From positions 1 through 64,000 of the forward strand of contig CAWBHS010000011.1 in assembly GCA_963788655.1 (NCBI GenBank): a stretch of DNA of 64,000 bases, read 5' to 3'. The translations under genes and the position numbers were made by a program. Positions within the stretch are counted from its first letter, which is position 1, and each line of letters starts with the position of its first letter. The DNA comes from an uncultured Verrucomicrobiae bacterium (lineage in GTDB: Bacteria; Verrucomicrobiota; Verrucomicrobiia; Limisphaerales; JAFGQR01). The notes under the pieces are model-generated. The model searched no databases. It was not told the DNA's origin and was given only the letters and a program-made list of their open reading frames with translations. This document shows, piece after piece, positions 1-64,000 of the stretch.

Positions 1-100
1 TTTATTCTCTGCTGTACACCCATCAGACCGCAGCCATCTGCTTCCCGCTACATCGAGAAAGTGGCCCCGGGTCGGCCGTCGCAGGAACATTCCCGCACGG

Positions 101-454
101 ATGCGACCCCGAACACGAAATCCCCGGCCAGGGAATCGCCAGGGCGGCGGCGCCCGAAATGACTCCCCAGAGGAAGTTGGTGGCGCAAACGTCTTTCATG
201 CCGATTGCGGAGTCTATCTCGGCCAGGAATGGCTGAACTTCGATCCGCGTTTCAACGTCCCGCGCATTGGCCGAGTCAAAGTCGTGCATGGCGCGGACGC
301 CGTGGATGGCGCGTTTGCGACGATCTACGGCGAGGCCAACCTGACCATGTTTGAAGTCTGGGCTTACTAGGTGAACCCGTTGGAGGTTTCCGTCGGGGAT
401 CCCATTGATTTATCCAAACGCCTGGACGGCAAGCCGACCGTGCGACTTGGTTAA
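101..454 (+). pseudogene. 3' part of a transglutaminase-like family gene, degraded or miscalled, with an in-frame TAG at 368-370
   Basis: FHADCGVYLGQEWLNFDPRFNVPRIGRVKVVHGADAVDGAFATIYG resembles the His/Asp-bearing C-terminal half of bacterial transglutaminase-like proteins. The frame continues past the TAG as VNPLEVSVGDPIDLSKRLDGKPTVRLG to TAA at 452-454. The 5' part is not recognisable. Confidence 0.6.
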
Positions 455-924
455 CCCAAACAACCATGACGATGGCGGTTGGTAATTCGATGCACGACGT
501 CTGGCACCTCGCGGCCATCCGCCCGTTCGCTTCGCGGGTAGAAGCGGTGGGCTACCCTCGGCGCAAGGCGCGCGCGGCGATGAGTGTCGTGGCTGCCTCG
601 TTCGAACCTCTTCGGCCACAATTTTCAGAGGTAGTTGGCTTCCCTTGAAACAAAGCCTTGACTTAAGTCAATGATTTGTTACTATCATTTACTCAGATTA
701 TTAGCAGTCGTGAACTCGGTATCCAACTACGGATCGGGGAAAGACCTGAGCGAGTGCATGATGTTTCGAGGTTTACTGCTGGATTAGATTTCCGGAGTTT
801 GCGCAGCGCCCGGTTCCACTGGGACCGACCTTCCTGCATTGGTCCTCGTAGTTCATTAATTCGTCGAACGACCTAAAATCAAAGCTCCGTCGCGGCGACG
901 GCAAAAACTCAACTCCAGCGTTTC

Positions 925-1645
925 ATGAATACGAAAATCTTCCGCTCACTAATTTCTCCCCGCAAACGGATTCGTTTGGCCGCAATGAAATTCGCGACTC
1001 GAGCTCCTTTGGGTCGTCTCAGCGCCCGGCTCAATCGCTTAACCGGCGCGCACGCGCTGGCAATCATGCTGTTTGCGCTGCTGCTGGCAGCCCCAATATC
1101 AGCCTATGCTCAGAAGCCCCCCGTAAATGTCGTAACCACAATCACTTGCGCTTCGAACCCTTTCAATATCTGCCAGGACCCGGTCACCCTTACTGTGGAC
1201 ATCGCGAAAGCACCGGTACGCCAGGGGGGACTTTCTTCCAAACTCTCCCAACCAAATGCAAAGTCGTGAACCTCGTCCGGCTTGCGCGGGCGTTACAGTC
1301 GTGCTTTCCGGCACGCCAAACGGCAACATTATCACCTACAGTTTATCAGTTGGTCTGGTTAACTGCACGGTGACCGCAGATTTCATCATTCCCTGCGATG
1401 CCAAACCCGACCCTATAACCAAAACCCTCGAGATCACCTACAGCTCGCGGAATCTTTCGCTCACGGCACCTCCCGCTTCTTTCCAGGTGCGCGTCCCCAT
1501 AATGAACCTCGATAATTTTATTGACGACGCCAGTAACCCTATTGATGGTACACGAACCTACACATTCACTCAGGACCTTCTCGTGTCGCCAGGCCGCTTT
1601 CGCCAGTTCGATTGCCTTGTTTCGGATGGTATGTCGTGTCCTTAG
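925..1645 (+). CDS. N-terminal part (signal peptide plus first domain) of a giant secreted protein, frameshifted near 1207, 1275 and 1630
   Basis: Signal peptide ALAIMLFALLLAAPISAYA|QK. Protein-like sequence moves between the overlapping ORFs 925-1269, 1146-1373 and 1256-1645, then into 1612-4260. Confidence 0.6.
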
Positions 1646-4260
1646 AATTCACTTATATTCATGAAAGTGAGATCCGGCCTGACCGGTTTAAGCTCCAAGG
1701 CGTTCTAGCGAAGGAAATCTTACTACGTTCAGGAAGTTCATTCCTCCAACTCAGATCATCAAAATCTGCGGTAGCGGAGTTTACCTTGCGGAAACTGTTT
1801 GGGCCGGGCAAAACTTTGGAAATGGTACAATGGCTCGAAAGAGTCCGGATCACCGAGCACTTTGACGTGATCCAATGTTCGCCGAAGGGCAACAATGATG
1901 GCACGGTATTCACCCTCAACTGGGACTGCCCGGCGCAAAACAACAACCCTTGCGACACCGACACCGCTAGACGGTATATCAAGGTGGAATCAAGTGACAA
2001 CCCGATGGTGCCCACGCTGGAGTTTCAACCGGCCCTTGTGCTCTGCGGAAACCCACCCTCCGACATCATCTTGCATTTTAGGAACCCTGGCCCCGATGCC
2101 GGCAAACTTCCTGGGTCCAACATGAAATCGCTGCACAAAATTTTTATCGAGATGAAGCAGGATGTCTTTGTCAACGGGGGCGGGACGTTCCCTCTCGCCG
2201 ACATATGCCTTGAAAATGGAAGTGCATCCGACCAAGCGCCTGTTGATCCCTCGGCGCCAAAAGGATTACCGATGGGCTTTTACACCTACTCTGGAACGGC
2301 TGGACTTCCCGCAAATTCTATCCCCGGCATCACTCATGCAATTCATCCGTACACGGTCGTTCTTGATTTTGATGTTCTCAACGGAGTCAATCTGACCGGT
2401 TCGCCATACAATTGGACCTCCTCCCCGCTGGTAAATGGATTCATACCTGATAACGTTTTTAACGAATTGAACGAGAGCAAAACGATCAGCCTCCGCTTTA
2501 AAGGCGCAAGTTTCGACTGCACGAATGCGCGGTTCTATCATGGTGAATCTTTTACCGACTGGCCGAAGCCGGCGTTCAACCGGATGTTTTTCGGCGATGG
2601 CATCAATAATTATTATGATACTTCCAACAGGAGATATTACGGCTCCGCCTTCGACTTCTATTACGATAACATGTGTCAGGACAACACCCGGCCCCAAACT
2701 TCGACCGCCGGGAACTATTTCAACGATTTCCCGGTCACGGCCTTCGCGGAAGCGGACAAGACCGACGTTGTGGACGCCGGGCCCATTTCCGACCCACGGC
2801 GGAAGGCTGTGCTCGATTTTTACTGGCAATACTCGGGAGGCCGCGCTTCGCCTTCACCCTTCAATTTCAATCCCTACGGCGCCTCCCGCCCATATTTCGA
2901 TTGCGTGGACACTTATCAGGCCGAAATCACCATTCCCACCTATTTCCAGTTGAACAGCGCCAGTTATTTTTCGGACCCAAACAAACGGGTGAATCCGGTC
3001 AATCTTACCCTTGGCACTCCCCAACTCCGCAAGGTGGGCCCGCTCGATTATTACGTTTATACCACGGGGGACATTTTGGGTATGAACGGCCGCCTTTCTC
3101 TGGACGTCACCCTGACCAATTGTCCGCCTGGGACCGGCGATTTCACCACGTTTACCGTGAACATCCAGGCCCTTTGCAAACGTTGCTTGACTTGTCCCAG
3201 TTGCCTGACTTGTCCCTATACCGTCGCCCGCATGACCGAGGATCTCTATTTCCATTGCCGCGGCAACTGCGACGGCGGTCCGCCCCAGGGAACCTACGAT
3301 TTTTTGTTCAACCGGGTCACGCTTGGATGGGATCCGGTGGACCCGGCGGGGCTGTCGGTGCCGGTGACAACGGCGTCGCCCATTTTAACGAATCGGGCGT
3401 ATAAATGCGACGAGATCGCATTGTCTTCCCATGGATTCTTTGATGCCGGCGATTCGAGGGTGGTCTTGAATCCAAATTCGTTCCCAGATCTTTACTTCGG
3501 CATAGACTACCCCCCCGGGGTCGATTACCAGTTCTTTGAGTTTGTCAGCGGCTCCATCGAATACGGTAAGTTCGACCTCGATGCCAACGGGGATCCACTC
3601 ACCACGATTACCTACGGGGCGGCAGTTGGCCTGCCGGCCAAGTACCCCATCACCACCGATGATTTGTCAGACACAGTCAATGCCTTAAACCCCGCCTCTA
3701 AAAAATGGCCCCTCAAACCGAACAATCCACCTTGGCCCCCTATTGTGGGTGACCCTCCTCCCAACTGCACGCTATGGGTCAACATTCCGCACAGCGACTT
3801 TGACGATATTAAAGCGACGATGTATTCGTCGGTGCAACTCAAACTGGAGATGGTTGTCAGAGTGCGGCCGATGGCTGATTTGCCAGCGGGCTACTACGAC
3901 CTGTCGCAGATCAGGGCAGGGTTTTACATCAAAGAACCGAGCTGCGACACTCGGGGCGATAACATGAATGTGCTCAATGTCTTGGTTACCAACAAATTTC
4001 AGATTTACCCCGATTACTATGGCCTTCCGGGGGACCTCTTCTTCGGGCCAAAGACCTTTAACGGCGTTTGCCTGCGGTCTTTCCTGTTCAGCACGACGGT
4101 GAAGGGCGGGTTGCCCGCGATGGATGATTTTCCCAATGAACTTCGCCCCGTCGCTGAGTGGCCTGGTGCACGGCGCACTGACTCACAACGGCGGTCCCGC
4201 ATCCGGCGCCGCTTCCGCTCCGCCCGAGATGACCCTGCCGCCCGGGCCGCCCGTGATTAA
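1612..4260 (+). CDS. Central part of the giant secreted protein (beta-rich, unknown function)
   Basis: 882-aa ORF rich in N/D/T/P/C with no signal peptide of its own. Sequence turns Arg-rich and implausible after RPVAEWPG (~4170), where the 4124 frame takes over. Confidence 0.75.
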   Translation: MPCFGWYVVSLEFTYIHESEIRPDRFKLQGVLAKEILLRSGSSFLQLRSSKSAVAEFTLRKLFGPGKTLEMVQWLERVRITEHFDVIQCSPKGNNDGTVFTLNWDCPAQNNNPCDTDTARRYIKVESSDNPMVPTLEFQPALVLCGNPPSDIILHFRNPGPDAGKLPGSNMKSLHKIFIEMKQDVFVNGGGTFPLADICLENGSASDQAPVDPSAPKGLPMGFYTYSGTAGLPANSIPGITHAIHPYTVVLDFDVLNGVNLTGSPYNWTSSPLVNGFIPDNVFNELNESKTISLRFKGASFDCTNARFYHGESFTDWPKPAFNRMFFGDGINNYYDTSNRRYYGSAFDFYYDNMCQDNTRPQTSTAGNYFNDFPVTAFAEADKTDVVDAGPISDPRRKAVLDFYWQYSGGRASPSPFNFNPYGASRPYFDCVDTYQAEITIPTYFQLNSASYFSDPNKRVNPVNLTLGTPQLRKVGPLDYYVYTTGDILGMNGRLSLDVTLTNCPPGTGDFTTFTVNIQALCKRCLTCPSCLTCPYTVARMTEDLYFHCRGNCDGGPPQGTYDFLFNRVTLGWDPVDPAGLSVPVTTASPILTNRAYKCDEIALSSHGFFDAGDSRVVLNPNSFPDLYFGIDYPPGVDYQFFEFVSGSIEYGKFDLDANGDPLTTITYGAAVGLPAKYPITTDDLSDTVNALNPASKKWPLKPNNPPWPPIVGDPPPNCTLWVNIPHSDFDDIKATMYSSVQLKLEMVVRVRPMADLPAGYYDLSQIRAGFYIKEPSCDTRGDNMNVLNVLVTNKFQIYPDYYGLPGDLFFGPKTFNGVCLRSFLFSTTVKGGLPAMDDFPNELRPVAEWPGARRTDSQRRSRIRRRFRSARDDPAARAARD

Positions 4261-7200
4261 GCTGAGAAGTGCCGAATTCCTGGTCCCTGGCCGACCTGCA
4301 GACATTTTTGGGCAGTGGATCGGCGTGGCACACGAGGTTAAGCTAGGGGGACCGCTGCCGACAGTGACGTTCGACGGCTACATCGACGGCACCGGCACTC
4401 TGAAAAACTGGCCACTGTTCGACAAGGATGGTGACCCCATTGACATGTATATCCGGGGAGCGTTCAGCAATGAGTGCCCGGTTACTGTGGATGCTCTGGT
4501 TCCGCTCATGTTTCCCTACACCAGCCAATGGTACTCGCCTGACGCCGATTGTAAAACCGTGTTTTATGCCGATCCGACGGATCATTTAAAGCCGCTCGAT
4601 CTGACCTACTCGGCAGTCACCAAACTCAATACTCTCTCGCTACACAAGGCCGTAGATCCGTTTTCCGTCTTTTCAAGCACTCCCACGATAACCGGCCTCA
4701 CCTTAACTTTTGACGGTTGGCCGGGGACTTCGGTTAGCAATGCCTGGATTAAATTCTCTTCCCCCGGTTTGATCGTGACCCACGTTCAAAGGGGCAGCGG
4801 CCCATTTTTATTACCTGTCAACGGCTATTTTCATTTGGGAACCATCGAGAACGGATCCGCAAAGGCGGCGCTGATAAATTTCCAGGCGACACTCAACAAC
4901 TGTACCCCCGAAGTCAACATCCCGGTCACCATTGATTACGGTTACAATTGCTTTGGATTTCCTCCTGATTTCCCAGCCTGCTTCGCGGGACAGGGTAGTC
5001 TTGACGTGTATCCCGAGCCATCAGGCATGTCAATGACGGTGACTCCGCAGTCACAAACCGGAGTTCCGTGTGATACGTTTGATTACGTCGTGCGCATCAC
5101 CAGCACCCAGCTTGCCGACCTGGAGAATCCGCAACTGACCATCACGCTGCCCGCCGGGATGTCGTTTATCAAGGCGGAGTTCCAGAGGAACACAGACAGT
5201 TCGCGAACCCTTTTGGCCCGGCCAACGGGCAACGTCTTTGCCTGGAACATCAATCAGGTGGTGTACAACAATCAGGGAATGCCGCCCACTCCGGCCTATC
5301 TGGATTTGTTCGTTACCGTCATTGGCGGTTGCGCCGACTCCAATCCGCAACTCCTCTTTCAATCCAGCGGAGAGACGATCTGCGGAGGCGCCTTGAGCGT
5401 TGACGTCAACCCTTCACTTACGTTCACCAAACAGCCGGATCCTTCGGCCACGGCAACGGTGGCCATCACCCCGGTCACGGACTGCACCAGCCCGCTAAGT
5501 TTTGCCATAAATCTCGGCAACATTACTCACCCAGGCAACTTGATCGCCAAGGTCCATACCACTTACAATTCGGCGTTTATCCTGGCATCGTCCGTCCCTC
5601 AGGCTAAAAGCACTGCACCGGGAACCACTGACTGGGTGATTGATCCGGTCAGCGGCACCAGCCTCAACATTACGGCTGATCTCTCGATTCCAGCGGGTTT
5701 TTGCGACACCTTTCCGCTCACCGTGGTCGTGGATCTGATTGACGAAACCAGTTGCTGCACGAATACCGTGCAATATACCATCACCACCAACGAGCCCATT
5801 TGCTGCACCACCAACTGCTGCGAAGATTGCACGGAGGCGGATTATATCAGTTATAACGTGACCGTTAATCCAGGGGTCAATTACCTGGCGAACCATTTGT
5901 GCCAGGGCACGAACAACACAATTGAAAAAGTTCTGCCCACCGTGCCGGACGGCGCAATATTCTACGACTGGGACGAGGCAGCACAGGCCTACAGCCCGGC
6001 CCAGAGCTACTTTACCGGAGTTGGGTGGTTGGATCCATCATTTAACCCCTCCACTGACACCCTTGATCTCGGTGAAGGGTTCGTGCTGAACAATCCGGGC
6101 GCGGCGTTTACCCTCACCATCCAGGGATGTGATCCCGCTGGCTGTCTGCTGCCCTGTCTGCCTTCCACCAACCTCAACGACTGTGTGCTGGTCGGTCGGT
6201 ACGGCATCGGCACGGCCACCTGGATGAATCTCTCCCGTTGCGACCCCGAATGCGGCACGCGGGTGAGCATCTGGGATTCTACCAACCAGGTCTTCGGCGA
6301 CTACGATTATGTGAACGGCGTCTGGACGCCGCAGATCCCGGTGCTGGCGGTTGGGGAGTCGGCTTTCGTCTGCCTCCTGGCCAATACCAATTGCTGTGAG
6401 TTGCAGGTCCTTTGCGCCAGCAACAAGGTGGTGGAGTGCGGCACGGCTTGGACGTTTGATTCGCCCACAGTGCTTGCGAACTGTTGCACCAATTTCACCC
6501 TCGAAATCGTGAGCACGCTGACAAATCGTTCCGACCCGTGTGAAACCCTCATCACCCGATCCTGGCTGGTCACGGACTGCGAAACCAACAGTGCCACCTG
6601 CACCCAGACCGTCCGGGTGGTGGATACCACCCCGCCCGTCATCACCTGCGCCAACAACAAGACGGTGGAGTGTGGCACTAGCTGGACGTTTGACCTGCCC
6701 ACCGCTTATGACGTCTGCTGCACCAACGTGACCGTCGAGCTGGTCAGTTCGAACCTGGTGACCGGCCCGTGCCCGGACGTCTGGCAAGGCATCTGGCAGG
6801 CCATCGATTGCTGCACCAACATTTCCACTTGCACCCAGACGGTGACCGTGGTGGACACCACACCACCGGTTATTACCGATTGCTCGAACCTTTTTGTTTT
6901 GATTGCCAGTGGCCAGTCGTCCGCCGTCGTGAATTATGGGGTCAATGCCACGGACGCCTGTGCCAACCCGGTGACGTTGAGCTGCACACCACCAGCCGGA
7001 TCCTTCCCGCCTGGGATTCATCCCGTCACCTGCGTAGCCGTGGATGCCTGCGGCAACAGCAACACCTGCCAGTTCACCATTACGGTGTCCACCAACTGCT
7101 GCGATGGCTGTGAGCCACCGTATCCTGCCAGCTATACCGTGACTGTTACCCCAGGTGTCAACTTCCTCGCGAACCATTTGTGCCAGGGCACCAACAACAC

Positions 7201-8359
7201 CTTTGGGGATCTCCTGTCGAGTGTGCCCGTTGGTTCGCAGGTCCAGAAATGGAACGGCGCATCTTTTGTTCTATGGACCCGCGTGGGATTCGGCGCGGGC
7301 TGGTCTCCATCAGGTGGAGCCACCGAAACGCTTGACCCAGGCGAAGGGTTCGTGCTGAACAATGCCTCGGGCTCAAACTTCCCGCTCATCTTCGAGGGGT
7401 GTGAACCCACCTATTGCCCGATCCCCTGTCTGCCAACAACAAATGGAACCTCATCCCTCGTTGGCCGCCTCGGCATTGGGACCGCCACCTGGACCAATCT
7501 CTCCCGTTGCGACCCCGAATGCGGCACGCGGGTGAGCATCTGGAACGGCTCGGCCTACGACGATTACGATTACGTAAACGGTGCCTGGACGCCGCCCCTG
7601 CCGTCGCTGGCAATCGGCCAGTCGGCCTTTGTGAACTTGCTGGCCAATAGCAACTGCTGTGAACTGCAACTCCTCTGCGCCAGCAACCAGGTGGTGGAGT
7701 GCGGCACGGCGTGGTCGTTTAATCCGCCCACAGTGCTTACGAACTGTTGCACCAATGTCACCATTGCAGTCGTGAGCACACTGACCAACAGTTCGGTTCC
7801 GTGTGCAACCATGATCACCCGATCCTGGGAGGCTACGGACTGCAACGCCCACAGTGCGACTTGCACTCAGACCGTAACGGTGGTGGACACTACCCCGCCC
7901 ACCATGACCTGCGCCGGCGACCAGACGGTGGAGTGTGGTACTGACTGGACGTTTGATATCCCGCAGGTCTTTGACGCCTGTTGCGGGACGAACGTCACCC
8001 TCGCCATCCTCAGCACACAAACCAACGGTCTCTGTCCGCAGGTCACGACGAGGATCTGGCAGGCCACCGACTGTTGCGGCAATGTGGCGACTTGCACCCA
8101 GGTTGTAACTGTCGTTTTCAACGGTCCTCAGATAGTTCCGAATATCGTCACCTTGAACCATGATTCCACCGCTTTGCATCTAATCATTCAAACGCAGCCT
8201 TGTAACAACTACGTTTTTGAATGTAAGACCAGCTTGTCGCCTTCAGTTCCCTGGACAGTCTGCCAGACGGCGATCGGCGATGGAACGAATTATGAGTTTA
8301 TCGATCCGGCACCATTGCCAACCACCCGCTTTTATCGCGTGCGTCTGCTCTGTCCGTAG
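4124..8359 (+). CDS. C-terminal part of the giant secreted protein: DUF11-like and HYR-like repeats, a duplicated Cys-rich module and an RFYRV C-terminal domain
   Basis: 1411-aa ORF with three VVDTTPPxxTC/DC HYR-type junctions, two copies of the VTVxPGVNxLANHLCQGTNNT module, and the ending FIDPAPLPTTRFYRVRLLCP. Confidence 0.85.
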   Translation: MIFPMNFAPSLSGLVHGALTHNGGPASGAASAPPEMTLPPGPPVIKLRSAEFLVPGRPADIFGQWIGVAHEVKLGGPLPTVTFDGYIDGTGTLKNWPLFDKDGDPIDMYIRGAFSNECPVTVDALVPLMFPYTSQWYSPDADCKTVFYADPTDHLKPLDLTYSAVTKLNTLSLHKAVDPFSVFSSTPTITGLTLTFDGWPGTSVSNAWIKFSSPGLIVTHVQRGSGPFLLPVNGYFHLGTIENGSAKAALINFQATLNNCTPEVNIPVTIDYGYNCFGFPPDFPACFAGQGSLDVYPEPSGMSMTVTPQSQTGVPCDTFDYVVRITSTQLADLENPQLTITLPAGMSFIKAEFQRNTDSSRTLLARPTGNVFAWNINQVVYNNQGMPPTPAYLDLFVTVIGGCADSNPQLLFQSSGETICGGALSVDVNPSLTFTKQPDPSATATVAITPVTDCTSPLSFAINLGNITHPGNLIAKVHTTYNSAFILASSVPQAKSTAPGTTDWVIDPVSGTSLNITADLSIPAGFCDTFPLTVVVDLIDETSCCTNTVQYTITTNEPICCTTNCCEDCTEADYISYNVTVNPGVNYLANHLCQGTNNTIEKVLPTVPDGAIFYDWDEAAQAYSPAQSYFTGVGWLDPSFNPSTDTLDLGEGFVLNNPGAAFTLTIQGCDPAGCLLPCLPSTNLNDCVLVGRYGIGTATWMNLSRCDPECGTRVSIWDSTNQVFGDYDYVNGVWTPQIPVLAVGESAFVCLLANTNCCELQVLCASNKVVECGTAWTFDSPTVLANCCTNFTLEIVSTLTNRSDPCETLITRSWLVTDCETNSATCTQTVRVVDTTPPVITCANNKTVECGTSWTFDLPTAYDVCCTNVTVELVSSNLVTGPCPDVWQGIWQAIDCCTNISTCTQTVTVVDTTPPVITDCSNLFVLIASGQSSAVVNYGVNATDACANPVTLSCTPPAGSFPPGIHPVTCVAVDACGNSNTCQFTITVSTNCCDGCEPPYPASYTVTVTPGVNFLANHLCQGTNNTFGDLLSSVPVGSQVQKWNGASFVLWTRVGFGAGWSPSGGATETLDPGEGFVLNNASGSNFPLIFEGCEPTYCPIPCLPTTNGTSSLVGRLGIGTATWTNLSRCDPECGTRVSIWNGSAYDDYDYVNGAWTPPLPSLAIGQSAFVNLLANSNCCELQLLCASNQVVECGTAWSFNPPTVLTNCCTNVTIAVVSTLTNSSVPCATMITRSWEATDCNAHSATCTQTVTVVDTTPPTMTCAGDQTVECGTDWTFDIPQVFDACCGTNVTLAILSTQTNGLCPQVTTRIWQATDCCGNVATCTQVVTVVFNGPQIVPNIVTLNHDSTALHLIIQTQPCNNYVFECKTSLSPSVPWTVCQTAIGDGTNYEFIDPAPLPTTRFYRVRLLCP
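5810..8115 (+). repeat. Intragenic duplication of a ~1.27-1.28 kb module (copy 1 from ~5810, copy 2 from ~7091)
   Basis: Both copies start TNCC(E/D)xC. Bases 6227-6274 and 7496-7543 are identical over 48 nt, and gcgaaccatttgtgccagggcac occurs at 5888 and 7169. Confidence 0.9.
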
Positions 8360-8377
8360 CTTCTTGAATACGAGAAT

Positions 8378-8410
8378 CGCCGCAGGTCGAAACCTAATCG
8401 ATCTGCGGCG
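8378..8410 (+). terminator. Stem-loop just downstream of the giant gene (possible terminator or mRNA-stabilising hairpin)
   Basis: cgccgcaggtcga / tcgatctgcggcg form a 13-bp stem with one G-U pair. No strong U-tract follows. Confidence 0.4.
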
Positions 8411-8604
8411 TATCGCGTGCAGGATTTGCTTCATTCAAAAGCTTTGCGCCTCTTTGCTGACACGGCATTGGCATCAAGCGTCATGAACCTGAATTTCAGC
8501 ATTACGTTTACCGCCATTTCGTTCTACAGTGTGCGGTCATGCCGGTTGACGCAACAGAACGGATTTATGATTGGTCGCCCCGCGAAGCTCACTGGGGCGG
8601 GAGA

Positions 8605-10060
8605 ATGGCAAGGAGACTTGCCAGCACTGTGTTCACCATCCTGGCCGGCAGTTGCCTGCTGGCCGCCCAGGCTGGGCCTAAACTGTCTTTTACCGACATC
8701 TGGCGTGGGCCGAGTCTCCATGGAGGTCACGGTGCCATGTGGGCTGATGTGGACGGTGATGACCTACCCGATCTGTATCTGCCGCTGATCTTCTCGGGAA
8801 CCTTGCCTGACTTATTTCTGCACAACCAAGGCGGGGGCGCGTTTGTGGAGGAAGGCAAACTTCGCGGCATTGCGGACCGGGACGGCGGTTCTCACGGGGC
8901 GGCCTGGTGCGACTTGGACAATGACGGCGACTACGACTTGATCAACGGCACCACGTTCGAAGACGGCAGCGGCATCCAAAACGATGTGTTCCGGAATGAT
9001 GGGAACGGACGGTTCGTGGAAATGAAACCTCCGGCCCTCGAGTCGCGTCAGGAGGCCACCCGAGCGTTCCTCAGCTTTGACCTGGACCGAGACGGCGACC
9101 TGGATCTTTTCGGCGTCAACAATTACCAGGGCTCGGCAGACCCACCGGGCGAGCGAAACGAAGTCTATCGGAACGAAGGTGATTTCAAGTTTACGTCGGT
9201 CACCACCGGCGATTTATATACTGCCCCCGTGGGACAGGGGGCAACCGACACCGATTTTGACGGTGATGGCGACATTGATATACTGGCCGCCAATCGGTCC
9301 TGGGCCGGTTAACATCCTGAAGAATGACGGCCAAGGGAATTTCACGCTAACGGACCCTGCCTCAATCGGCATTCGGCACCAAGCTTTGGATGGGGTGACG
9401 ACGGCTGACGTGGATAACGATGGCGATCTGGATCTCCTGCTGATGGGCAACGGTGGAGCCGGAAATTTGTACACCAACGACGGAGACGGTACGTTCACTC
9501 ATGCGCAATCCTTTGCCGGAGCCGTCGGCTATATGGGAGGCTTTGCCGATTTGGACAATGATGGTGACTTGGATCTCTATTTCGCCGGTGATGCCAAAGT
9601 CTTCCTGAACGACGGTGAAGGCCGTTTTGCCCCTGGACCTGCGGTACCGGTGATTGGGACTAAAGATCCTCGCGGTGTTGCTTTTGCCGATCTGGATAAT
9701 GATGGTGACCTGGACTTTGCGTTCGGTGACAAACGGGCCAATCGGAATTACCTCCTTCGCAACGATCTTCGTGGTGGTGGAAACTGGTTAAAAATCCGGT
9801 TGGTCGCCCCCAACGGTCAAGCCGGTGCCTTTGGAGCCAAGACGTATATCTATGCCGTTGGTGAGGCAGGCAGCCAGCCCTTGGCCTTGCGCGAATCCCA
9901 AAGCAATTGCGGTTACCTGGGCCAGAACGATCCCGTGCTGCATTTCGGGCTCGGACCCCGTACGAGCGTCGATGTGGTGGTGGTGTTCTTGGATGGCACG
10001 AAGCAGAGGCGGCATCGTGTGACCGCCAACCAGACCATACGGATCATAGGTGTCCGGTGA
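8605..10060 (+). CDS. CRTAC1-like FG-GAP repeat / ASPIC-UnbV domain protein, secreted (one frameshift at ~9301)
   Basis: Signal peptide MARRLASTVFTILAGSCLLAAQA, repeated D(V/L/F)D(N/G)DGDLD motifs, and C-terminal GNWLKIRL...YLGQNDPVLHFGLG. ORFs 8539-9312 and 9077-10060 join if one base is removed at ~9301. Confidence 0.88.
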
Positions 10061-10168
10061 CGACCGGGTTGCCGCCGTTGCGTAGCCCATAATTGTCGCC
10101 CCCCACCTTTTCCCGTAGTACCGCGCCCGCCGCGCCCGCCGCTCGCGCAGGAACCGATCGCCATATTT

Positions 10169-10197
10169 AGTAGGAAAGGCGAGACGCCTGTCCTACT
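10169..10197. repeat. GTAG-type REP-like palindrome
   Basis: agtaggaaaggcg-aga-cgcctgtcctact forms a hairpin. Its reverse complement begins gtaggacaggcgtctcgcc, identical to 59193-59211. Confidence 0.75.
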
Positions 10198-10492
10198 GCA
10201 TAGTCACGGCTAAGTGGCCGCCCTCGGCCCGCAACGCCTACAGCAGTTTCATTCACGTATCTATTTAGATCCACTTGCAATCGAACGTGTGACGATGGAT
10301 TTTTCTGTCTCCTCAAACAACTTGCGTCCAGTCAGTTGCGCAACCAGCAACTCGAAAGAGCCATAAAAAGTTTGATGCTTTTGTAGTAGAGTTTTTATGA
10401 TGATGTTCTCGTCGTTTGACGGGCGGACGCTCGGCGGCTGGTCGGTGAACGGACGTTTAAACACTCAAAGAAAACTCAGAACAGAAAACGAC

Positions 10493-12214
10493 ATGTGCGG
10501 CATCGCCGGAATAATTAGTCAGGAAGAAAGCGACTTGGGTGCTCCCTTGAAGCGGATGCTCGGGACCATGGAACACCGCGGACCGGATGGTGCCGGATTT
10601 ATGGTGGGTAATTTAATCCAGCATGGAAACAGTCTGCAGGAACTGGATTTTGACGGCAAAGTGGGACGCGTCGCCTTGGGACACGTGCGCCTGGCGATTA
10701 CCGGCACGTCCACCGCCCTCCAACCCTTCCAAAGCCGCGACGGACGATTGACCCTGTTGCACAACGGGGAGATTTACAATTACCGTGAACTTGGTTCACA
10801 GACGCCCGGTCTTACCCCCCAGTCCGTGGGCAGTGACAGCGAGATCGTCCTGCGGGAATTGGAGCAGGAATACGACGGGGATCTCAAGGCAGCGGTCTTG
10901 CGCATCCTGCCCCGCCTGGATGGCGTGTATGCGTTGGCGATCACGGACCAAACACAAACCGTGGTCGTGCGGGACCGAATCGGCGTGCGCCAATTGTATT
11001 ACGCCCGGCAAAATGGCCACCTGGCCTTCGCCTCGGAAAAGAAGCCGCTGTGGGAACTGTGCGGTCGCGCGGCCGACGTCCGGCGCGTGGAGCCGGGCCA
11101 CCTGTTGGCCGTGGATCACCGGGGCGACAGCGTCCAGTCGTTCTGGCAGCCGGAACAACTGCGATCCGAAACGGTGATCACCGATCCGGAGCAGGCGTTG
11201 GCGAGTTATGATCAAGCCATCCGCTCGGCCATCGAGAAACGGATTCGCGGTCGTCAGCGCGTGGGTATTATTTTTTCGGGCGGCATTGACAGTGTGTTGG
11301 TCGCCCATCTGGTGCGTGAAGCCGGCGTGCCGTTCACCTGCTACACCGTGGGATGCGGCGAGCAGGCCGAGGATCTGGTGTGGGCCCGCGCAGTGGCAGG
11401 CCGCCTGGGCTTCCCCTTGGAAGCAACCATCCTGAAACCAGCGGACGTAGAGAAGCTGATCCCGGAAATCATCCGTGACATTGAAGACCACAGCCTGAAC
11501 CAAGTGGAAGTGGCCGTGCCGATCTACATCGCCAATCGGATGGCCCAGGAGGCCGGGGAACGCGTGCTGCTCACCGGTCAAGGGGCCGACGAGCTGTTTG
11601 GCGGCTACCCATGGTATTCGCGCGTGGCGGCCGCGGATGGATACGGAGAATTTGTGCGGCGGTCCTGGGAGGATACCTGCCTGCTCTACAAGGAATGCCT
11701 CGAACGCGAGGACAAAATTTCCATGGCCCATAGCATGGAATTGCGCGTGCCGTTCCTGGATCCAGAGGTCATCCGCGTGGCGTTTCAAATCGCACCAGAA
11801 TTGAAGATCCACAAGGGGGAGGATCCGTTGGGCAAACACATTCATCGCCTTTACTGCCGGGCCGTGGGAATACCGGATGACATCGCGAACCGCGTCAAAG
11901 CCGCCGCCCAACATGGCGCCAATGTCCATGATACCATCGAAAGTCTGGTCCGCCGGCAGTCTCCCGAGGCCACGGCCTTGCGGGGGGCTGCTTATGATCC
12001 GGACCGGTCGGTGACCGAAAAACTGGGGAGTTCCTCGCGGTATGGGTACCGCTACGGCGACGCGCAATTATGGAAACCCAATGCGGCGGTCCAATTCTAC
12101 CTGGATTCGCAGGCCGCCCGATTGGGCATGCTGCCGACGGCCGTGCAACATCACTGGCAGGAGGTCAACCAACGATTGAACCCAGCACCCAAAGCTTCCG
12201 CGCCAAGAACATGA
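10493..12214 (+). CDS. asnB: AsnB-family glutamine-dependent amidotransferase (asparagine synthase-like)
   Basis: N-terminal MCGIAG (Ntn Cys), HRGPD, HNGEIYNY, SDSE, SGGIDS ATP loop, TGQGADELFGGY and RVPFLD. Its stop overlaps the mpgS start (ATGA 12211-12214). Confidence 0.92.
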   Translation: MCGIAGIISQEESDLGAPLKRMLGTMEHRGPDGAGFMVGNLIQHGNSLQELDFDGKVGRVALGHVRLAITGTSTALQPFQSRDGRLTLLHNGEIYNYRELGSQTPGLTPQSVGSDSEIVLRELEQEYDGDLKAAVLRILPRLDGVYALAITDQTQTVVVRDRIGVRQLYYARQNGHLAFASEKKPLWELCGRAADVRRVEPGHLLAVDHRGDSVQSFWQPEQLRSETVITDPEQALASYDQAIRSAIEKRIRGRQRVGIIFSGGIDSVLVAHLVREAGVPFTCYTVGCGEQAEDLVWARAVAGRLGFPLEATILKPADVEKLIPEIIRDIEDHSLNQVEVAVPIYIANRMAQEAGERVLLTGQGADELFGGYPWYSRVAAADGYGEFVRRSWEDTCLLYKECLEREDKISMAHSMELRVPFLDPEVIRVAFQIAPELKIHKGEDPLGKHIHRLYCRAVGIPDDIANRVKAAAQHGANVHDTIESLVRRQSPEATALRGAAYDPDRSVTEKLGSSSRYGYRYGDAQLWKPNAAVQFYLDSQAARLGMLPTAVQHHWQEVNQRLNPAPKASAPRT

Positions 12215-13407
12215 GACTCGAACGACCGAAAGAGATCGAGCGGTTCGGCGCAATTCGCTTTGGCGATTTGCAGAAGATTTTCGAGTTGGATTCCGGTCTG
12301 GCGACGAGCAGCCCGGTGGTCAACTCCGCCATCATGCAAGTAGGCAACAGCTCGCTGGCCGAGGTGCAGAAGCAAATGGCCATCATCGTGCCGGTGCGCA
12401 GCGAGCGCTTGAAACTGGTGGAAGGCGTGCTGTGCGGCATTCCGCATCCCTGCCTGATCATCGTCGTTTCCAACAGCCCGCGCCGGCCGGTGGACCGTTT
12501 TGCCATGGAAGAAGACGCCTTGCAGGAATTCTGCACCTTTACGGACAAACAAGCGGTGATCATTCACCAGAAGGATCCGCTGATTGCCAAGGCGTTCAAC
12601 CAGGTGGGCTATCGCGAGTTGCTCACCCCTCAGGGACAAGTGCGGGATGGTAAAGCAGAAGGCATGCTCATCGGCACGGCCTTGGCCCGGCTGGCGGGCA
12701 AGAAGTATATCGGCTTTGTCGATGCGGACAATTACTTCCCCGGCGCGGTCGAGGAATACGTCCGGGTGTATGCGTCGATTTTCGCGACGAGCGATTCGCC
12801 CTACACGATGGTGCGGATTGTCTGGCACAGCAAACCCAAGATCGAGGAATCCAAACTGTTCTTCCGCAAATGGGGGCGCACCTCCAACCGCACGAACACG
12901 TTTCTGAACAAGCTGCTGGCACATTATACGGGCTTTGAAACGGAAATTATCAAGACCGGCAACGCCGGCGAGCACGCCATGACCATGGACATGGCGCTGG
13001 CGCTGGACTATTCCTCCGGGTATTCGATCGAGCCCTTCCACATCATCAACTTGATCGAAAAGTTCGGCGGCGTGCTGGACTGTCCCCTGCCGGACGTGAT
13101 GAAGCACAAAGTCGAAGTGTACCAGGTGGAGTCGCGCAACCCGCACCTGCACGAAGCGGGCGATGACAGCCATATCCAATCGATGCACTATCAGGCCATG
13201 CAGGTGATTTACCATTCGCCGGTCTGCCAGGCACCGCTGAAGAAAGAACTGCACGAAGCAATGATCAAGGGCGGTTGTCTCAAGCCCAAAACCCCTCCCG
13301 ACCGGCCGCGGTATTTCCCGGCCTTGCGCACCATCGATTTCACCAAGTTTCGGAAGATTCTCGCCAAACATCCTCCTTTAAAACTGCTGTTCGCCAAACG
13401 ATCATGA
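12211..13407 (+). CDS. mpgS: Mannosyl-3-phosphoglycerate synthase (GT55)
   Basis: MRLERPKEIERFGAIRF..QKIFELDSG, GIPHPCLIIVVSNS, VRDGKAEGM, YIGFVDADNYFPGAV, TGNAGEHAMT, SGYSIEP and ESRNPHLHE match the MpgS family. Confidence 0.93.
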   Translation: MRLERPKEIERFGAIRFGDLQKIFELDSGLATSSPVVNSAIMQVGNSSLAEVQKQMAIIVPVRSERLKLVEGVLCGIPHPCLIIVVSNSPRRPVDRFAMEEDALQEFCTFTDKQAVIIHQKDPLIAKAFNQVGYRELLTPQGQVRDGKAEGMLIGTALARLAGKKYIGFVDADNYFPGAVEEYVRVYASIFATSDSPYTMVRIVWHSKPKIEESKLFFRKWGRTSNRTNTFLNKLLAHYTGFETEIIKTGNAGEHAMTMDMALALDYSSGYSIEPFHIINLIEKFGGVLDCPLPDVMKHKVEVYQVESRNPHLHEAGDDSHIQSMHYQAMQVIYHSPVCQAPLKKELHEAMIKGGCLKPKTPPDRPRYFPALRTIDFTKFRKILAKHPPLKLLFAKRS

Positions 13408-15056
13408 ACATCTTGGATTGGGGCGTCATTGTCGTGTACCTCGGAGGCATCGTGGCGCTGGCCTACTGGCTGGGACGCCAACAAGTTTCACTCCGTGATT
13501 ATTATCTGGCCGGCCAGCGCGTGCCCTGGTGGCAGTCGGGCGTGTCGATCATGGCCACGCAACTCGGCGCCATCAGCTTCGTGTCGGCGCCGGCGTTTGT
13601 CGCGCTGGCCAAGGGCGGCGGCTTGAAATGGCTCTGCTACGAGTTCGGGGTGCCACTCGGCTTGATCCTGGTCATGGCGGTCATCATGCCCGTCTTGCAT
13701 CGCGGACAACACATCAGCATCTACGAATACCTGGAGCAGCGCTTTGACCGGCGGGTCCGTCTGCTGGTGAGCGTGCTCTTCCAACTGGGGCGCGGCCTGG
13801 CCACCGCCGTGTCCGTGCTGGCGGGCGGTCTGATTCTGTCCACGGCGCTGGCCATTCCCACCCCGACCGCCATCGTGGTCGTGGGATTGGTGACGTTGGT
13901 CTATGACGTGCTCGGCGGCATGCGGGTGGTGATCCTGAGCGACGTGTTGCAAATGGTCATCATCGTGGCCGGAATTCTGGTGTGCGGCGGCGTGGCGTGG
14001 CATTGGGTAGGCTGGGATCAGGCTTGGCAGACCATGGAGGCAGGCCGGTTGCAGATTCTGGACTTTGGCCGGGCGGGATTGAGCGCGGAGGGCGAATATG
14101 CCTTCTGGCCCATGGTGCTTGGCGGAATGATTCTTTACGCCTCCTATTACGGTTGTGACCAAAGCCAGGCCCAACGCCAGCTCTCGGTGGGCAGCTTGAA
14201 GGACATTCGAAAATCACTGCTGTTCAATGCGCTGGGCCGGTTCCCCGTCGTGCTGATGTATTGCTTGATGGGGGTCCTGGTCGGGGCCATTTTTCTGACT
14301 CCGGAAGGTTTGGCCCAGGTCACCACCGCCACCGGGATGGATCATTCGGCGCTTGCCGAGACGTTGTCGCGCGATCCGGATCGCATGCTTCCGATGTTCA
14401 TCCTTTCCTTCCTGCCGCACGGGTTGATTGGTTTCTTGTTCGTGGCGGTCATGGCCGCGTTGATGTCCAGTCTGGATTCCGCGATCAACTCGCTCAGCGC
14501 TGTGACCATGCGCGACGTGTATCAGATCTATATCCGGCCCCACGCCGAAGAACGGCATTATTTCACAATGTCGAAAGTTTTCACCGCCGGCTGGGGATTG
14601 TTTTGCATTTTCGCGGCGCTGGGTTTTGCCACCCTCGGTGAAGCCACCCGCCACACGACGATTGTGTTGATTAACGCCGTCGGCAGTCTGCTCTACGGAC
14701 CCATTCTGGCGGCTTTTATCCTGGGCATCATGACCCGGAAAGTGAGCGCGAAAGCCGTCTTCCTCGGCGTGGTGGTCGGCATCCTCACCAATTTGTGTGC
14801 CTGGCAACTGACCGACATCTCCTGGTTGTGGTGGAATGTCATCGGTTTCCTGGCCTCGCTGTTGTTTGCCGGTCTGATTACCGCCATGACACAGGAAGCC
14901 ACAGCGCCCTCGTCGGCGACCGGCGCGGTGGCGGTCGCGCAGGCTGGCGGCCCGGGCTGGCGATCTGTTTACGCGCTGGTCGGCGTCTATTTCCTGGTGA
15001 TCGTGGGCGTTTGTCTGTGGTTGCAGGCCCAGGTTGTTTCGCCGGTCGCCGGATAG
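13404..15056 (+). CDS. Sodium:solute symporter (SSS family)
   Basis: About 13-14 hydrophobic segments. Motifs DYYLAG, SIMATQLGAISF, SIYEYLEQRF, GGMRVVILSDVLQ, YGCDQSQAQR and AALMSSLDSAINSLS. Start overlaps the mpgS stop (ATGA). Confidence 0.92.
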   Translation: MNILDWGVIVVYLGGIVALAYWLGRQQVSLRDYYLAGQRVPWWQSGVSIMATQLGAISFVSAPAFVALAKGGGLKWLCYEFGVPLGLILVMAVIMPVLHRGQHISIYEYLEQRFDRRVRLLVSVLFQLGRGLATAVSVLAGGLILSTALAIPTPTAIVVVGLVTLVYDVLGGMRVVILSDVLQMVIIVAGILVCGGVAWHWVGWDQAWQTMEAGRLQILDFGRAGLSAEGEYAFWPMVLGGMILYASYYGCDQSQAQRQLSVGSLKDIRKSLLFNALGRFPVVLMYCLMGVLVGAIFLTPEGLAQVTTATGMDHSALAETLSRDPDRMLPMFILSFLPHGLIGFLFVAVMAALMSSLDSAINSLSAVTMRDVYQIYIRPHAEERHYFTMSKVFTAGWGLFCIFAALGFATLGEATRHTTIVLINAVGSLLYGPILAAFILGIMTRKVSAKAVFLGVVVGILTNLCAWQLTDISWLWWNVIGFLASLLFAGLITAMTQEATAPSSATGAVAVAQAGGPGWRSVYALVGVYFLVIVGVCLWLQAQVVSPVAG

Positions 15057-15084
15057 CGTCACGTCAATCCGCGCCCCTCACTCC

Positions 15085-15909
15085 ATGCCTCGGTCGCGTT
15101 ACATCGTCATCACGGACCTCGACGGAACGTTGCTGGATCACCATACCTATTCCTACGCGGAGTCCCTGCCCGGACTGCGCCTCCTGCAGGAGCATCACAT
15201 CCCGATTGTTTTCTGCTCCGCCAAAACGCGGGCCGAACAAATTGTGTTACGTCAGGCACTCGGAGTGCGGGATCCGTTCATCGTGGAGAACGGTGGTGCC
15301 GTGGTTTGGGAGACGGGATATTTTCGCCAACCGCTCCCGGACGCGCGCATTCAAGGCAATTACCAACGGCTGGAGTTGGCGCGCCCTTATTCCGAAGTGC
15401 GGCGCGTCCTCGCCGAGGTTACCGCGGAACTGAATTTGCCGGTGCAGGGCTTTGGCGACCTGACGCCCGCGGAAGTGGCGCAGTGCGCGGATTTTGATTT
15501 GGAATCCGCTACTCGCGCGATGCAACGCGAATATGCCGAAACCGTGGTCACCCCCTTGGACGAGGCTGCCCGCGAGCGATTGCGCGCCGCGTTGTCGGGG
15601 CGAGGGGTGAATTTGATTGTCGGTGCCCGGTTCCTCTCCATTTCCACCGCCAACGACAAAGGCCGCGCCGCGCAAGCCCTCGCCGATATGTTCCGCGCCG
15701 AATGGAGCGAAGTAGTCACCGTGGGCCTTGGCGATAGTCACAACGACGCGCCCTTGCTCGAGGCGGTGGACCTGCCGTTGCTCGTGCAACGTCCGGACGG
15801 TACCTGGACCGACATGCCGGTGAACGGTCTCCGCAAGATCAACCACATCGGCCCCCGCGGGTGGACCCAGGCGGCGCGAATGCTGGTGGAGAAGATTCAG
15901 TCCGACTAG
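15085..15909 (+). CDS. mpgP: Mannosyl-3-phosphoglycerate phosphatase (HAD IIB)
   Basis: TDLDGTLLDH, CSAKTRAE, PFIVENGG, REYAE, DKGRA, GLGDSHNDAPLL and GPRGW, in the same operon as mpgS. Confidence 0.92.
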   Translation: MPRSRYIVITDLDGTLLDHHTYSYAESLPGLRLLQEHHIPIVFCSAKTRAEQIVLRQALGVRDPFIVENGGAVVWETGYFRQPLPDARIQGNYQRLELARPYSEVRRVLAEVTAELNLPVQGFGDLTPAEVAQCADFDLESATRAMQREYAETVVTPLDEAARERLRAALSGRGVNLIVGARFLSISTANDKGRAAQALADMFRAEWSEVVTVGLGDSHNDAPLLEAVDLPLLVQRPDGTWTDMPVNGLRKINHIGPRGWTQAARMLVEKIQSD

Positions 15910-15914
15910 CGCCC

Positions 15915-17984
15915 TTATCCAGCGAGCCGCGCTGAACCGCGAACTCCCGCCAATGTCTGGCGCCGGCGGGCGCGGTGCAGCAGTCGATCCAGCCAGCGGA
16001 GGTATTGCACGAAGAACGGCCGGGAAAGCGGCATCCGTACCGCCAATTGCCGCGTGATTTGCTGATGATGCCGACCGCCGTAGAGAAACGCTTTTCGTTC
16101 GTGCCGGTCCATGCGCTCGCGTTCCAGCATCATCCAATTGCGATGAACGGCCAGTTGGGTTTCCCGCAGCAATAGCTCCAAGGCCAGCGACGGCTTGCGG
16201 CTTTGGCGGAGATCAGCTTCCATCGCCAGCGAGGCGCATTCGAACAACAGCGGAATTCGCGACACTGGATGCCAACTAAATTGCGTGGGGCTGAGGTCCA
16301 CAATCCACGGTCGTCCCTCCGGGCTGATGATCCGCAAAAAATAGTGCAGATCAGGGGTCCATTGGACGCGGCAACGGTAACCCAACCCGGAGAACACTTG
16401 GTAACCCGCCACGCTCACCAGGTCGCATATCCGCGGGTAATCCTGCCAGGCCCCGCGCTTTTCCTGCACCAGTCGGTGGATGATTTCCGCGACTTGCCGC
16501 AGCCGGCGGTCAAAGTCCGCCTCTTGCACGGGCGTCAGCGACTCCAGCGCGCGGGCCTGCACGGCTGCGAGAACGTCAGCCGTAAAGACCGGCGGTCCGG
16601 ACGTAATGCGGTCCACCGTCAACTGGATGGAGCGAATTCCCGGATGCAAATACAATGTCTTCAACTGCGGATCGCGGGCGGCCGCTTGGGGGGAAATGAC
16701 CAGGACGGGCTGGTGCAATTCCGGTGGGGCTTTCAAAGGCGTCATGATGTCCGTAAGCGTGCTCCACGAAAAGTAGGACGCGCCCAAGCCTTTGCCCGTA
16801 AACGGATCGTAGTACTCCCAATACCCCTCGTTCTTCACCAACTGCTGACTTTTTTCGACGATTTTCGCGGCGATATCCAGGTAATCGTAATTCAGCAAGC
16901 CGCGGCTCAGCAGCCAATGCATGTTGATCCACACCGGCCCGCGCCAATAGCGGTAACGATCGAAGCCTGGCGTCCGAAACGAGGCGCTGGGCACACCCAG
17001 ATGGTAATAAAACTCGCGGCGGTCCATGAGATGTTCCACCAGCGATTCCGCCGTGGCGGCCGTGGCGGCTTCCGCGTAAAGCGGCATGAATCCACCGATG
17101 GTCTTGACCCGGATCGGCTGTCCGGATTCCAAGTCCCGTGAATAGAAAAACCCATCCTTGGGATGCCAGCAGTAGCGCCGCAAGGCCCGGCGGGTTTGCG
17201 TCGCCCAGGCCAGGAACTTCGCCTGGTCCGCCTGCCGGCCCAACACCCAGGCCAGTTTCGCCAAGTCCTGGTTCGCTTTCGCCCAAACGGAATTAAAAAG
17301 CACGTCGGCTACGCGAAACGGAGACCGGAGCATCATGGCCCGCTGATTCCACCGGGCCTGCTGGAAAACGCGAATGAGCCCCCAGTAGAACCGGTAGTAA
17401 TCATCCGTCGGCCGCTGCGCCAGCGGTACCCGCTTGGTGTCGGCCCGCGGTGGCGGCTCAAAGCCCGGTGGCAAATGCTCCCGCAAGAAGGTGTCTTTCA
17501 AGCCGTCAAACGCGGGACTGTTGTCCATCCCGCTTTCCCATGGATGCAAAATCGCCACCAACCCCGTGTCGTCCGGATCGCGCACCTTTTTCAACCAACG
17601 ATGAAAGTGGACAATCTGCGGGTAGGCCCGTTTCAGGAACGCACGGTTGCCGGTCTTTTGAAAGACCAACTTGGCCGCCGGCGCCACCATCGGAGTCTGG
17701 GTGATGCCCGAATGCGGACCGCCGGTCTGCCAATCCGCCGGATTCGGGCGGTAACGGCTTGCGTCCACATGCGGGTTGAACGTGATATGTGGGATCATGC
17801 CATCCGGTTGCTGCGTCGCGAGCAGTGCGTCCATTTCGCGAAAGGCCAGTTCCGGCCGCAGATGCGCCAGCACGATGGCGTGGAAGCAGGCATCCCACAA
17901 CCAGAGGTGCGGATATTGCCCGGCGGAGGGCACGATGAAGCTTTGCGTACTATTGAATTCCAGCAAGTCTAAGGGCGACCACAT
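15915..17984 (-). CDS. GH63 mannosylglycerate/glucosylglycerate hydrolase-like protein with a ~270-aa C-terminal extension
   Basis: YPHLWLWDACFHAI, GMIPHI, SGITQTP, HPWESGMDNSP, YWRGPVWINMHW and EYYDPFTGKGLGASYFSWS. The extra C-terminal domain contains CDLVS...HYFL...IVDLSPTQF. Confidence 0.88.
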   Translation of the reverse strand: MWSPLDLLEFNSTQSFIVPSAGQYPHLWLWDACFHAIVLAHLRPELAFREMDALLATQQPDGMIPHITFNPHVDASRYRPNPADWQTGGPHSGITQTPMVAPAAKLVFQKTGNRAFLKRAYPQIVHFHRWLKKVRDPDDTGLVAILHPWESGMDNSPAFDGLKDTFLREHLPPGFEPPPRADTKRVPLAQRPTDDYYRFYWGLIRVFQQARWNQRAMMLRSPFRVADVLFNSVWAKANQDLAKLAWVLGRQADQAKFLAWATQTRRALRRYCWHPKDGFFYSRDLESGQPIRVKTIGGFMPLYAEAATAATAESLVEHLMDRREFYYHLGVPSASFRTPGFDRYRYWRGPVWINMHWLLSRGLLNYDYLDIAAKIVEKSQQLVKNEGYWEYYDPFTGKGLGASYFSWSTLTDIMTPLKAPPELHQPVLVISPQAAARDPQLKTLYLHPGIRSIQLTVDRITSGPPVFTADVLAAVQARALESLTPVQEADFDRRLRQVAEIIHRLVQEKRGAWQDYPRICDLVSVAGYQVFSGLGYRCRVQWTPDLHYFLRIISPEGRPWIVDLSPTQFSWHPVSRIPLLFECASLAMEADLRQSRKPSLALELLLRETQLAVHRNWMMLERERMDRHERKAFLYGGRHHQQITRQLAVRMPLSRPFFVQYLRWLDRLLHRARRRQTLAGVRGSARLAG

Positions 17985-18046
17985 GAAGCCAACCTTCCAA
18001 ATTTTTCCTGGGACGACAAGTACAGGATACCGATGGTCAGTATTTC

Positions 18047-18336
18047 GGTGAAGGCGGCATGGGCGTGGTCTATACGGCCGAACCAGAGCGCCCGGTCCGC
18101 CGCCGCATCGCTCTCAAGATCATCAAATTGGGCCTGGACACCCGCCAGGCCATCGCGCGGCCCGAGCCGGCGTCCTGGCCTGGCACCAGGCTGAGGCTGT
18201 CGAAGCCGAAGCCAATCGCCATTGGTTCGCCGCCGTCCACCAACTCAAACATCGGTTGCAACGCGAACCGAACAATTCGATTTTGCGGGACCGGCTCGCT
18301 CGCGCCCAAGCCGCGCTGGCCGAACAATCTCAATAA
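18047..18336 (+). pseudogene. Internally deleted Ser/Thr protein kinase gene remnant
   Basis: GEGGMGVVYTAEPERPVRRRIALKIIKLGLDTRQAIAR (kinase subdomains I-II) is joined out of frame to VLAWHQAEAVEAEANRHWFAAVHQLKHRLQREPNNSILRDRLARAQAAL*, a TPR-like tail. Confidence 0.75.
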
Positions 18337-18402
18337 GAAAGCGCCGTGATCTCATTTAAACGTTGCCGTGGACGCGCCTTCGTGACATGAGGTGAGCAGG
18401 AA

Positions 18403-20558
18403 ATGAACGACATTAAAGCGAAAGTCCTGCACCTGCTCGGGCAGCGGGATTATGTGCCCCTTAACGTTCCGGAGTTGCTGCGCCGGCTTCGCTTGGGGCC
18501 TCAGGGCCAACAGGAACTCCAACTGGTGCTGCGCGAACTGGCGCAGACCGGCCGCATCGCCCGCATCAAGGGCAACCGCTACATCCAGCCACGTGAAGCC
18601 GATCTCGTTCCCGGGCGAATTCGCATGAACCGCCAGGGCAAAGGCTTTCTCCAGCCGGATGATCCTGACTTGAAGGAAATCGTCATCCCGGAGAGCGCCA
18701 CGTCCACCGCCTTGCACGAAGACCGGGTGTTGGTGCGGTTGGATGTACGGCCCCAGGGGCTGCGACCAGAGTCGCGAGCGCCGTCCACCGGCACCGTTGT
18801 TCGCATCCTGGAACGTCGGCGCACGCGGATCGTCGGCACGCTGCAGCGCAGCCGGCAATTCCTCTTCGTGGTTCCCGACGATCCGCGCATTCCGCACGAC
18901 ATTTATGTTCTGCCGCGTCGCCCGGCCGGCCGGCCGGCGAACGTCGGGGACAAGGTGGTGGTCGGCTTGCGTGAATGGGAGTCGCGGCACACCAATCCGG
19001 AGGGCGAAATTCTCGAAGTGCTGGGTTCGCCGGATGAACCAGGCGTGGACATGAACTCGGTGCTGCGCCAATACGGCTTGCCCCTCCAGTTCCCCAAGAA
19101 CGCGCGGCACGAGGCGCGGTCCCTGGGGACGGCCATTACCCCGCACGATCTCCAGGGCCGGGTCGATTGCCGCCGACGCCGGGTTCTCACGATTGATCCG
19201 GACGACGCGAAGGATTTCGACGATGCCATTGGCTTGGAACGAGCCGGGCAAAATCAATGGCGACTGTGGGTCCACATCGCGGACGTGTCCCACTACGTCA
19301 AACCCGGCAGCGCACTCGATGTCGAAGCGCGCCAGCGCGGCAACTCGACCTATCTCGTGGACCGCGTCATTCCCATGCTTCCGGAGGAATTGAGTAACGA
19401 ACTCTGCTCGCTCAAGCCCGAAGTGGACCGCCTCACGAAATGTGTCGAGTTCCTCCTCGCACCTGACGGCCGGGTGTTGCGGACGAAGTTCTACGCGGCG
19501 GTGATTCATTCGCGGCGCCGACTGACGTACGCCGAAGCCCTCGGTATTCTGCAACGCAAACCCACCGGCCCGCTCGACGAGATGCTGCACCAGGCGCACG
19601 CCCTGGCTCAGCGCCTCCGCCGCGCCCGTTTCAAGGCTGGTGCGCTCGCGCTCGATTTTCCGGAAATGAAGATTCGGTTGGACCAGCAGGGACGCGTGGA
19701 CCGCATCGAGAAAGTGGAGAACGACGTGTCGCACCAACTCATCGAGGAATTCATGCTGCTGGCCAACGAGGCGGTGGCCGCCCGGTGATTGGCGCTGCGC
19801 CGACCGGCGGTGTATCGCGTTCATGAGGCACCCGACGAAGCCCGGCTGGAGGAATATCGCCAGGAGGTTTTGAGCCATAACGTGCCCTGCGGCAATCTCC
19901 GTCACCGGGCCGAAGTGCAACGGTTGCTGCACAAGCTCGACACGTCTGCCCATCGGGGCGGCGCTCAAGATCGGCTTTCTCAAATCGCTGCATGCGGGCC
20001 CGCTACGCGGTGGAACCGCTCGGCCATTATGGACTGGCCAAGACGAAATACACGCACTTCACCTCGCCCATCCGCCGTTACGCCGACCTCGTGGTGCATC
20101 GCGCGCTGTTCGACCGAACCGCCGCCTCGACTTCGGCGCTCAAGGAAACCGCCGAACACATCTCGGTGACGGAACGCAACTCCGCCGACGCCGAGCGCGA
20201 CAGCAAGGACGTGAAGCTCTTGGCGTTTCTCGAGGGCCAGCTTCGCTCCGGCCGGCCGCAGCCGTATCCGGCGCTGGTGACGGATATGCGCAACTTCGGC
20301 TTCTTCGTGGACGTGCCCGGATTGGCCATGAGCGGTCTGGTGCCGCTCTCGGCGCTGGAGGACGATTTTTACGTGTTCGACACAGCACGCAACCAACTCG
20401 TCGGCCGCCGGACCCGCCACGTGATCCGACTCGGCGACCGGGTGACAGTTCAGGTGTTCAAAGTGAATCCGTTCAAGAAACAAGTGGATTTCCAACTGGC
20501 TCCCGACCGCCCACCCGCCCGTCGCCGAGCCGTTCGCGCCCGAAAGGAACGTCATTGA
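18403..20558 (+). CDS. rnr: Ribonuclease R (interrupted by TGA at 19786-19788 and indels near 19945 and 19990, probably assembly errors)
   Basis: Cold-shock domains, [58 protein letters not shown] and a C-terminal S1 domain, spread over ORFs 18403-19788, 19789-20169 and 19992-20558. Confidence 0.92.
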
Positions 20559-20764
20559 TCGCTTTCCTCCGCAGACTGTTTCACGCCGGTGGGGTCGTTT
20601 CGACGGTCTTCAAGCGATCGCGGGAAACGATCGCACGGCTGTTTCCCTCCCGAACGGAGCTGGCCAGGCGGGCCGCTGCACGGACCGAATTGATCAAGCG
20701 TCAAGCAAGGGAACTTGAACGGCTCGATCGCCTCAGAAATCCGCACAATTATCGAGGCAGATAA
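20555..20764 (+). CDS. Small basic hypothetical protein
   Basis: TTG start overlaps the rnr stop. Helical C-terminus [21 protein letters not shown]. Confidence 0.5.
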
Positions 20765-21126
20765 GCCGCGGGCCTTCCCAGGGCGGCACTCACATTCCGG
20801 CGATTTCCGAAGTGCAAGTCCAATCCGCCAAGGTAGGGTTATACCCCATAGCGCCGGGTGGGAAGGCGGCATAATCTAGCTCCGGTGTATCAGCCTGGAA
20901 CGGGATTGCGGCGGCGGGGCGGATCGTGCCGGTCGTTTGGATCCCAGGGTCTGACATCCGCCCCACCCTGATCGGGTCAGGCAAAACGAAACAAAATTAC
21001 GACAACATCCTTAATCACGATGATCCGGGGAACCGCCAGAATTCGGCGGGTTTCCAGCGATAACGGCGCGACGGCTTTCGCCCTCAAGCGACTGCTCGCG
21101 CAACTTCAACCCCGCATCCAAGGCCA

Positions 21127-21483
21127 ATGAAAACCACCCTGACCTACACCAGCCTCAACACCCTGGTCCCTTGGCCGGCTTTGCTGGCGCAACAACTCGA
21201 TCACTGGCACAGCCTGACGACCATCACCGCCGCCGAAATCGTCTTGGAACATGAGCGCGACAGCTCTCGGGCCTTCCGGGTGAAAGTGCGGCTGGAGGTT
21301 CCCCGGGCCGATTTGCGCGCTGACGCCAGTGACGCCACGTTGGAAGGCGCGCTGCGCAAGGCCAACACCGATTTGGAACTTCAGATTCAGGTCGGCAACG
21401 CCAAACCGCCGGGACAGGGGAAAAGCACCCGTCAGCCCAACGCCATACCCAAACCAAAACCCGCGATCGGTCGTCGGGCTTGA
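21127..21483 (+). CDS. HPF/RaiA-family ribosome-associated protein
   Basis: 118 aa with the HPF-like pattern AEIVLEHE..FRVKVRLEVP..DLRA.ASDATLEGALRKA..DLELQI. Confidence 0.7.
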   Translation: MKTTLTYTSLNTLVPWPALLAQQLDHWHSLTTITAAEIVLEHERDSSRAFRVKVRLEVPRADLRADASDATLEGALRKANTDLELQIQVGNAKPPGQGKSTRQPNAIPKPKPAIGRRA

Positions 21484-21543
21484 GGTAAATTGGAGATCGC
21501 CGCGAAGGCCTATTTCCACTATGAACCCCAACACCAAAACGAA

Positions 21544-22509
21544 ATGATGAATCTTATACTTGCTCAATCCGGTTTTTTGTCCGGCAAACTCGACGTTGTC
21601 CTGTATGGCCTGGCCGCAGTGGTGCTGCTCGTGGGGGGCATCCTCCTCGTTCACTTCGGGATGATCTACCTTCGCGCCTTGTTCTCCGGCGCCAAAGTCA
21701 CCTTCACCGAACTCATCGCCTTGCGCTTGCGGCGCATCCCGCTGAGCCTGATGGTGGGTAACCGGATTGCCGCCGTACGCTCCGGAGTGCCGCTCAGTAT
21801 CGACGAACTTTCGACGCATTACCTGGCGGGCGGCGACGTGTCGATGGTGGTCCTGGCGTTGATTGCCGCCCGTAAGGCGGGCATCCACCTCATCTTCGAT
21901 CGCGCCTGTGCCATCGACCTGGCCACCAAAGGCACGGGCAAAAGCGTGATCGAAGCGGTCCGCACCTCCATCAATCCGAGGGTGATTGAATGTCCCGGAT
22001 CCCCGCCACGGCAAACGAAACATCGCGGGCGTGGCCAAGGACGGCATTGCGATCAAGGCCCGGGCGCTGGTCACCGTGCGCACCAACCTGGATCGCTTCG
22101 TCGGCGGCGCCACGGAGGAAACCATCATTGCGCGCGTCGGCGAAGGCATCGTCAGCACCATCGGTTCGTCGGCGTCTACAAGGACATGTTGGAAAATCCG
22201 CACCGCATTTCCCAAACCGTCCTCGACAAGGCGCTCGACGCCAACACCGCCTTTGAAATCCTGTCCCTCGACATCGCCGACGTGGACGTGGGCACCAACA
22301 TCGGCGCCAAACTGCAAGCCGAGCAGGCCGAAGCCAACAAGCTCATCGCGCAGGCGCACGCCGAAATCCGGCGGGCCGCGGCCGTGGCCGGGGCGCAGGA
22401 AATGACGGCCCGGGTGGCCGAAATGCGCTCCCGCGTGGTGGAAGCGGAAGCCCAAGTGCCGATGGCAGTGGCGGGAGCGTTCCGCGCCGGCCACGTCGGC
22501 ATGAACTAA
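21544..22509 (+). CDS. floA: Flotillin-like protein FloA (UPF0365/YqfA), with compensating frameshifts near 21995 and 22175
   Basis: [84 protein letters not shown] (second frame) and [29 protein letters not shown]. Confidence 0.92.
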
Positions 22510-22775
22510 TGAACCACCGCGCCATTCTCTTTCGCTTGATTGGGATCACGTTTGTCTGCTTGGTCGTCCCGCCGCTGCTGGGCCATTACGTGGGCCCGGC
22601 GTTCGGCGCGCTGGGCGCTGTGGGAGCCGTCGGATTCTGGTACTCGCAATATCGATTCCCCGACCGGAAGCAACGAAGTGGCCCCTATTTCTGGTTCGTG
22701 GCCGGCGGCTACGGTTTCATCGGCCTCACGTTGCTGGTTTGCCTGGGCCGATTGCTGGGAATGAAGTTATTGTGA
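22509..22775 (+). CDS. Small membrane hypothetical protein (about 3 TM helices)
   Basis: 88 aa, hydrophobic. Start overlaps the floA stop (TAATG). Confidence 0.65.
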   Translation: MNHRAILFRLIGITFVCLVVPPLLGHYVGPAFGALGAVGAVGFWYSQYRFPDRKQRSGPYFWFVAGGYGFIGLTLLVCLGRLLGMKLL

Positions 22776-22856
22776 CACTGCCGCCGGAACCGGCTACCAC
22801 TACGGGCGGCACCCCGGCACCCGGTCTGCCCCGGCGGGGCCGGCCGCGCTCCCATT

Positions 22857-23351
22857 ATGAGTAAAGCCGAACGCATCTTTCAACTGGCGCAGGAGGTCGT
22901 CGCCGCTTATGACTTGCTCAATGCCCGGCGGGCCAATTCGGGGGACTTGTACACCCGGGAAGTCATCGACCACTTGAAATTCTTGGTCATGGAGGAATTC
23001 GGTCCCGGCGCGGCCAACCAGTTCCTCAGCAAGGCCAATCGTCAATCCGTGGACTTCTGGATCGAAAATGAGCAGACCATCGTGGAACTGGAGTACAGCC
23101 TGGGGAACTCGGATCCCTTGCTGGAGAAAGAGGTGTTCAAAGCCTTGCTGGCCAAAGAGGCCGGCCACGACGTGCGGCACTTGATCCTCATTGGCGATCC
23201 CGGTTCCGTCCGACGCTGGCAGACTCCCACCCCGCGTTCAGTCATGGCGTGGGTGGAGCGACACCACGAAATCCGGGTGCAACTTTGGGAATTACGGGAA
23301 AGCGGATCGTTGCCCGGCTCAGGCTTCCGCCACGGGGGAATGGATGGGTAA
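22857..23351 (+). CDS. Hypothetical protein, possible PD-(D/E)XK restriction-endonuclease-like fold
   Basis: Clean ATG-started 164-aa ORF. SVDFWIENEQTIVELEYS gives a D...ExE pattern, followed by an EKEVFKALL helix and an RHLILIG strand. Confidence 0.6.
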   Translation: MSKAERIFQLAQEVVAAYDLLNARRANSGDLYTREVIDHLKFLVMEEFGPGAANQFLSKANRQSVDFWIENEQTIVELEYSLGNSDPLLEKEVFKALLAKEAGHDVRHLILIGDPGSVRRWQTPTPRSVMAWVERHHEIRVQLWELRESGSLPGSGFRHGGMDG

Positions 23352-23538
23352 AGGAGCCGAGGATTTGCGCATCGAGATCGAGATGGTGTAACTCTTCAGC
23401 AACCGCCGTTTGCTGGCGGACAGGATTTTGGGCGCGACGTTGAATTTGAGTTCCGGCGCCCAATTGACCGCGAGCTTTTTCACTTTTGTTCGAGTTGCTG
23501 ATTTGGTCGTCATAGCGGTTGTCCGGTTTTTCTTGGTG

Positions 23539-23585
23539 AGGGCGGGTCGGGGTTGGATACCGTTTCGCAACCCGCGACCCGCCCT
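23539..23585. repeat. GC-rich hairpin (REP-like or terminator-like) downstream of bioA
   Basis: agggcgggtcggggttg / caacccgcgacccgccct form an imperfect inverted repeat. Confidence 0.5.
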
Positions 23586-23693
23586 GCCCCTCGTCCAAGA
23601 TGCACTTCGAGTAGAGCATCGGCAGAGGGGGACGGCGGGTTAAGGACAAGTTGGTCCGCAACGATCAGGAAGAAGTTCCGGTCAAGCAACGTA

Positions 23694-25202
23694 TCATAAA
23701 ACCTCGGCAACAGCCTGGCGCAACGTAGCCACCATTCGTTCGAGTTGGGTCGCAGTTGTGCAATACGGCGGCATCAAAACCACCACGTTGCCGACGGGCC
23801 GGGTCAATACGCCGCGCCGGGCCATCACCTGGCAAACGCGTATACCAGCCTGGTCGCGCAAGTCGAACGAAACGCGCGTGCGCCAGTCTTTGACCAATTC
23901 GACACCAGCAATCAATCCCGCTTGGCGAATGTCGCCGACCTGGGGCAACGCCCACAATTCAGCGAGGGCGGTGGTAAAATGATGTTCCAGCCGCTGCCGG
24001 GCGCGAATCGATGCTTGGCTTTGCAGAATATCCAAACTGGCCAGGGCCGCAGCCGCCCCCAACTGGTTGGCCGTAAAACTATGGCCGTGGAAGAACGTTT
24101 TGAATTCTGCGTAGTCACCCAGAAACGCATCGAACACCGCCTGGGTGGTCAGCGTCGCCGCCATGGGAAGGTAACCGCCGGTCAAACCCTTGGCCACGGC
24201 GAGAAAGTCCGGTTGCACGCCTTCGTGATGACACGCGAAGAGCGTCGGTGCGGGTTGCCCTGCGTTAGGTTTAGTTCGACGCGAAGACTGATGATAATCC
24301 GCCGGCACGCCCGTTCGTCCGAAGCCGGTCATGACTTCGTCGGCGATCAATTGGGCGCCATTGGCCCGCACGATTTCCGCGACCCGTCGCAGCCAACCGT
24401 CCGGTTGGGGAATCATGCCGGCGGCGCCTTGAAGACGCGGTTCCACCACCATTGCCGCGTAAGGATTGCCTCGCTGGTGCTGTCGGGCAAAGCGCTTTTC
24501 CACTTGGTCCACGCATTCCCATTGGCACTTCCGATAGGTGCGCGCATCGGCGCGTTCGGGGCGGGCGCGGTTAAACGGGCAACGATAACAGTAGGGAGCC
24601 ATCACCGTGTCCGACTTGAAGAGCAAGCCTCCGTAGGCTTTATGAAACAGGTCAATATGACCGAGACTCACCGCGCCGACCGTGTCGCCGTGATACGCTC
24701 CCGTCAGCGACAGGAAACGCGGCCGCCGACTGCGACCGGTGCGCCGCGCGTATTCGTAGGCAAGCTTGAGCGCAACTTCCAGGGCGGTGGAACCATCGTC
24801 CGAGAAAAACACCTTGGCCAACGGACGATTGGCGGTTGGCAATCCACGTTTTTGTTTAGCCTGCGTCGTGACGGCGGGAAAAAGACCGCTGGCTCTCGGA
24901 TTCGCAACTTTCACCAGCATTTCCGCCAGCAACGAGGCCGGTTCATTGGCCAGACCCAGCGCGGAGGAATGCGCAATCTTCTTCAACTGCCGCTGGATGG
25001 CGGCGTTAATCCGCGGATGATTGTGGCCGTGCAGATTGGTCCAGATGGAGGCATTGGCGTCGAGATATTCGCGGCCACGCACGTCGCTCAACACAGTGCC
25101 TTTACCCGATACGATGACGGTGGGTTCGTGTTGCCGCCAATCGCGCATCTGGGTGAACGGATGCCAAACGTAGCGTTGATCCAGACGAGCCAGTTTATGC
25201 AT
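23694..25202 (-). CDS. bioA: Adenosylmethionine-8-amino-7-oxononanoate aminotransferase
   Basis: VWHPFTQM, FFSDDGSTALEVALK, AYHGDTVGAVSLG, QGAAGM, IADEVMTGFGRTG, AKGLTGGYLP and FFHGHSFTAN, directly downstream of bioF. Confidence 0.95.
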   Translation of the reverse strand: MHKLARLDQRYVWHPFTQMRDWRQHEPTVIVSGKGTVLSDVRGREYLDANASIWTNLHGHNHPRINAAIQRQLKKIAHSSALGLANEPASLLAEMLVKVANPRASGLFPAVTTQAKQKRGLPTANRPLAKVFFSDDGSTALEVALKLAYEYARRTGRSRRPRFLSLTGAYHGDTVGAVSLGHIDLFHKAYGGLLFKSDTVMAPYCYRCPFNRARPERADARTYRKCQWECVDQVEKRFARQHQRGNPYAAMVVEPRLQGAAGMIPQPDGWLRRVAEIVRANGAQLIADEVMTGFGRTGVPADYHQSSRRTKPNAGQPAPTLFACHHEGVQPDFLAVAKGLTGGYLPMAATLTTQAVFDAFLGDYAEFKTFFHGHSFTANQLGAAAALASLDILQSQASIRARQRLEHHFTTALAELWALPQVGDIRQAGLIAGVELVKDWRTRVSFDLRDQAGIRVCQVMARRGVLTRPVGNVVVLMPPYCTTATQLERMVATLRQAVAEVL

Positions 25203-26472
25203 GGGGTGTGTTGGACAGAGAAGCGCGGACGCCCGCCAGTGCATGGCGCAAGGCTTGGATGTCCGCTGGGGTGTGGGTGGCCGTCACCGTCAAACGCAAG
25301 CGCGCGCGGTTACGCGCCACGGTGGGATAGCGAATGGCCGGAATGAAAATGCCCTGCGCCTGCAACGCCGCCGCCAGGGAAAGCGCCGTGGTTTCCGCGC
25401 CAACGATCAGCGGGATGATGGCGCTGCGGAATGGTGGCGTTACGTTCAAGAGGAAGGACGATTGTGGGTGGTCTTCATTACGCTCGTCTGCCCTCCCGCG
25501 ATCTGGTTCTCCCAACAACTGATTCATTTGTTCAACCCGTTCAAACAATTGCCGGCACCGGCGTTCGCCTTCCGGCGATTGCACCAGTTCCAAACCCGCG
25601 CGGGCCGCGGCCACGGCCGCCGGCGATGGCGCGGTACTGAACACAAAGCTGCGCGCCCGATTGACCAGTAAATCGATCAGCGCCTTCGAACCGGCGATGT
25701 AACCGCCCGCAGCTCCGAGGGCCTTGCCGAGGGTGCCCATTTGCACTTCGACCCGATCCGCCACCGCCAGGGCTTCGGCCAAGCCACTGTGGCGAGTCCC
25801 AAGTAATCCGGTGGCATGCGCTTCATCCAGCAGCAGCCACGCCCCGTAACGCTCCTTCAATTCGACCAATTCCCGCAATGGCGCAAAATCGCCGTCCATT
25901 GAGAAGACGCTTTCGGTGACTATGAGGACGCGGGGTGCGGTTTCACCCGATGGCGCATTGCGACGACGTTGATCGGCCCATTGCAGGATGGATTCCAGGC
26001 GATTGAGATCGTTGTGTTTGAACACCCGGATCTTGGCGCCGCAAAGCCGGGCGGCATCGACCAGGCAAGCGTGCGCCAGTTTGTCGAGGATGACGATGTC
26101 GTCCTTGCCGAGCAGCGCGCCGATGGTGCCCAGCGCCGTCGCATAACCAGACGAAAATGTCAGCGCGGCTTCGGTGTCTTTGAAAGCGGCGATGGCTGAT
26201 TCCAATTCGTGATGCGGCGAGAGCGAACCACAAATCAACCGCGACGAACCCGCGCCCACCCCGAAGTCGGCAATGGCCCGGCAGGCGGCTTCTTTGAGGG
26301 CGGGTTCGTTGGCCAGGCCAAGGTAGTCGTTGGAGGAAAAGTTGAGCAGCGACCGAGCGCCCATTCGCAGACGCGTCCCCTGCGGCGATTGCACCGGGCG
26401 CAGTTCGCGCAACAGGTTTTGCTGCCGGATGCTGGCGAGTCGGTGTTCCAGGGCAGACTGGAAAGAATTCAT
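25195..26472 (-). CDS. bioF: 8-amino-7-oxononanoate synthase
   Basis: NFSSNDYLGL, GAGSSRLICG, FSSGY, TESVFSMDGD, LDEAHATG, GTLGKALG and AIRYPTV. Confidence 0.95.
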   Translation of the reverse strand: MNSFQSALEHRLASIRQQNLLRELRPVQSPQGTRLRMGARSLLNFSSNDYLGLANEPALKEAACRAIADFGVGAGSSRLICGSLSPHHELESAIAAFKDTEAALTFSSGYATALGTIGALLGKDDIVILDKLAHACLVDAARLCGAKIRVFKHNDLNRLESILQWADQRRRNAPSGETAPRVLIVTESVFSMDGDFAPLRELVELKERYGAWLLLDEAHATGLLGTRHSGLAEALAVADRVEVQMGTLGKALGAAGGYIAGSKALIDLLVNRARSFVFSTAPSPAAVAAARAGLELVQSPEGERRCRQLFERVEQMNQLLGEPDRGRADERNEDHPQSSFLLNVTPPFRSAIIPLIVGAETTALSLAAALQAQGIFIPAIRYPTVARNRARLRLTVTATHTPADIQALRHALAGVRASLSNTPHA

Positions 26473-26493
26473 CGCGACGGCCAACGCGCCCAC

Positions 26494-27480
26494 CTACTTG
26501 CCGGCAATGATCAGGTCCAGACGCTTGCTGTGTTCTGCCAACGTGCAGTTGCCGCCTTCGATGGTCATCCAGCCATTGTATCCGACGCGGTCCAACGCCT
26601 GGCGCACCACCGGCCAGCGCACGTCACCGTCGCGGATGTTGACGAATTTGCCGCCGCCCGCGGGATCGTCGCGATTGAGCTTGAAGTCCTTCGCGTGCAG
26701 CTTGGCAACCAGGTTGTTGAGCGAGAGGATCCATTTCTCCGGTCGCGCGTATTTGACGTGGTTGCCGATGTCGAAGTAGGCCTTCACCCACGGACTTTGA
26801 AATGAGCGGACGAAGTGGGCAAAGAAGACCGGGTCCACCCACAGGTTGTTCCAAACGTTCTCCAGAGCGATGATCACCCCGCATTTCTCCGCCAGCGGTA
26901 TGAGCTTCTTCACCGCTTCGCGGGAGGTGTCGGTGGCATGGTTTTGCGCCTTGATGTAATCCGCATAAGGAGCGTTGTCGCCGGTGACCACCTTGCTGAC
27001 GTGCCCGGTTTGTTCGTCGAATTTTATTCGGAATTCCCAAGGCAACGGTGCCTTCATCCCGCCGATACGACAGGGCACCAGCAGAACCGTCTCCGCGCCA
27101 TAAGCCTGAGCGGCGCGCAGGGCGTCTTCGGTTTTGGCGTAACTGGCGTCGTATTTGGCAGTGTCGGCGCTGTTGAATTCCGCCCACCCCCGCAACACGG
27201 AATGAATCCGCATGCCCACCTTTTCCGCCGTGGCGCGGCATTGCTCAGCTTCCGCGACTGGCTGAATGCCGGCTTCCACGCCATCGAACCCGGCATCCTT
27301 CAATTTCTTCAAGCCCTCTTCGGTGGGCTTGTTCATGATGACTGCTTTATAAATGCGCGTGTTGAACCGTTTTTCGGCGGCGGACGCAGAATAGAGTTGG
27401 GCGCCCAGTCCGAAGGTCAGACCAGCGGCCACGGTGGCGGAAGTGGCAAAAAATTCACGACGATTAAGCATCGGCTTCAT
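26494..27480 (-). CDS. Tat-exported sugar phosphate isomerase/epimerase (xylose isomerase-like TIM barrel)
   Basis: NRREFF Tat motif, AGFDGVE, IALENVWNN, YFDIGNH, LHAKDF and GWMTIE. Confidence 0.9.
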   Translation of the reverse strand: MKPMLNRREFFATSATVAAGLTFGLGAQLYSASAAEKRFNTRIYKAVIMNKPTEEGLKKLKDAGFDGVEAGIQPVAEAEQCRATAEKVGMRIHSVLRGWAEFNSADTAKYDASYAKTEDALRAAQAYGAETVLLVPCRIGGMKAPLPWEFRIKFDEQTGHVSKVVTGDNAPYADYIKAQNHATDTSREAVKKLIPLAEKCGVIIALENVWNNLWVDPVFFAHFVRSFQSPWVKAYFDIGNHVKYARPEKWILSLNNLVAKLHAKDFKLNRDDPAGGGKFVNIRDGDVRWPVVRQALDRVGYNGWMTIEGGNCTLAEHSKRLDLIIAGK

Positions 27481-27532
27481 AGTTGGATACGATGTTGCGA
27501 CAAAAGTCAGTTTTGGCAAGCTGCCAAAAGCG

Positions 27533-28489
27533 TTACGCGCACCAGTCGCGTTCGCGTTGTTTGGCCTGATTGATGGCGAAGCGGGCGATTTCCGCGTCTT
27601 CCGCCACCTGGTAGTCGAACATGCCCACGCAGATGAAGTCCGCGCCATTTTGGAAGGCGTATTGGAAGCCCTGGCGCGGATGGATGGCGCCGGCGCCCAG
27701 CACCTTGTAGGCAATCCACGGGCGATACACTTCCGACATGAATGCTTTGGTATCCTCCGGCGTCTCGGACCATACGCTGTCATTGCGCGGCTGCGGGCCC
27801 GCCGACCAGTAACGCTTGCTGTTGTAGGTCTTCATCAGGAAGTCGGGATTGATTTTGGCCTTCTCAACGGCTTTGGGCACCTCGAGGGAATGGCCGGCCA
27901 CACCGGCGACGAGCCCGTTTTGCTTGATGAGTTCGACGCCTTTTCCAAGCAGATCGACTTTGCCTTCGGCCACACAACGGTCGCCAATCCCACCGTGGAT
28001 GTAGGCCGCCACCGCGCCGTTGTCCACGGCGCGCTTGATGTCGGTCATGTCATTCTCCTTGATCTTCGCCTGGGCGATCCATTGGATCTTCCCGCCGCGT
28101 TCCTTCCGATAGGTGTTTAGGATGCGTATCGTGTTGTCGTCCACCCGCAAAATGGCGGTATTGATACCTTGGGCTTCGCACAGCGCCAGCGTCTCAAAGA
28201 CTTTCTCGTCGGAGAAATAGTGCTTGAGCAACGATGACACGTAGATCAGGTCGCGGCTGTGCGCAAAGCCACTGATCAAATTACCCCCGCAAATCAGCCG
28301 GCTGACGGATAACTTGCCCAACTTGCCTTGCGGAAAGCTCTGCGTTTTCGGGGACGGTGATGCGGGCGCGGGCTGCTTCTGCTGCTGCGCCAGCAACGAT
28401 TGTTCTTCAAAACGAAACGTCATCGCGGCGGCGGAAGAGGCGAGAGCGGATTGCTTAAGGAAATTACGGCGATCAATGGAGTGCGACAT
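27533..28489 (-). CDS. Tat-exported aldo/keto-reductase-like TIM-barrel protein
   Basis: DRRNFLK Tat motif, GKLSVSRLICGGN, GVAGH, WIAYKVLGAGAI and ADFICVGMF. Confidence 0.75.
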   Translation of the reverse strand: MSHSIDRRNFLKQSALASSAAAMTFRFEEQSLLAQQQKQPAPASPSPKTQSFPQGKLGKLSVSRLICGGNLISGFAHSRDLIYVSSLLKHYFSDEKVFETLALCEAQGINTAILRVDDNTIRILNTYRKERGGKIQWIAQAKIKENDMTDIKRAVDNGAVAAYIHGGIGDRCVAEGKVDLLGKGVELIKQNGLVAGVAGHSLEVPKAVEKAKINPDFLMKTYNSKRYWSAGPQPRNDSVWSETPEDTKAFMSEVYRPWIAYKVLGAGAIHPRQGFQYAFQNGADFICVGMFDYQVAEDAEIARFAINQAKQRERDWCA

Positions 28490-28580
28490 AAGCGGATTCT
28501 CGGATAACGGTTGCACGGTGAGAGGACCGATGAGCCGAAGAGTAGTTTGCAGAAGTTGTCCCAATGAGGACGTGCTGGGC

Positions 28581-28636
28581 TGGAAGTCCTGCCGTCGGGT
28601 GGCCGACGGGCGGTGCCGCCTGAAGGCGGGACTCCA
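28581..28636. repeat. REP-like inverted repeat pair (ccgcctgaaggcgggactcca type)
   Basis: Right arm at 28616-28636, with a degenerate left arm tggaagtcctgccgtcgggtgg at 28581-28602. Confidence 0.55.
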
Positions 28637-29211
28637 AACCGGAGCGGGCCAACCGGCTCGTAATGCCCAAAGCACTTCGGGGGTGCGTTGGGCTTCCCGA
28701 ACGTGCGGATGGGCATCGGTTCATCATCGTCTTGGCTATATCCGATTTGGCCCTTGGGCTCAAGCAGATAAAGCGACAGAACGAGCAAATCGGTGTCAAA
28801 CCACTGAGCAACCCAATTTCGTAAAACAAGCTGGTGGCCACGCAGTTGGCTGCGGGGGCGCCTGCCCGCGCCAATTCCATTCTCATCCTCTACGCGAAGA
28901 TCGATGGCACGGGCGTGCCAAAGGTGGTCCCAGAACTGTCCGGACCGGCAAACAGGAAAACGTCGTGGGAGGCGCGCATGAACCCAACCTGGACGGCGAT
29001 GCTCAAGGCCGACCCAGTGGCCGCCGTGATCGCGGCGCCCCACCGGCGGCGGGGCAACCTGGACCAATCATCGGATGGCTCGTTGCGGCGAAGGAATGGT
29101 AGGCGAACTCTCAGCGTGCTTCAATTGGTAGCCGTCCCCCATTAGTGCGCGTTCGCATACTGGCGCATTGTTGCTTTTGCCACTCTCTGGTAAAAGCCCC
29201 TCCGACAACCG

Positions 29212-31023
29212 ATGCGCAAATACCGCACATTGCTCCGCTATGTCGCCCGCCAGCGCCAGGCCTTCCTGGTCATCGCCGGGCTGACCTTCGTTTCGTCCGT
29301 GCTGGCCGCCTGCCAGCCGTGGCCCATGAAGATCGTGGTGGACTACGTACTCGGCAAACATGCGGCGCCTTCCGCCCTCGAAAACTTCATTCACACTTTC
29401 GGCGCCAATCCCACCCCGATGGTCCTGTTGGCCCTGGCGACGCTGGGCGGCTTGTTGCTGTTTGCCTTGAACAGCACCGTGGAAATGGTTCTAACGTCCT
29501 CCTGGACCTACTCGGGCCAGCGCATGGTTTACCGGTTGGCGGAAGATCTCTTCGCGCGGTTGCAACGCCGTTCCCTGTTGTTCCACAGCCGCACTTCAGT
29601 GGGCGACCTCATGAGCCGGATCACGGGGGACAGTTGGTGTGTGTATCGGTTGGCTGACACACTGCTGTTCACTCCCGGACAGGCATTGCTCACGATTATC
29701 ATGATGGTGGTATTGATGTGGCAGTTGGATGTCACCCTAACCCTGCTCGCGGTGAGCCTGGCGCCGTTCATGGTCATCGGCTCCATGCTGATCGGCAAGC
29801 CATTGCACGCCGCGGCCAAACTCAAACGCGAAATCGAAAGCCGCATCCAGGCGCATATTCAGCAGACGTTGACGGGCATTCCGGTCGTGCAGGCGTTTGC
29901 CCAGGAAGAGCGCGAACACGCCCGCTTTCAAACCTACGCCGACGCCGCCATCCGAGCGCAACAGCGCAGCACGCTGCTGGGCAGCATCAACAGCTTGAGT
30001 TCCGGTCTGATCACCACGCTGGGCACCGGTGTCATTATTTGGGTGGGCGCCCAACACGTCCTCGCCCAAACGCTCACCATTGGCGGCATTCTGGTGTTCA
30101 TCGTGTATCTGACCTCGCTCCAGGCGCAGTTCAAAGTGCTTGCCAATTTATACACCTCGCTTCGTCGCTTCGGCGCCAGCGTGGACCGGGTAATGGAAGT
30201 GCTGGACGCGGCTCCGGATCTCCCGGAGAAATCGGCGGCCACGAAATTGAGTTCGGTCCAAGGCCGGGTGTGTCTTGATAAGGTCACTTTCGGCTACGAA
30301 ACCGACCGGCCGGTGTTGCACGAGATCCAACTCGAGGCCGATCCTGGGGAAACCGTTGCTCTGGTGGGCGCCACGGGCGCCGGCAAATCGACTTTGGTCA
30401 ACCTGGTGCCGCGCTTCTTTGATCCGTGGGCGGGCCGCGTGCTGGTGGACGAACAGGACGTGCGGGACGTGCAGTTGTCCAGTCTGCGGCAGCAGATCGC
30501 CCTGGTGCTCCAGGAACCCTTTCTACTTCCGCTCTCGATTGCGGACAACATCGCGTTCAGCCGTCCGCAAGCCACCCGCACGGAGATCGAAGCCGCCGCC
30601 CGCGCGGCGAATGCGCAGACATTCATTGAACAACTGCCGCAAGGCTACGACACAATCATTGGCGAACGCGGTGCCACGTTGTCGGGCGGCGAACGGCAAC
30701 GGTTGTCCATTGCGCGGGCGTTGCTGAAAGATGCGCCGATTCTGATCCTCGACGAGCCCACCAGCGCGCTCGATGCCGAGACGGAGCACCAGCTTTTGAC
30801 GGCCATCGAACGGCTGATGCGTGGGCGCACCACGTTGGTTATTGCTCATCGACTCTCGACCGTGCGACGGGCTGACCGGATCATCGTGTTGCACGAAGGC
30901 CGGATTGTGGAACGCGGCACGCACGAAGAATTGCTGGCGTTGGGCGGGGAGTATGCGCACTTGCACCGGATTCAAATTGCCGGAGTTACGCGGCAGTCGG
31001 GCGGGGGATTCAAAGCGAAATGA
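29212..31023 (+). CDS. ABC exporter, fused permease/ATP-binding subunit
   Basis: N-terminal TMD, Walker A GATGAGKST, LSGGERQR, ILILDEPT and IAHRLST. Confidence 0.95.
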   Translation: MRKYRTLLRYVARQRQAFLVIAGLTFVSSVLAACQPWPMKIVVDYVLGKHAAPSALENFIHTFGANPTPMVLLALATLGGLLLFALNSTVEMVLTSSWTYSGQRMVYRLAEDLFARLQRRSLLFHSRTSVGDLMSRITGDSWCVYRLADTLLFTPGQALLTIIMMVVLMWQLDVTLTLLAVSLAPFMVIGSMLIGKPLHAAAKLKREIESRIQAHIQQTLTGIPVVQAFAQEEREHARFQTYADAAIRAQQRSTLLGSINSLSSGLITTLGTGVIIWVGAQHVLAQTLTIGGILVFIVYLTSLQAQFKVLANLYTSLRRFGASVDRVMEVLDAAPDLPEKSAATKLSSVQGRVCLDKVTFGYETDRPVLHEIQLEADPGETVALVGATGAGKSTLVNLVPRFFDPWAGRVLVDEQDVRDVQLSSLRQQIALVLQEPFLLPLSIADNIAFSRPQATRTEIEAAARAANAQTFIEQLPQGYDTIIGERGATLSGGERQRLSIARALLKDAPILILDEPTSALDAETEHQLLTAIERLMRGRTTLVIAHRLSTVRRADRIIVLHEGRIVERGTHEELLALGGEYAHLHRIQIAGVTRQSGGGFKAK

Positions 31024-31097
31024 AGACTGAACGAAAACCATTCCCGCAATGGCATCTCGCACTTGCCCGAAGATGCTGCGCCCAGTGGGCGCACTGC

Positions 31098-31213
31098 GTC
31101 GGACAGGCGTCCCGCCTGTCTCGAATGGTCGATGCATGTTCAGTGTTTCACCAGCGCGTCATTGCTACCGGGACGGTCCCGGTTATCCAGGACAACCGAG
31201 ACGGCTGTCTTAC
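31098..31213. repeat. 116-bp REP doublet (REPIN-like) between the ABC genes
   Basis: Left arm gtcggacaggcgtcccgcctgtctcg, right arm ggacaaccgagacggctgtcttac. Same family and same total length as 59193-59308. Confidence 0.75.
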
Positions 31214-31261
31214 TGTGTTTGCGTTTTCGTCACTCATTGTGCCATGCGTTCCGAATTAACC

Positions 31262-33064
31262 ATGACCATGCCCCGCCTGCTTCGTTGGGTGATGAAGTAT
31301 GCCGCACGCCGGCGGCTGCCGTTACTGGCGGTCATCGTCACGATGCTGGCGAAGGTGGGACTCGACGTGCTCAAGCCGTGGCCGATGTTGTTCCTCGTTG
31401 ATTACGTCCTCCAAGACAAAGTTCGCCCGGGTTGGGTGCAGTCGCTCATCGACACGCTGCCCGGTTCGCCGACGCCCACGCACCTGATTGGTTGGAGTGT
31501 CGGCGCGATGGGGTTGATCTTTCTGTTGAGCTGGGCCATTGGGTTGACCAACGCCTACTCCGGCATCAGCCTGGGGCAACGCATGGTCTATGATCTGGCG
31601 GCCGATTTGTTCGCGCGGCTGCAACAGCTTTCGCTGCGGTTCCACACCAGCCAGTCGGTGGGCGACAACATCCGCCGGGTGACCGCCGATTGCACCTGTG
31701 TATCGACCATCCTCAAGGATGCGCTGCTGCCGGTCGTTTCTTCAGTGGTCAGCCTGGTGGCCATGTTTTCCATTATGTGGCAACTCAATGCCACCCTGAC
31801 CTTGCTGGCGCTGGGGGTGGTGCCCTACATGATCCTCGTGTTTCGGCACTATGCCCAACCGATGCTGGATCAGAGTTACCAGCAGCAGGAAATCGAAAGC
31901 CGCATTTACGAAACCGTGGAACGAACGTTTTCCGCGATTCCCGCGGTGCAAGCCTTCTCCCGCGAGCCACTCAATGACGAACTCTTTGCCCGCACCACCC
32001 GGGACACGTTGGCCGCCACCCTGTCGCTGACCTATTTGCAATTGCGGTTCAAAATCCTGATCGGCCTGGCTACGGCGGTGGGCACCGCGACGATCTTATG
32101 GTTCGGCACCCGGTATGCGTTGGCCGGCCATTTTACCCTTGGGACAATCCTCCTATTTCTCTCGTACCTCGGTTCGTTGTATGCGCCCATCGAGGGCATC
32201 ATGTACACCACCTCCACGATCCAGGGTGCTGCGGGCAGCGCAAAACGCGTGCTGGAGGTGCTCGAAGTGGACCGCGAAGTTGCGGACCTGCCAGGCGCCG
32301 GGACCTTGCCGTCCGCGCGCGGTGAAGTGCAATTTGAAGATGTCACCTTTGGTTACCATCCCGACAGACCGGTGCTGCGCGGCATCACCCTGCAAGTCAA
32401 TCCAGGCGAAACAGTGGCGTTGGTGGGGGTGACTGGTGCGGGGAAAAGCACCTTGGTCAGTCTCATTCCGCGCTTCTTCGATCCGTGGGAAGGCCGGGTA
32501 AAGCTGGATGGACGGGACGTGCGCGACCTGACTTTGCGCAGCGTGCGCCAGCAGATTGCCCTGGTGTTGCAGGAGCCGTTTCTCTTTCCGCTCTCCGTGG
32601 CCGAGAACATCGCCTATGGCCGGCCTCATGCCACGTTGGCTGACATCGAAGCCGCCGCCCGCGCCGCCCGGGCGCACGAGTTCATCGCGCGCTTGCCGGC
32701 GGGTTATCAGACTGTCGTCGGTGAACGCGGCGGAACTCTGTCGGTTGGCCAGCGGCAACGTCTTTCCATCGCCCGTGCGTTGTTGAAGAACGCGCCGATC
32801 CTGATCCTGGACGAACCCACCAGTGCGCTGGATGCGGAAACCGAGCACCAGTTGATGGAGGCATTGGCGGCGCTCATGCAGCAGCGCACGACCTTCATCA
32901 TTGCCCATCGCCTGTCCACCGTCCGGCGCGCCACCCGCATCTTGTTCTTAAAAGAAGGCGTGGTCGCCGAGTCCGGCACGCACGACGAATTACTGGCGCG
33001 GCGTGGTCTGTATGCCGCGTTCTGCGATCTGCAATTTGGACGGAAGCAACCGGCGGAGCCATGA
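31262..33064 (+). CDS. ABC exporter, fused permease/ATP-binding subunit (paralog of the upstream gene)
   Basis: TMD, GVTGAGKST, degenerate signature LSVGQRQR, ILILDEPT and IAHRLST. Confidence 0.95.
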   Translation: MTMPRLLRWVMKYAARRRLPLLAVIVTMLAKVGLDVLKPWPMLFLVDYVLQDKVRPGWVQSLIDTLPGSPTPTHLIGWSVGAMGLIFLLSWAIGLTNAYSGISLGQRMVYDLAADLFARLQQLSLRFHTSQSVGDNIRRVTADCTCVSTILKDALLPVVSSVVSLVAMFSIMWQLNATLTLLALGVVPYMILVFRHYAQPMLDQSYQQQEIESRIYETVERTFSAIPAVQAFSREPLNDELFARTTRDTLAATLSLTYLQLRFKILIGLATAVGTATILWFGTRYALAGHFTLGTILLFLSYLGSLYAPIEGIMYTTSTIQGAAGSAKRVLEVLEVDREVADLPGAGTLPSARGEVQFEDVTFGYHPDRPVLRGITLQVNPGETVALVGVTGAGKSTLVSLIPRFFDPWEGRVKLDGRDVRDLTLRSVRQQIALVLQEPFLFPLSVAENIAYGRPHATLADIEAAARAARAHEFIARLPAGYQTVVGERGGTLSVGQRQRLSIARALLKNAPILILDEPTSALDAETEHQLMEALAALMQQRTTFIIAHRLSTVRRATRILFLKEGVVAESGTHDELLARRGLYAAFCDLQFGRKQPAEP

Positions 33065-33186
33065 ATGGTGCCAGGTGGATAGAGAACGGATTGCACCCGT
33101 CGCTGCTGCCTGCGCACTCGCAAACAAGACACTCAAGCCAGGTTTTACCGGTTTCAACTCTTCACCCCTGGAACCAATCACTCCCG

Positions 33187-34260
33187 TCACCCGTTCACCG
33201 TCCCCGCCACCACTTGCCAACGCTGGCAATCCGCTCCCAATTCCCGGGGCCAGTTCTCCTCGGTGCAGGTCATGAACACCTGGCCGCGGGTCTGTTGCGC
33301 GCGATCCAGCAAGGGCAAGAGGCCGCTGCGACGTTTGATATCCAACTCGCCCATCACGTCATCAATCAGCAGGATGGGCGCGGAGCCGTGCAGGCCGGTC
33401 AGGTATTCGGCCTGGGCCATTTTAAGCGCGATGGCCAACGTCCGTTTCTGGCCTTCGCTGCCGAACTGCGCGGCGGAACGCTCGTCGAGTTGCAACAGCA
33501 GGTCATCGCGATGCGGCCCGATGATCGTCGAGCGGTAGCTGCGCTCGCGCGTCCGTGACTGGGCCAGTTCGATGGTAAAATCCTGTTTGACGCTGGGCTG
33601 GTATTCGAGGCGCAGTTCCTCCGCGTCATGGGAAATACGCCGATACGCCAGGCGCGCCAGCGGCGAAACGCGCGGAATCAACTCGCGCCGCAAACGAATG
33701 ATCGTCTCCCCCAACTTCACCAGTTCCCTGGAGAAACTATCCAAAGCCGCTTCATCGACGGTCCTCTGCTTGAGCAGCGCGTTGCGGGAACGAAGCGCCC
33801 GGGCGTAACGCTGCAGCGTGGGCAGGTAATGGGCGTGCGTCTGCGAAAGCAGCAAGTCCAGAAACCGCCGGCGACTGCGACCCGTGCCCTTGACCAATTG
33901 CAGGTCTTCGGTGCAGAAAACCACCGTGCGCAACACGCCCAGGTAATCGGTCAATTTGCGAACCGGCTGGCCGTCGAGGCCAAGCCGGCGCTCGCGACTG
34001 GACCAATACATTTTGATGTCATGCTCTCCCTGCCCCACCGCGGTGCCGCCAACGAAATAGCCCGTCTGCCCATGGCGCACCATCTGCGCGCTGCCCACAC
34101 CGCGGAACGAACGTAAGGTGGCCATCAGATAAATGGCCTCCAGAATGTTGGTCTTGCCCTGGGCATTGTCGCCGAGCAGCAGATGGAAACCCGGCGCAAA
34201 ATCCACGTCCAATCGCGCGTAATTGCGGAAGTCGCGAAGTCTTAAATGCGCCAGATGCAT
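33187..34260 (-). CDS. recF: DNA replication/repair protein RecF
   Basis: LRDFRNY, GDNAQGKTNILEAI, RRRFLD, GPHRDDL, GSEGQKRT and LLIDDVMGELD. Confidence 0.97.
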   Translation of the reverse strand: MHLAHLRLRDFRNYARLDVDFAPGFHLLLGDNAQGKTNILEAIYLMATLRSFRGVGSAQMVRHGQTGYFVGGTAVGQGEHDIKMYWSSRERRLGLDGQPVRKLTDYLGVLRTVVFCTEDLQLVKGTGRSRRRFLDLLLSQTHAHYLPTLQRYARALRSRNALLKQRTVDEAALDSFSRELVKLGETIIRLRRELIPRVSPLARLAYRRISHDAEELRLEYQPSVKQDFTIELAQSRTRERSYRSTIIGPHRDDLLLQLDERSAAQFGSEGQKRTLAIALKMAQAEYLTGLHGSAPILLIDDVMGELDIKRRSGLLPLLDRAQQTRGQVFMTCTEENWPRELGADCQRWQVVAGTVNG

Positions 34261-34377
34261 GCCACGGGGTCTGTCAATCGCCTCGTGCTAGGTGCAAATT
34301 CGCTCGCCGCCGCTGACCTCATTGATGCCCTAACTGGCATGTCACGAATCCTGTGGCGCTGCGCCGAGTGGTCAGTA

Positions 34378-35019
34378 TCACGGACCGACTCCTTCGCTTT
34401 CCGGGTACCCGGCAACGACAAATTTGCGGATCACGTCCAGTTCCGCATCGCCGGCGATGGTGTGTTCCTTTTGAAACTCATGCCACTCGACTTGCAGGCC
34501 TGACGCTTGCAACCGCTTGACTTGTTGCTGCGTGCCTTCGAACGGGAGCAAGGGATCATAAGTGCCGTGCGTTATCAGCACCCGTTGTTGCCGCGCCATC
34601 GGGGAAAGTTCGCCCAACAGACGGTCCAGGTTATGAATGTATCCGCTGATCCCGATCAATCCCGCCAACAACTGCGGATAGCGCAGGCCCGTTTCCATCG
34701 TCATGAGACAGCCTTGCGAGAAGCCGAACAGCATCGTTTGCTCCGTAGGGAAGCCCTGCTCCCGTTGTTGGTCGAGCACGGCCACCAGCAACTCGCGGCT
34801 GCGCGCGATGCCGGCGTCGGCGTCGCCCATGAAATCGTACCAGGAGTAACCGCCAAAGTATTCATCGGGCGCGTTGACCAGCAAGTAATTCATCCACGGC
34901 AACCGCAGGGCCGACGGCATCCAATAGTAGCCGGCGGTGCTGTCGCCCAAACCATGAAGCACCACCATCAGCCGCCGCGAAGCTTTTTCCTCGGCCGCAA
35001 AAAATTCCGTTTTCAACAT
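34378..35019 (-). CDS. Phospholipase/carboxylesterase-family alpha/beta hydrolase
   Basis: LHGLGDS, GFSQG nucleophile elbow, HGTYDP and KEHTI. Confidence 0.9.
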   Translation of the reverse strand: MLKTEFFAAEEKASRRLMVVLHGLGDSTAGYYWMPSALRLPWMNYLLVNAPDEYFGGYSWYDFMGDADAGIARSRELLVAVLDQQREQGFPTEQTMLFGFSQGCLMTMETGLRYPQLLAGLIGISGYIHNLDRLLGELSPMARQQRVLITHGTYDPLLPFEGTQQQVKRLQASGLQVEWHEFQKEHTIAGDAELDVIRKFVVAGYPESEGVGP

Positions 35020-35219
35020 GGCGCCGATGGAAACGGAAATGCCGCCGGACGGCAAGTCCGGGAAATGTCAGGTCACGGCTTGCGATCGCCCATTGCTCAC
35101 CAACTCCGCTACCATATCCCAGCAATCGCAACTCAGGATCGGACGCACGGCGTTGTAAAGGAGCACGGCGTAATCGCTCGCCCGTGGAACATCGGGTAGA
35201 GTTCCTTGAGGGGACCAGG

Positions 35220-35687
35220 TTAGCCAAAGCATTGCGAACGCCGCACGGCCTCCTGTTCCAATGGGCCGTGCGGATACCCCGGCGGCAAAATGCATTCCCT
35301 CAAATAGGCCGACATAAATGGGCCGACGCCACCCAGCCGTTCATATTGCAGGGTGTGGACGAGTTCATGCGCGACCAGGCGGCGATCAGCCAGGCAATCG
35401 GCCCGGATGAAAATACCATAGCGCACCGTCAGGCCAATTGTGTTTTCCGTGAGCAACCGCGCGGCCAGCGCCGCAGTCCGTAGTTCCGGATGTTTCGGCA
35501 ACGGAATCCGCGGTACGGTGAGCAACCGCACATCCTGCGGCGACGCAACCCCAATTTGGCGGGCATCGGCGATTTGCGAGGCGGACAGCGCTTTGCCCGT
35601 TTCAAGGATGCGTTCCTCCTGCTCCTCCGCCCAAGTGACTGCCAGCGGAAGCAGTTGCTCCAGCAGTTCCGGTCGGACCAGGTTCAT
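35220..35687 (-). CDS. HEXXH zincin-like hypothetical protein (DUF4157-like)
   Basis: GLTVRYGIFI...AHELVHTLQYERLGG...PLEQEA. Confidence 0.75.
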   Translation of the reverse strand: MNLVRPELLEQLLPLAVTWAEEQEERILETGKALSASQIADARQIGVASPQDVRLLTVPRIPLPKHPELRTAALAARLLTENTIGLTVRYGIFIRADCLADRRLVAHELVHTLQYERLGGVGPFMSAYLRECILPPGYPHGPLEQEAVRRSQCFG

Positions 35688-35692
35688 CCCGG

Positions 35693-36967
35693 TCAGATCG
35701 TCGGTTCCCAGCCGGGACGATACTCCCGCCGCCACAGGGCCGCCGCTTCGTCGTCGCCGACAATCTTGCGCGTGGCCGGATCAAAATGAATCGTGTGACC
35801 AACGCGGTAAGCAATGTTGCCCAGGTGGCACATCAGGGTGCTTTTCTGGCCTTCCTCAATCTCCGAGTGCAGTGCCTGGCCAGAGCGGATGGCTTCGATG
35901 AAATTTTGAATGTGACTCACGTCGCCGGCGGGGCCGTTGCCGGAATCGATTTCCTTGCCCTTCTCATCGTAAATCTTATAGCCCCCACCGCTCTGCGCCA
36001 TGGAGCCGCCTTCACCGTAAAACGCGGCGAACGGCAGGTTCTCATTCCGCCGCGGATGGCAACTGCTCTGGTCCCAGGCGGCACCTTGGGCACCAAAATC
36101 ATAAACCGCCACGGCCGTGTCGGGCGATTCCTGGTCGTCGTCGTAGTGGTAACGGCCGCCATTGTAAGTCACGCGGGTGGGATATTCGACGCCCAATCCC
36201 CAGCGCACTAAATCCAGGGCGTGAACGCCGTTGTTGGCCATTTCGCCGCCGCCCCAATGCCAGCGCCAGTGCCAGTTGTAATGCACCAGATTGTCCACGT
36301 ACGGCCGCTCCGGCACCGGACCCTGCCACAGCGAATAATCGAGATACGACGGCACCGGCACCCGTTTGCCTTTGCCAATGGAACCGCGCGCGTTGTTGTA
36401 CCAGCAGCGGGCAAAGAGCACCTTGCCGATGGCGCCTTCCTTGACCTTTTGGATGCCCTCGACCACACCGGGCCAAGTGCGGCGCTGGTTGCCCATTTGG
36501 ACATGCCGTTGATATTTTCGGGCGGCGGCGACCATGAGTTCGCCTTCGCGGGCATTGTGGCTGCCGGGCTTTTCCACATAGACGTGCTTACCAGCTTTGC
36601 AGGCCAGGATCGTCGCCGGGGCGTGCCAGAAATTCGGCGTGGCGATGTGCAGCCCATCGACGGCGGGATCATCGAGAATCCGGCGAAAGTCTTTGACGGC
36701 GTTGACGGGACGTTTCTGTTTCTCGGCCACCGTCTTGGCGGCGCGTTCGAGGCGATTGCTGTCCACGTCGCACACGTAGGCAATTTCGGCGTTGGGAATT
36801 TGCAGCAAGGCACGGACATGATCGTAACCGCGCCCGAGCCCCATCACGCCGACAATCACTTTCTTGGCCGGCGATTCCGCGGCGCGCATATACGGTGCAA
36901 CCGTCAACCCGGCGCCCAGCCAGGCGGATTGTTTCAGAAACGAACGGCGCGGGATGGAGGTGTTCAT
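35693..36967 (-). CDS. Tat-exported Gfo/Idh/MocA oxidoreductase
   Basis: PRRSFLK, ATPNFWH, VYVEKP, QMGNQRR, NNGVHALD, HLGNIAY and REYRPGW. An alternative ATG lies at 37000. Confidence 0.93.
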   Translation of the reverse strand: MNTSIPRRSFLKQSAWLGAGLTVAPYMRAAESPAKKVIVGVMGLGRGYDHVRALLQIPNAEIAYVCDVDSNRLERAAKTVAEKQKRPVNAVKDFRRILDDPAVDGLHIATPNFWHAPATILACKAGKHVYVEKPGSHNAREGELMVAAARKYQRHVQMGNQRRTWPGVVEGIQKVKEGAIGKVLFARCWYNNARGSIGKGKRVPVPSYLDYSLWQGPVPERPYVDNLVHYNWHWRWHWGGGEMANNGVHALDLVRWGLGVEYPTRVTYNGGRYHYDDDQESPDTAVAVYDFGAQGAAWDQSSCHPRRNENLPFAAFYGEGGSMAQSGGGYKIYDEKGKEIDSGNGPAGDVSHIQNFIEAIRSGQALHSEIEEGQKSTLMCHLGNIAYRVGHTIHFDPATRKIVGDDEAAALWRREYRPGWEPTI

Positions 36968-37083
36968 GGATGGCAATTGGTTGGATGTTTTCGCAGTCAT
37001 GGTTCGATAGAATCATTTGACGCCCTTTCCGGCAAGTCATTCAACACTTGCCAAAAACCGGGCGACGGCGTTCATACTGGCAC

Positions 37084-38064
37084 ATGAAACCAACATTGCT
37101 TCGCCGTTTGTTTTTGTGGCTTGGACTCACTGCCTTCACCTGCAACCTGCCGGCCGCGGATCTGCGTCTTGGCATGATCGGCTTGGACACTTCGCACGTC
37201 ATCGCGTTTACCCGGTTGCTCAACGATCCTCAGCAAAAGAATCACGTGCCCGGCGGCAAGGTGGTGGTGGCGTTCAAGGGCGGCAGTCCGGACGTGGAAT
37301 CGAGCGCCAGCCGCGTGGACGGTTACACGCGCCAACTGCAAAACGATTTCGGCGTCAAAATCGTGCCCACCATCGAAGAACTTTGTCAGCAGGTGGATGC
37401 CGTGTTGATCGAAAGTGTCGATGGCCGCCCGCATCTGGCGCAGGCGCGACCGGTGATCCAAGCGGGCAAACCCCTGTTTATTGACAAGCCGGTGGCGGGT
37501 TCGCTGCACGACGCCGTCGAGATTTACCGGTTGGCAAAGGAACGGAACGTCCCGGTGTTCAGTTCATCGTCGTACCGGTTTTATGACAGCCTCCAGAAGG
37601 TGAAGCACACTGACGTGGGCAGTATTCGCGCAGTGATTTCCTACGGCCCTGCGCACCTCGAACCGCATCATCCGGACTTGTTTTGGTACGGCGTGCATCC
37701 CACCGAAGCGTTGTTCACGATTATGGGCTCGGGTTGCGAAACGGTCGTCCGCACCGCCACGCCCAACACCGATGTGGTGACCGGCACCTGGTCCGGCGGA
37801 CGCGTGGGCACCCTCATCGGACTGCGGGGCGGCCCTTCGCCTCACAAGGTAACCGTGTTCGGCACCAAAGGCGTGGCCGAACAACAAGGCAGCGGCGACT
37901 ACGCCCCCTTGGTGCGTGAGATCGTTAAATTCTTCCAGACGCGGGTCGCCCCGGTGTCGCCGCAGGAAACGCTGGAGATTTTTGCCTTCATGGAAGGTGC
38001 CAACGTCAGCAAACGCCAGGAAGGAAAACCGGTAAACATCAAAGAACTCCTCGAAGAGAACTAA
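37084..38064 (+). CDS. Secreted Gfo/Idh/MocA oxidoreductase
   Basis: Signal peptide, GMIGLDTSH, ESVDGRPH, FIDKP and WYGVH. Confidence 0.9.
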   Translation: MKPTLLRRLFLWLGLTAFTCNLPAADLRLGMIGLDTSHVIAFTRLLNDPQQKNHVPGGKVVVAFKGGSPDVESSASRVDGYTRQLQNDFGVKIVPTIEELCQQVDAVLIESVDGRPHLAQARPVIQAGKPLFIDKPVAGSLHDAVEIYRLAKERNVPVFSSSSYRFYDSLQKVKHTDVGSIRAVISYGPAHLEPHHPDLFWYGVHPTEALFTIMGSGCETVVRTATPNTDVVTGTWSGGRVGTLIGLRGGPSPHKVTVFGTKGVAEQQGSGDYAPLVREIVKFFQTRVAPVSPQETLEIFAFMEGANVSKRQEGKPVNIKELLEEN

Positions 38065-38076
38065 GCAATAATTGAC

Positions 38077-39411
38077 ATGAAAAAACACACGCAAACGCGA
38101 CGCCAATTCCTGATTTCCACGGCAGCCCTGGCCGGAGCCACTGCCCCGGCTTTTTGGATGGCCACCAACCTGCGCAGCGCCGAAGCAAAAAACGACAAAC
38201 TGAACGTGGCCTCCATCGGTGTCGGCGGCCGCGGTTCGGGCATTGGCCACAATGCTGGTCAGTTGGGCAACATGGTGGCTTGCTGCGACGTGGACCGCAC
38301 GCATGCCGAGAAGTTCGCCTCCCGGTATGGCGGCAAGTGCGAGACCTACGGCGATTACCGAAAGCTGCTGGAGCGAAAAGACGTGGATGCCGTCACCATC
38401 GGCACGCCGGACCATTGGCACGTGGCCATCGCGATTACCGCGCTGCGATCCGGACGCGACGTGTACTGCGAGAAACCGCTCACGCTGACGATTGATGAGG
38501 GCAAACGGATTTGCCAGGTGGTCAAAGAAACGGGCCGGGTCTTCCAGGTGGGCACCCAGCAACGCAGCGATAAACGCTTCCTGACGGCCGTGGCCCTGGC
38601 GCGCAGCGGACGTTTGGGCAAAACGTTGACGGCGACCTGCTCGATTGGCGGCGGTCCGCGGGGCGGCCCGTTCCCCACCAGCGCCCCACCCGCCAGCTTG
38701 GACTGGGATTTTTGGCTGGGCCAGGCGCCCAAGGTGGAATACACCCGCGAGCGCTGTCACGGCAGCTTCCGTTGGTGGCTGGAATATTCCGGCGGTAAAC
38801 TGACCGACTGGGGCGCGCACCACGTGGATATCGCCCAATGGGGATTGGGCTACGATAAATCCGGCCCCATTGAAATGGAAGGCGAAGGCGACTTCCCCAA
38901 CCTTCCGGACAACTTCGATCCGGTCGCCTTCTTTGCCGGGAAACAAAAGCTGGCCAACGGTTACAACACGGCGACCAAGTTCAAGATCACACTGACCTTC
39001 GAAAACGGCTCAAAGATCATTGTGCGCGACGGCCCGGGCAATGGCGTTTGGTTCGACGGCGACCAGGGCAATATATTTGTCAACCGCAGTAAGATTACCG
39101 GGAAACCAGTGGAAGCATTTCCCGACGCCGACCGCGACTGGTTGAACGGAGAGATCGACCGACTCTACAAAGGCATGCCCCGCCACGGGCACATGGGGAA
39201 TTTTTTCGAGTGCGTGAAAACCCGGCGCGAACCGGTATCCGACGTGTATTCCCATCACCGGGAATTGTCTTCCTGCCATCTCTGCAACCTGGCCATGCTG
39301 CTAAAACGCAAACTGCGTTGGGATCCCCGGCAGGAAGTGTTTGTTGGCGACGAACAAGCCAACGCGTTGTTGCGCCGGCCGCGGCGGAAAGGGTACGAAC
39401 TGCCGGCGTGA
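38077..39411 (+). CDS. Tat-exported Gfo/Idh/MocA oxidoreductase
   Basis: TRRQFL, IGVGGRG, GTPDHWH, YCEKP, QVGTQQRS and TDWGAHHVD. Confidence 0.93.
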   Translation: MKKHTQTRRQFLISTAALAGATAPAFWMATNLRSAEAKNDKLNVASIGVGGRGSGIGHNAGQLGNMVACCDVDRTHAEKFASRYGGKCETYGDYRKLLERKDVDAVTIGTPDHWHVAIAITALRSGRDVYCEKPLTLTIDEGKRICQVVKETGRVFQVGTQQRSDKRFLTAVALARSGRLGKTLTATCSIGGGPRGGPFPTSAPPASLDWDFWLGQAPKVEYTRERCHGSFRWWLEYSGGKLTDWGAHHVDIAQWGLGYDKSGPIEMEGEGDFPNLPDNFDPVAFFAGKQKLANGYNTATKFKITLTFENGSKIIVRDGPGNGVWFDGDQGNIFVNRSKITGKPVEAFPDADRDWLNGEIDRLYKGMPRHGHMGNFFECVKTRREPVSDVYSHHRELSSCHLCNLAMLLKRKLRWDPRQEVFVGDEQANALLRRPRRKGYELPA

Positions 39412-39767
39412 GGGTGTTCTGGAAAGCTGACCATTCGCTTGAATGGTGAGTCCATCCCGCGGGGTTGCCCAGGGACACAATAGGCGATGCCAAAGTTTCG
39501 GGGCAGAGTTCTCGTTGAGGCTGGTTTCAGGAGGGGCGCGTATAAGCTCACGGAGCACCGCCTGAAACGGTGACCTTCGAGAATTGCCAAGTAGTTGAGT
39601 CACGCTAGGCTGTGTCGCATGACACGACTTGGCTTGTTGAACCGCGGGGCGTCCCTCACAGGATGGAGTCGGGAGAGATTTGAGCCGCTTGAGGAGAGGC
39701 TTTCACGCACGGTTCTTGGGTGGGAGGGGCGGGCTAACCGCCTGCACCTGCCCGGGGCAGAAAGCTT

Positions 39768-40658
39768 ATGAACATCACCATAACAGGAGCGACTGGCCTG
39801 CTAGGAAGCCATTTGGTAAATGAACTGACACGTTATCACGTTGACGTTCAGGCATTGAGACGCTTGGGAACGCAACCCAGAATCCGACTGGAGCGAGAGC
39901 CTGTTTGGATCGATGGCGAATTGGACGACCTCACGGAGGCGAGCCTTAAGGCGACTGACTGCCTCTTTCATTTGGCGGCTCACGGGGTTGACCCGGCTAC
40001 CGCAAATTGGGAGGACGCCTTTCGGGTTAACGTCACCGACAGTCTCGGTCTGTGGTTAAGGGCCGCAAACGCGGGAGTGAGGAACTTCCTTATTTGTGGC
40101 TCTTGCTTTGAGTATGGATCGGCAGGTGAACAGTACGAGTTTATTCCGCCTGACGCGCCCCTGTGCCCGACCGGTCCATATCATGCATCAAAGGCTGCCG
40201 CGACCATGGCCGCCTCCGCGCTGGCCCACAGCGAGAACGTCAAGGTCTGGGTGCTTAGGCCCTTTCACATCTTTGGTGATGGCGAGTCGGCAAATCGTCT
40301 TTACCCACAGATTTTACAGGCGGCGCGCACTGGCAATGATCTTGATTTAACCGAAGGGAATCAGATTCGAGACTTCATGCACGTTCAGGACACAGCGCGT
40401 CTGCTTCACGGATATAGTCTGCTACTGCGGGAAGTAACTCAGACAAATTACTTCCGGGTATCAAACTTGGGGACGGGGTATCCCTGTTCGCTTCGGGAAT
40501 TTGCGGAAAAGATATGGTCGCAACAGGGCGGCACGGGAAGACTGAATTTTGGAGCCTTACCTTATCGTCAAGATGAGGTCATGCGCTATGTTCCGCAAAT
40601 AGACAAAGCCGAACAAAGTGCGGCAATCAATGCGCTGTCACGCGTGGCTGAAATTTGA
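39768..40658 (+). CDS. NAD-dependent epimerase/dehydratase (extended SDR, nucleotide-sugar enzyme)
   Basis: TGATGLLG, HLAA, GSCFEYG, YHASK (YxxxK), LRPFHIFG and QIRDFMHV. Confidence 0.92.
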   Translation: MNITITGATGLLGSHLVNELTRYHVDVQALRRLGTQPRIRLEREPVWIDGELDDLTEASLKATDCLFHLAAHGVDPATANWEDAFRVNVTDSLGLWLRAANAGVRNFLICGSCFEYGSAGEQYEFIPPDAPLCPTGPYHASKAAATMAASALAHSENVKVWVLRPFHIFGDGESANRLYPQILQAARTGNDLDLTEGNQIRDFMHVQDTARLLHGYSLLLREVTQTNYFRVSNLGTGYPCSLREFAEKIWSQQGGTGRLNFGALPYRQDEVMRYVPQIDKAEQSAAINALSRVAEI

Positions 40659-40993
40659 CGTGCGGCAGAAGGTTGCCAATTCCAAAATGCGATCCAGTTG
40701 AGACTGCGCTTGTCTGCCGGGCGGCTGCCTTCGTTGCCCGTCAGTTGGAGATTACCGCGGATATGCGCCTTCCTCACGCCTCGGCCGTCATCCGGCATCC
40801 GGCGCGCCTTCACCTCGACTTGCCCCTCAGCGGCGCAGCGATGCCCGCTACGGGAAACTGCGCTTCTCGGTAAGTAACCACCCAAGGCCATCACCGTTAC
40901 AGTCGGCATTTCAGACGGATTTTTAGTTTTCCAAATCCGCCCGGCACGGGTTGAATCATTACATTGCGAATTGCACAAACTGTTCAACACACT

Positions 40994-43900
40994 ATGAAAG
41001 CGTTCCGTCTTACCGTTTCGACCATTGCGATCTTGTCCTGCCTCTTGGTTTTGCCCGGCTCCACCCGAGCCGCCGGTTCGGAGGCAGGCTTTGCCACCAT
41101 CGAAAAAGAGTTCCGTGAATTGCCGTTGTCGGCGCGCCGGCTGACTGGTCCGCTCTTTTGGTTGCACGGTGACGATAGCAAAGAACGTCTCGAAATGTAT
41201 GTGGCCAAGGTGGCCGAAGGCGGCAATGGCTGTTTCACCACCGAGTCGCGCCCGCACAAGGATTGGCTGGGTGAAGGTTGGTATCGTGACCTGGCCATCT
41301 GCCTTGATGCGGCCAAGCGGCACGGGCTGAAAATGTGGATCTTCGATGAAAAATGGTGGCCCAGCCAGGGCGTTGCGGGCCGGGTGCCGCCACGCTATGC
41401 GGCCAAACAATTAGACGCTTCCGCGGTCGAAGTGACCGGCCCGCGGACATTCGTAGCCGATGACTATGCGGGCGAACGTTACCTCGGCGCGGTGGCGGGT
41501 CGCGTGACGAATAACGGTGCGGTCGAAAGTGGAAGCCTGGTCGATCTTGCGCCATTCATTCGCGACGGCAAGCTGGCTTGGCAAGTGCCCAATGGTGCCT
41601 GGAAGATCATGAAGTTCACCCACAAACAAGCACCGGGATTGGGTCAGGGAGGTGGCAAACAATTGAGCGTGGACGGCGCCAGCCAGGACTGTGTCGATTG
41701 GTTCCTGCAAACCGTTTATCAGCCGCATTACGACCGGTTCAAAGCTGACTTCGGCAAGACTATTGTCGGCTTTTTCTACGATGAGCCCGAAACGCGCGGC
41801 GACTGGGGCACCGAACTGAATGGTGTTCTTGCCGAGCGTCACGTGGATTGGAAAAAGGCTTACGTGGCGTACAAGTTTCAACTGGCCGGTGAGGAACAAG
41901 CCGCCGCGCGTTACCAATATCTTGACGCACGGGCCGATGCTTGGGGGCGCACCATGTATGGCGGCATCACCCGGTGGTGCGAACAACACGGCGTCAAATC
42001 CATCGGCCACTTCATGGAACACAGCGGCATGTATCTGCTGCCCGATTTCTGCGCTGGCAATCTGATGGGCGTGCAGAAATACAGCAGCATGGGCGGCATC
42101 GACGCGGTGTTTGATCAGTTCGTGTGGGGCAAGCGAGTAACGCGAGACGTTCCCTGTTGGCAGACGCCCAAGCTCGGCAGCTCGATCACGCACGCCTACG
42201 GCAAACCGGACGATGTGGCGATGGTGGAAATCTTCGGCGCGCGCGGCCAGGATTTGACCTATCCGGAAATGAAGTGGTGGACGGACCACATGCAGGTTTC
42301 CGGCGTGAATTTCCTGATCCCGCATTCGTTCAATCCTCGCTCGCCGAACGATACGGATTGCCCGCCGTATTTCTACGACAGTGGATTCGAGCCGCGCTGG
42401 CCTTTGTATCGCGTGTTTGCCGATTACACCAGCCGGCTCAGTGTGATGCTCAGCGGGGGACGGCACGTGGCGCCGGTGGCCTTGTTGTTCCTCGGCCAGA
42501 GCACGCATGTCGGCCAACACATCACGCCCGATCAAATCAGTGAAAGCTTGCAGGACGCCCTTTACGACTGTGACTGGCTTCCGTATGAAGTCTTTGAAAA
42601 CGGCATGACGGTTTCCGGCAAGCGGCTCAAACTCCGCGAGGAGACCTATCGCATCCTCGTTGTCCCACCGGTGGAAGTGATTCCTTACGCCACGTTGGCC
42701 AAGGCCAAAGCGTTCTTCGACCGCGGTGGCGTCGTGGTGGGCTACGGTTTGTTGCCGACAAAATCCGCCACGATTGGCCACAATGCGGAAGCCATCGCGC
42801 AGTTGCGCGACGCGATCTGGGGCGCCAATACCCAACCCGGTCTTGCGTTGTGCAAAACCAGTTTCGCCGGTGGCCGGTCTTATTTGCTGCCCGCCAAACC
42901 AACCCCGGAGCAACTCCAACAAGTGTTCGCCGGCGATGCCGAGATTCATCCGTCGTTGGAAGTGGTGGCAGGTCAAACGGATCATTGGTTGCATGTCCTG
43001 CATCGAATCAAAGCGGGACGTGATGTGTTCTTCATCGCCAACCAGAATCACCTGGGCGCCGCGCGTCAATTTCAGTTCCGCATTAGCGCCGCCGGAGTGC
43101 CGGAATGTTGGGATCCGCTGCGCAATGAAATCACCTCCGTGCCGTTCACCCGCCACGGCGAACAGGTGGAATTGTCCCTGACCATGGAGCCCAATGCGAG
43201 CGTGCTGCTCGTCTTTCAACCGACCCGGCGGCCGTTGCCACCCCGCGTCCAAACTGACACGGCAACCGTGAGCACTTTGATTCCTCTCGTGCGGGTACCA
43301 GCGCCCGCAGCAACGCTGCCAGTGCTTGAAGGCCAACAAACGCCGGCTCGCCATTTTGCCGGCGGTTCGTGGGTTTGGTTTCCGGAAGGCAATCCGCAGC
43401 AAGGCGTGCCACCGGGCACCCGTTATTTCCGTAAACAAATCACCCTCCCGGCTGACCGCCAAATCCAGCAAGCCACCTTCGCCGGCACGGCGGACAATAG
43501 TTTTGCCTTGTTCATCAATGGCCAGCCAGCGGGCCAAGGCGATGCGAGCAGTGAAGGCTGGCGCAATCCGGTGACGTTGGACGTGACCGCGAAGTTGCAT
43601 CCCGGTGCCAACCAGTTCGCCATCGAAGCGGTCAACGGAGCGGACGCGCCCAATCCCGCGGGCCTGATTGGCTGCCTGGTCGTTCAATTCAAACAGGGCG
43701 CACCAATGACGGTGCGCGTGGACAAGACCTGGAAAGCGGCCAAAGAAAAATTGGCCGGATGGACCGACTTGGCCTTCAATGACCGCGCCTGGCCGGCGGC
43801 CAAAGAAGTGGTTCCGTTTGGCGCCGCGCCCTGGGGCCGGTTGGCGGGCAGCCGAATTACGCTCAGTCCGGTCACGGCGGACCCGTTTGCCGGTCGCTGC

Positions 43901-44125
43901 GACATACCGGCCAGCCTAGACCTGGCGAAATCGCGGGTCTTCCTGGAACTGGACGAGTTGGCCCCGGAAAACGCTGCTCGCGTCTCCGTCAACGGCCAAT
44001 ATGCCGGCGGTTTCCTCGCGAAACCATTGCGCCTTGACGTAACCGCACACCTGCAACCGGGCGCCAACACGATTCGCATCGAGCCGTTCGCGCCGAAGTC
44101 GGCGAAATTGGTAGTCTATCAATGA
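40994..44125 (+). CDS. Secreted GH106-like glycoside hydrolase (alpha-L-rhamnosidase-like)
   Basis: Signal peptide, PLFWLHG, WIFDEKWWPS, GFFYDEP, GIDA, VEIFGA, SGVNFLIPH, and C-terminal sugar-binding jelly-roll domains (ADNSF..FING, NPAGLI). Confidence 0.8.
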   Translation: MKAFRLTVSTIAILSCLLVLPGSTRAAGSEAGFATIEKEFRELPLSARRLTGPLFWLHGDDSKERLEMYVAKVAEGGNGCFTTESRPHKDWLGEGWYRDLAICLDAAKRHGLKMWIFDEKWWPSQGVAGRVPPRYAAKQLDASAVEVTGPRTFVADDYAGERYLGAVAGRVTNNGAVESGSLVDLAPFIRDGKLAWQVPNGAWKIMKFTHKQAPGLGQGGGKQLSVDGASQDCVDWFLQTVYQPHYDRFKADFGKTIVGFFYDEPETRGDWGTELNGVLAERHVDWKKAYVAYKFQLAGEEQAAARYQYLDARADAWGRTMYGGITRWCEQHGVKSIGHFMEHSGMYLLPDFCAGNLMGVQKYSSMGGIDAVFDQFVWGKRVTRDVPCWQTPKLGSSITHAYGKPDDVAMVEIFGARGQDLTYPEMKWWTDHMQVSGVNFLIPHSFNPRSPNDTDCPPYFYDSGFEPRWPLYRVFADYTSRLSVMLSGGRHVAPVALLFLGQSTHVGQHITPDQISESLQDALYDCDWLPYEVFENGMTVSGKRLKLREETYRILVVPPVEVIPYATLAKAKAFFDRGGVVVGYGLLPTKSATIGHNAEAIAQLRDAIWGANTQPGLALCKTSFAGGRSYLLPAKPTPEQLQQVFAGDAEIHPSLEVVAGQTDHWLHVLHRIKAGRDVFFIANQNHLGAARQFQFRISAAGVPECWDPLRNEITSVPFTRHGEQVELSLTMEPNASVLLVFQPTRRPLPPRVQTDTATVSTLIPLVRVPAPAATLPVLEGQQTPARHFAGGSWVWFPEGNPQQGVPPGTRYFRKQITLPADRQIQQATFAGTADNSFALFINGQPAGQGDASSEGWRNPVTLDVTAKLHPGANQFAIEAVNGADAPNPAGLIGCLVVQFKQGAPMTVRVDKTWKAAKEKLAGWTDLAFNDRAWPAAKEVVPFGAAPWGRLAGSRITLSPVTADPFAGRCDIPASLDLAKSRVFLELDELAPENAARVSVNGQYAGGFLAKPLRLDVTAHLQPGANTIRIEPFAPKSAKLVVYQ

Positions 44126-44137
44126 GGTGTCGGCGGG

Positions 44138-45133
44138 ATGACGATGAACCACGTTGAACGTTTCCGCGCCTTGATGGATTTCCAGCCGGTGGACCGTCTG
44201 CCGCGTTGGGAATGGGCCATGTGGTGGGACCAGACCATCGACCGCTGGCACGGCGAGGGACTGCCGCGCGAACTCAAATTCAGCCAGGTCATCGACATCG
44301 CCGAGTATTTCGGGCTCGATCCCTACCAGCAGTTCTGGTTCAGCACCACGGATCCGACCATTGAGGCCACGCAACATCACGTCGAAGGCATCGTGGCCAA
44401 TCTGGATGATTACCGGAGGGTCCGTTCGGATCTGTTTCCGTGTCACGATGCGTCCATTGCAGGCATGGCCGCCTGGGCGGAACGGCAGCGGCGCGGCGAA
44501 GCGGTGGTCTGGTGTACGGTCGAAGGATTCTTCTGGTTCCCCCGCACCTTGATGGGCTTCGAGAAGCTGATGTATGCCTTCGCCGACCAAGCGGACTTGC
44601 TCCACCAAATCAACCACGATTTGCTCGAGTTCAATTTCAGTTTGCTCGACCAAATCTTTCAGGTCTGCGTGCCGACGTTCATGACCATTGCCGAGGACAT
44701 GTCGTACAACAACGGGCCGATGATCTCGAAGAAGACATTCGACGAGTTCGTCGCGCCGTACTACCGGGCGCTGGTGCCCCGATTGCAGGAACACAATATT
44801 CCGCTGTTCATGGACACGGACGGCGACGTTACATTGCTGGTGCCGTGGCTGGAAGAACTCGGCGTGACCGGCGTGCTGCCGCTGGAGCGTCAGGCGGGTG
44901 TGGATGGCATGATGCTGCGGCAGCAGTTTCCGCGGCTACGCATGATTGGCCACTTCAATAAATTGTCCATGAACCAGGGTGAAGCCGCGATGCGCGCCGA
45001 ATTCGAACGGCTCCGGCCCCTGATGAAGACCGGCGGTTTCATACCCAGCGTGGACCATCAAACTCCACCCGGCGTTTCCCTGGAGCAATACCACTGCTAT
45101 TTGCGGCTGCTGGAGGAATACACTGCGGCATAA
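44138..45133 (+). CDS. Uroporphyrinogen decarboxylase / MtaA-CmuA superfamily protein (not HemE)
   Basis: ERFRALMDFQPVDRLP, IAEDMSYNNGPMIS, MDTDGD, PLERQAG and GGFIPSVDH. Confidence 0.85.
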   Translation: MTMNHVERFRALMDFQPVDRLPRWEWAMWWDQTIDRWHGEGLPRELKFSQVIDIAEYFGLDPYQQFWFSTTDPTIEATQHHVEGIVANLDDYRRVRSDLFPCHDASIAGMAAWAERQRRGEAVVWCTVEGFFWFPRTLMGFEKLMYAFADQADLLHQINHDLLEFNFSLLDQIFQVCVPTFMTIAEDMSYNNGPMISKKTFDEFVAPYYRALVPRLQEHNIPLFMDTDGDVTLLVPWLEELGVTGVLPLERQAGVDGMMLRQQFPRLRMIGHFNKLSMNQGEAAMRAEFERLRPLMKTGGFIPSVDHQTPPGVSLEQYHCYLRLLEEYTAA

Positions 45134-45148
45134 ACCGTATCTTTGGCA

Positions 45149-45219
45149 TAGCGGCGTCTCGGAAGAGCGCCGCCGTTCTGCACCAGACAAGTCTGCGGCG
45201 CTCTTCCGAGACGCCGCTA
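45149..45219. repeat. Perfect 25-bp inverted repeat (REP doublet, possible bidirectional terminator) between convergent genes
   Basis: tagcggcgtctcggaagagcgccgc (45149-45173) and gcggcgctcttccgagacgccgcta (45195-45219) are exact reverse complements. Confidence 0.85.
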
Positions 45220-45275
45220 CGGTTCACGGATTGGAATTGGATGAGAGTTGAGCAGGCCTGTGCTCCGGCGATGTT

Positions 45276-47339
45276 TCAGCCCAACCGGCACCCCGCGCAG
45301 CCGGTGCCGCGGAGCATGATGGCGGCGGTGGGGCAAACTTCCGCGGCGCGTCTGGCGGACTTCTTGAGCGCAATGGCCATCGGTTGATCGAAGGGCACAC
45401 CAACGCTCGCCTGGAAGCCGCGCCCGATGAAGGACACGCCCAGGTCTTCGCCGGCTTCGAGGGCGACTTGCACACAGGCGCCGCAGAGAATGCACTTGCC
45501 CGGCTCGTAAATGATGTCCGGGTGGGAGGCGTCGCGTTTGAAGCGGCGTCGTTCGCCGGCAAACCGTCCCGGATCAGCACCGTAGTCGGTGGCGTATTGA
45601 CGGACCCGGCAGACAATCGCCTTGCCGCAACCGCAACCCAGGCAGCGTCGCGACTCGCGCACCGCCTCGTCCAGCGAGAAACCCAATTCGACTTCCTCGA
45701 AGGTTGTACGCCGCTGCTCCATCTCGAGATGCGGCATTGGCATGCGCGAACCAGCTTCAATGTCCCGCAAAAACTCCGCCAGTTCCTCCTCGTTCAGCTT
45801 GCCCATGACCACATTGACTGCGTCCGGTGCGCCAACGACTTTTTGGTCCCACAAATACTGATGAATGGAGGCCGCCGCCAGTTTGCCGGCCGCCACAGCC
45901 CGCACGGCCAGATCCGGTCCGGTCACCGCGTCGCCGCCGGCGAATACACCGTCGAGATTCGTGGCCAGCGTTGGCGGATCGGCCCTGATGCCCCATTTCG
46001 AGAGGGTGATGTCCGTGGTGTGCATCGGTTCCAATTCCACCGTTTGGCCAATCGCCGCGATCACGCACGAAGCTTCGATTTCGAATTCCGAGCCCGCAAT
46101 CGGCACTGGCCGCGCCCGGCCGCTGGCGTCCGGAGCACCCAATTCCATCCGCTGGCAGGTCAGCCGCAGTTTGTCGCCGTGGCGTTCGAGTTTCACCGGG
46201 GCAATGAGGAACTCGACCTTTACGCCTTCGGCTTCGGCCGCTTCAACTTCCTCCATGAGGCAGGGCATTTCACGGCGCGTCCGGCGATAGAACACCCGCA
46301 CCGAACGCGCTCCCAACCGCAGCGCACAGCGACTGGCGTCCATGGCGGTGTTGCCGCCGCCCACCACGATGGCTTCGGCGCCGATGGCTGGCGGTTGGCC
46401 GTCGGTGATTTTTTCCAGCAATTCCACCGCGGGCAGCGCCAGTTCTTCGCCGGGACAATCCAGGCCGCGCGAGCCCTGGGCGCCAATCGCCAGGAAGACC
46501 GCCTGATGGTCGCGCCGCAAGTCTTCCAGCGTAAAATCCCGTCCTAGTTTTTGGCCCAGACGAATATCGGCGCCCAGGTTGCGGATCGATTTGATTTCCG
46601 CATCGAGAACCTGGCGCGGCAAGCGAAAGGCCGGAATGCCGTAGCGCAGCATGCCGCCGGCTTGCGGATGGGCATCGAAGATCACGACTTCATGTCCGCG
46701 GCGGAGCAGATGATACCCAGCGGCCAAACCCGCCGGGCCAGCCCCGACGATGGCGACGCGTTTGCCGCTCGGCGGTTCTTTGCCAGGAATGTAGGGCGAA
46801 ACGGAGAGCCGTTGATGGTCGGCGCTGAACCGGTGCAGATTACGGATCGAAAGCGATTCTTCCACCGCGCACCGCCGGCAGCGCTGTTCGCACAGGCGCG
46901 GGCAGACACGGCCCAATGACGCCGGCAGCACCAGGTCTTCGGTGACGACTTCGGCCGATTTGCGGTGGTCGCCCTTGGCGATTTGCGAAATGAAATTGGG
47001 AATGTCCAGGCGGGCAGGACAACCGGTTTTGCACGGGCCGACGCAATCACCGGCGTGGTCCGAAAGCAGTAGTTCCAGCGCAGTCTTGCGCGCTTCCCGC
47101 ACCTCGGGCGCATCGGAGAAGACCACCATGCCGTCGGTGGCAGGCATCGCACAGGAGGGCCAGAAATTGGGCCGCCCTTCGATGCGCACCGCGCACACGA
47201 AACACGAAGCCGCCGGCGGAAAGCCTTCGACGTGGCACAGCGTCGGGATCGTAATCCCCAGCTTGCGGGCCGCGTCGAGCACGGTTTGGCCTGGAGCAAC
47301 TTCGACCGCGCGGCCGTCGATGGTGAGGTTTACTGGCAT
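45276..47339 (-). CDS. Fe-S flavoprotein: NuoG/HydA-like N-terminal [2Fe-2S], GltD/NfnL-like FAD-NAD(P)H core and C-terminal ferredoxin
   Basis: PTLCH..SCFVC..PSC, HAGDCVGPC, GRVCPRLCEQRCRRC, GAGPAG, GGGNTAMD, YRR, AGGD, RCLGCGC and CILCGACV..CPT. Confidence 0.9.
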   Translation of the reverse strand: MPVNLTIDGRAVEVAPGQTVLDAARKLGITIPTLCHVEGFPPAASCFVCAVRIEGRPNFWPSCAMPATDGMVVFSDAPEVREARKTALELLLSDHAGDCVGPCKTGCPARLDIPNFISQIAKGDHRKSAEVVTEDLVLPASLGRVCPRLCEQRCRRCAVEESLSIRNLHRFSADHQRLSVSPYIPGKEPPSGKRVAIVGAGPAGLAAGYHLLRRGHEVVIFDAHPQAGGMLRYGIPAFRLPRQVLDAEIKSIRNLGADIRLGQKLGRDFTLEDLRRDHQAVFLAIGAQGSRGLDCPGEELALPAVELLEKITDGQPPAIGAEAIVVGGGNTAMDASRCALRLGARSVRVFYRRTRREMPCLMEEVEAAEAEGVKVEFLIAPVKLERHGDKLRLTCQRMELGAPDASGRARPVPIAGSEFEIEASCVIAAIGQTVELEPMHTTDITLSKWGIRADPPTLATNLDGVFAGGDAVTGPDLAVRAVAAGKLAAASIHQYLWDQKVVGAPDAVNVVMGKLNEEELAEFLRDIEAGSRMPMPHLEMEQRRTTFEEVELGFSLDEAVRESRRCLGCGCGKAIVCRVRQYATDYGADPGRFAGERRRFKRDASHPDIIYEPGKCILCGACVQVALEAGEDLGVSFIGRGFQASVGVPFDQPMAIALKKSARRAAEVCPTAAIMLRGTGCAGCRLG

Positions 47340-47420
47340 TGGAATTCCACGTCTGCCGCAGGACAGTCCAGAGAGATTCGCAAAAGCTCCCTGCTGTCCG
47401 CACTTCTTTGACGCCCGGCG

Positions 47421-47685
47421 ATCCCCGCAGGGGATCCACAACAATAGCCGTAGGTGCAACCTACGGGGAAGCGGCATTCGAATTGACACGGCCCTGAAGG
47501 GGCCGCACTACAACCCGTGCTATCAATCAAGATATGTTTCATCAAATTCAACTCCGGCATTGATTAGCAATTGTCGCAACTCATCTTTAAAAGACACATG
47601 GCGATGGTGTTCCTCCTGCCCTTTGATGTAATTGCAACTTTGTAGGCTGGCGCCTACGGCTATTCGGTTGATCCCCTGCGGGGAT
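47421..47685 (-). mobile_element. Miniature IS200/IS605-like (Y1 TnpA) relic flanked by inverted repeats
   Basis: Minus-strand YIKGQEEHHRHVSFKDELRQLLINAGVEFDETYLD* resembles the C-terminus of Y1 transposases. It is bounded by a perfect 16-bp IR atccccgcaggggatc (47421-47436 / 47670-47685) and inner gtagg..cctac hairpins. Confidence 0.75.
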
Positions 47686-47732
47686 TGCGCGAGTTGTTTC
47701 CAGCCTGCGCGAATTTCAAGTTCACTTCTCAT

Positions 47733-50112
47733 TTATTTCACTTCAATGGCGTTGTACGGACAGACCTGGCGGCAGGAATCGCAGCGGGTGCAGAGGTCCT
47801 GGTCAATCACGTGTGGCTGGTACGGGGTCATCGGAATGGCGTCCACGGGGCAATGCTGGGCACACAACGTGCAACCGGTGCAGTTGGGTTTGACGGTGTA
47901 ATGGATGAGCGCCGTGCATTTGCCGGCGGGACAACGTCCCTGGAGATGCGCTTCGTATTCGTCGCGGAAATAGCGCAAGGTGGTGGCCACGGGATTGGGC
48001 GCGGTTTTGCCCAGACCGCATAGGCTGCCCTGGCTGACTTGGTACCACCAGGTGTTCCAGTTCGGTGAGATGCCGCCGGTGGGCCTTGCCGGCGCATAAT
48101 AGTTCCAGCAATTCGAGCATCCGCTTGGTGCCGATCCGGCAGAAGGTGCATTTGCCGCAGGATTGATTTTGCGTGAACTGGAGAAAGTAGCGCGCGATAT
48201 CGACCATGCACGCCGTGTCATCGAGCACCACCATACCGCCGGAACCCATGATCGCACCCACGTCACGCAACGATTCGTAGTCCACCGGTGTGTCGGCCAA
48301 GCGCGCGGGCAGGCAGCCGCCGGACGGGCCGCCAATTTGCACGGCTTTGAACTTCCGACCGGGCGCCACGCCACCGCCAATTTCCTCGACAATGTCGCGA
48401 ATGGTGGTGCCCATCGGTATCTCGATCAAGCCGGCCCGTTGGATCTTGCCGGCCAGCGCGAACACTTTGGTGCCCTTGCTGCTGGCCGTGCCGATGGCGG
48501 CGAAGGCTTCGGCGCCGTTGCGGATGATCCACGGCACCAGCGCCAGGGTCTCGACGTTATTGATGAGGGTGGGTTTACTCCACAAACCCGACTGGGCCGG
48601 AAAAGGCGGACGCAAACGCGGCATGCCGCGGCGGCCTTCCACCGAGGCGATCAAGGCGGTTTCCTCGCCGCACACAAACGCGCCGGCACCTTCCTTGATG
48701 GAGATGTGCAGCGGGTAATCGCCACCGAGCAAACGTTCACCCAACCAACCGCGGCGAGTGCATTCTTCAAGGGCCGCTCGCACGCGGCGCAAGGCCTGGG
48801 GATATTCGTGCCGGATGTAGAAAATGGCTTCGTGCGCGCCGATGGCCACCGCCGCAATGGCCAATCCTTCGAGCACCCGATACGGAAACGATTCGAGCAT
48901 CACGCGATCCATGAAGGCGCCCGGATCGCCTTCGTCGCCGTTGCAGATGACGTATTTGGTGTCGCTCGCTTGCTGGTGAACCATTCGCCATTTTTGGCCG
49001 GTGGGAAATCCGGCGCCGCCACGGCCGCGCACGCCCGAATTGATCATCGTTTCAATGACTTGCTCGGGCGACAGTTCTTCCAGCACGCGGCGCAGGGCAA
49101 CAAAGCCGTCGTGCGCCATATACTCGTCCAGGTCCAACGGATCAAGCCTGCCGAAGTGTTCGGTGGCGATGTGGATTTGCCGGTCGAGAAACGCGCGCGC
49201 GCCCGAGTCGCGATTGATCGCAGTGAACGGGGGCGCTTGATCCACGGCCACCGCGTCGTCCAAAAGCAGACTGTCCACGGCGCGGGTCCATAATTGCGAA
49301 ACCCGCCGGAACAAACCCTGCGGGCGAAATTGTCGTTCGACCAGCGAACGCACTTGCGCCGGCGTCAGGTCGGCAAAAGCGAGGTTGGGACGATCCGGCT
49401 TGGCGATCTCGATCAAGGGCGAACAGTAGCAAGCCCCGACGCAGCCGACGCGTTTCAGCGAAACGTCGGCGCCGGATTGTTCGACCGATTCCTCGATGGC
49501 CTTAAACACGCGGTCGGTTCCCTTGGCCACACAGCAGGAATCCAGGCAGACCTGGATTTGCGCGCCGCCGCCCTTGCGCGATCGGGCGGCTGCGGGCTTG
49601 CGTTTGACGACGGGAGGGCGTTGCAGGTTCGCCAGGAAATCGCGGATCATGTCCGGCACTTTTTCCGTGGTGGCGTTGCCCACGATTTCCTCATCGATCT
49701 TCACCAGCGGGGCCAGGGTGCAACAGCCCAGGCAGGCGACCGGTTCGATGGTGAATTGTCGGTCTGGATCGGTGTTCGTGCCGGCGGCAATGTGCAGATG
49801 GCGGCGGAGGGCGTCCTCGATCCGTTCCGCGCCGGCGACGTGGCAGGCAGTGCCATGGCAAACGTGAATGATGTGTTTGCCGACCGGTTCATGGCGGAAC
49901 ATGTCGTAGAACGTCGAGACGCCCGTGATGGCGGCGGGCGTGATTTGCGTTGTTTGGCACAGACGACGCAACGCTTCCTCCGGCAGATAACCGTATTGAT
50001 CCTGGATGGCCTGCAACAGCGGGATCACCGCCTCGGGCGACTTACCCAGACGCGCGATGGCCTGATCGGTAAACTTCAGGTCCACTTCCGGATGGTTGAG
50101 TAGGATGCTCAC
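47733..50112 (-). CDS. NuoE-NuoF (HydC-HydB/Bfu-type) fusion flavoprotein, one frameshift at ~48045
   Basis: [14 protein letters not shown] (NuoE), CLDSCC..GCVGAC (thioredoxin-like 2Fe-2S), [41 protein letters not shown] and SCGKCTFC. After the frameshift: [29 protein letters not shown] and [12 protein letters not shown]. The GTG start is inferred. Confidence 0.9.
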
Positions 50113-50116
50113 GAGA

Positions 50117-51925
50117 CTACTTCGCTTCTGCCATTTTGTTGTCCTTCGCGCCGATGCAGAACAGGTTCTTCGCGCTGCGGACAATCATGTAATTCTGCAC
50201 AAAGGCGGGACTGGCATAGACTTTTTCGCCCAGGCTGGAACGGGCCAGTTCCTTGAACTCACGCCCGGCTTCCAACACGATTGCTGAGCCATCGACGGCG
50301 AAGATCAGCAGGCGTTGACCGACCAGCGTGGGCGAGGCATTGAAGTCCATTTCGTAGTCGTGTTCCCAGACTTTCTTGCCCTCCTTGGCGTCATAACATG
50401 TCACCATGCCGTAACTGCTCACCAAGAACACTAGTTCGCCGTTGCTGACCGGGCTGGTGATGTCCGGAATGCCGTCTTCGGCTTTCCAGAGGATGTGCGT
50501 CTTGGTGACATCCCCTTGACCATCGGGCCGAATGGCCATTAAGTACATGTTGGGACTCACGACATACAACATGTCGTTCACGAAAATCGGCGATGGCGTT
50601 ACTTCGCCTTCGAGACCTTCAGCACGCCAGAGTTCCGTGCCGTCGGTGGTGCTGTTGGCGATGACCCACGGCGGTCCCAACGTGATGATTTGGGTCTTGC
50701 CGGCGGCCTCGATCACAATGGGGGTGGTCCAGGACTCACCGACGGGCGGCTGCCGTTGCCAGACGATGTTGCCGGTGGCGCCGTCCAGGGCATACAAACG
50801 CGACAAGTGTTCATCCGGGCTGCCCTGGTCGAGTTGCACAATCAACCGATCCTGCCACGTCGTCAGCGAACTGGCGTGGCCCTGTGTGTTTTGCGGGACG
50901 CCGAGGTTTTTCGCCCAGGCGAGGGTGCCGTCGAAGTTGAATGCCGCCAGGTCGCCGTTGGCGAAAATCACATACGCGCGTTGGCCGTCGGTGGCCATGG
51001 TGGCGGCCGCGAAGCCGGTTTGTTCGGGAATGTTCGGCAGTTTACCGGTGTTGCCGGGCACATTCTCGACGGGGCGTTCCCAAAGCAAATTGCCGGAGGC
51101 GAGTTCGTAGCACATCACCTTGCGCTTCTTCTTGTCGCCGCCCGAAATGAAAACGTGATTACCCCACACAATGGGCGAGTTGAAACCTGAAGCCGGCACG
51201 GGCGATTTCCAGGCAATGCCAGCGCCGGAAGCAACCTCAAACTGAAGCAGGAAGTTGGTTTGCCCGATTAGACCATTGCCGCCCGGCCCGCGAAAACGCG
51301 GCCAGTTGGCTTGATATTCCGCGGGCGAGGGACCGGGAGTCTTGGAAGCGGCGGAAGCCGGGTTGTCCTGGGCCAGCAGTTGCTCGAGCTCGCTTGGCCG
51401 CGAAGGCACAGCCGTGCTCATGGTCAAGCCCAAGCCCGCGAACGCCAGCACCAAAAGGGCGCCCAGAGCGGCGACCGACCAGCGCGCCTGGGCGGCGTAG
51501 CGAGCGGCGCGCTCGGCGGCATCCGGGGCAAGTTGCGGCCGCGGGGGCTGGACGTGCAATTTATAAATCTGTTTCGCGGCCAGCAGGAAGACCGCGAGCC
51601 CCCCGAGGAGCATCCAACCGCCGGCGCCGTTCATGGACAATTGCCTGAAATAACTCTGGCGCAGTTCCAGGTCCTGTTCGCGTATGTGCTGCTTGAGCTG
51701 TTCGTCTTTCGGGGACGTGGCGAGTTGGTCTTTGAGTGCGGCCATCTGCGGCGCCTTCAACGGGTCGTCCACCTTCGAACGCACGTGCTGGACGATCATC
51801 CCGAGGACGAGCACCAGGCAGAACAATCCGGAAATGATCGCTGTCAGAACCGCAGCACGATTGAGTTCCGCCGGCCGCGGCTGGCCGGACGAACTGGAAT
51901 TGAGCGCTGGGACGTTGGCAGGCAT
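50117..51925 (-). CDS. Membrane-anchored PQQ-binding-like (BamB-type) beta-propeller protein
   Basis: Three N-terminal TM helices, NWPRFRGPGG, and repeated SP..G..W propeller motifs. Confidence 0.88.
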   Translation of the reverse strand: MPANVPALNSSSSGQPRPAELNRAAVLTAIISGLFCLVLVLGMIVQHVRSKVDDPLKAPQMAALKDQLATSPKDEQLKQHIREQDLELRQSYFRQLSMNGAGGWMLLGGLAVFLLAAKQIYKLHVQPPRPQLAPDAAERAARYAAQARWSVAALGALLVLAFAGLGLTMSTAVPSRPSELEQLLAQDNPASAASKTPGPSPAEYQANWPRFRGPGGNGLIGQTNFLLQFEVASGAGIAWKSPVPASGFNSPIVWGNHVFISGGDKKKRKVMCYELASGNLLWERPVENVPGNTGKLPNIPEQTGFAAATMATDGQRAYVIFANGDLAAFNFDGTLAWAKNLGVPQNTQGHASSLTTWQDRLIVQLDQGSPDEHLSRLYALDGATGNIVWQRQPPVGESWTTPIVIEAAGKTQIITLGPPWVIANSTTDGTELWRAEGLEGEVTPSPIFVNDMLYVVSPNMYLMAIRPDGQGDVTKTHILWKAEDGIPDITSPVSNGELVFLVSSYGMVTCYDAKEGKKVWEHDYEMDFNASPTLVGQRLLIFAVDGSAIVLEAGREFKELARSSLGEKVYASPAFVQNYMIVRSAKNLFCIGAKDNKMAEAK

Positions 51926-51943
51926 GAAGGCGTAGCGGTGTCT

Positions 51944-53300
51944 CTAATTCGGTTTTCGAGCTTCCAATTGCGTTTGGACGTACTGCTCCACGTCCTCGGC
52001 CGGAAGCAGCCCCAGCCGCACCCGTTCGTTGGGGCAATGCTCAAAACAACGCGCGCACGAAAGACACGCACCGCGATCCGGTTCGTAATCCGTTCGCGAA
52101 TGGCGCACGGACAGGCTGATCAATTTGGCACCCAACACCAAGCCGATCCAACCGCCGAGCAGCCAGCCGCCAATCAGGAATTCGTGCCGAATCGCCGCGG
52201 CATTTTCGAGCAGCGCTTGGGGTTCTTTCGCCGCGCGTTCAAGCTCCAGGGCTTCCGGCGACTGCGGCGCGTATTCAATGGGGGACCTTTGGTTCTGCAA
52301 ATACTTCTCTGCCAATGCCACCTTGGGATTGAGCAACGAAGCGGGTTTGCCCAACAACGATCCTGCCCAGCCCAATCCCAGGATCAGCACCGGCGTGAGC
52401 AAGAGTAAACCCGCGAGGCGGCGGCGGTCTTGGGCCAAGGTCGCGGGATTGGCAGTGCCGGCCGATGGCTCGCGCATGGCGCCAAACGGACAAGAGTGTT
52501 CGCACAGTTTACACTGGGTGCATTCGGTCGGAGTGGTGCGCACACGCCATTTGCTGACGGTGGAAGTCATTTTAAGCAGCGCACCATAGGGACAAAGAAA
52601 CCGGCAATACGGGTCGCCCTACAAACATGCCCAGCAGCAAGAACGCACCGCCCAACAGCAGTATCCCGAAACTGCCGGACAAACGGAACAGCGGCACAAA
52701 GGGATCGTACCGGCAGATGAGAAATGTGCTGCCGGTGGCGGCGAACAAAACGCCCGCGCCCAAATAGACGAACGGCACCACGCTCAGCGCGTGCTCCACC
52801 CAACCCGGCACTTTGACCGGTTTGATCAGCACCAAGTCCTGGATCGCCCCGTGCGGACAGACGCCGGCGCAGAAGGAGCGTCCGAAAAACAGCGCCACCA
52901 AAAGCGGCAGCGCAAAGAAACCAATCACAAACAGCGGCAGGACATAACTGTGATCGCCCAGGGCCAGCGCAACATTCTGAATGGAGCCGATGACACACAA
53001 GCAGCCCGCCCGGTAAAAACCGAAATAAGCCAGCGAGAACAGGGAAAGCGCCACGACGCCTTTGCGGGAGCGCCGCCTCAACGCCAGCCAGGAGGCAATT
53101 CCCAGTCCGGCGACAAGCACGGCCAGATCCACATATTCCATGGTTAAGGCGCGTGGTGCGGGCGTGGCGGTGGTGGGCAGTTGGTGGCCACCTTCGAAAT
53201 CCGGCGGCGGGAAGCGTTGGGCGGTGAAAGCGGATTGGGCGATCAGCAAGAACAGGAAACCGATGAGGAGAGGGAGGAGTGATCGAAATCCCGCTTTCAT
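51944..53300 (-). CDS. NapH/MauN/NosR-like membrane polyferredoxin (4Fe-4S binding), one frameshift at ~52612
   Basis: Multiple TM helices, GCLCVIGSIQ, FCAGVCPHGAIQD, ICRYDPF, PYCRFLCPYG (second frame), CTQCKLCEHSCP and CLSCARCFEHCP. Confidence 0.88.
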
Positions 53301-53378
53301 GGGGAGCCTGGCTGAGCCAATCTGGCCAGCCTCCGGTTGGATGTCTTGTTCTAACACTACAACGACACTTTCACCGAT

Positions 53379-53550
53379 AGGCGCGCGGCGTTTAGGCCGC
53401 TTCAAGCACCCAAGGCCAACCAGCGGCTTGTGGGATAGGACGGTGAAGCGGCGTAAACGCCGCGCGCCTGCCGCGATTCGCCGGAACTGTCGCTGTAGTG
53501 CAAATCCGAAAGCGCCGGCAAGCCGGACGCACTCCAAACGCTGGCGCGAC
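53379..53550. repeat. Cluster of REP-like palindromes inside the redox operon
   Basis: aggcgcgcggcgtttaggccgcttca (53379-53404) and tgaagcggcgtaaacgccgcgcgcct (53444-53469) are reverse complements at 25/26 positions. A second motif aaagcgccggcaagccggacgcactccaaa lies at ~53509-53538. Confidence 0.75.
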
Positions 53551-53630
53551 TGATCGCGGGCATTGAGCGCTTGGCAAGCCGGCTGATTGCCCACGCTACT
53601 CGACTGAACTCCATTCGACCGTTCCATCCT

Positions 53631-54218
53631 TTAGTGCGTCGTCGGGGCGGTCTTGAGCAGGTAAGCGTGATCCACCGGCACCCGCCGAAAGGCATCCCCG
53701 GCACAGGCGCGGGCAATGGAACATTCGTTGCAATTCAGGCAGCGGTCATGGCGCACCTGGAGGTAAAGCGAGCCGTTGCCAAACCGGTTGCAACCTTCGA
53801 CGCATTTGCCGCAACCGATGCACAAGTCCTCGTCGATGGTGTATTCGTAATACGGATCTTCGACAAAGGACCGTTTGATGGCTGCCGTGGGGCAAAGCTG
53901 GTTCTCAGCCGCGGTATTGAGAGCGTTGGGCTGCGGCACAAAGTAGCCGGTGCAAAGCTGGCAATAACCGCAGATGGCGTGGGAGTGGACACATTTGACA
54001 GCGGATTGTTCCAGCACGCACTCGGTGGCGCAGCGACCGCAACGCACACATTTCGCCGGGTCAATCTGCCAATAATATTCCTTCGCCGAGGTGCGCCCCA
54101 CCAGCGCCCCGGCCAATCCGCCCAAGCCCGCCACGGCGGCCACGCGGAAGCCGTCCCGCATGAACTGGCGGCGGCTGACGGGCGGTGGCGTTGGTTGCTT
54201 TTGTGGATCGTTTTCCAT
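53631..54218 (-). CDS. Tat-signal polyferredoxin (about four [4Fe-4S] clusters)
   Basis: SRRQFMR followed by a hydrophobic helix. CVRCGRCATEC, CGYCQLC, LCPT, CIGCGKCVEGC and CLNCNEC..AC. Confidence 0.9.
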   Translation of the reverse strand: MENDPQKQPTPPPVSRRQFMRDGFRVAAVAGLGGLAGALVGRTSAKEYYWQIDPAKCVRCGRCATECVLEQSAVKCVHSHAICGYCQLCTGYFVPQPNALNTAAENQLCPTAAIKRSFVEDPYYEYTIDEDLCIGCGKCVEGCNRFGNGSLYLQVRHDRCLNCNECSIARACAGDAFRRVPVDHAYLLKTAPTTH

Positions 54219-54222
54219 CGAT

Positions 54223-55305
54223 TTAGCCCGGTTGGTTGGTGGGTTGCGGAGCAGCGAAAGCCGTCTTGGCCTTCTTAACCATGATCCGGATCTCGTTGGT
54301 GACGGTATCGAGAATGTAAATGCGGCCCGCGGCGTCCGTGGCGACATCCAATGCGGCGTAGCTGCCGTCAGCCGGATTCTTGTCCACAGCGGCTTTGGCA
54401 TTTTCCACGAAGGACTCGGGGCCGGCCACCACTGATTCAAACTCGCCGTGAACACTATAGACCTTCACCCGTAGCAATCCCTTTTCGCAGGTGACAATCC
54501 GGCCATCCGGCAAGATCGCCAGGCTGATCGGATTGCAGCATCCGCAGAAGCCTTCAATCGCAGCGGACGCTTTGCCCCAACTCAACTCGAGATGCCCGTC
54601 GTAGGTATAAACCTCCACTTGGTGACGCCCGGGATTGTTGACCTGCAGCAGCCCGCTGGGATGAATATCCACGTCCAGAAACGGACTGGGCAGGATCAAG
54701 CCGGGAACATTGCGATCCGCGTCGTGCTGGCCAAGACGGTTAACCAGCTTCCCCGACCGGTCGGTGTGCAACACCACGCGATTGCCGGAATCACCAACAA
54801 ACACGTCATTCTTGGCAGCAGCCAATCCGGTGATCCAGGCCCGTTGGCCGAGCGAATCCCAAGCCGCAGGCCGGTTTTGTCTGGGCGCGAACACTTCGAC
54901 GTGATCGCGCAATCCGGCGTAAAGCGTCCCATCGCCAGCCACAGCCACCGCCCGCGCCGGACCGGTCAAGGCCCTTTCACCCACTGGCTTGCCCGACGTG
55001 TCGAGAATGCTCACGTAGTTTCCCGCCGCCACATACAACCGTTCATCCGGTCCGAACGCCAGACGCCGCGTATCGCCTCGCGGGCAGCGGAACCGTTTGG
55101 CCTCTTCGTAATGGATCAGCTTCGGGTCGGTTCTGCTAAACTGGCTCAGGTCGTAAGCAAACGGATTGGTTTGCTTCGGATCTGCGGCTTGCCCGTGTCG
55201 CTGGGTTAGCATCAAGGCACCGCCCACGCCTGCCGCGCCGGCGGCAAACAAGCTGGTTTGCAGGAAGTGACGACGGGTTAGTGGATCAATGGTGGGCTTT
55301 TTCAT
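54223..55305 (-). CDS. Tat-signal NHL-repeat beta-propeller protein with a CGCC motif
   Basis: TRRHFLQ, NHL-like repeats (AVAGDGTLY, VFVGDSGNRVV, VATDAAGRIYILD) and GFCGCCNP. Confidence 0.85.
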   Translation of the reverse strand: MKKPTIDPLTRRHFLQTSLFAAGAAGVGGALMLTQRHGQAADPKQTNPFAYDLSQFSRTDPKLIHYEEAKRFRCPRGDTRRLAFGPDERLYVAAGNYVSILDTSGKPVGERALTGPARAVAVAGDGTLYAGLRDHVEVFAPRQNRPAAWDSLGQRAWITGLAAAKNDVFVGDSGNRVVLHTDRSGKLVNRLGQHDADRNVPGLILPSPFLDVDIHPSGLLQVNNPGRHQVEVYTYDGHLELSWGKASAAIEGFCGCCNPISLAILPDGRIVTCEKGLLRVKVYSVHGEFESVVAGPESFVENAKAAVDKNPADGSYAALDVATDAAGRIYILDTVTNEIRIMVKKAKTAFAAPQPTNQPG

Positions 55306-55308
55306 GAA

Positions 55309-55557
55309 TCAACCTCCAGTTAGTGGGTTCTTTACGGACAACGCCGCAGGCAGGTCGCAGCCGGAGAATATCGGACAGCCCCCGCAAATGCCCTGGTTCA
55401 CGCAGGCCGGATTGGGCGCAGTCCGACGGCTTGCCGTCGCCAGGGCGCCCCCAGCGGTGAGGGCGCCAAGCAACAGATAACGGGCGGCGCCGCGCACAAA
55501 CTCGCGGCGACTGCTCTCTGTGGTTGGACGAGGGTCCATCATTGAACGGTTTATCAT
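55309..55557 (-). CDS. Small Tat-signal four-cysteine protein
   Basis: SRREFVR plus a hydrophobic helix, then CVNQGICGGCPIFSGCDLP. Ends 3 bp before the next gene. Alternative ATGs at 55542 and 55539. Confidence 0.75.
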   Translation of the reverse strand: MINRSMMDPRPTTESSRREFVRGAARYLLLGALTAGGALATASRRTAPNPACVNQGICGGCPIFSGCDLPAALSVKNPLTGG

Positions 55558-55828
55558 GTTTTGACTGCCAGGGCCGTGATTCTATTCTCTACAAAATCAA
55601 GCAACTGCACAGCCGACCACGACATCCAATCTCCGCCCAGCCCCCGCTACGGACTACGGCAGTTTTGCCCAACCCTAAACATTTTTTGGCCAAGCCGTCT
55701 CTGATTTGGGTCAAGGTTTTTGCCTGAGGAGTTTTGCGATTGCACCACGAAGGTTTGTCTGGCCCCCTCCTTGGGAGGAGAGAATTGTCCGGAAAGTTTG
55801 CGCTATAAATCCCGGAAGCGGGTGAAAG

Positions 55829-55899
55829 GTAGGGCGCGTCACTCCGTGCGCGCCGCTGACACAAGAGGACATCCTGCCACGTTCGGCGGCGCACCCTAC
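55829..55899. repeat. GTAG-type REP doublet
   Basis: gtagggcgcgtcactccgtgcgcgccg ... cggcggcgcaccctac (right arm shortened). Confidence 0.7.
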
Positions 55900-56396
55900 C
55901 GCGACGGTTCATCGCGAATATCGGAGGCGTTACGGTGCGGCGGCAGCAGGAACGCCAGCGTAGGCTCAGCCATTTCGACCAATTGACTCGCCGCCCCGGC
56001 GATGCGGGTCAGATCATCAAGGAAACCAACATCATTGCGCACCGCCGGCTTCTTTTGCAGGCTGGCGGCGGTTTGCCGAATGCGCCCGGCGGTCTTTTGA
56101 AGCTGCGTGAGGAGTCCGGCAATATCGCTCTCACCGGACTCGATACGTTGCGGCTCCAGTTCGCCATTCACGGCCTGGGTCAGTTCATTGGCGGTGCGTT
56201 CGATCAACTGAAGGCGCGAATTCAGAAAGTTCAGTCCTTGCGGTCCGGTCTGTTCGATCAAAATCTCGGTGAACCCCAGAATGTGCGCCAGCGGATTGCG
56301 CAGATCGTGCCGGGCTTTGGCGACGGCTTTGGCAAAGGCTTCACGGCAGTCATTGCCTTCCGACGACGGGGTATGATGGGCAGCATTTGAAGGCAT
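55896..56396 (-). CDS. HisKA (dimerisation/phosphoacceptor) domain protein without an ATPase domain, possibly truncated
   Basis: RHDLRNPLAHILGFTEIL H-box. No N/G1/G2 boxes. The stop codon lies inside a REP arm. Confidence 0.7.
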   Translation of the reverse strand: MPSNAAHHTPSSEGNDCREAFAKAVAKARHDLRNPLAHILGFTEILIEQTGPQGLNFLNSRLQLIERTANELTQAVNGELEPQRIESGESDIAGLLTQLQKTAGRIRQTAASLQKKPAVRNDVGFLDDLTRIAGAASQLVEMAEPTLAFLLPPHRNASDIRDEPSR

Positions 56397-56410
56397 TGCA
56401 CAACCTCCGG

Positions 56411-56797
56411 TTACCGGTCATCAGATTGTTGACGGAAGCCCAATAGCGCTTCGATCTTGTCGAACAACCGGGGAAATTGGAACGGCTTGGTATCATAATC
56501 ATCGCAGCCGGCTTCGAGGGAGCTTTCCCGGTCGCCCTGCATCACGTGGGCGGTCAGCGCGATCACCGGGATGTGTTGCACTTGAGGATCGGCTTTCAAC
56601 TGGCGCGTGGCCTCCCACCCGTCCACGTCCGGCAGCCCCATGTCCATCAGAATCAAATCCGGCTGTTCCTTGGCCGCCAGCGCCAGGCCTTGCGCCGCAT
56701 CTTCGGCGGTCAGCACCTGATAACCGCGCCGTTGCAACTGGCGGGTCACCAGGATACGATTGTTCTCCGTATCCTCAATGTAGAGAATTCTGTGCAT
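56411..56797 (-). CDS. Single-domain response regulator (DivK/CheY-like)
   Basis: ILYIED, PDLILMD, PVIALTAH and DYDTKP. Confidence 0.93.
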   Translation of the reverse strand: MHRILYIEDTENNRILVTRQLQRRGYQVLTAEDAAQGLALAAKEQPDLILMDMGLPDVDGWEATRQLKADPQVQHIPVIALTAHVMQGDRESSLEAGCDDYDTKPFQFPRLFDKIEALLGFRQQSDDR

Positions 56798-56909
56798 AAT
56801 CGGCGCTTCACTGGCGGGCGCTGGTCACGATAGAAAAACAAAACCGCTCGTTGCGCAACGGCCTTTTACGCTGCTCGACAATTGCCGGCGCCTTTTCTAC
56901 TGTTCGCCG

Positions 56910-57692
56910 GTGAACATTCTCTTCGTGGGCGACATTGTGGGCGAACCCGGCCGGCGGGCGGTGAAGGAACTCGTGCCGCGTTTGCGGCAGCGCCATGCCC
57001 TTCATGCCGTTGTGGTGAATGGCGAAAATGCCGCCGGCGGCGCTGGGATTACTCCCAAGACCGCCGAAGAGATCTTCAACAGCGGCGTCGATGTCATGAC
57101 CACCGGCGACCATTTGTGGGACCAGAAGGAAGTCACCACGTTGTTGGAACACGAGCCCCGCTTCCTGCGTCCGGCCAATTATCCTCCTGGCACCATGGGG
57201 AAAGGCAGTCGTCTCATTCAATTGGAAAGCCAGCCACCCTTCGGCGTATTGAATCTCCAGGGACGGGTGTTCATGGCGGCATTGGACAATCCCTTCACCT
57301 GTGCCCAAGCCGAAGTCGCGCGCTTGCGGACCCAAACTCCAATCATCCTCGTGGACCTGCACGCGGAGGCGACTTCGGAAAAAATCGCCCTGGGCCGGAT
57401 GTTGGATGGCCAGGTGAGCGCAGTGATCGGCACCCACACGCACGTGCAAACGGCCGACGAACAAATCTTCCCGGGCGGCACTGCCTACATCTCCGACGCC
57501 GGGTTTACGGGGCCGCATGAAAGCGTGCTCGGCCGGGAAATTGAGCCGGTGATCAAGCGGTTTCTCACCTGCACGCCGCAGCGGTTTCCCGTGGCGAAAC
57601 AGCGAACGCTTCTGCAGGGAGTGCTTCTTAACCTCGATGAGGTCAGCGGCCGGGCTGTCACCATTCAGAGAATTTCGGAGCCGCTGCCATGA
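56910..57692 (+). CDS. ymdB: TIGR00282-family metallophosphoesterase (YmdB-like)
   Basis: LFVGDIVGEPGR, NGENAAGG, TTGDH, LRPANYP, DLHAEATSEK, GTHTHVQTAD and SDAGFTG. Confidence 0.93.
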   Translation: MNILFVGDIVGEPGRRAVKELVPRLRQRHALHAVVVNGENAAGGAGITPKTAEEIFNSGVDVMTTGDHLWDQKEVTTLLEHEPRFLRPANYPPGTMGKGSRLIQLESQPPFGVLNLQGRVFMAALDNPFTCAQAEVARLRTQTPIILVDLHAEATSEKIALGRMLDGQVSAVIGTHTHVQTADEQIFPGGTAYISDAGFTGPHESVLGREIEPVIKRFLTCTPQRFPVAKQRTLLQGVLLNLDEVSGRAVTIQRISEPLP

Positions 57693-57789
57693 AATCGCGC
57701 CGGCTACCGCCGGTCGGTGGTTTGCGCTCAGGATGAACTATCCGCGATGACGCTGTTCCCAGTTTCCATAGTCTGACTCGCACCCAACC

Positions 57790-59196
57790 ATGCCCCGCAA
57801 AACCAAATCCCAATGGCAGTTCGGCGAACTGTTTCCGCCGGAAGCCACGCGGCTGGTGTTCAGCGTCAGCGAATTGACCGGCAAGGTCCGTCGGTTGCTC
57901 GAACAACAACTCGGCTTGGTCTGGGTCAGTGGCGAAATCACCAATCTCCGCGTGCAAAGTTCCGGCCACGTCTATTTCACCCTCAAAGACGCATTTGCCC
58001 AACTCAATTGTGGACTGTTCCGCCACGAGCCGGTGGCCCATCGGGAGCTGCTCGAGGATGGCCAGAAAGTAATCTTGCAGGGTGACCTCACCGTGTACGA
58101 ACCGCGGGGCCAATACCAACTCGTCGTTCATCAGGCCGAACTCCAGGGCGTGGGGGCACTCCAATTGGCCTTGGAAAAACTCAAACAGAAGCTCCAGGCA
58201 GAAGGACTGTTCGACGCCGCGCGTAAACGTTCGCTGCCGCGCTGCCCGCAACGCCTTGGTCTGGTGACCTCGCCCACCGGCGCCGCCATTCGCGACGTGT
58301 TGCATGTCGTGGAACGCCGCCATCCAGGGTTGGAAATCATCCTGGCGCCGTGTCGGGTCCAGGGCGAGGGCGCAGCGGCGGAAATTGCGACGGCCATCCG
58401 GCTTCTGAATGAATACCATCAGACCGCGCTCCGCGATCGAGGCGCTGGGCTGGACTTGATCCTGGTCACTCGCGGTGGCGGCAGCCTCGAAGATTTATGG
58501 GCGTTCAACGAGGAGGCGGTGGCGCGGGCGGTCTTTGAATCCACGCTGCCGGTGGTGTCGGCCGTCGGCCACGAAATTGATTTTTCCCTCAGCGACCTGG
58601 TGGCGGATCTGCGGGCCGCCACGCCCAGTGCCGCGGCCGAAATCATTACCGAAGGCGTCTTTGCCAGCCGCCAATGGATTGCCCAAGTGGCGGGGCGCCT
58701 GCCGCAATGGGCGCGGCAGCGTTTGGCGAACGAGTGGGATGAATTGCAGCAGTGGTGCCAGCGTCTGAGCCGATTGCATCCTCGTCGGCGCGTGCAAGAA
58801 CAGTTGCAGTATCTGGATGATCTTCAATCCGCGCTTCAGCGTTGCGTCCGACAGGGATGGCGCGAACGGCGTACGGAGTGGAGTCATTTGCGGCAGCGTT
58901 TGGGAGCCATCAAACCGGCCCAAGTCATGGGACATCACCGCCACGCCCTGCAGGAACTCAGTCGCCGGTTCCGGGAATCGCTTCGTTACCAACTGGAAAC
59001 GTTTCGCAACCGGCATGCTCAGTTCGAGGCGCGCCTGCGGTTGCTTTCCCCGGAGAACGTTCTGCAACGTGGTTACTCGATCACTACGGACGCCGCGTCC
59101 GGCCGGATCATCCGCGACGCACGCGAAGTCCAGTCCGGACAAAAGTTAAAGACCCGTCTCCATCAAGGCGAAATTCGGAGCACGGCCGAATCGTAG
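57790..59196 (+). CDS. xseA: Exodeoxyribonuclease VII large subunit
   Basis: VWVSGEI, SGHVYFTLKD, VTSPTGAAIRD, RGGGSLEDLWAFN, SAVGHEID, RAATPSAAAE and LSPENVLQRGYS. Confidence 0.97.
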   Translation: MPRKTKSQWQFGELFPPEATRLVFSVSELTGKVRRLLEQQLGLVWVSGEITNLRVQSSGHVYFTLKDAFAQLNCGLFRHEPVAHRELLEDGQKVILQGDLTVYEPRGQYQLVVHQAELQGVGALQLALEKLKQKLQAEGLFDAARKRSLPRCPQRLGLVTSPTGAAIRDVLHVVERRHPGLEIILAPCRVQGEGAAAEIATAIRLLNEYHQTALRDRGAGLDLILVTRGGGSLEDLWAFNEEAVARAVFESTLPVVSAVGHEIDFSLSDLVADLRAATPSAAAEIITEGVFASRQWIAQVAGRLPQWARQRLANEWDELQQWCQRLSRLHPRRRVQEQLQYLDDLQSALQRCVRQGWRERRTEWSHLRQRLGAIKPAQVMGHHRHALQELSRRFRESLRYQLETFRNRHAQFEARLRLLSPENVLQRGYSITTDAASGRIIRDAREVQSGQKLKTRLHQGEIRSTAES

Positions 59197-59308
59197 GACA
59201 GGCGTCTCGCCGGTCTCGGATTTCCGAAAGCCATCCACTTGCAAGCAAAACGTCCTGTAACCAGCGGGCGGCTTTGGTGGTTCGAGACAGCCGGGACGGC
59301 TGTCCTAC
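59193..59308. repeat. 116-bp GTAG REP doublet (REPIN-like)
   Basis: gtaggacaggcgtctcgccggtctcg and cgagacagccgggacggctgtcctac are reverse complements at 22/26 positions. Confidence 0.8.
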
Positions 59309-59340
59309 GCCGGAAGCAGGACGGACGCACCGTCTGACAC

Positions 59341-59655
59341 TCAATAACGGCGGCGGGATTCCCGGCGATAATCCCGGCGGTCACCGGAGGTTCGGGTTTC
59401 ACTTTCGTTACCGGAACGCGCTTTGTTCACCGTCAGCGTGCGCCCGTGCATTTCCCGACCGTTCAACGCGAAGATCGCGTCGTGCGCACTTTCCATGGTG
59501 GCCATGGTCACGAAGGCGTATCCCCGCACTTGACCGCCGGACTGGTCGCGCAGAATCTTGATCTCGGTGACTGCGCCCTGTTGGGTAAACAGCGTTTCCA
59601 ACTCATCGCGGCTAATGCCGCCGGGCAAATTGCCCACATATAATTTCGTATTCAT
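59341..59655 (-). CDS. RRM (RNP-1) RNA-binding protein
   Basis: KLYVGNL (RNP2), RGYAFVTM (RNP1), GRTLTVNKAR and an Arg-rich tail. An alternative ATG lies at 59667. Confidence 0.93.
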   Translation of the reverse strand: MNTKLYVGNLPGGISRDELETLFTQQGAVTEIKILRDQSGGQVRGYAFVTMATMESAHDAIFALNGREMHGRTLTVNKARSGNESETRTSGDRRDYRRESRRRY

Positions 59656-59841
59656 GAAGATTTCCATATCTTAGACACACTGCTCTTTCCGGACCCTTCC
59701 CGACCATCGGGGTTCAAATCATCATGGCCGAAATACAGTCTTCACCTGAGGATTCACTGAGTCTTGAAGCACGACAGGAGGTCTAACAACCGGGATCATC
59801 ATGCCTGACTTCCGCGGTAATGCAAATCAAATTCCCGAAAA

Positions 59842-60498
59842 TCAATTGAGATGCGTTTCCTGCTGCCGGGCCGCGCAATCGGGGCAGAGACTGGGACTGA
59901 CCTGCGCGTCGCTGTAACGCTCGAGGTAAATTTCAATCCGGCTCCAGAAACCCTTCGCGTTGAGCACGCGCTTGCAGGTCACGCAAATCGGTAACAATCC
60001 GTTCAGCCGTTTCACCTCATCCAAAGTCTCCTTTAGTCGCAGGAGCAGCCGTTCCCGCTCTTCGCCGGCCTGCTTGATTTCCGCAAACAAACGGCGCTCG
60101 CGCATGACCCGGCGCACGGCCAACGGCAGCCGGGGCAAGCGATCCTTGTGGACGTAATCATCCGCGCCCCGATCAATGAGTTGTCCCGCGGTTTCCTCGT
60201 CCAGATCACCGGTTACCAGAATGAAGGGCGTCTGCTGTTGCAACGTTCCCAGCAAATCCAACACCTCCAACCCGGTCCATCCGGGCAGATGAAAATCAGA
60301 CAGCACGACATCGTAGGTCTGCCGGCTGAGCTCTTGCGTGAAGGCTTCCGGCGTGGCGACCACATCCAGTCGCACATCGTAGCCATGACTTGCCAGGGCG
60401 TGCCAGCAGAGTTCGGCATCTACCGGCGAATCTTCGACCATCAATACCTTCAGCGGTTGTCCGACAAAAAAAGCAGTCTCAAAACCTTGAGGTTTCAT
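59842..60498 (-). CDS. Response regulator with a C-terminal Cys-motif tail
   Basis: VLMVEDS, DVVLSD, FILVTG, DYVHK, then GLLPICVTCK..W..IE.Y..SLCPDC. Confidence 0.9.
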   Translation of the reverse strand: MKPQGFETAFFVGQPLKVLMVEDSPVDAELCWHALASHGYDVRLDVVATPEAFTQELSRQTYDVVLSDFHLPGWTGLEVLDLLGTLQQQTPFILVTGDLDEETAGQLIDRGADDYVHKDRLPRLPLAVRRVMRERRLFAEIKQAGEERERLLLRLKETLDEVKRLNGLLPICVTCKRVLNAKGFWSRIEIYLERYSDAQVSPSLCPDCAARQQETHLN

Positions 60499-60769
60499 TC
60501 ACGCAATCCAAATTACACGACTGTACCGGGTTTCGGCTGGGTCAATGCGCGTATCGATCACCCGACCGGACGATTTAGTATCAAGCCTGCTATAGTGCAG
60601 GCTGAGTGCCACTTATTGACGGAAAACGATTCAGGTCCGCCCGCCCCTGGGAAACATGAGTCGCAGGAAAGAATAAACGAAGCGGCCCTGTGGTAGTGCC
60701 ATTTCCCAGTAGCCTGAACCTTGCATTAAAATGAGGCACACACTGTCGCAAAGGGCTACGGTTTGGAAA

Positions 60770-60965
60770 TCACAACGTCCATCCCTGCCGGTATTCGCGG
60801 TGGAGGAGTCGATTGGCAGCCTGGGCGTTCGTGAACCGCAGGTCGGCGCCGTCCCACAATAGCTTCTTGTTCGAGCGGACGGCCACATTGCCCAGCAGAC
60901 AGACTTCGGTGAGCAACCCGGAGCGGTCCGGAAAATTGGAGCCAGCCGGCGCCCCGCCGCGGCAG
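60770..60965 (-). pseudogene. C-terminal remnant of a Gfo/Idh/MocA oxidoreductase
   Basis: Frame not in the ORF track: [64 protein letters not shown]. It parallels the ends of 35693-36967 and 38077-39411, and an in-frame stop lies upstream near 61000. Confidence 0.8.
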
Positions 60966-61107
60966 TTGGGATGAAGATCAATCCGTGCAAGTTCGCGTCA
61001 TTGGACAGCAGCCCGCGCGCGATCGCGTCCGCCTCCTTACGTCAGCTACGTGGTGTTCAAGAGCAGTGCGACCCACGCTTTCCGGCCGGCGAGGATCTGG
61101 CATTCCT

Positions 61108-61131
61108 GGACAGACGGGACGGCAGTCCTAC
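61108..61131 (-). repeat. Single GTAG REP copy
   Basis: The reverse complement gtaggactgccgtcccgtctgtcc belongs to the same family as 59193 and 31098. Confidence 0.65.
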
Positions 61132-62537
61132 GGGGATGACGTTCCGCCTTCGGCCATCAACGCTTCCGCCGGATAAGTCCAAATCTCTGCGAGCGTGGGA
61201 TGGTAATGCGGCATGGCGGCCAATTCAGCGACGGTGGTGTGGTGGTGCATGGCGACAACGATTTCATGAATCAATTCCCCGCCCGACGGTCCCACGCACG
61301 CACCGCCAATGATTTCTCCATTGGTCGGGTTAGCCAACAGTTTAACGAAGCCGTCCTTGGCTTCCATAATGAGCGATTTGCCGTGATCATTGAACGGGTA
61401 GCTCGCAGCCCGGTAAGCAGCACCGCCCTTTTGCGCTTCCCTTTCCGTAAGCCCCACCGTGGCCAGTTGCGGGTCGGTGAACGCCACCATGATTAACAGC
61501 CGCGTGTCCAGAGCACGCGGCCGCGCCGGAAACGCAATATTGTGTGCGGCGATCTCTCCCTGTTGCACCGCAATATGAACAATCTCGTGCGGTCCGGTGC
61601 AATCACCCGCCGCATAAATGTGGGGCGCGCTGGTTTGCATCTGATCATTGGTGATGATCCGGCCTTTCTCCGTCTGCACCTGGGCGCGGTGCAAGTCGAG
61701 TTGATCGGTGTTGGGCACCCGCCCCAGCGCATATAGAATTTCCTCCGCCATCCGTTCCACCTGTCGGCCTTGGTGAACAAACGACACCCCCTTCAAGCCG
61801 TTCTTTTGCCAGGCATCTTGAAGCTGTGTGTCCGTTAACACTTCAACCCCGTCACGGCGCAATACGGTTTCCAGGACCGAAGTAGCGTCGGGATCGAAAT
61901 GGCTTAGCACATGGGCACTGCGCTGGAGCAGGGTGATCTTCACGTCGAAGCGTGCCAGGAATTGTGCTAACTCGACGCCGACCGCGCCCCCGCCCAATAC
62001 CAGCATCGACTTGGGCAATCGGGTCATCCGCAGTACATCGTCGCTGGTTAGGTAACCCACGTCGCGCAGTTGTGGCAGGGGCGGGGGGGCAACTCTGGAG
62101 CCGGTAGCAATCACAAAATGCCTGGCGGTCAACTGGTCGCCAGTGCTCAGATTTAGCGTGTGCGCATCGGCAAACTGAGCTTCCGCACGGAGGAAAGAGA
62201 ATTGGCCGTTGGTCAGTTGCCGGGATCGGTCGTCGGCAAATTCCTTGATCAATGCATTCTTGCGCGCCATCACCTGTCCAAAGTCGAAGCCGGCGGGTTG
62301 CGGTTGCAGGCCCCAGACGGTGCTCTGGCGCGTCAAGTTCCGGACTTCCGCCGCGTAGAGCAAGGCTTTGGACGGCATGCAGCCGCGCAGGATGCACAAA
62401 CCGCCCACGTCCTCACCGCCTTCGATCACCGCCACCCGCAAGCCCGCAGCGGCGGCGGTGCGGGCCGCAGCATAACCGGCACTACCGCCCCCGATGATGA
62501 CCACGTCGTACGGCGACGATTGCTCGTTTCTCTTCAT
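61128..62537 (-). CDS. Dihydrolipoyl dehydrogenase-family pyridine nucleotide-disulfide oxidoreductase
   Basis: IIGGGSAG, GGLCILRGCMPSK redox disulfide, VLGGGAVG.E, IYAAGD and HYHPTLAE. Confidence 0.9.
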   Translation of the reverse strand: MKRNEQSSPYDVVIIGGGSAGYAAARTAAAAGLRVAVIEGGEDVGGLCILRGCMPSKALLYAAEVRNLTRQSTVWGLQPQPAGFDFGQVMARKNALIKEFADDRSRQLTNGQFSFLRAEAQFADAHTLNLSTGDQLTARHFVIATGSRVAPPPLPQLRDVGYLTSDDVLRMTRLPKSMLVLGGGAVGVELAQFLARFDVKITLLQRSAHVLSHFDPDATSVLETVLRRDGVEVLTDTQLQDAWQKNGLKGVSFVHQGRQVERMAEEILYALGRVPNTDQLDLHRAQVQTEKGRIITNDQMQTSAPHIYAAGDCTGPHEIVHIAVQQGEIAAHNIAFPARPRALDTRLLIMVAFTDPQLATVGLTEREAQKGGAAYRAASYPFNDHGKSLIMEAKDGFVKLLANPTNGEIIGGACVGPSGGELIHEIVVAMHHHTTVAELAAMPHYHPTLAEIWTYPAEALMAEGGTSSP

Positions 62538-62635
62538 GCCGCGATCATGGCTGGAGATGAATGGGCTTTGAAGCAAAACCATCGACTGGTTTCCTTGGAT
62601 TGAATCCGGCAGGTGTTTGCGTCTATGCTGGAGCA

Positions 62636-63697
62636 ATGTGGAAAAGTTTGAAGCAGCCCTGGTTGGCATTCGGATTCAGCCTCGTCTTTGGACCGGCGAT
62701 CTTCTCCGGTTGTTGTTCTCCGAAGGCCGGCCATTCCGACGAATCGCTGAACCGGTATGAGTTCACCGAACCGCAAATGGGCATGCCGTTCCGGATCGTG
62801 CTCTATGCTCCGGATCAAACCCAGGCCGCGGCGGCGGCTACGGCGGCCTTTCAACGCGTAACCCAACTGAATGCGGTCCTTAGCGATTACGACACCGACA
62901 GTGAATTGAGCCGCCTCTCCCAAACGGCGGGCCAAGGCCAAACCGTGAAATTGAGCCCGGACTTGTGGTTTATCCTTGAACGCGCACAATCGCTGGCCCG
63001 CCGCACCCATGGCGCTTTCGACGCAACCGCCGGCCCGTACATCAGCCTTTGGCGGAAGGCGCGCCGGACCAAGGAATTGCCTTCCGCCAGGTCATTGGCG
63101 CTCGCACGTGAGACGGTGGGGTACGGCAAATTGCGCCTAATTCCGCGCGACCATACCGCGCAACTCATGCTCACTTACATGCGGCTGGACTTGGGCGGCA
63201 TCGCTAAAGGTTATGCGCTTGACGAAGCATTGAAGGTTCTCAAACAGCAAGGGATCACCCGCGCGCTGGTCACGGGCGGCGGCGACATGGCCGTCGGTGA
63301 ACCGCCGCCGGGCAAGCCGGGTTGGCGAATTGAAATCGCGCCGTTGGATGTTACCAACGCGCCGCCCAAACGCTTTGTGTTGCTACGCAACGTCGGCCTC
63401 GCCACCTCCGGCGATCTGTTTCAACATGTCGAAATCAATGGTAAACGTTACTCGCACATTGTTGATCCGCGGACGGGCCTCGGCCTGACAGATCACAGCC
63501 TGGTGACCGTGATTGCTCCTACCGCCATCACCGCTGACAGCCTGGCCACCGCCGTCAGCGTGCTGGGACCAGTGGCCGGGCGAGAACTCATCGAGCAAAC
63601 GCCCGGCGTGGCGGCCTATATGGTCCGTCAACCCGAAGATGAAATTGAGACCTTTGCGTCAAAGCGTCTGCCGAAGTATCTGGAGACGACCGAGTAA
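62636..63697 (+). CDS. apbE: FAD:protein FMN transferase, lipoprotein
   Basis: Lipobox-like IFSGC, QMGMPF, GAFDAT.GP, LDLGGIAKGY, GGDM, ATSGD, RYSHIVDPRTG and ADSLATA. Confidence 0.94.
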   Translation: MWKSLKQPWLAFGFSLVFGPAIFSGCCSPKAGHSDESLNRYEFTEPQMGMPFRIVLYAPDQTQAAAAATAAFQRVTQLNAVLSDYDTDSELSRLSQTAGQGQTVKLSPDLWFILERAQSLARRTHGAFDATAGPYISLWRKARRTKELPSARSLALARETVGYGKLRLIPRDHTAQLMLTYMRLDLGGIAKGYALDEALKVLKQQGITRALVTGGGDMAVGEPPPGKPGWRIEIAPLDVTNAPPKRFVLLRNVGLATSGDLFQHVEINGKRYSHIVDPRTGLGLTDHSLVTVIAPTAITADSLATAVSVLGPVAGRELIEQTPGVAAYMVRQPEDEIETFASKRLPKYLETTE

Positions 63698-63751
63698 TTC
63701 GGCCGTCATTTCCGGGCGGGGTTGCGTGATCAGGGCGAGGTCATTTGCGAG

Positions 63752-64000
63752 TCAGCGCTTTTGGCGCGCGTCCTGAAGGGCGGTGGCCGCATTGATGTCG
63801 TTCCCTTCCAAGTGGACGGTGCCCACTTTTTCTTCCAATACGATGCCAAACTCTTGCTTACGCTCACCGCCGGTGCGCGTGTCGCGAATGGTGTTATCCT
63901 TGAAAACCAGGTCGCGCGTTTCCCCCCGCACGCGGATACCCGCCACGGCGCGCTGGCGGCCATTGTTTTCAATGAGATTGTTTTCGACCCGGTTCCGGTG
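63752..64000 (-). CDS. 3' end of a right-handed parallel beta-helix protein (partial, runs off the window)
   Basis: NRVENNLIENNG..GIRVRGETRDLVFKDNTIRDTR..QEFGI..LEGNDI repeats. Confidence 0.7.
   Translation of the reverse strand, partial: HRNRVENNLIENNGRQRAVAGIRVRGETRDLVFKDNTIRDTRTGGERKQEFGIVLEEKVGTVHLEGNDINAATALQDARQKR

Follow-up and report, generated by a model that had tools for sequence, protein, structure and literature searches.

Within the window, i.e. the whole 64-kb stretch of DNA that was analysed, four forward-strand genes follow one another closely and a fifth converges on them (Table 1). The coordinates given in a preliminary description of this locus hold base for base. Both of the ATGA overlaps that it claimed are found in the sequence, and the two gaps that it reported are exact: 28 bp between the stop of the sodium:solute symporter (SSS) gene at 15056 and the start of mpgP at 15085, and 5 bp between the stop of mpgP at 15909 and the end of the GH63 gene at 15915. 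The arrangement of the asnB-like, mpgS and SSS genes is not due to chance, since these overlaps recur among the ten close loci (L001 to L010) with which the window was compared.

Table 1. Features of the asnB-like/mpgS locus; positions are those of the window.
Feature	Position	Strand	Match or remark
asnB-like glutamine-dependent amidotransferase, P0001, 573 aa	10493..12214	+	Pfam GATase_6/7 and Asn_synthase
mpgS, mannosyl-3-phosphoglycerate synthase, P0002, 398 aa	12211..13407	+	PF09488, TIGR02460
sodium:solute symporter (SSS) family transporter, P0003, 550 aa	13404..15056	+	PF00474, TIGR00813
mpgP, mannosyl-3-phosphoglycerate phosphatase family, P0004, 274 aa	15085..15909	+	TIGR01486
GH63 mannosylglycerate-hydrolase-like protein, P0005, 689 aa	15915..17984	-	PF22422
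ATGA stop/start overlap, asnB-like to mpgS	12211..12214	+	also in L003, L004, L005
ATGA stop/start overlap, mpgS to SSS	13404..13407	+	also in L003, L004
Non-coding region upstream of the operon	10061..10492	+	without MarR gene

Class II amidotransferases require a cysteine immediately after the initiator methionine. The homologs of the AsnB-like protein all begin at MCG, so that its gene is taken to start at the ATG at 10493 (the protein begins MCGIAG), while a longer open reading frame from 10397 was rejected. A MarR gene of one subfamily precedes the asnB-like gene in six of the ten related loci, unlike what is seen here, where the upstream region holds none. One promoter-like site lies at 10372–10401, the count of such sites in the region being no higher than in shuffled sequence, and an Rfam search of the same region gave no match.

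MpgS enzymes make mannosyl-3-phosphoglycerate (MPG) from GDP-mannose and 3-phosphoglycerate (3-PGA), and MpgP then removes the phosphate, which gives mannosylglycerate (MG). The product of mpgS matches Osmo_MPGsynth (E 7.7e-153) and the GT55 equivalog TIGR02460 (482.6 bits, cut-off 351.2) over residues 3–384 of its 398. That of mpgP passes the HAD-IIB subfamily model TIGR01486 (233.2 bits, cut-off 164.75) and falls slightly below the cut-off of the narrower equivalog TIGR02461 (226.3 against 244.35 bits). The transporter is recognised as a member of the SSF family (E 4.5e-43; 226.2 bits on TIGR00813) and reaches no equivalog.

The GH63 protein contains a full-length MGH1-like domain (residues 24–408, E 2.6e-105, 353.3 bits) and scores 274.6 bits on the glucosylglycerate hydrolase model NF047898, whose cut-off is 550. 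It differs from GH63 MGH1-like hydrolases by an extra C-terminal part of about 280 amino acids, which has no Pfam match and is found again at the end of L001, where it also converges on mpgP. In L003 and L006 the neighbouring hydrolase is of family GH38 and can be likened to MngB; its best NCBIfam match is mannosylglycerate hydrolase, with a score (203.7 bits) below the equivalog cut-off of 1138. Genes of the MG-hydrolase type from two unrelated families flank the operon in different loci: the window has a GH63 gene, as L001 probably does, and L003 and L006 have a GH38 gene.

The AsnB-like protein and its active site

All the features that we tested place the AsnB-like protein in the AsnB superfamily, which combines a class II glutamine amidotransferase with a PP-loop synthetase. 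It passes the broad model for glutamine-hydrolyzing asparagine synthase, TIGR01536 (319.7 bits, cut-off 267.1), and stays far from the AsnB equivalog NF006949 (251 bits, cut-off 499), the AsnO model TIGR03104 (186.5 bits, cut-off 570.1) and the models of lasso cyclases (96.3 bits, cut-off 525) and macrolactam cyclases (42.6 bits, cut-off 300). The structure model (pLDDT 88.1, pTM 0.90) has the AsnB fold, and the structures that it matches best are those of E. coli AsnB (1CT9; Foldseek E 1.5e-28, TM 0.86 when normalised to 1ct9) and human ASNS (6GQ3). These two enzymes, to which the protein is 23–25% identical, share with it the two-domain fold, the N-terminal glutaminase cysteine, the SGGxDS loop and the equivalent of Lys-449. 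The hydroxyamidotransferase TsnB9 (7YLZ), beta-lactam synthetase and CarA have the common fold and differ in chemistry or acceptor; they are farther away than AsnB (query-normalised TM 0.62–0.67, against 0.73–0.75), and they show that the family takes acceptors other than aspartate.

The glutamine-binding residues of E. coli AsnB are described as Arg-49, Asn-74, Gly-75, Glu-76 and Asp-98 (PMC5775275). Their equivalents, R66, N91, G92, E93 and D115, are conserved in 127–129 of the 130 sequences of the clade to which the AsnB-like protein belongs. The catalytic cysteine C2 is aligned in 116 of these 130, the remaining 14 having gaps at truncated N-termini. The PP-loop S262-G-G-I-D-S267 is intact and invariant at five of its six positions, and together with K469, the equivalent of E. 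coli Lys-449, it is conserved in 127–130 of the 130 sequences. Since the glutaminase residues, the SGGxDS motif and K469 are all kept, the enzyme should still form a primary amide through an acyl-adenylate. Architecture, fold and catalytic residues are common to both proteins, and for this reason the AsnB-like enzyme most likely works as AsnB does, by glutamine hydrolysis, passage of ammonia through a tunnel, formation of the acyl-adenylate and release of the amide.

The aspartate side is different. Thr-322, Thr-323 and Arg-325 of E. coli AsnB, reported as involved in aspartate and ATP binding (PMC5775275), are replaced by N336 (125 of 126 sequences of the mpgS-linked subgroup described below), Q337 and E339 (both in 130 of 130), and Glu-348 is replaced by Q363 in all 130 sequences; at none of these four positions does the protein have the residue of asparagine synthetase B. 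In human ASNS the corresponding residue is Glu-364; known asparagine synthetases are reported to conserve it, and an E364Q enzyme to be inactive with aspartate (PMC6748925). Part of the acidic pocket and the equivalents of R387 and K449 are kept (D366, E367, E401, R405, K469). Judged from the alignment, the active site departs from those of true asparagine synthetases at residues that are needed for aspartate activation. A glutamine at the position of Glu-348 is frequent in many of the other AsnB-like subfamilies; its presence therefore speaks against the use of aspartate, not for the use of MG. The sister lineages share Q337, E339 and Q363 with the mpgS-linked subgroup, as well as the C-terminal motif, and have I, L, I and G in place of N336.

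The protein also differs from AsnB and ASNS by its C-terminal extension, which is structured and conserved and carries the motif GSSxRYGYRY...W...Q..L; here E509, G512, S513, R516, Y517, G518, W527, Q534 and L537 are invariant among 71 clade sequences. This extension had been put forward as a possible mark of the subfamily. It is indeed conserved across the clade, and it is not confined to the mpgS-linked subfamily, being present in the sister lineages L007 to L010, where mpgS is not adjacent, and also in representatives that are farther removed. With the signature N-Q-x-E, G-Q-G-A-D-E and the C-terminal RYG motif, the clade may represent a new specificity class in the AsnB family.

Linkage of the clade to mpgS

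The AsnB-like family is large and present in many phyla, and the clade is sharply delimited: its members are 46–72% identical to each other and at most 36% identical to other AsnB-family proteins. On the clade profile they score 500–850 bits, against only about 260–270 for representatives that keep the canonical Arg and Glu. In a FastTree phylogeny of 135 rows that includes E. coli AsnB, the clade comes out as a single branch (support 100), which a long stem separates from the latter. All 34 mpgS-linked rows fall in a single subgroup of 124 rows (support 89), every main branch of which holds some of them.

The preliminary reading was to be given up if close homologs were not linked to mpgS, and the comparison came out in its favour. 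The gene lies directly downstream of asnB-like in six of the ten close loci (L001 to L006), with a gap of at most about 20 bp or an overlap, while none of 70 distant AsnB-family loci has an mpgS within 10 kb. The hosts of these six loci are Verrucomicrobiota, Acidobacteriota, Krumholzibacteriota and one unclassified bacterium, and all six belong, like the window's protein, to one subclade; in this subgroup, mpgS is directly downstream in all seven loci examined, the window included, four of them with the ATGA overlap. The SSS gene occupies the same position in L003, L004 and L005 as in the window, and mpgP is present in L001, L003 and L005. The divergence of the AsnB-like proteins follows that of MpgS: the correlation of the two distance matrices (Mantel r 0.817, 28 pairs) was reached by none of 2000 permutations.

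In metagenomic data, two homologs were considered co-located when the size of the longest contig listed for each was identical. No size is repeated within any list, and the method is validated by four loci whose sizes agree with the listed values and by the correlation of the two distance matrices given above. At least 27 of 119 AsnB-like homologs are on a contig with a close MpgS homolog (among the best 119 of the latter); at least 15 of 119 share a contig with an SSS homolog and at least 36 of 119 with MpgS and/or SSS, in both cases among the matches listed. Of the 48 AsnB-like homologs whose contig reaches at least 10 kb, 29 have no partner among the MpgS and SSS matches listed.

A sister subgroup (support 98), to which three of the ten close loci belong (L007 to L009), has no mpgS in the DNA examined around the loci. 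L007 and L009, which represent a single lineage, have the order MarR, asnB-like, CN_hydrolase; in L008, an otsB-like gene (89.9 bits on the trehalose-6-phosphate phosphatase model TIGR00685, above cut-off) and a GT20 otsA-like gene (502 bits on TIGR02400, below the cut-off of 564.85) precede asnB-like. There is no mpgS either within the DNA examined around the archaeal locus L010. Because these four loci have no adjacent mpgS, gene position does not bind the wider family to mpgS. For Nitrososphaerales, MPGS has been reported at another place in the genome (PMC7554672, PMC4084955).

A candidate enzyme for mannosylglyceramide formation

Knowledge of mannosylglyceramide goes back to the late 1990s, to a study cited in PMC1224877. 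That paper presents it as the neutral partner of MG that is favoured by salt in Rhodothermus marinus, and Rhodothermus is the only source that it gives. Our literature search found no gene named for its synthesis.

We lean towards the view that the AsnB-like enzyme is a glutamine-dependent amidotransferase which acts on MG or on its 3-phosphate, MPG, and yields mannosylglyceramide. This interpretation, already present in the preliminary description, is partly supported: the linkage to mpgS and the altered aspartate site agree with it, and the nature of the product is our inference. Carboxylates specific to the pathway are limited, in this operon, to 3-PGA, MPG and MG. The protein is, as a candidate, the best yet for an enzyme that turns MG into a neutral amide. 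In this mechanism, MpgS joins GDP-mannose to 3-PGA and MpgP dephosphorylates MPG to MG, as is established for these two families. The AsnB-like enzyme would hydrolyse glutamine at its N-terminal cysteine, the ammonia passing through the usual tunnel, and its PP-loop domain would adenylate the carboxylate on the glycerate moiety, either in MG or in its phosphorylated precursor, amidation taking place either before or after dephosphorylation. Mannosylglyceramide, a primary amide and a neutral solute, would then be released. The SSS transporter may import or recover the solute or one of its precursors, and the convergent GH63 enzyme may recycle it. The five genes would in this way form an osmolyte module. 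That the module combines synthesis, uptake and recycling had been suggested before, and this fits with the conserved SSS gene (window, L003 to L005) and the flanking GH63 and GH38 genes; the roles of the amidotransferase, transporter and hydrolase are those that we infer.

A similar organisation is known for another osmolyte. AsnO, encoded by asnO-ngg loci, is an AsnB-family amidotransferase that amidates an osmolyte precursor, giving N-acetylglutaminylglutamine amide (NAGGN), and its gene lies beside that of the enzyme that builds the precursor. Here too an AsnB-family amidotransferase is encoded beside an osmolyte-precursor synthase, in this case MpgS; no ngg-type gene was found near the asnB-like gene, whose neighbours are mpgS, SSS and mpgP. 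The gene is also not standalone, in contrast to that of AsnB, and sits in an mpgS operon. To our knowledge, no mpgS operon with an amidotransferase and an SSS gene has been described. The two-step MpgS/MpgP route is documented (PMC6240254) and operates in Thermus, Pyrococcus and Rhodothermus; mpgS and mpgP of the window match its curated models, and the window differs from these systems by the SSS gene between the two and the amidotransferase gene in front.

We consider it rather unlikely that the enzyme amidates a different carboxylate linked to osmoadaptation and shares only its regulation with MG synthesis, the product being another amide solute. The substrate could then be glucosylglycerate, free glycerate, 3-PGA, an N-acyl amino acid or a compound imported by the SSS transporter, whose gene lies inside the operon. 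That the sister lineages adjoin trehalose-type genes (L008) or a carbon–nitrogen hydrolase (L007, L009) and show no mpgS nearby, and that the same MarR subfamily precedes both types of context, also agree with such a role. On the contrary, every locus examined in the window's own subgroup has mpgS directly downstream, and MPGS may lie elsewhere in a genome, as reported for Nitrososphaerales. Moreover, N336 separates this subgroup from its sisters at an active-site position, so that the latter may use another substrate without bearing on the window's enzyme.

It is improbable that the protein is a divergent but genuine asparagine synthetase, be it the organism's source of asparagine or an additional copy induced by stress, simply fixed beside mpgS. 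The score on TIGR01536, the structural matches to AsnB and ASNS, the size of the family and its spread over many phyla would be consistent with this, and no second AsnB was found within the 64-kb window. Against this stand the low score on NF006949 and that of the canonical representatives on the clade profile, the replacement of all four aspartate-site residues across 130 sequences, one of them by the change reported to abolish the activity of human ASNS, and the correlated divergence with MpgS. A housekeeping gene is also unlikely to stay translationally coupled in front of mpgS, under MarR, in at least three phyla.

We give hardly any credence to a cyclising or ligating enzyme that transfers no ammonia to a free acid, as in beta-lactam synthetase, carbapenam synthetase and lasso-peptide cyclases: these enzymes belong to the same family of folds and turn up with weaker matches, but they have lost the N-terminal cysteine or the glutaminase function, while the cysteine and the glutamine-binding residues are conserved clade-wide here, the cyclase scores are far under their cut-offs, and there are no precursor peptide or beta-lactam genes nearby.

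Returning to the amidation of MG or MPG, the cluster offers a concrete, testable enzyme for mannosylglyceramide formation, which would fill an orphan reaction. Co-expression with mpgS and mpgP would then give access to mannosylglyceramide; MG itself is described as being of commercial interest for the stabilisation of proteins (PMC6240254). Sugar-glycerate amides would then also be in use in many phyla known mostly from metagenomes.

More tentatively, and with somewhat less confidence than we would need to favour it, the whole clade could be the missing mannosylglyceramide synthase, and the amide a widespread solute made from a MarR-controlled operon that allows switching between an anionic and an uncharged form. 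Mannosylglyceramide would then occur in bacteria of which most are uncultured and a large part not thermophilic (Verrucomicrobiota, Acidobacteriota, Krumholzibacteriota, Latescibacterota, Calditrichota, Bacteroidota and others) instead of being a Rhodothermus curiosity, and the sister subgroup paired with the carbon–nitrogen hydrolase would encode the reverse switch, from amide to acid.

Operon type and its linkage to mannosylglycerate synthesis

The sequence, Pfam and NCBIfam bear out the gene layout of the preliminary description, with its two ATGA stop/start overlaps and its gaps of 28 and 5 bp (table). The AsnB-like protein scores 319.7 bits on TIGR01536 (NCBIfam cut-off 267.1) and MpgS 482.6 bits on TIGR02460 (cut-off 351.2). 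A longer asnB-like reading frame, which starts at 10397, was rejected because every homolog opens with Met-Cys-Gly and this enzyme class requires the cysteine at the mature N-terminus. The scan of the operon region for promoters and terminators yielded no more sites than were obtained in shuffles, and no Rfam family was found between 9500 and 18500. No second AsnB is present in the 64-kb window, and amidase, GatB-type, CN_hydrolase and MarR domains are absent from the 43 larger ORFs scanned there.

Features of the operon in the window and of genes adjoining the AsnB-like gene at close loci in other genomes
Feature	Locus	Position	Strand	Remarks
asnB-like	window	ATG at 10493, TGA within ATGA 12211-12214	+	573 aa, N-terminus MCGIAG; GATase_6/7 and Asn_synthase (Pfam)
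mpgS, mannosyl-3-phosphoglycerate synthase	window	start in ATGA 12211-12214, stop in ATGA 13404-13407	+	398 aa; PF09488, E 7.7e-153
SSS, sodium:solute symporter	window	start in ATGA 13404-13407	+	550-aa membrane protein (Pfam/NCBIfam)
mpgP, MPG-phosphatase family	window	28 bp past SSS	+	274 aa; TIGR01486 233.2 bits, cut-off 164.75
GH63 gene	window	end 5 bp beyond mpgP	-	689 aa; full MGH1-like domain PF22422, E 2.6e-105
GH63, C-terminal part	window	15918-16757	-	~280 aa; unmatched in Pfam, even at E <= 1
MarR	L003; L004; L005; L006; L007; L009	9089-9874; 9089-9700; 7233-7799; ~2324-2848; 929-1582; 9267-9920		upstream of AsnB-like gene
carbon-nitrogen hydrolase	L007; L009	3425-4234; 11770-12579		269 aa; PF00795; in the place of mpgS, right behind AsnB-like gene
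trehalose-phosphatase-type gene and GT20 otsA-like gene	L008	4473-6884		directly 5' of AsnB-like gene

A scan of 185,579 species genomes with the AsnB-like protein gave 80 loci, ten of them close (L001-L010, 46-62% identity) and 70 distant (23-36%), and the window's four other proteins were searched against all of them by tblastn. The adjacency of mpgS, on which the preliminary description had made its proposal depend, is found: mpgS lies directly downstream of the asnB-like gene in six of the ten close loci (L001-L006; in L002 and L006 the contig end falls inside mpgS), whereas none of mpgS, SSS and mpgP was found by tblastn at any of the 70 distant loci. The same search detects SSS at L003-L005, and mpgP at L001, L003 and L005. 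The six mpgS-linked loci belong to Verrucomicrobiota (two), Acidobacteriota (two), Krumholzibacteriota (one) and an unclassified bacterium (one). The ATGA overlap between the asnB-like gene and mpgS recurs at L003, L004 and L005, and that between mpgS and the SSS gene at L003 and L004.

In metagenomes, two proteins whose longest contigs have the same listed size were taken to lie on the same contig, and context was deduced in this way. No size occurs twice inside any of the AsnB-like, MpgS and SSS lists, and the listed sizes agree with the true contigs of L001, L004, L005 and L006. By this measure, 27 of the 119 AsnB-like homologs listed match one of the best 119 MpgS homologs, 15 of the 119 match one of the best 119 SSS homologs, and at least 36 of the 119 are paired with an MpgS and/or SSS homolog among the matches listed; these counts are lower bounds, the MpgS of L004 itself, for example, not being among the matches listed. 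On contigs of at least 10 kb, 29 of 48 AsnB-like homologs are unpaired among the MpgS and SSS matches listed. The pairwise distances of paired AsnB-like and MpgS proteins are correlated (Mantel r 0.817, 28 pairs, equalled by none of 2000 permutations), a second check in favour of taking equal sizes for one contig. Within its own subgroup, the asnB-like gene is locked, often translationally, to the two genes of mannosylglycerate (MG) synthesis; the operon type is real and conserved, and apparently new to description.

Other neighbours are conserved as well. Directly upstream of the AsnB-like gene, six of the ten close loci carry a MarR gene of one subfamily (35-56% identity between loci). None of the 70 distant loci has such a gene, nor does the window, in which the AsnB-like gene is instead preceded by 430 bp of non-coding DNA and, before that, by FG-GAP/ASPIC genes. 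L003 and L006 each have a GH38 gene next to the operon, with 61% identity between the copies; their best NCBIfam match is mannosylglycerate hydrolase, at 203.7 bits, which is far under the model cut-off. The last ~75 residues of the window's GH63 protein recur, with 43% identity, in a gene that converges on mpgP where L001 ends (14079-14300, reverse strand). Given these GH63-type and GH38 neighbours, two unrelated hydrolase families of MG-hydrolase type therefore share one neighbourhood.

Relatives and active site of the AsnB-like protein

More than 119 metagenomic homologs are 55-72% identical to the AsnB-like protein across ~98% of its length, the named sources among those listed being Verrucomicrobia, Latescibacteria, Krumholzibacteria, Calditrichaceae and Deltaproteobacteria. 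One of them, P0052, is named for a Calditrichaceae bacterium, and P0463, an SSS homolog (62% identical), is named for Caldithrix abyssi, so that a cultured relative may carry the cluster. In the plasmid collection, tblastn found no member of this clade (the top AsnB-family match is 31% identical) and no match for MpgS.

In a FastTree tree of 135 rows (E. coli AsnB, six of the 59 distant proteins of full length, and the 128 clade sequences that reach 500 aa, the two shorter ones being left out; support values are SH-like only, and long branches were flagged), the window's protein and its close relatives form one branch with support 100, and a long stem separates E. coli AsnB. A group of 124 rows (support 89) contains the window's protein and all mpgS-linked sequences; L007, L008 and L009 are its sister group (support 98), and L010 is basal. 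On a clade profile made from 71 sequences and searched against 1.84 billion representatives, clade members reach 500-850 bits, and proteins with the canonical asparagine-synthetase residues only ~260-270 bits. In function, the nearest parallel is AsnO, from the NAGGN pathway, but the AsnB-like protein lies outside the AsnO family (186.5 bits, cut-off 570.1).

The AlphaFold model of the protein is confident (pLDDT 88.1, pTM 0.90) and has E. coli AsnB as its best structural match (TM 0.86, 24% identity). Its C-terminal extension, which the preliminary description had put forward as a mark of the subfamily, is structured and conserved across the clade; since L007-L010 and more distant representatives share it, it marks a family wider than the mpgS-linked one. 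The feature-based look-alikes in the ESM Atlas are only 'asparagine synthetase' clusters (Nitrososphaerota, Thermodesulfobacteriota, Chloroflexota, giant viruses). The 'asparagine synthase' clusters of giant viruses (Nucleocytoviricota) are large, the biggest having 738 members, 98% of them viral.

Aligned with 59 distant proteins and E. coli AsnB (from the MG1655 record), the clade (130 sequences) retains the glutaminase residues Cys-1, Arg-49, Asn-74, Gly-75, Glu-76 and Asp-98 (E. coli numbering), as well as the SGGxDS loop and the equivalent of Lys-449. The T-T-I-R stretch of E. coli, which includes Thr-322, Thr-323 and Arg-325, is N/x-Q-V-E in the clade, with Q337 and E339 (numbering of the window's protein) each in 130 of 130 sequences; a role in aspartate and ATP binding is reported for these three E. 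coli residues (excerpt of PMC5775275). The position of Glu-348 is Gln-363 in all 130. According to an excerpt of PMC6748925, the corresponding residue of human ASNS, Glu-364, is a conserved one among known asparagine synthetases and was modelled beside the aspartyl moiety; given aspartate, ATP and ammonium, neither E364A nor E364Q shows activity. Some caution is called for, as many other AsnB-like subfamilies, too, commonly carry Gln in place of Glu-348.

Proposed amidation and its alternatives

To our knowledge, reviews call the mannosylglyceramide pathway unknown, and no paper naming a gene for this step was found in the full-text literature, a corpus that largely leaves out subscription journals. 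The AsnB-like enzyme, which keeps all residues for both half-reactions, would take ammonia from glutamine and adenylate a carboxylate; the acceptor would be MG or MPG, and the product mannosylglyceramide. Going by family and position only, the SSS protein may serve in uptake or recapture, and the GH63 protein in recycling. This amidation of MG or of its 3-phosphate is the most economical reading, because the residues for ammonia release and adenylation are kept, some of those for aspartate are lost, and the gene is locked to MG synthesis; on these arguments from sequence, we lean towards it. Mannosylglyceramide of Rhodothermus marinus is described as the neutral counterpart of MG that salt favours (PMC1224877, in part), and in a metabolic model of this organism two genes, RMAR_RS11910 and RMAR_RS10310, are annotated as asparagine synthase (PMC11730185, in part). 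The cluster supplies a well-founded candidate for the orphan enzyme, which would be an AsnB-family variant with a new specificity.

The acceptor could instead be another osmolyte-related acid, a reading that we find rather unlikely for the mpgS-linked enzymes, but for which the contexts of the sister loci speak. Four close loci, L007-L010, are without mpgS. Their neighbouring genes being 90-94% identical, L007 and L009 are counted as one lineage, in which the order is MarR, AsnB-like gene, carbon-nitrogen hydrolase; the latter could be an amidase that undoes the amidation. In L007, a gene for a DUF819 membrane protein comes next, on the opposite strand. L008 is another compatible-solute context: its GT20 gene scores 502 bits on TIGR02400, under the cut-off of 564.85, and mpgS is absent from the 3 kb past the AsnB-like gene. 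In L010 (Nitrososphaera), the gene sits between TrmB- and ArsR-type regulators; this archaeal locus is at least compatible with co-occurrence, since Nitrososphaerales genomes are reported to carry MPGS elsewhere (excerpts of PMC7554672 and PMC4084955). Asn-336 is present in 125 of the 126 sequences of the mpgS-linked group, and at this position Ile, Leu, Ile and Gly are found in the sister and archaeal proteins, a hint at different acceptors in the subgroups.

That the AsnB-like protein is a divergent true asparagine synthetase we regard as improbable: D351/E352, Arg-387 and the Asp-384-like position are still present in the clade, but, judged on the alignment, the protein has lost some residues that true asparagine synthetases require for aspartate. 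A non-amidating reaction, of an enzyme with its glutaminase residues retained, is hardly to be expected.

Neighbouring reading frames in the window

Upstream of the operon, two overlapping ORFs on the forward strand (8539-9312 and 9077-10060) are in different frames and both have FG-GAP repeats, the second also ASPIC/UnbV; a frameshift or a sequencing error may have broken a single gene in two here. Further upstream on the same strand are an 882-aa ORF that matches no Pfam family (1612-4260) and, 3' of it, the gene of a 1411-aa protein with HYR domains (4124-8359); both products look like large surface-type proteins. Beyond the GH63 gene, between 18352 and 19983, an RNase II/R-type ORF on the forward strand (18403-19788; RNB, CSD2, OB) overlaps a longer, family-less ORF on the opposite strand. 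The forward-strand gene is probably the real one of the pair; its RNB match ends at profile position 212 of 326, exactly where the ORF ends.

Follow-up and report, generated by a model that had tools for sequence, protein, structure and literature searches.

The gene cluster and the fusion gene

The stretch of DNA analysed here (the window, 64,000 nucleotides) comes from an uncultured Verrucomicrobiae bacterium, and carries on its forward strand a putative operon for a compatible solute. The first gene codes for an AsnB-like glutamine amidotransferase (10490..12214) with the Pfam domains Asn_synthase and GATase and a TIGR01536 score of 319.7 bits over a cut-off of 267.1; the listed ORF of 605 aa begins at 10397, and the likely start, Met-Cys at 10490, was placed from the position of the Pfam amidotransferase domains. 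It is followed by mpgS, coding for mannosyl-3-phosphoglycerate synthase (12211..13407; PF09488, E 1.1e-152; TIGR02460, 482.6 bits vs. 351.2), by a sodium:solute symporter gene of the SSF family that lies within the operon (13404..15056; PF00474, E 5.7e-43; TIGR00813) and by mpgP, a HAD gene of the mannosyl-3-phosphoglycerate phosphatase family (15085..15909; TIGR01486, 233.2 bits vs. 164.75). The stop and start codons overlap (ATGA) both between the asnB-like gene and mpgS and between mpgS and the symporter gene.

On the reverse strand, convergent with mpgP and with only 5 bases between the two stop codons, lies the gene that concerns us here (15915..17984, 689 aa). It codes for a GH63/MGH1-like glycoside hydrolase domain (residues 24–408; 16761..17915), recognised by Pfam PF22422, by Foldseek and by residue mapping, to which a C-terminal extension without family assignment is joined (residues 414–689; 15918..16745). 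An earlier note on this DNA had pointed out that the reading frame runs on for some 270 aa past the GH63 domain; the extension is indeed 276 aa long, with an alpha/beta part at its N-terminus, then the core that contains the Cys, the His and the Asp, and a tail of four helices. The conserved core comprises residues 516–582 (16239..16439, as delimited by the alignments, the secondary structure and the span of the hhalign match), and the helical bundle of the tail occupies about residues 573–674 (15963..16268) in the AF2 model. The three core residues singled out in the earlier note are encoded exactly where it had placed them, with spacings of 27 and 16 residues: Cys520, the proposed nucleophile (codon TGC, 16425..16427), His547 (CAC, 16344..16346) and Asp563 (GAC, 16296..16298), all on the reverse strand. 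In the AF2 model they are, respectively, the first residue of a helix, the first of the second strand and the last of the third.

The hydrolase domain and the reality of the fusion

The match of the N-terminal domain to MGH1-like_GH (PF22422) extends over positions 1–356 of the 356 of the model, with an E of 2.6e-105 and 353.3 bits (cut-off 27). On the other hand, the NCBIfam equivalog model for glucosylglycerate hydrolase (GgH) gave only 274.6 vs. its cut-off of 550, so that this domain cannot be counted among the equivalogs of the mycobacterial GgH. The N-terminal 413 aa match the mannosylglycerate hydrolase (MGH) of Thermus thermophilus HB8 (TTHA0978; PDB 2z07, 4wva-c) at E 4.1e-82 and the GgH of Mycolicibacterium hassiacum (PDB 5ohc and others) at E 8.3e-47. 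The best structural match found with Foldseek was also the Thermus enzyme (4wva; E 2.7e-19, 38% identity, TM on the target 0.78–0.80), and the fold agrees with the (alpha/alpha)6 barrel of the solved enzymes, with low pLDDT in several loops of the model. In the M. hassiacum GgH, Asp43, Asp182 and Glu419 are described as catalytic, and Tyr88 and Arg216 as contacts of the glycerate (PMC6608630). By alignment, the equivalents of the former are D31, D154 and E390 and those of the latter Y78 and R191, and the five of them are invariant in 13 out of 13 fusion proteins. We interpret the GH63 half of the fusion as an intact enzyme of the mannosylglycerate hydrolase type. There is a difference beside the glycerate-contacting Tyr, where the proteins that bear the extension have Y-R-P-N and those that lack it Y-F-P-G.

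The characterised mannosylglycerate and glucosylglycerate hydrolases had been described in the earlier note as single-domain proteins, and this is what we found for the solved chains of the Thermus MGH and the M. hassiacum GgH (389–448 residues), which stop about 10–20 residues past the GH domain whereas the fusion protein runs on for 276 aa. This raises the question of whether the fusion is an artefact of assembly or gene calling, or a chance read-through unique to this assembly. The source genome is a MAG (86% complete, 5.6% contamination), and the neighbouring RNase R gene contains an in-frame stop and a frameshift. However, the same architecture was found uninterrupted in 12 other proteins of independent source (676–686 aa, with extensions 56–71% identical), at three loci in other genomes (L002–L004) and, in more distant versions, in MAGs of Elusimicrobiota and Alphaproteobacteria, which refutes the artefact and leaves it a negligible probability. 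Of the 93 GH domains placed in a tree, those that bear the extension form one clade with a support of 1.0. Nested within it is the GH of another locus, L021, that is devoid of the domain, which was lost there. The gene is a genuine two-domain fusion of a GH and the extension.

At L004 the domain is found in an apparent fusion with a HAD protein. We have set aside this fusion as a fourth architecture, since the two parts have in common the short motif in which the junction falls, and the contig ends within the ORF. L004 retains the core of the extension and not the tail, with the proviso that the junction may be an assembly chimera. Also rejected was the gene downstream of the L021 hydrolase as a split-off version of the extension (hhalign E 0.42; its Pfam match is Acyltransferase).

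A rare domain family and its partners

The extension matched no Pfam family at E<=1 and no NCBIfam family, and a single-sequence search of the PDB returned one irrelevant match only (E 0.25). Among 1.84 billion representatives the family amounts to 19 clusters, and profile searches for more relatives retrieved none beyond this known family. In an alignment of 22 sequences that share 19–70% identity only six of the 276 columns are invariant, His547 and Asp563 among them, and Cys520 is kept in 21 of the 22. The core alignment of 17 sequences, which includes all the architectures, gave a similar picture, with invariant His, Asp, Gln and Phe and the Cys present in 16, being replaced by Ser in P0016. 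The motifs of the core come in the order Y-P-R-x-C-D, helix, strand 1, strand 2 (starting with His547) and strand 3 (ending with Asp563), followed by the invariant pairs Q568-F569 and S575-R576. Thus the putative triad is far from unconserved among homologues, a prospect that the earlier note had considered fatal to its proposal; on these alignments, no feature of the extension family is better conserved than Cys-His-Asp.

The domains that accompany the extension are informative. We scanned 16 of the 19 family representatives, leaving out three short fragments. Seven of the 16 contain an MGH1-like GH domain, and another three DUF4147 plus MOFRL, i.e., a glycerate 2-kinase, a partner that the earlier note had not foreseen. 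In one of these three (P0020) the N-terminal part was grouped with GT2/mannosylglycerate-synthase-like clusters (Atlas 0.98). There are also stand-alone forms of the domain (P0022, P0025, P0029 and P0031) and one protein, P0024, in which it is paired with a protease-like ACTMAP-like_C domain. The family is tied to glycerate by its fusion to an MGH-type hydrolase, a glycerate 2-kinase and an MGS-like glycosyltransferase, and the extension is best explained as a rare unnamed domain family dedicated to the metabolism of glycerate solutes.

Predicted fold of the extension

The AF2 model of the isolated extension has a pLDDT of 89.9 and a pTM of 0.88. In the numbering of this model Cys107 (Cys520) opens the helix 107–120, His134 (His547) opens the strand 134–140 and Asp150 (Asp563) closes the strand 146–150, and the helices of the tail follow at 160–179, 187–207, 214–236 and 243–261. 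Judged on secondary structure only, this is the layout of a papain/transglutaminase core. When the family was aligned with hhalign to six Transglut_core regions of the same genome, a score of 21.1 (P 0.019) was obtained with Cys, His and Asp in register, and the local alignment covered exactly the stretch from Cys to Asp; 3 out of 200 column-permuted controls reached this score.

Other links to known papain-fold families were found, all of them below the curated thresholds at the sequence level. Pfam Transglut_core matched one of nine family members at E 0.14, and the ESM Atlas gave for the extension Transglut_core3 at 0.77, with a best score of 0.79, below the meaningful level. Pfam Tox-PLDMTX (PF15645) matched two of the nine members, with a best E of 0.0031, and no match to it was found in the window's own protein or elsewhere in its genome; membership in this family was rejected, as its best member reached 18.1 bits for a cut-off of 26.1. 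In PDB searches mouse PNGase (2f4m) appeared at E 0.64 with its His aligned on the His of the extension. SseI (4g29) matched the core profile at E 0.0047, with the Asp and the following Q-F aligned and the His one position off, an E-value that has to be taken as soft because in that search SseI was outscored by two designed TIM barrels and nearly equalled by forkhead domains.

The earlier note had proposed that the three residues belong to a triad of the transglutaminase/papain type. The arrangement of the secondary structure and the register of the hhalign alignment speak for this, whereas neither Foldseek nor VIA-align retrieved a papain-like structure with the extension (all the matches were drawn by the C-terminal helical bundle) and the sequence links are sub-threshold. 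Taking the model and the alignments together, the extension is probably a real catalytic domain of papain/transglutaminase fold. In layout, its core would have the peptide:N-glycanase core and the deamidases of the SseI/PMT-C3 type as its nearest counterparts. Our verdict is that it represents a new, very rare domain family, transglutaminase/papain-like and devoid of Pfam, NCBIfam or PDB sequence relatives.

The domain might instead have preserved an old papain-like core without its chemistry, and act as a module for oligomerisation, as a scaffold or as a sensor of glycerate or mannosylglycerate. The loss of the Cys in one member would agree with this, as would the pTM of 0.81 of the full-length model, which suggests a fixed arrangement with respect to the GH domain. 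However, what is conserved across identities of 19–35% is the Cys, the His, the Asp and a few neighbours and not the helical tail, a Ser in place of the Cys can still be a nucleophile, and L004 (if its junction is not chimeric) keeps the core without the tail. A non-catalytic extension is consequently improbable in our opinion, and we consider it below as the catalytic domain that it probably is.

Co-occurrence with the amidotransferase gene

The arrangement of the window, i.e., asnB-like gene, mpgS, symporter gene and mpgP convergent with the fusion gene, was found again at L003 (genome G401), with an asnB-like orthologue 72% identical in the same position. At L002, mpgP and the end of mpgS are present and then the contig stops. 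The gene mpgS was detected in four of the 401 Verrucomicrobiota genomes sampled. The comparison of co-occurrence was carried out over five mpgS-bearing genomes of this phylum (G000, G401, G180, G213 and G267). An asnB-like orthologue was found in G000 and G401, and their MGH open frames, of 732 and 706 aa, contain the extension. The other three have no asnB-like orthologue (the search gave no match in G180, and in G213 and G267 only matches of 38–45% to the amidotransferase domain) and their MGH open frames are of the single-domain kind, with 470, 480 and 510 aa in G180, G213 and G267; the one in G267 directly adjoins mpgS-mpgP. Thus, regarding the question left by the earlier note of whether the extension accompanies the asnB-mpgS arrangement, the two are found together in two out of two cases and are both absent in three out of three, counts that come from few and related genomes and span about three independent lineages of a single phylum. 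A scan of metagenomes (GH alignment A5) yielded 80 loci, all without extension, and none of the 80 had matches to the asnB-like gene, mpgS or mpgP, so that they serve as a background set. It must be kept in mind that the asnB-like protein is above the NCBI asparagine-synthase equivalog cut-off, and therefore it could simply make asparagine.

Possible function of the extension

In the proposed mechanism the operon would make an amidated solute, and the convergent fusion gene would dismantle it. The target of Cys520, activated by His547 and Asp563, would be the carboxamide group, either in mannosylglyceramide or in glyceramide on its own, and ammonia would be released by way of a thioester. The GH63 domain, with its glycerate-contacting Arg kept, would then split the mannosylglycerate into mannose and glycerate. 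Deamidation followed by hydrolysis fits, because the GH domain retains the catalytic Asp and Glu residues and the equivalent of Arg216. The removal of the amide would be coupled to the cleavage of the glycoside or, in other bacteria, to the phosphorylation of glycerate. A solute amide as substrate is our leading reading, to which we would give somewhat less than an even chance. In its favour are the company of the asnB-like gene in the Verrucomicrobiota genomes compared, the fusion of the domain to glycerate 2-kinase as well and the nature of the weak matches (Tox-PLDMTX, PNGase and SseI), all amide-cleaving papain-fold enzymes. On the opposite side, the invariant Arg576 would be more in keeping with an anionic than with a neutral substrate, P0024 with its ACTMAP-like_C domain suggests that some members may act on proteins, P0016 has Ser for Cys, and at L021, where the domain was lost, a PlsC-type acyltransferase is found downstream.

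Transglutaminase-fold enzymes also include proteases and acyltransferases. Some of the above observations would be accommodated if the Cys-His-Asp domain were an esterase, thioesterase or acyltransferase working on acylated or derivatised glycosyl-glycerate or glycerate, and not on a carboxamide. The evidence for the fold suits any chemistry of the papain/transglutaminase type, Arg576 and the equally invariant Gln568 suit an anionic or ester substrate, and the fusions to glycerate kinase and to the MGS-like glycosyltransferase require glycerate and not necessarily an amide. Besides, at L021 only 34 bases separate the acyltransferase gene from the GH upstream of it, a member of the extension-bearing clade that lacks the domain. 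However, L021 is one locus, the rest of its neighbourhood consists of unrelated acyl-CoA genes, and genes for acyl handling are absent from the cluster of the window. The amidotransferase is the one additional enzyme whose presence follows that of the domain, and the nearest weak matches (PNGase, SseI/PMT type) cleave amides. We regard this acyl or ester chemistry as rather unlikely.

Proteins are another potential target. As a cysteine protease, a transglutaminase or a deamidase of protein glutamine, the domain would then process the hydrolase, the kinase or a partner protein, or regulate them. The SseI/PMT type, PNGase and the transglutaminases act on proteins, so that the weakly similar relatives point in this direction, and so do the stand-alone forms and the protease-type domain of P0024. 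Yet in 10 of the 16 representatives the fusion partner is an enzyme of a single small-molecule pathway (the MGH-type hydrolase or glycerate 2-kinase), which is the usual sign of consecutive metabolic steps, and neither a target protein nor a cleavage site is evident. A role on proteins seems to us a minor candidate, with a low probability.

Returning to the solute amide, the extension might be the founder of a new family of amidases that have the transglutaminase/papain fold and act on small molecules and, together with amidation by the asnB-like protein, provide a complete charge switch for a compatible solute, a wider proposal that we advance tentatively. The function should be tractable since the fusion partners tie the domain to one small pathway, and if the fusion proved to be an amidase, this would bear on the amidated-solute model without recourse to the asnB-like gene.

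Comparison with known systems

Rhodothermus marinus has mannosylglyceramide as a neutral solute, which takes the place of mannosylglycerate under salt stress (PMC1224877). In the literature searched, we found no gene to which either the formation or the removal of the mannosylglycerate amide has been assigned. If the reading proposed here is true, both a making and an unmaking gene could be named for this solute, known since the 1990s.

Among enzymes of known fold, the core of the extension has the same order as Transglut_core (PF01841) and the PNGase core (2f4m), with a helix that begins with the Cys, and then the strands with the His and the Asp. PNGase, which cleaves an amide bond, has Cys-His-Asp spacings of 27 and 17, close to the 27 and 16 of the extension. 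The flanking subdomains are different, and the partner of the extension is a glycosidase or a kinase and not a protein-binding module. SseI, a papain-fold deamidase of the type of the C3 domain of the Pasteurella multocida toxin, aligns with the extension along the stretch from His to Asp and the motif Asp-x-[ST]-x-x-Gln-Phe that follows, with the soft E-value (0.0047) and the displaced His described above. Proteins of this type hydrolyse the carboxamide of protein glutamine. Their Cys-His spacing is about 38–40 in contrast to 27 in the extension, and they are secreted effectors, whereas the extension-bearing proteins are cytoplasmic metabolic fusions of environmental bacteria. For the operon as a whole the closest parallel is the system of N-acetylglutaminylglutamine amide (NAGGN; AsnO-Ngg), in which an AsnB-type amidotransferase is joined to solute genes and an amidated osmolyte results; TIGR03104 is the third-best match of the asnB-like protein of the window.

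A hydrolase with an additional C-terminal domain

The hydrolase is encoded by a 689-aa ORF (15915..17984, -) in which an MGH1-like GH63 domain occupies residues 24-408 (Pfam, E 2.6e-105). The last 276 aa, i.e., the extension (window 15918-16745, -), had no family match: the Pfam scan returned no family even at E<=1, no NCBIfam model matched and nothing meaningful was found among PDB sequences. The earlier note had described an ORF running past the GH63 domain, and this part is truly extra, since the solved chains of the Thermus MGH and the mycobacterial GgH have 389-448 residues. The three codons it had proposed as a catalytic triad were read as TGC for Cys520 (16425-16427, -), CAC for His547 (16344-16346, -) and GAC for Asp563 (16296-16298, -), with the expected spacings of 27 residues from Cys to His and 16 from His to Asp.

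Distribution and history of the fusion

The whole architecture is common to 12 other proteins of 676-686 aa (extension identity 56-71%), one of them from a Verrucomicrobia MAG as judged by its source name, and the fusion frame is uninterrupted in three species-representative Verrucomicrobiota genomes. From their source names, GH plus extension proteins are also present in Elusimicrobiota and Alphaproteobacteria MAGs. In a FastTree phylogeny of 93 GH domains, those bearing the extension form one clade (support 1.0). Given this recurrence in other proteins, genomes and phyla, together with the GH tree, the fusion is genuine and neither a read-through nor an artefact of the window's MAG, a possibility that the earlier note had raised. 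The GH of one locus without the extension (L021) is nested inside the clade in the same FastTree analysis, as sister of the family representative P0018 (support 0.998). Most simply, the extension would have been gained once, long ago, retained for a long time and lost at least once.

At L021:9944-12325 (+) the GH has 430 aa and a PlsC-type acyltransferase starts 34 bases later, in a neighborhood of acyl-CoA metabolism genes. At another locus with the fusion (L004:8762-11200, +), a HAD-IA phosphatase-like domain follows the GH and the Cys-His-Asp core in the same reading frame. There the extension reaches about residue 186-193 before this part, the junction sits in a short motif fitting both and the contig ends before the ORF does; either an assembly chimera or a genuine fourth architecture could explain this.

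The extension family is small: among 1.84 billion representatives searched exhaustively with HMMER, only 19 clusters belonged to it, and 16 of these, all but three short fragments, were scanned with Pfam. The partner was an MGH1-like GH domain in seven of these 16 representatives, DUF4147+MOFRL in three and ACTMAP-like_C in one (P0024); one more gave a weak Tox-PLDMTX match and four had no other domain.

Conservation and predicted fold

Among 22 aligned extensions (19-70% identity), six of the 276 columns were invariant, D521, H547, D563, Q568, F569 and R576 in full-length numbering, and C520 was kept in 21. In a core-only alignment of 17 sequences that included the kinase fusions, H, D, Q and F were present in all and C in 16, so that the proposed triad is indeed conserved in homologs. 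The exception in the larger alignment is P0016, with Ser for Cys, which counts against an amidase; a non-catalytic extension would be the alternative here, and we consider it improbable.

An AlphaFold2 model based on the 22-sequence alignment (pLDDT 89.9, pTM 0.88) has a small alpha/beta N-terminal part followed by a helix (107-120, counted within the extension) whose first residue is the Cys, a strand at 124-130, another from the His (134-140), a third up to the Asp (146-150) and, at the end, four long helices. This predicted order is that of the transglutaminase/papain core. In Foldseek and VIA-align searches with the model, the matches were all helical bundles resembling the tail, and no papain-like structure was among them. 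With hhalign, comparison to six Transglut_core regions of the window's own genome gave one local alignment, of exactly extension residues 106-154 to core positions 68-122, in which Cys, His and Asp are each paired with their counterpart (score 21.1, P 0.019); 3 of 200 column-permuted controls reached 21.1 and the reversed control 16.4. Against PDB, the family profile matched mouse PNGase (E 0.64, the two His aligned) and SseI (E 2.4). The core-only profile matched SseI at E 0.0047, with the Asp and following Q-F aligned and the His one position off, but these E-values are soft because two designed TIM barrels ranked above SseI in this search and forkhead domains were not far behind. Pfam Tox-PLDMTX matched two of nine members below cut-off (best E 0.0031) and Transglut_core one of nine (E 0.14).

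The papain/transglutaminase-type domain proposed in the earlier note is thus favored by the modeled core layout and the triad in register, although the structure searches provided no fold match. From sequence and model together, the extension is probably a catalytic domain of this type; it forms a new family, outside those that have been named.

Gene neighborhood

The fusion gene is convergent with a four-gene operon coding for an asnB-like amidotransferase, mpgS (TIGR02460), an SSF symporter and an mpgP-family phosphatase (TIGR01486), both TIGR matches being above cut-off. ATGA stop/start overlaps join the asnB-like gene to mpgS (12211-12214, +) and mpgS to the symporter (13404-13407, +). The same five genes are found in the same arrangement at L003, while the contig of L002 includes mpgP but only the end of mpgS, and that of L004 stops inside the fusion gene. 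It is unusual for a solute-synthesis operon to include a symporter, and at L002 none lies between mpgP and mpgS. Directly upstream of the fusion and on the same strand, L002:5000-6583 and L004:7032-8618 (+) code for a DASS-family (Na_sulph_symp/CitMHS) anion symporter, preceded in both by a sulfatase. The window carries in this place a broken RNase R gene (18403-20558, +): the match to RNB profile positions 1-212 stops at an in-frame TGA (19786-19788), beyond which the same frame goes on, and after a frameshift ahead of 19992 come the rest of RNB and the S1 domain. Either this is a pseudogene or the MAG contains an assembly error here.

Of 401 genomes sampled evenly across the phylum, only that of the window (G000) carried the extension and four had mpgS; the genome of L003 (G401), which also carries the fusion, was considered in addition. 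The asnB-like orthologue was present in G000 and G401 (72% identical to each other; best MGH open frames 732 and 706 aa) and absent from G180, G213 and G267 (470, 480 and 510 aa), with no match in the first and only 38-45% matches to the amidotransferase domain in the other two. A single-domain MGH adjoins mpgS-mpgP in G267. Extension and amidotransferase therefore go together in 2/2 genomes and are both missing in 3/3 mpgS-bearing ones, as the link to asnB-mpgS suggested in the earlier note would predict, the genomes counted representing, within a single phylum, about three independent lineages. Should the asnB-mpgS pair prove widespread, so rare a domain could only be the answer of a single lineage. 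Among 80 extension-less MGH-like metagenome loci, none had asnB-like, mpgS or mpgP matches.

Glycerate and the proposed function

NCBIfam and PDB 1x3l (E 1.6e-50) identify the three DUF4147+MOFRL partners as glycerate 2-kinases. In P0020 (1227 aa), P0030 (1259 aa) and P0032 (3621 aa) the Cys-His-Asp domain lies directly before the kinase, and P0032 has additional methyltransferase-like and sigma-factor-like stretches. The N-terminus of P0020 is a glycosyltransferase part of mannosylglycerate-synthase-like type, the first 480 residues grouping with GT2/mannosylglycerate-synthase-like clusters (Atlas, 0.98), with Pfam MGS_GT reaching only E 0.16. Judging from these partners, the domain is fused to enzymes predicted to release and to phosphorylate glycerate, and probably also to one that glycosylates it.

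Mannosylglyceramide has been reported from Rhodothermus marinus as a neutral solute, favored under salt stress (PMC1224877), and in the partly accessible literature searched no paper was found that links a gene to the making or removal of this solute. In the proposed reaction, Cys520 would attack mannosylglyceramide or glyceramide at the carboxamide, with loss of ammonia and hydrolysis of the resulting thioester, after which the GH63 half would cleave mannosylglycerate; in the kinase fusions, the glycerate would be phosphorylated. Of the bifunctional amidase-hydrolase put forward in the earlier note, the fusion, the triad conservation, the core layout and the gene context are favorable, while a solute amidase is itself a tentative candidate, somewhat short of an even chance. 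Several points speak against it: the asnB-like protein scores above the asparagine-synthase equivalog cut-off, an anion would be the better fit for the invariant Arg576, and L021 pairs a GH of the extension clade with the acyltransferase. Other small-molecule chemistry is a rather unlikely alternative, if less so than the remaining ones. The protease-like module of P0024 also counts against a solute amidase, and a protein-directed role, which it brings to mind, seems doubtful to us. Under the amidase reading or another, the extension is a new and rare family, probably within a known superfamily, and its architecture is new as well; a sharp and cheap test is possible.

Comparison with characterized hydrolases

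The GH domain is nearest to the Thermus thermophilus MGH (phmmer, E 4.1e-82; 4wva by Foldseek, E 2.7e-19, 38% identity). By the residues described in PMC6608630 and a sequence alignment, Asp43, Asp182 and Glu419 of MhGgH correspond to D31, D154 and E390 of the window's hydrolase, and the glycerate contacts Tyr88 and Arg216 to Y78 and R191. None of the five varies among the 13 fusion proteins, and this half of the enzyme appears active and still suited to a glycerate aglycone. The window's genome has additional MGH1-like GH matches, of more distant kind, on two other contigs (C31:3921-5348 and C21:6067-6804). Beside the glycerate-contacting Tyr (residues 78-81, about 17742-17753, -), all extension-bearing GH domains have Y-R-P-N, whereas the extension-less Verrucomicrobiota MGHs, the Thermus MGH and the M. 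hassiacum GgH have Y-F-P-G, a difference that could be an extension-linked change of the +1 subsite or only a clade marker.
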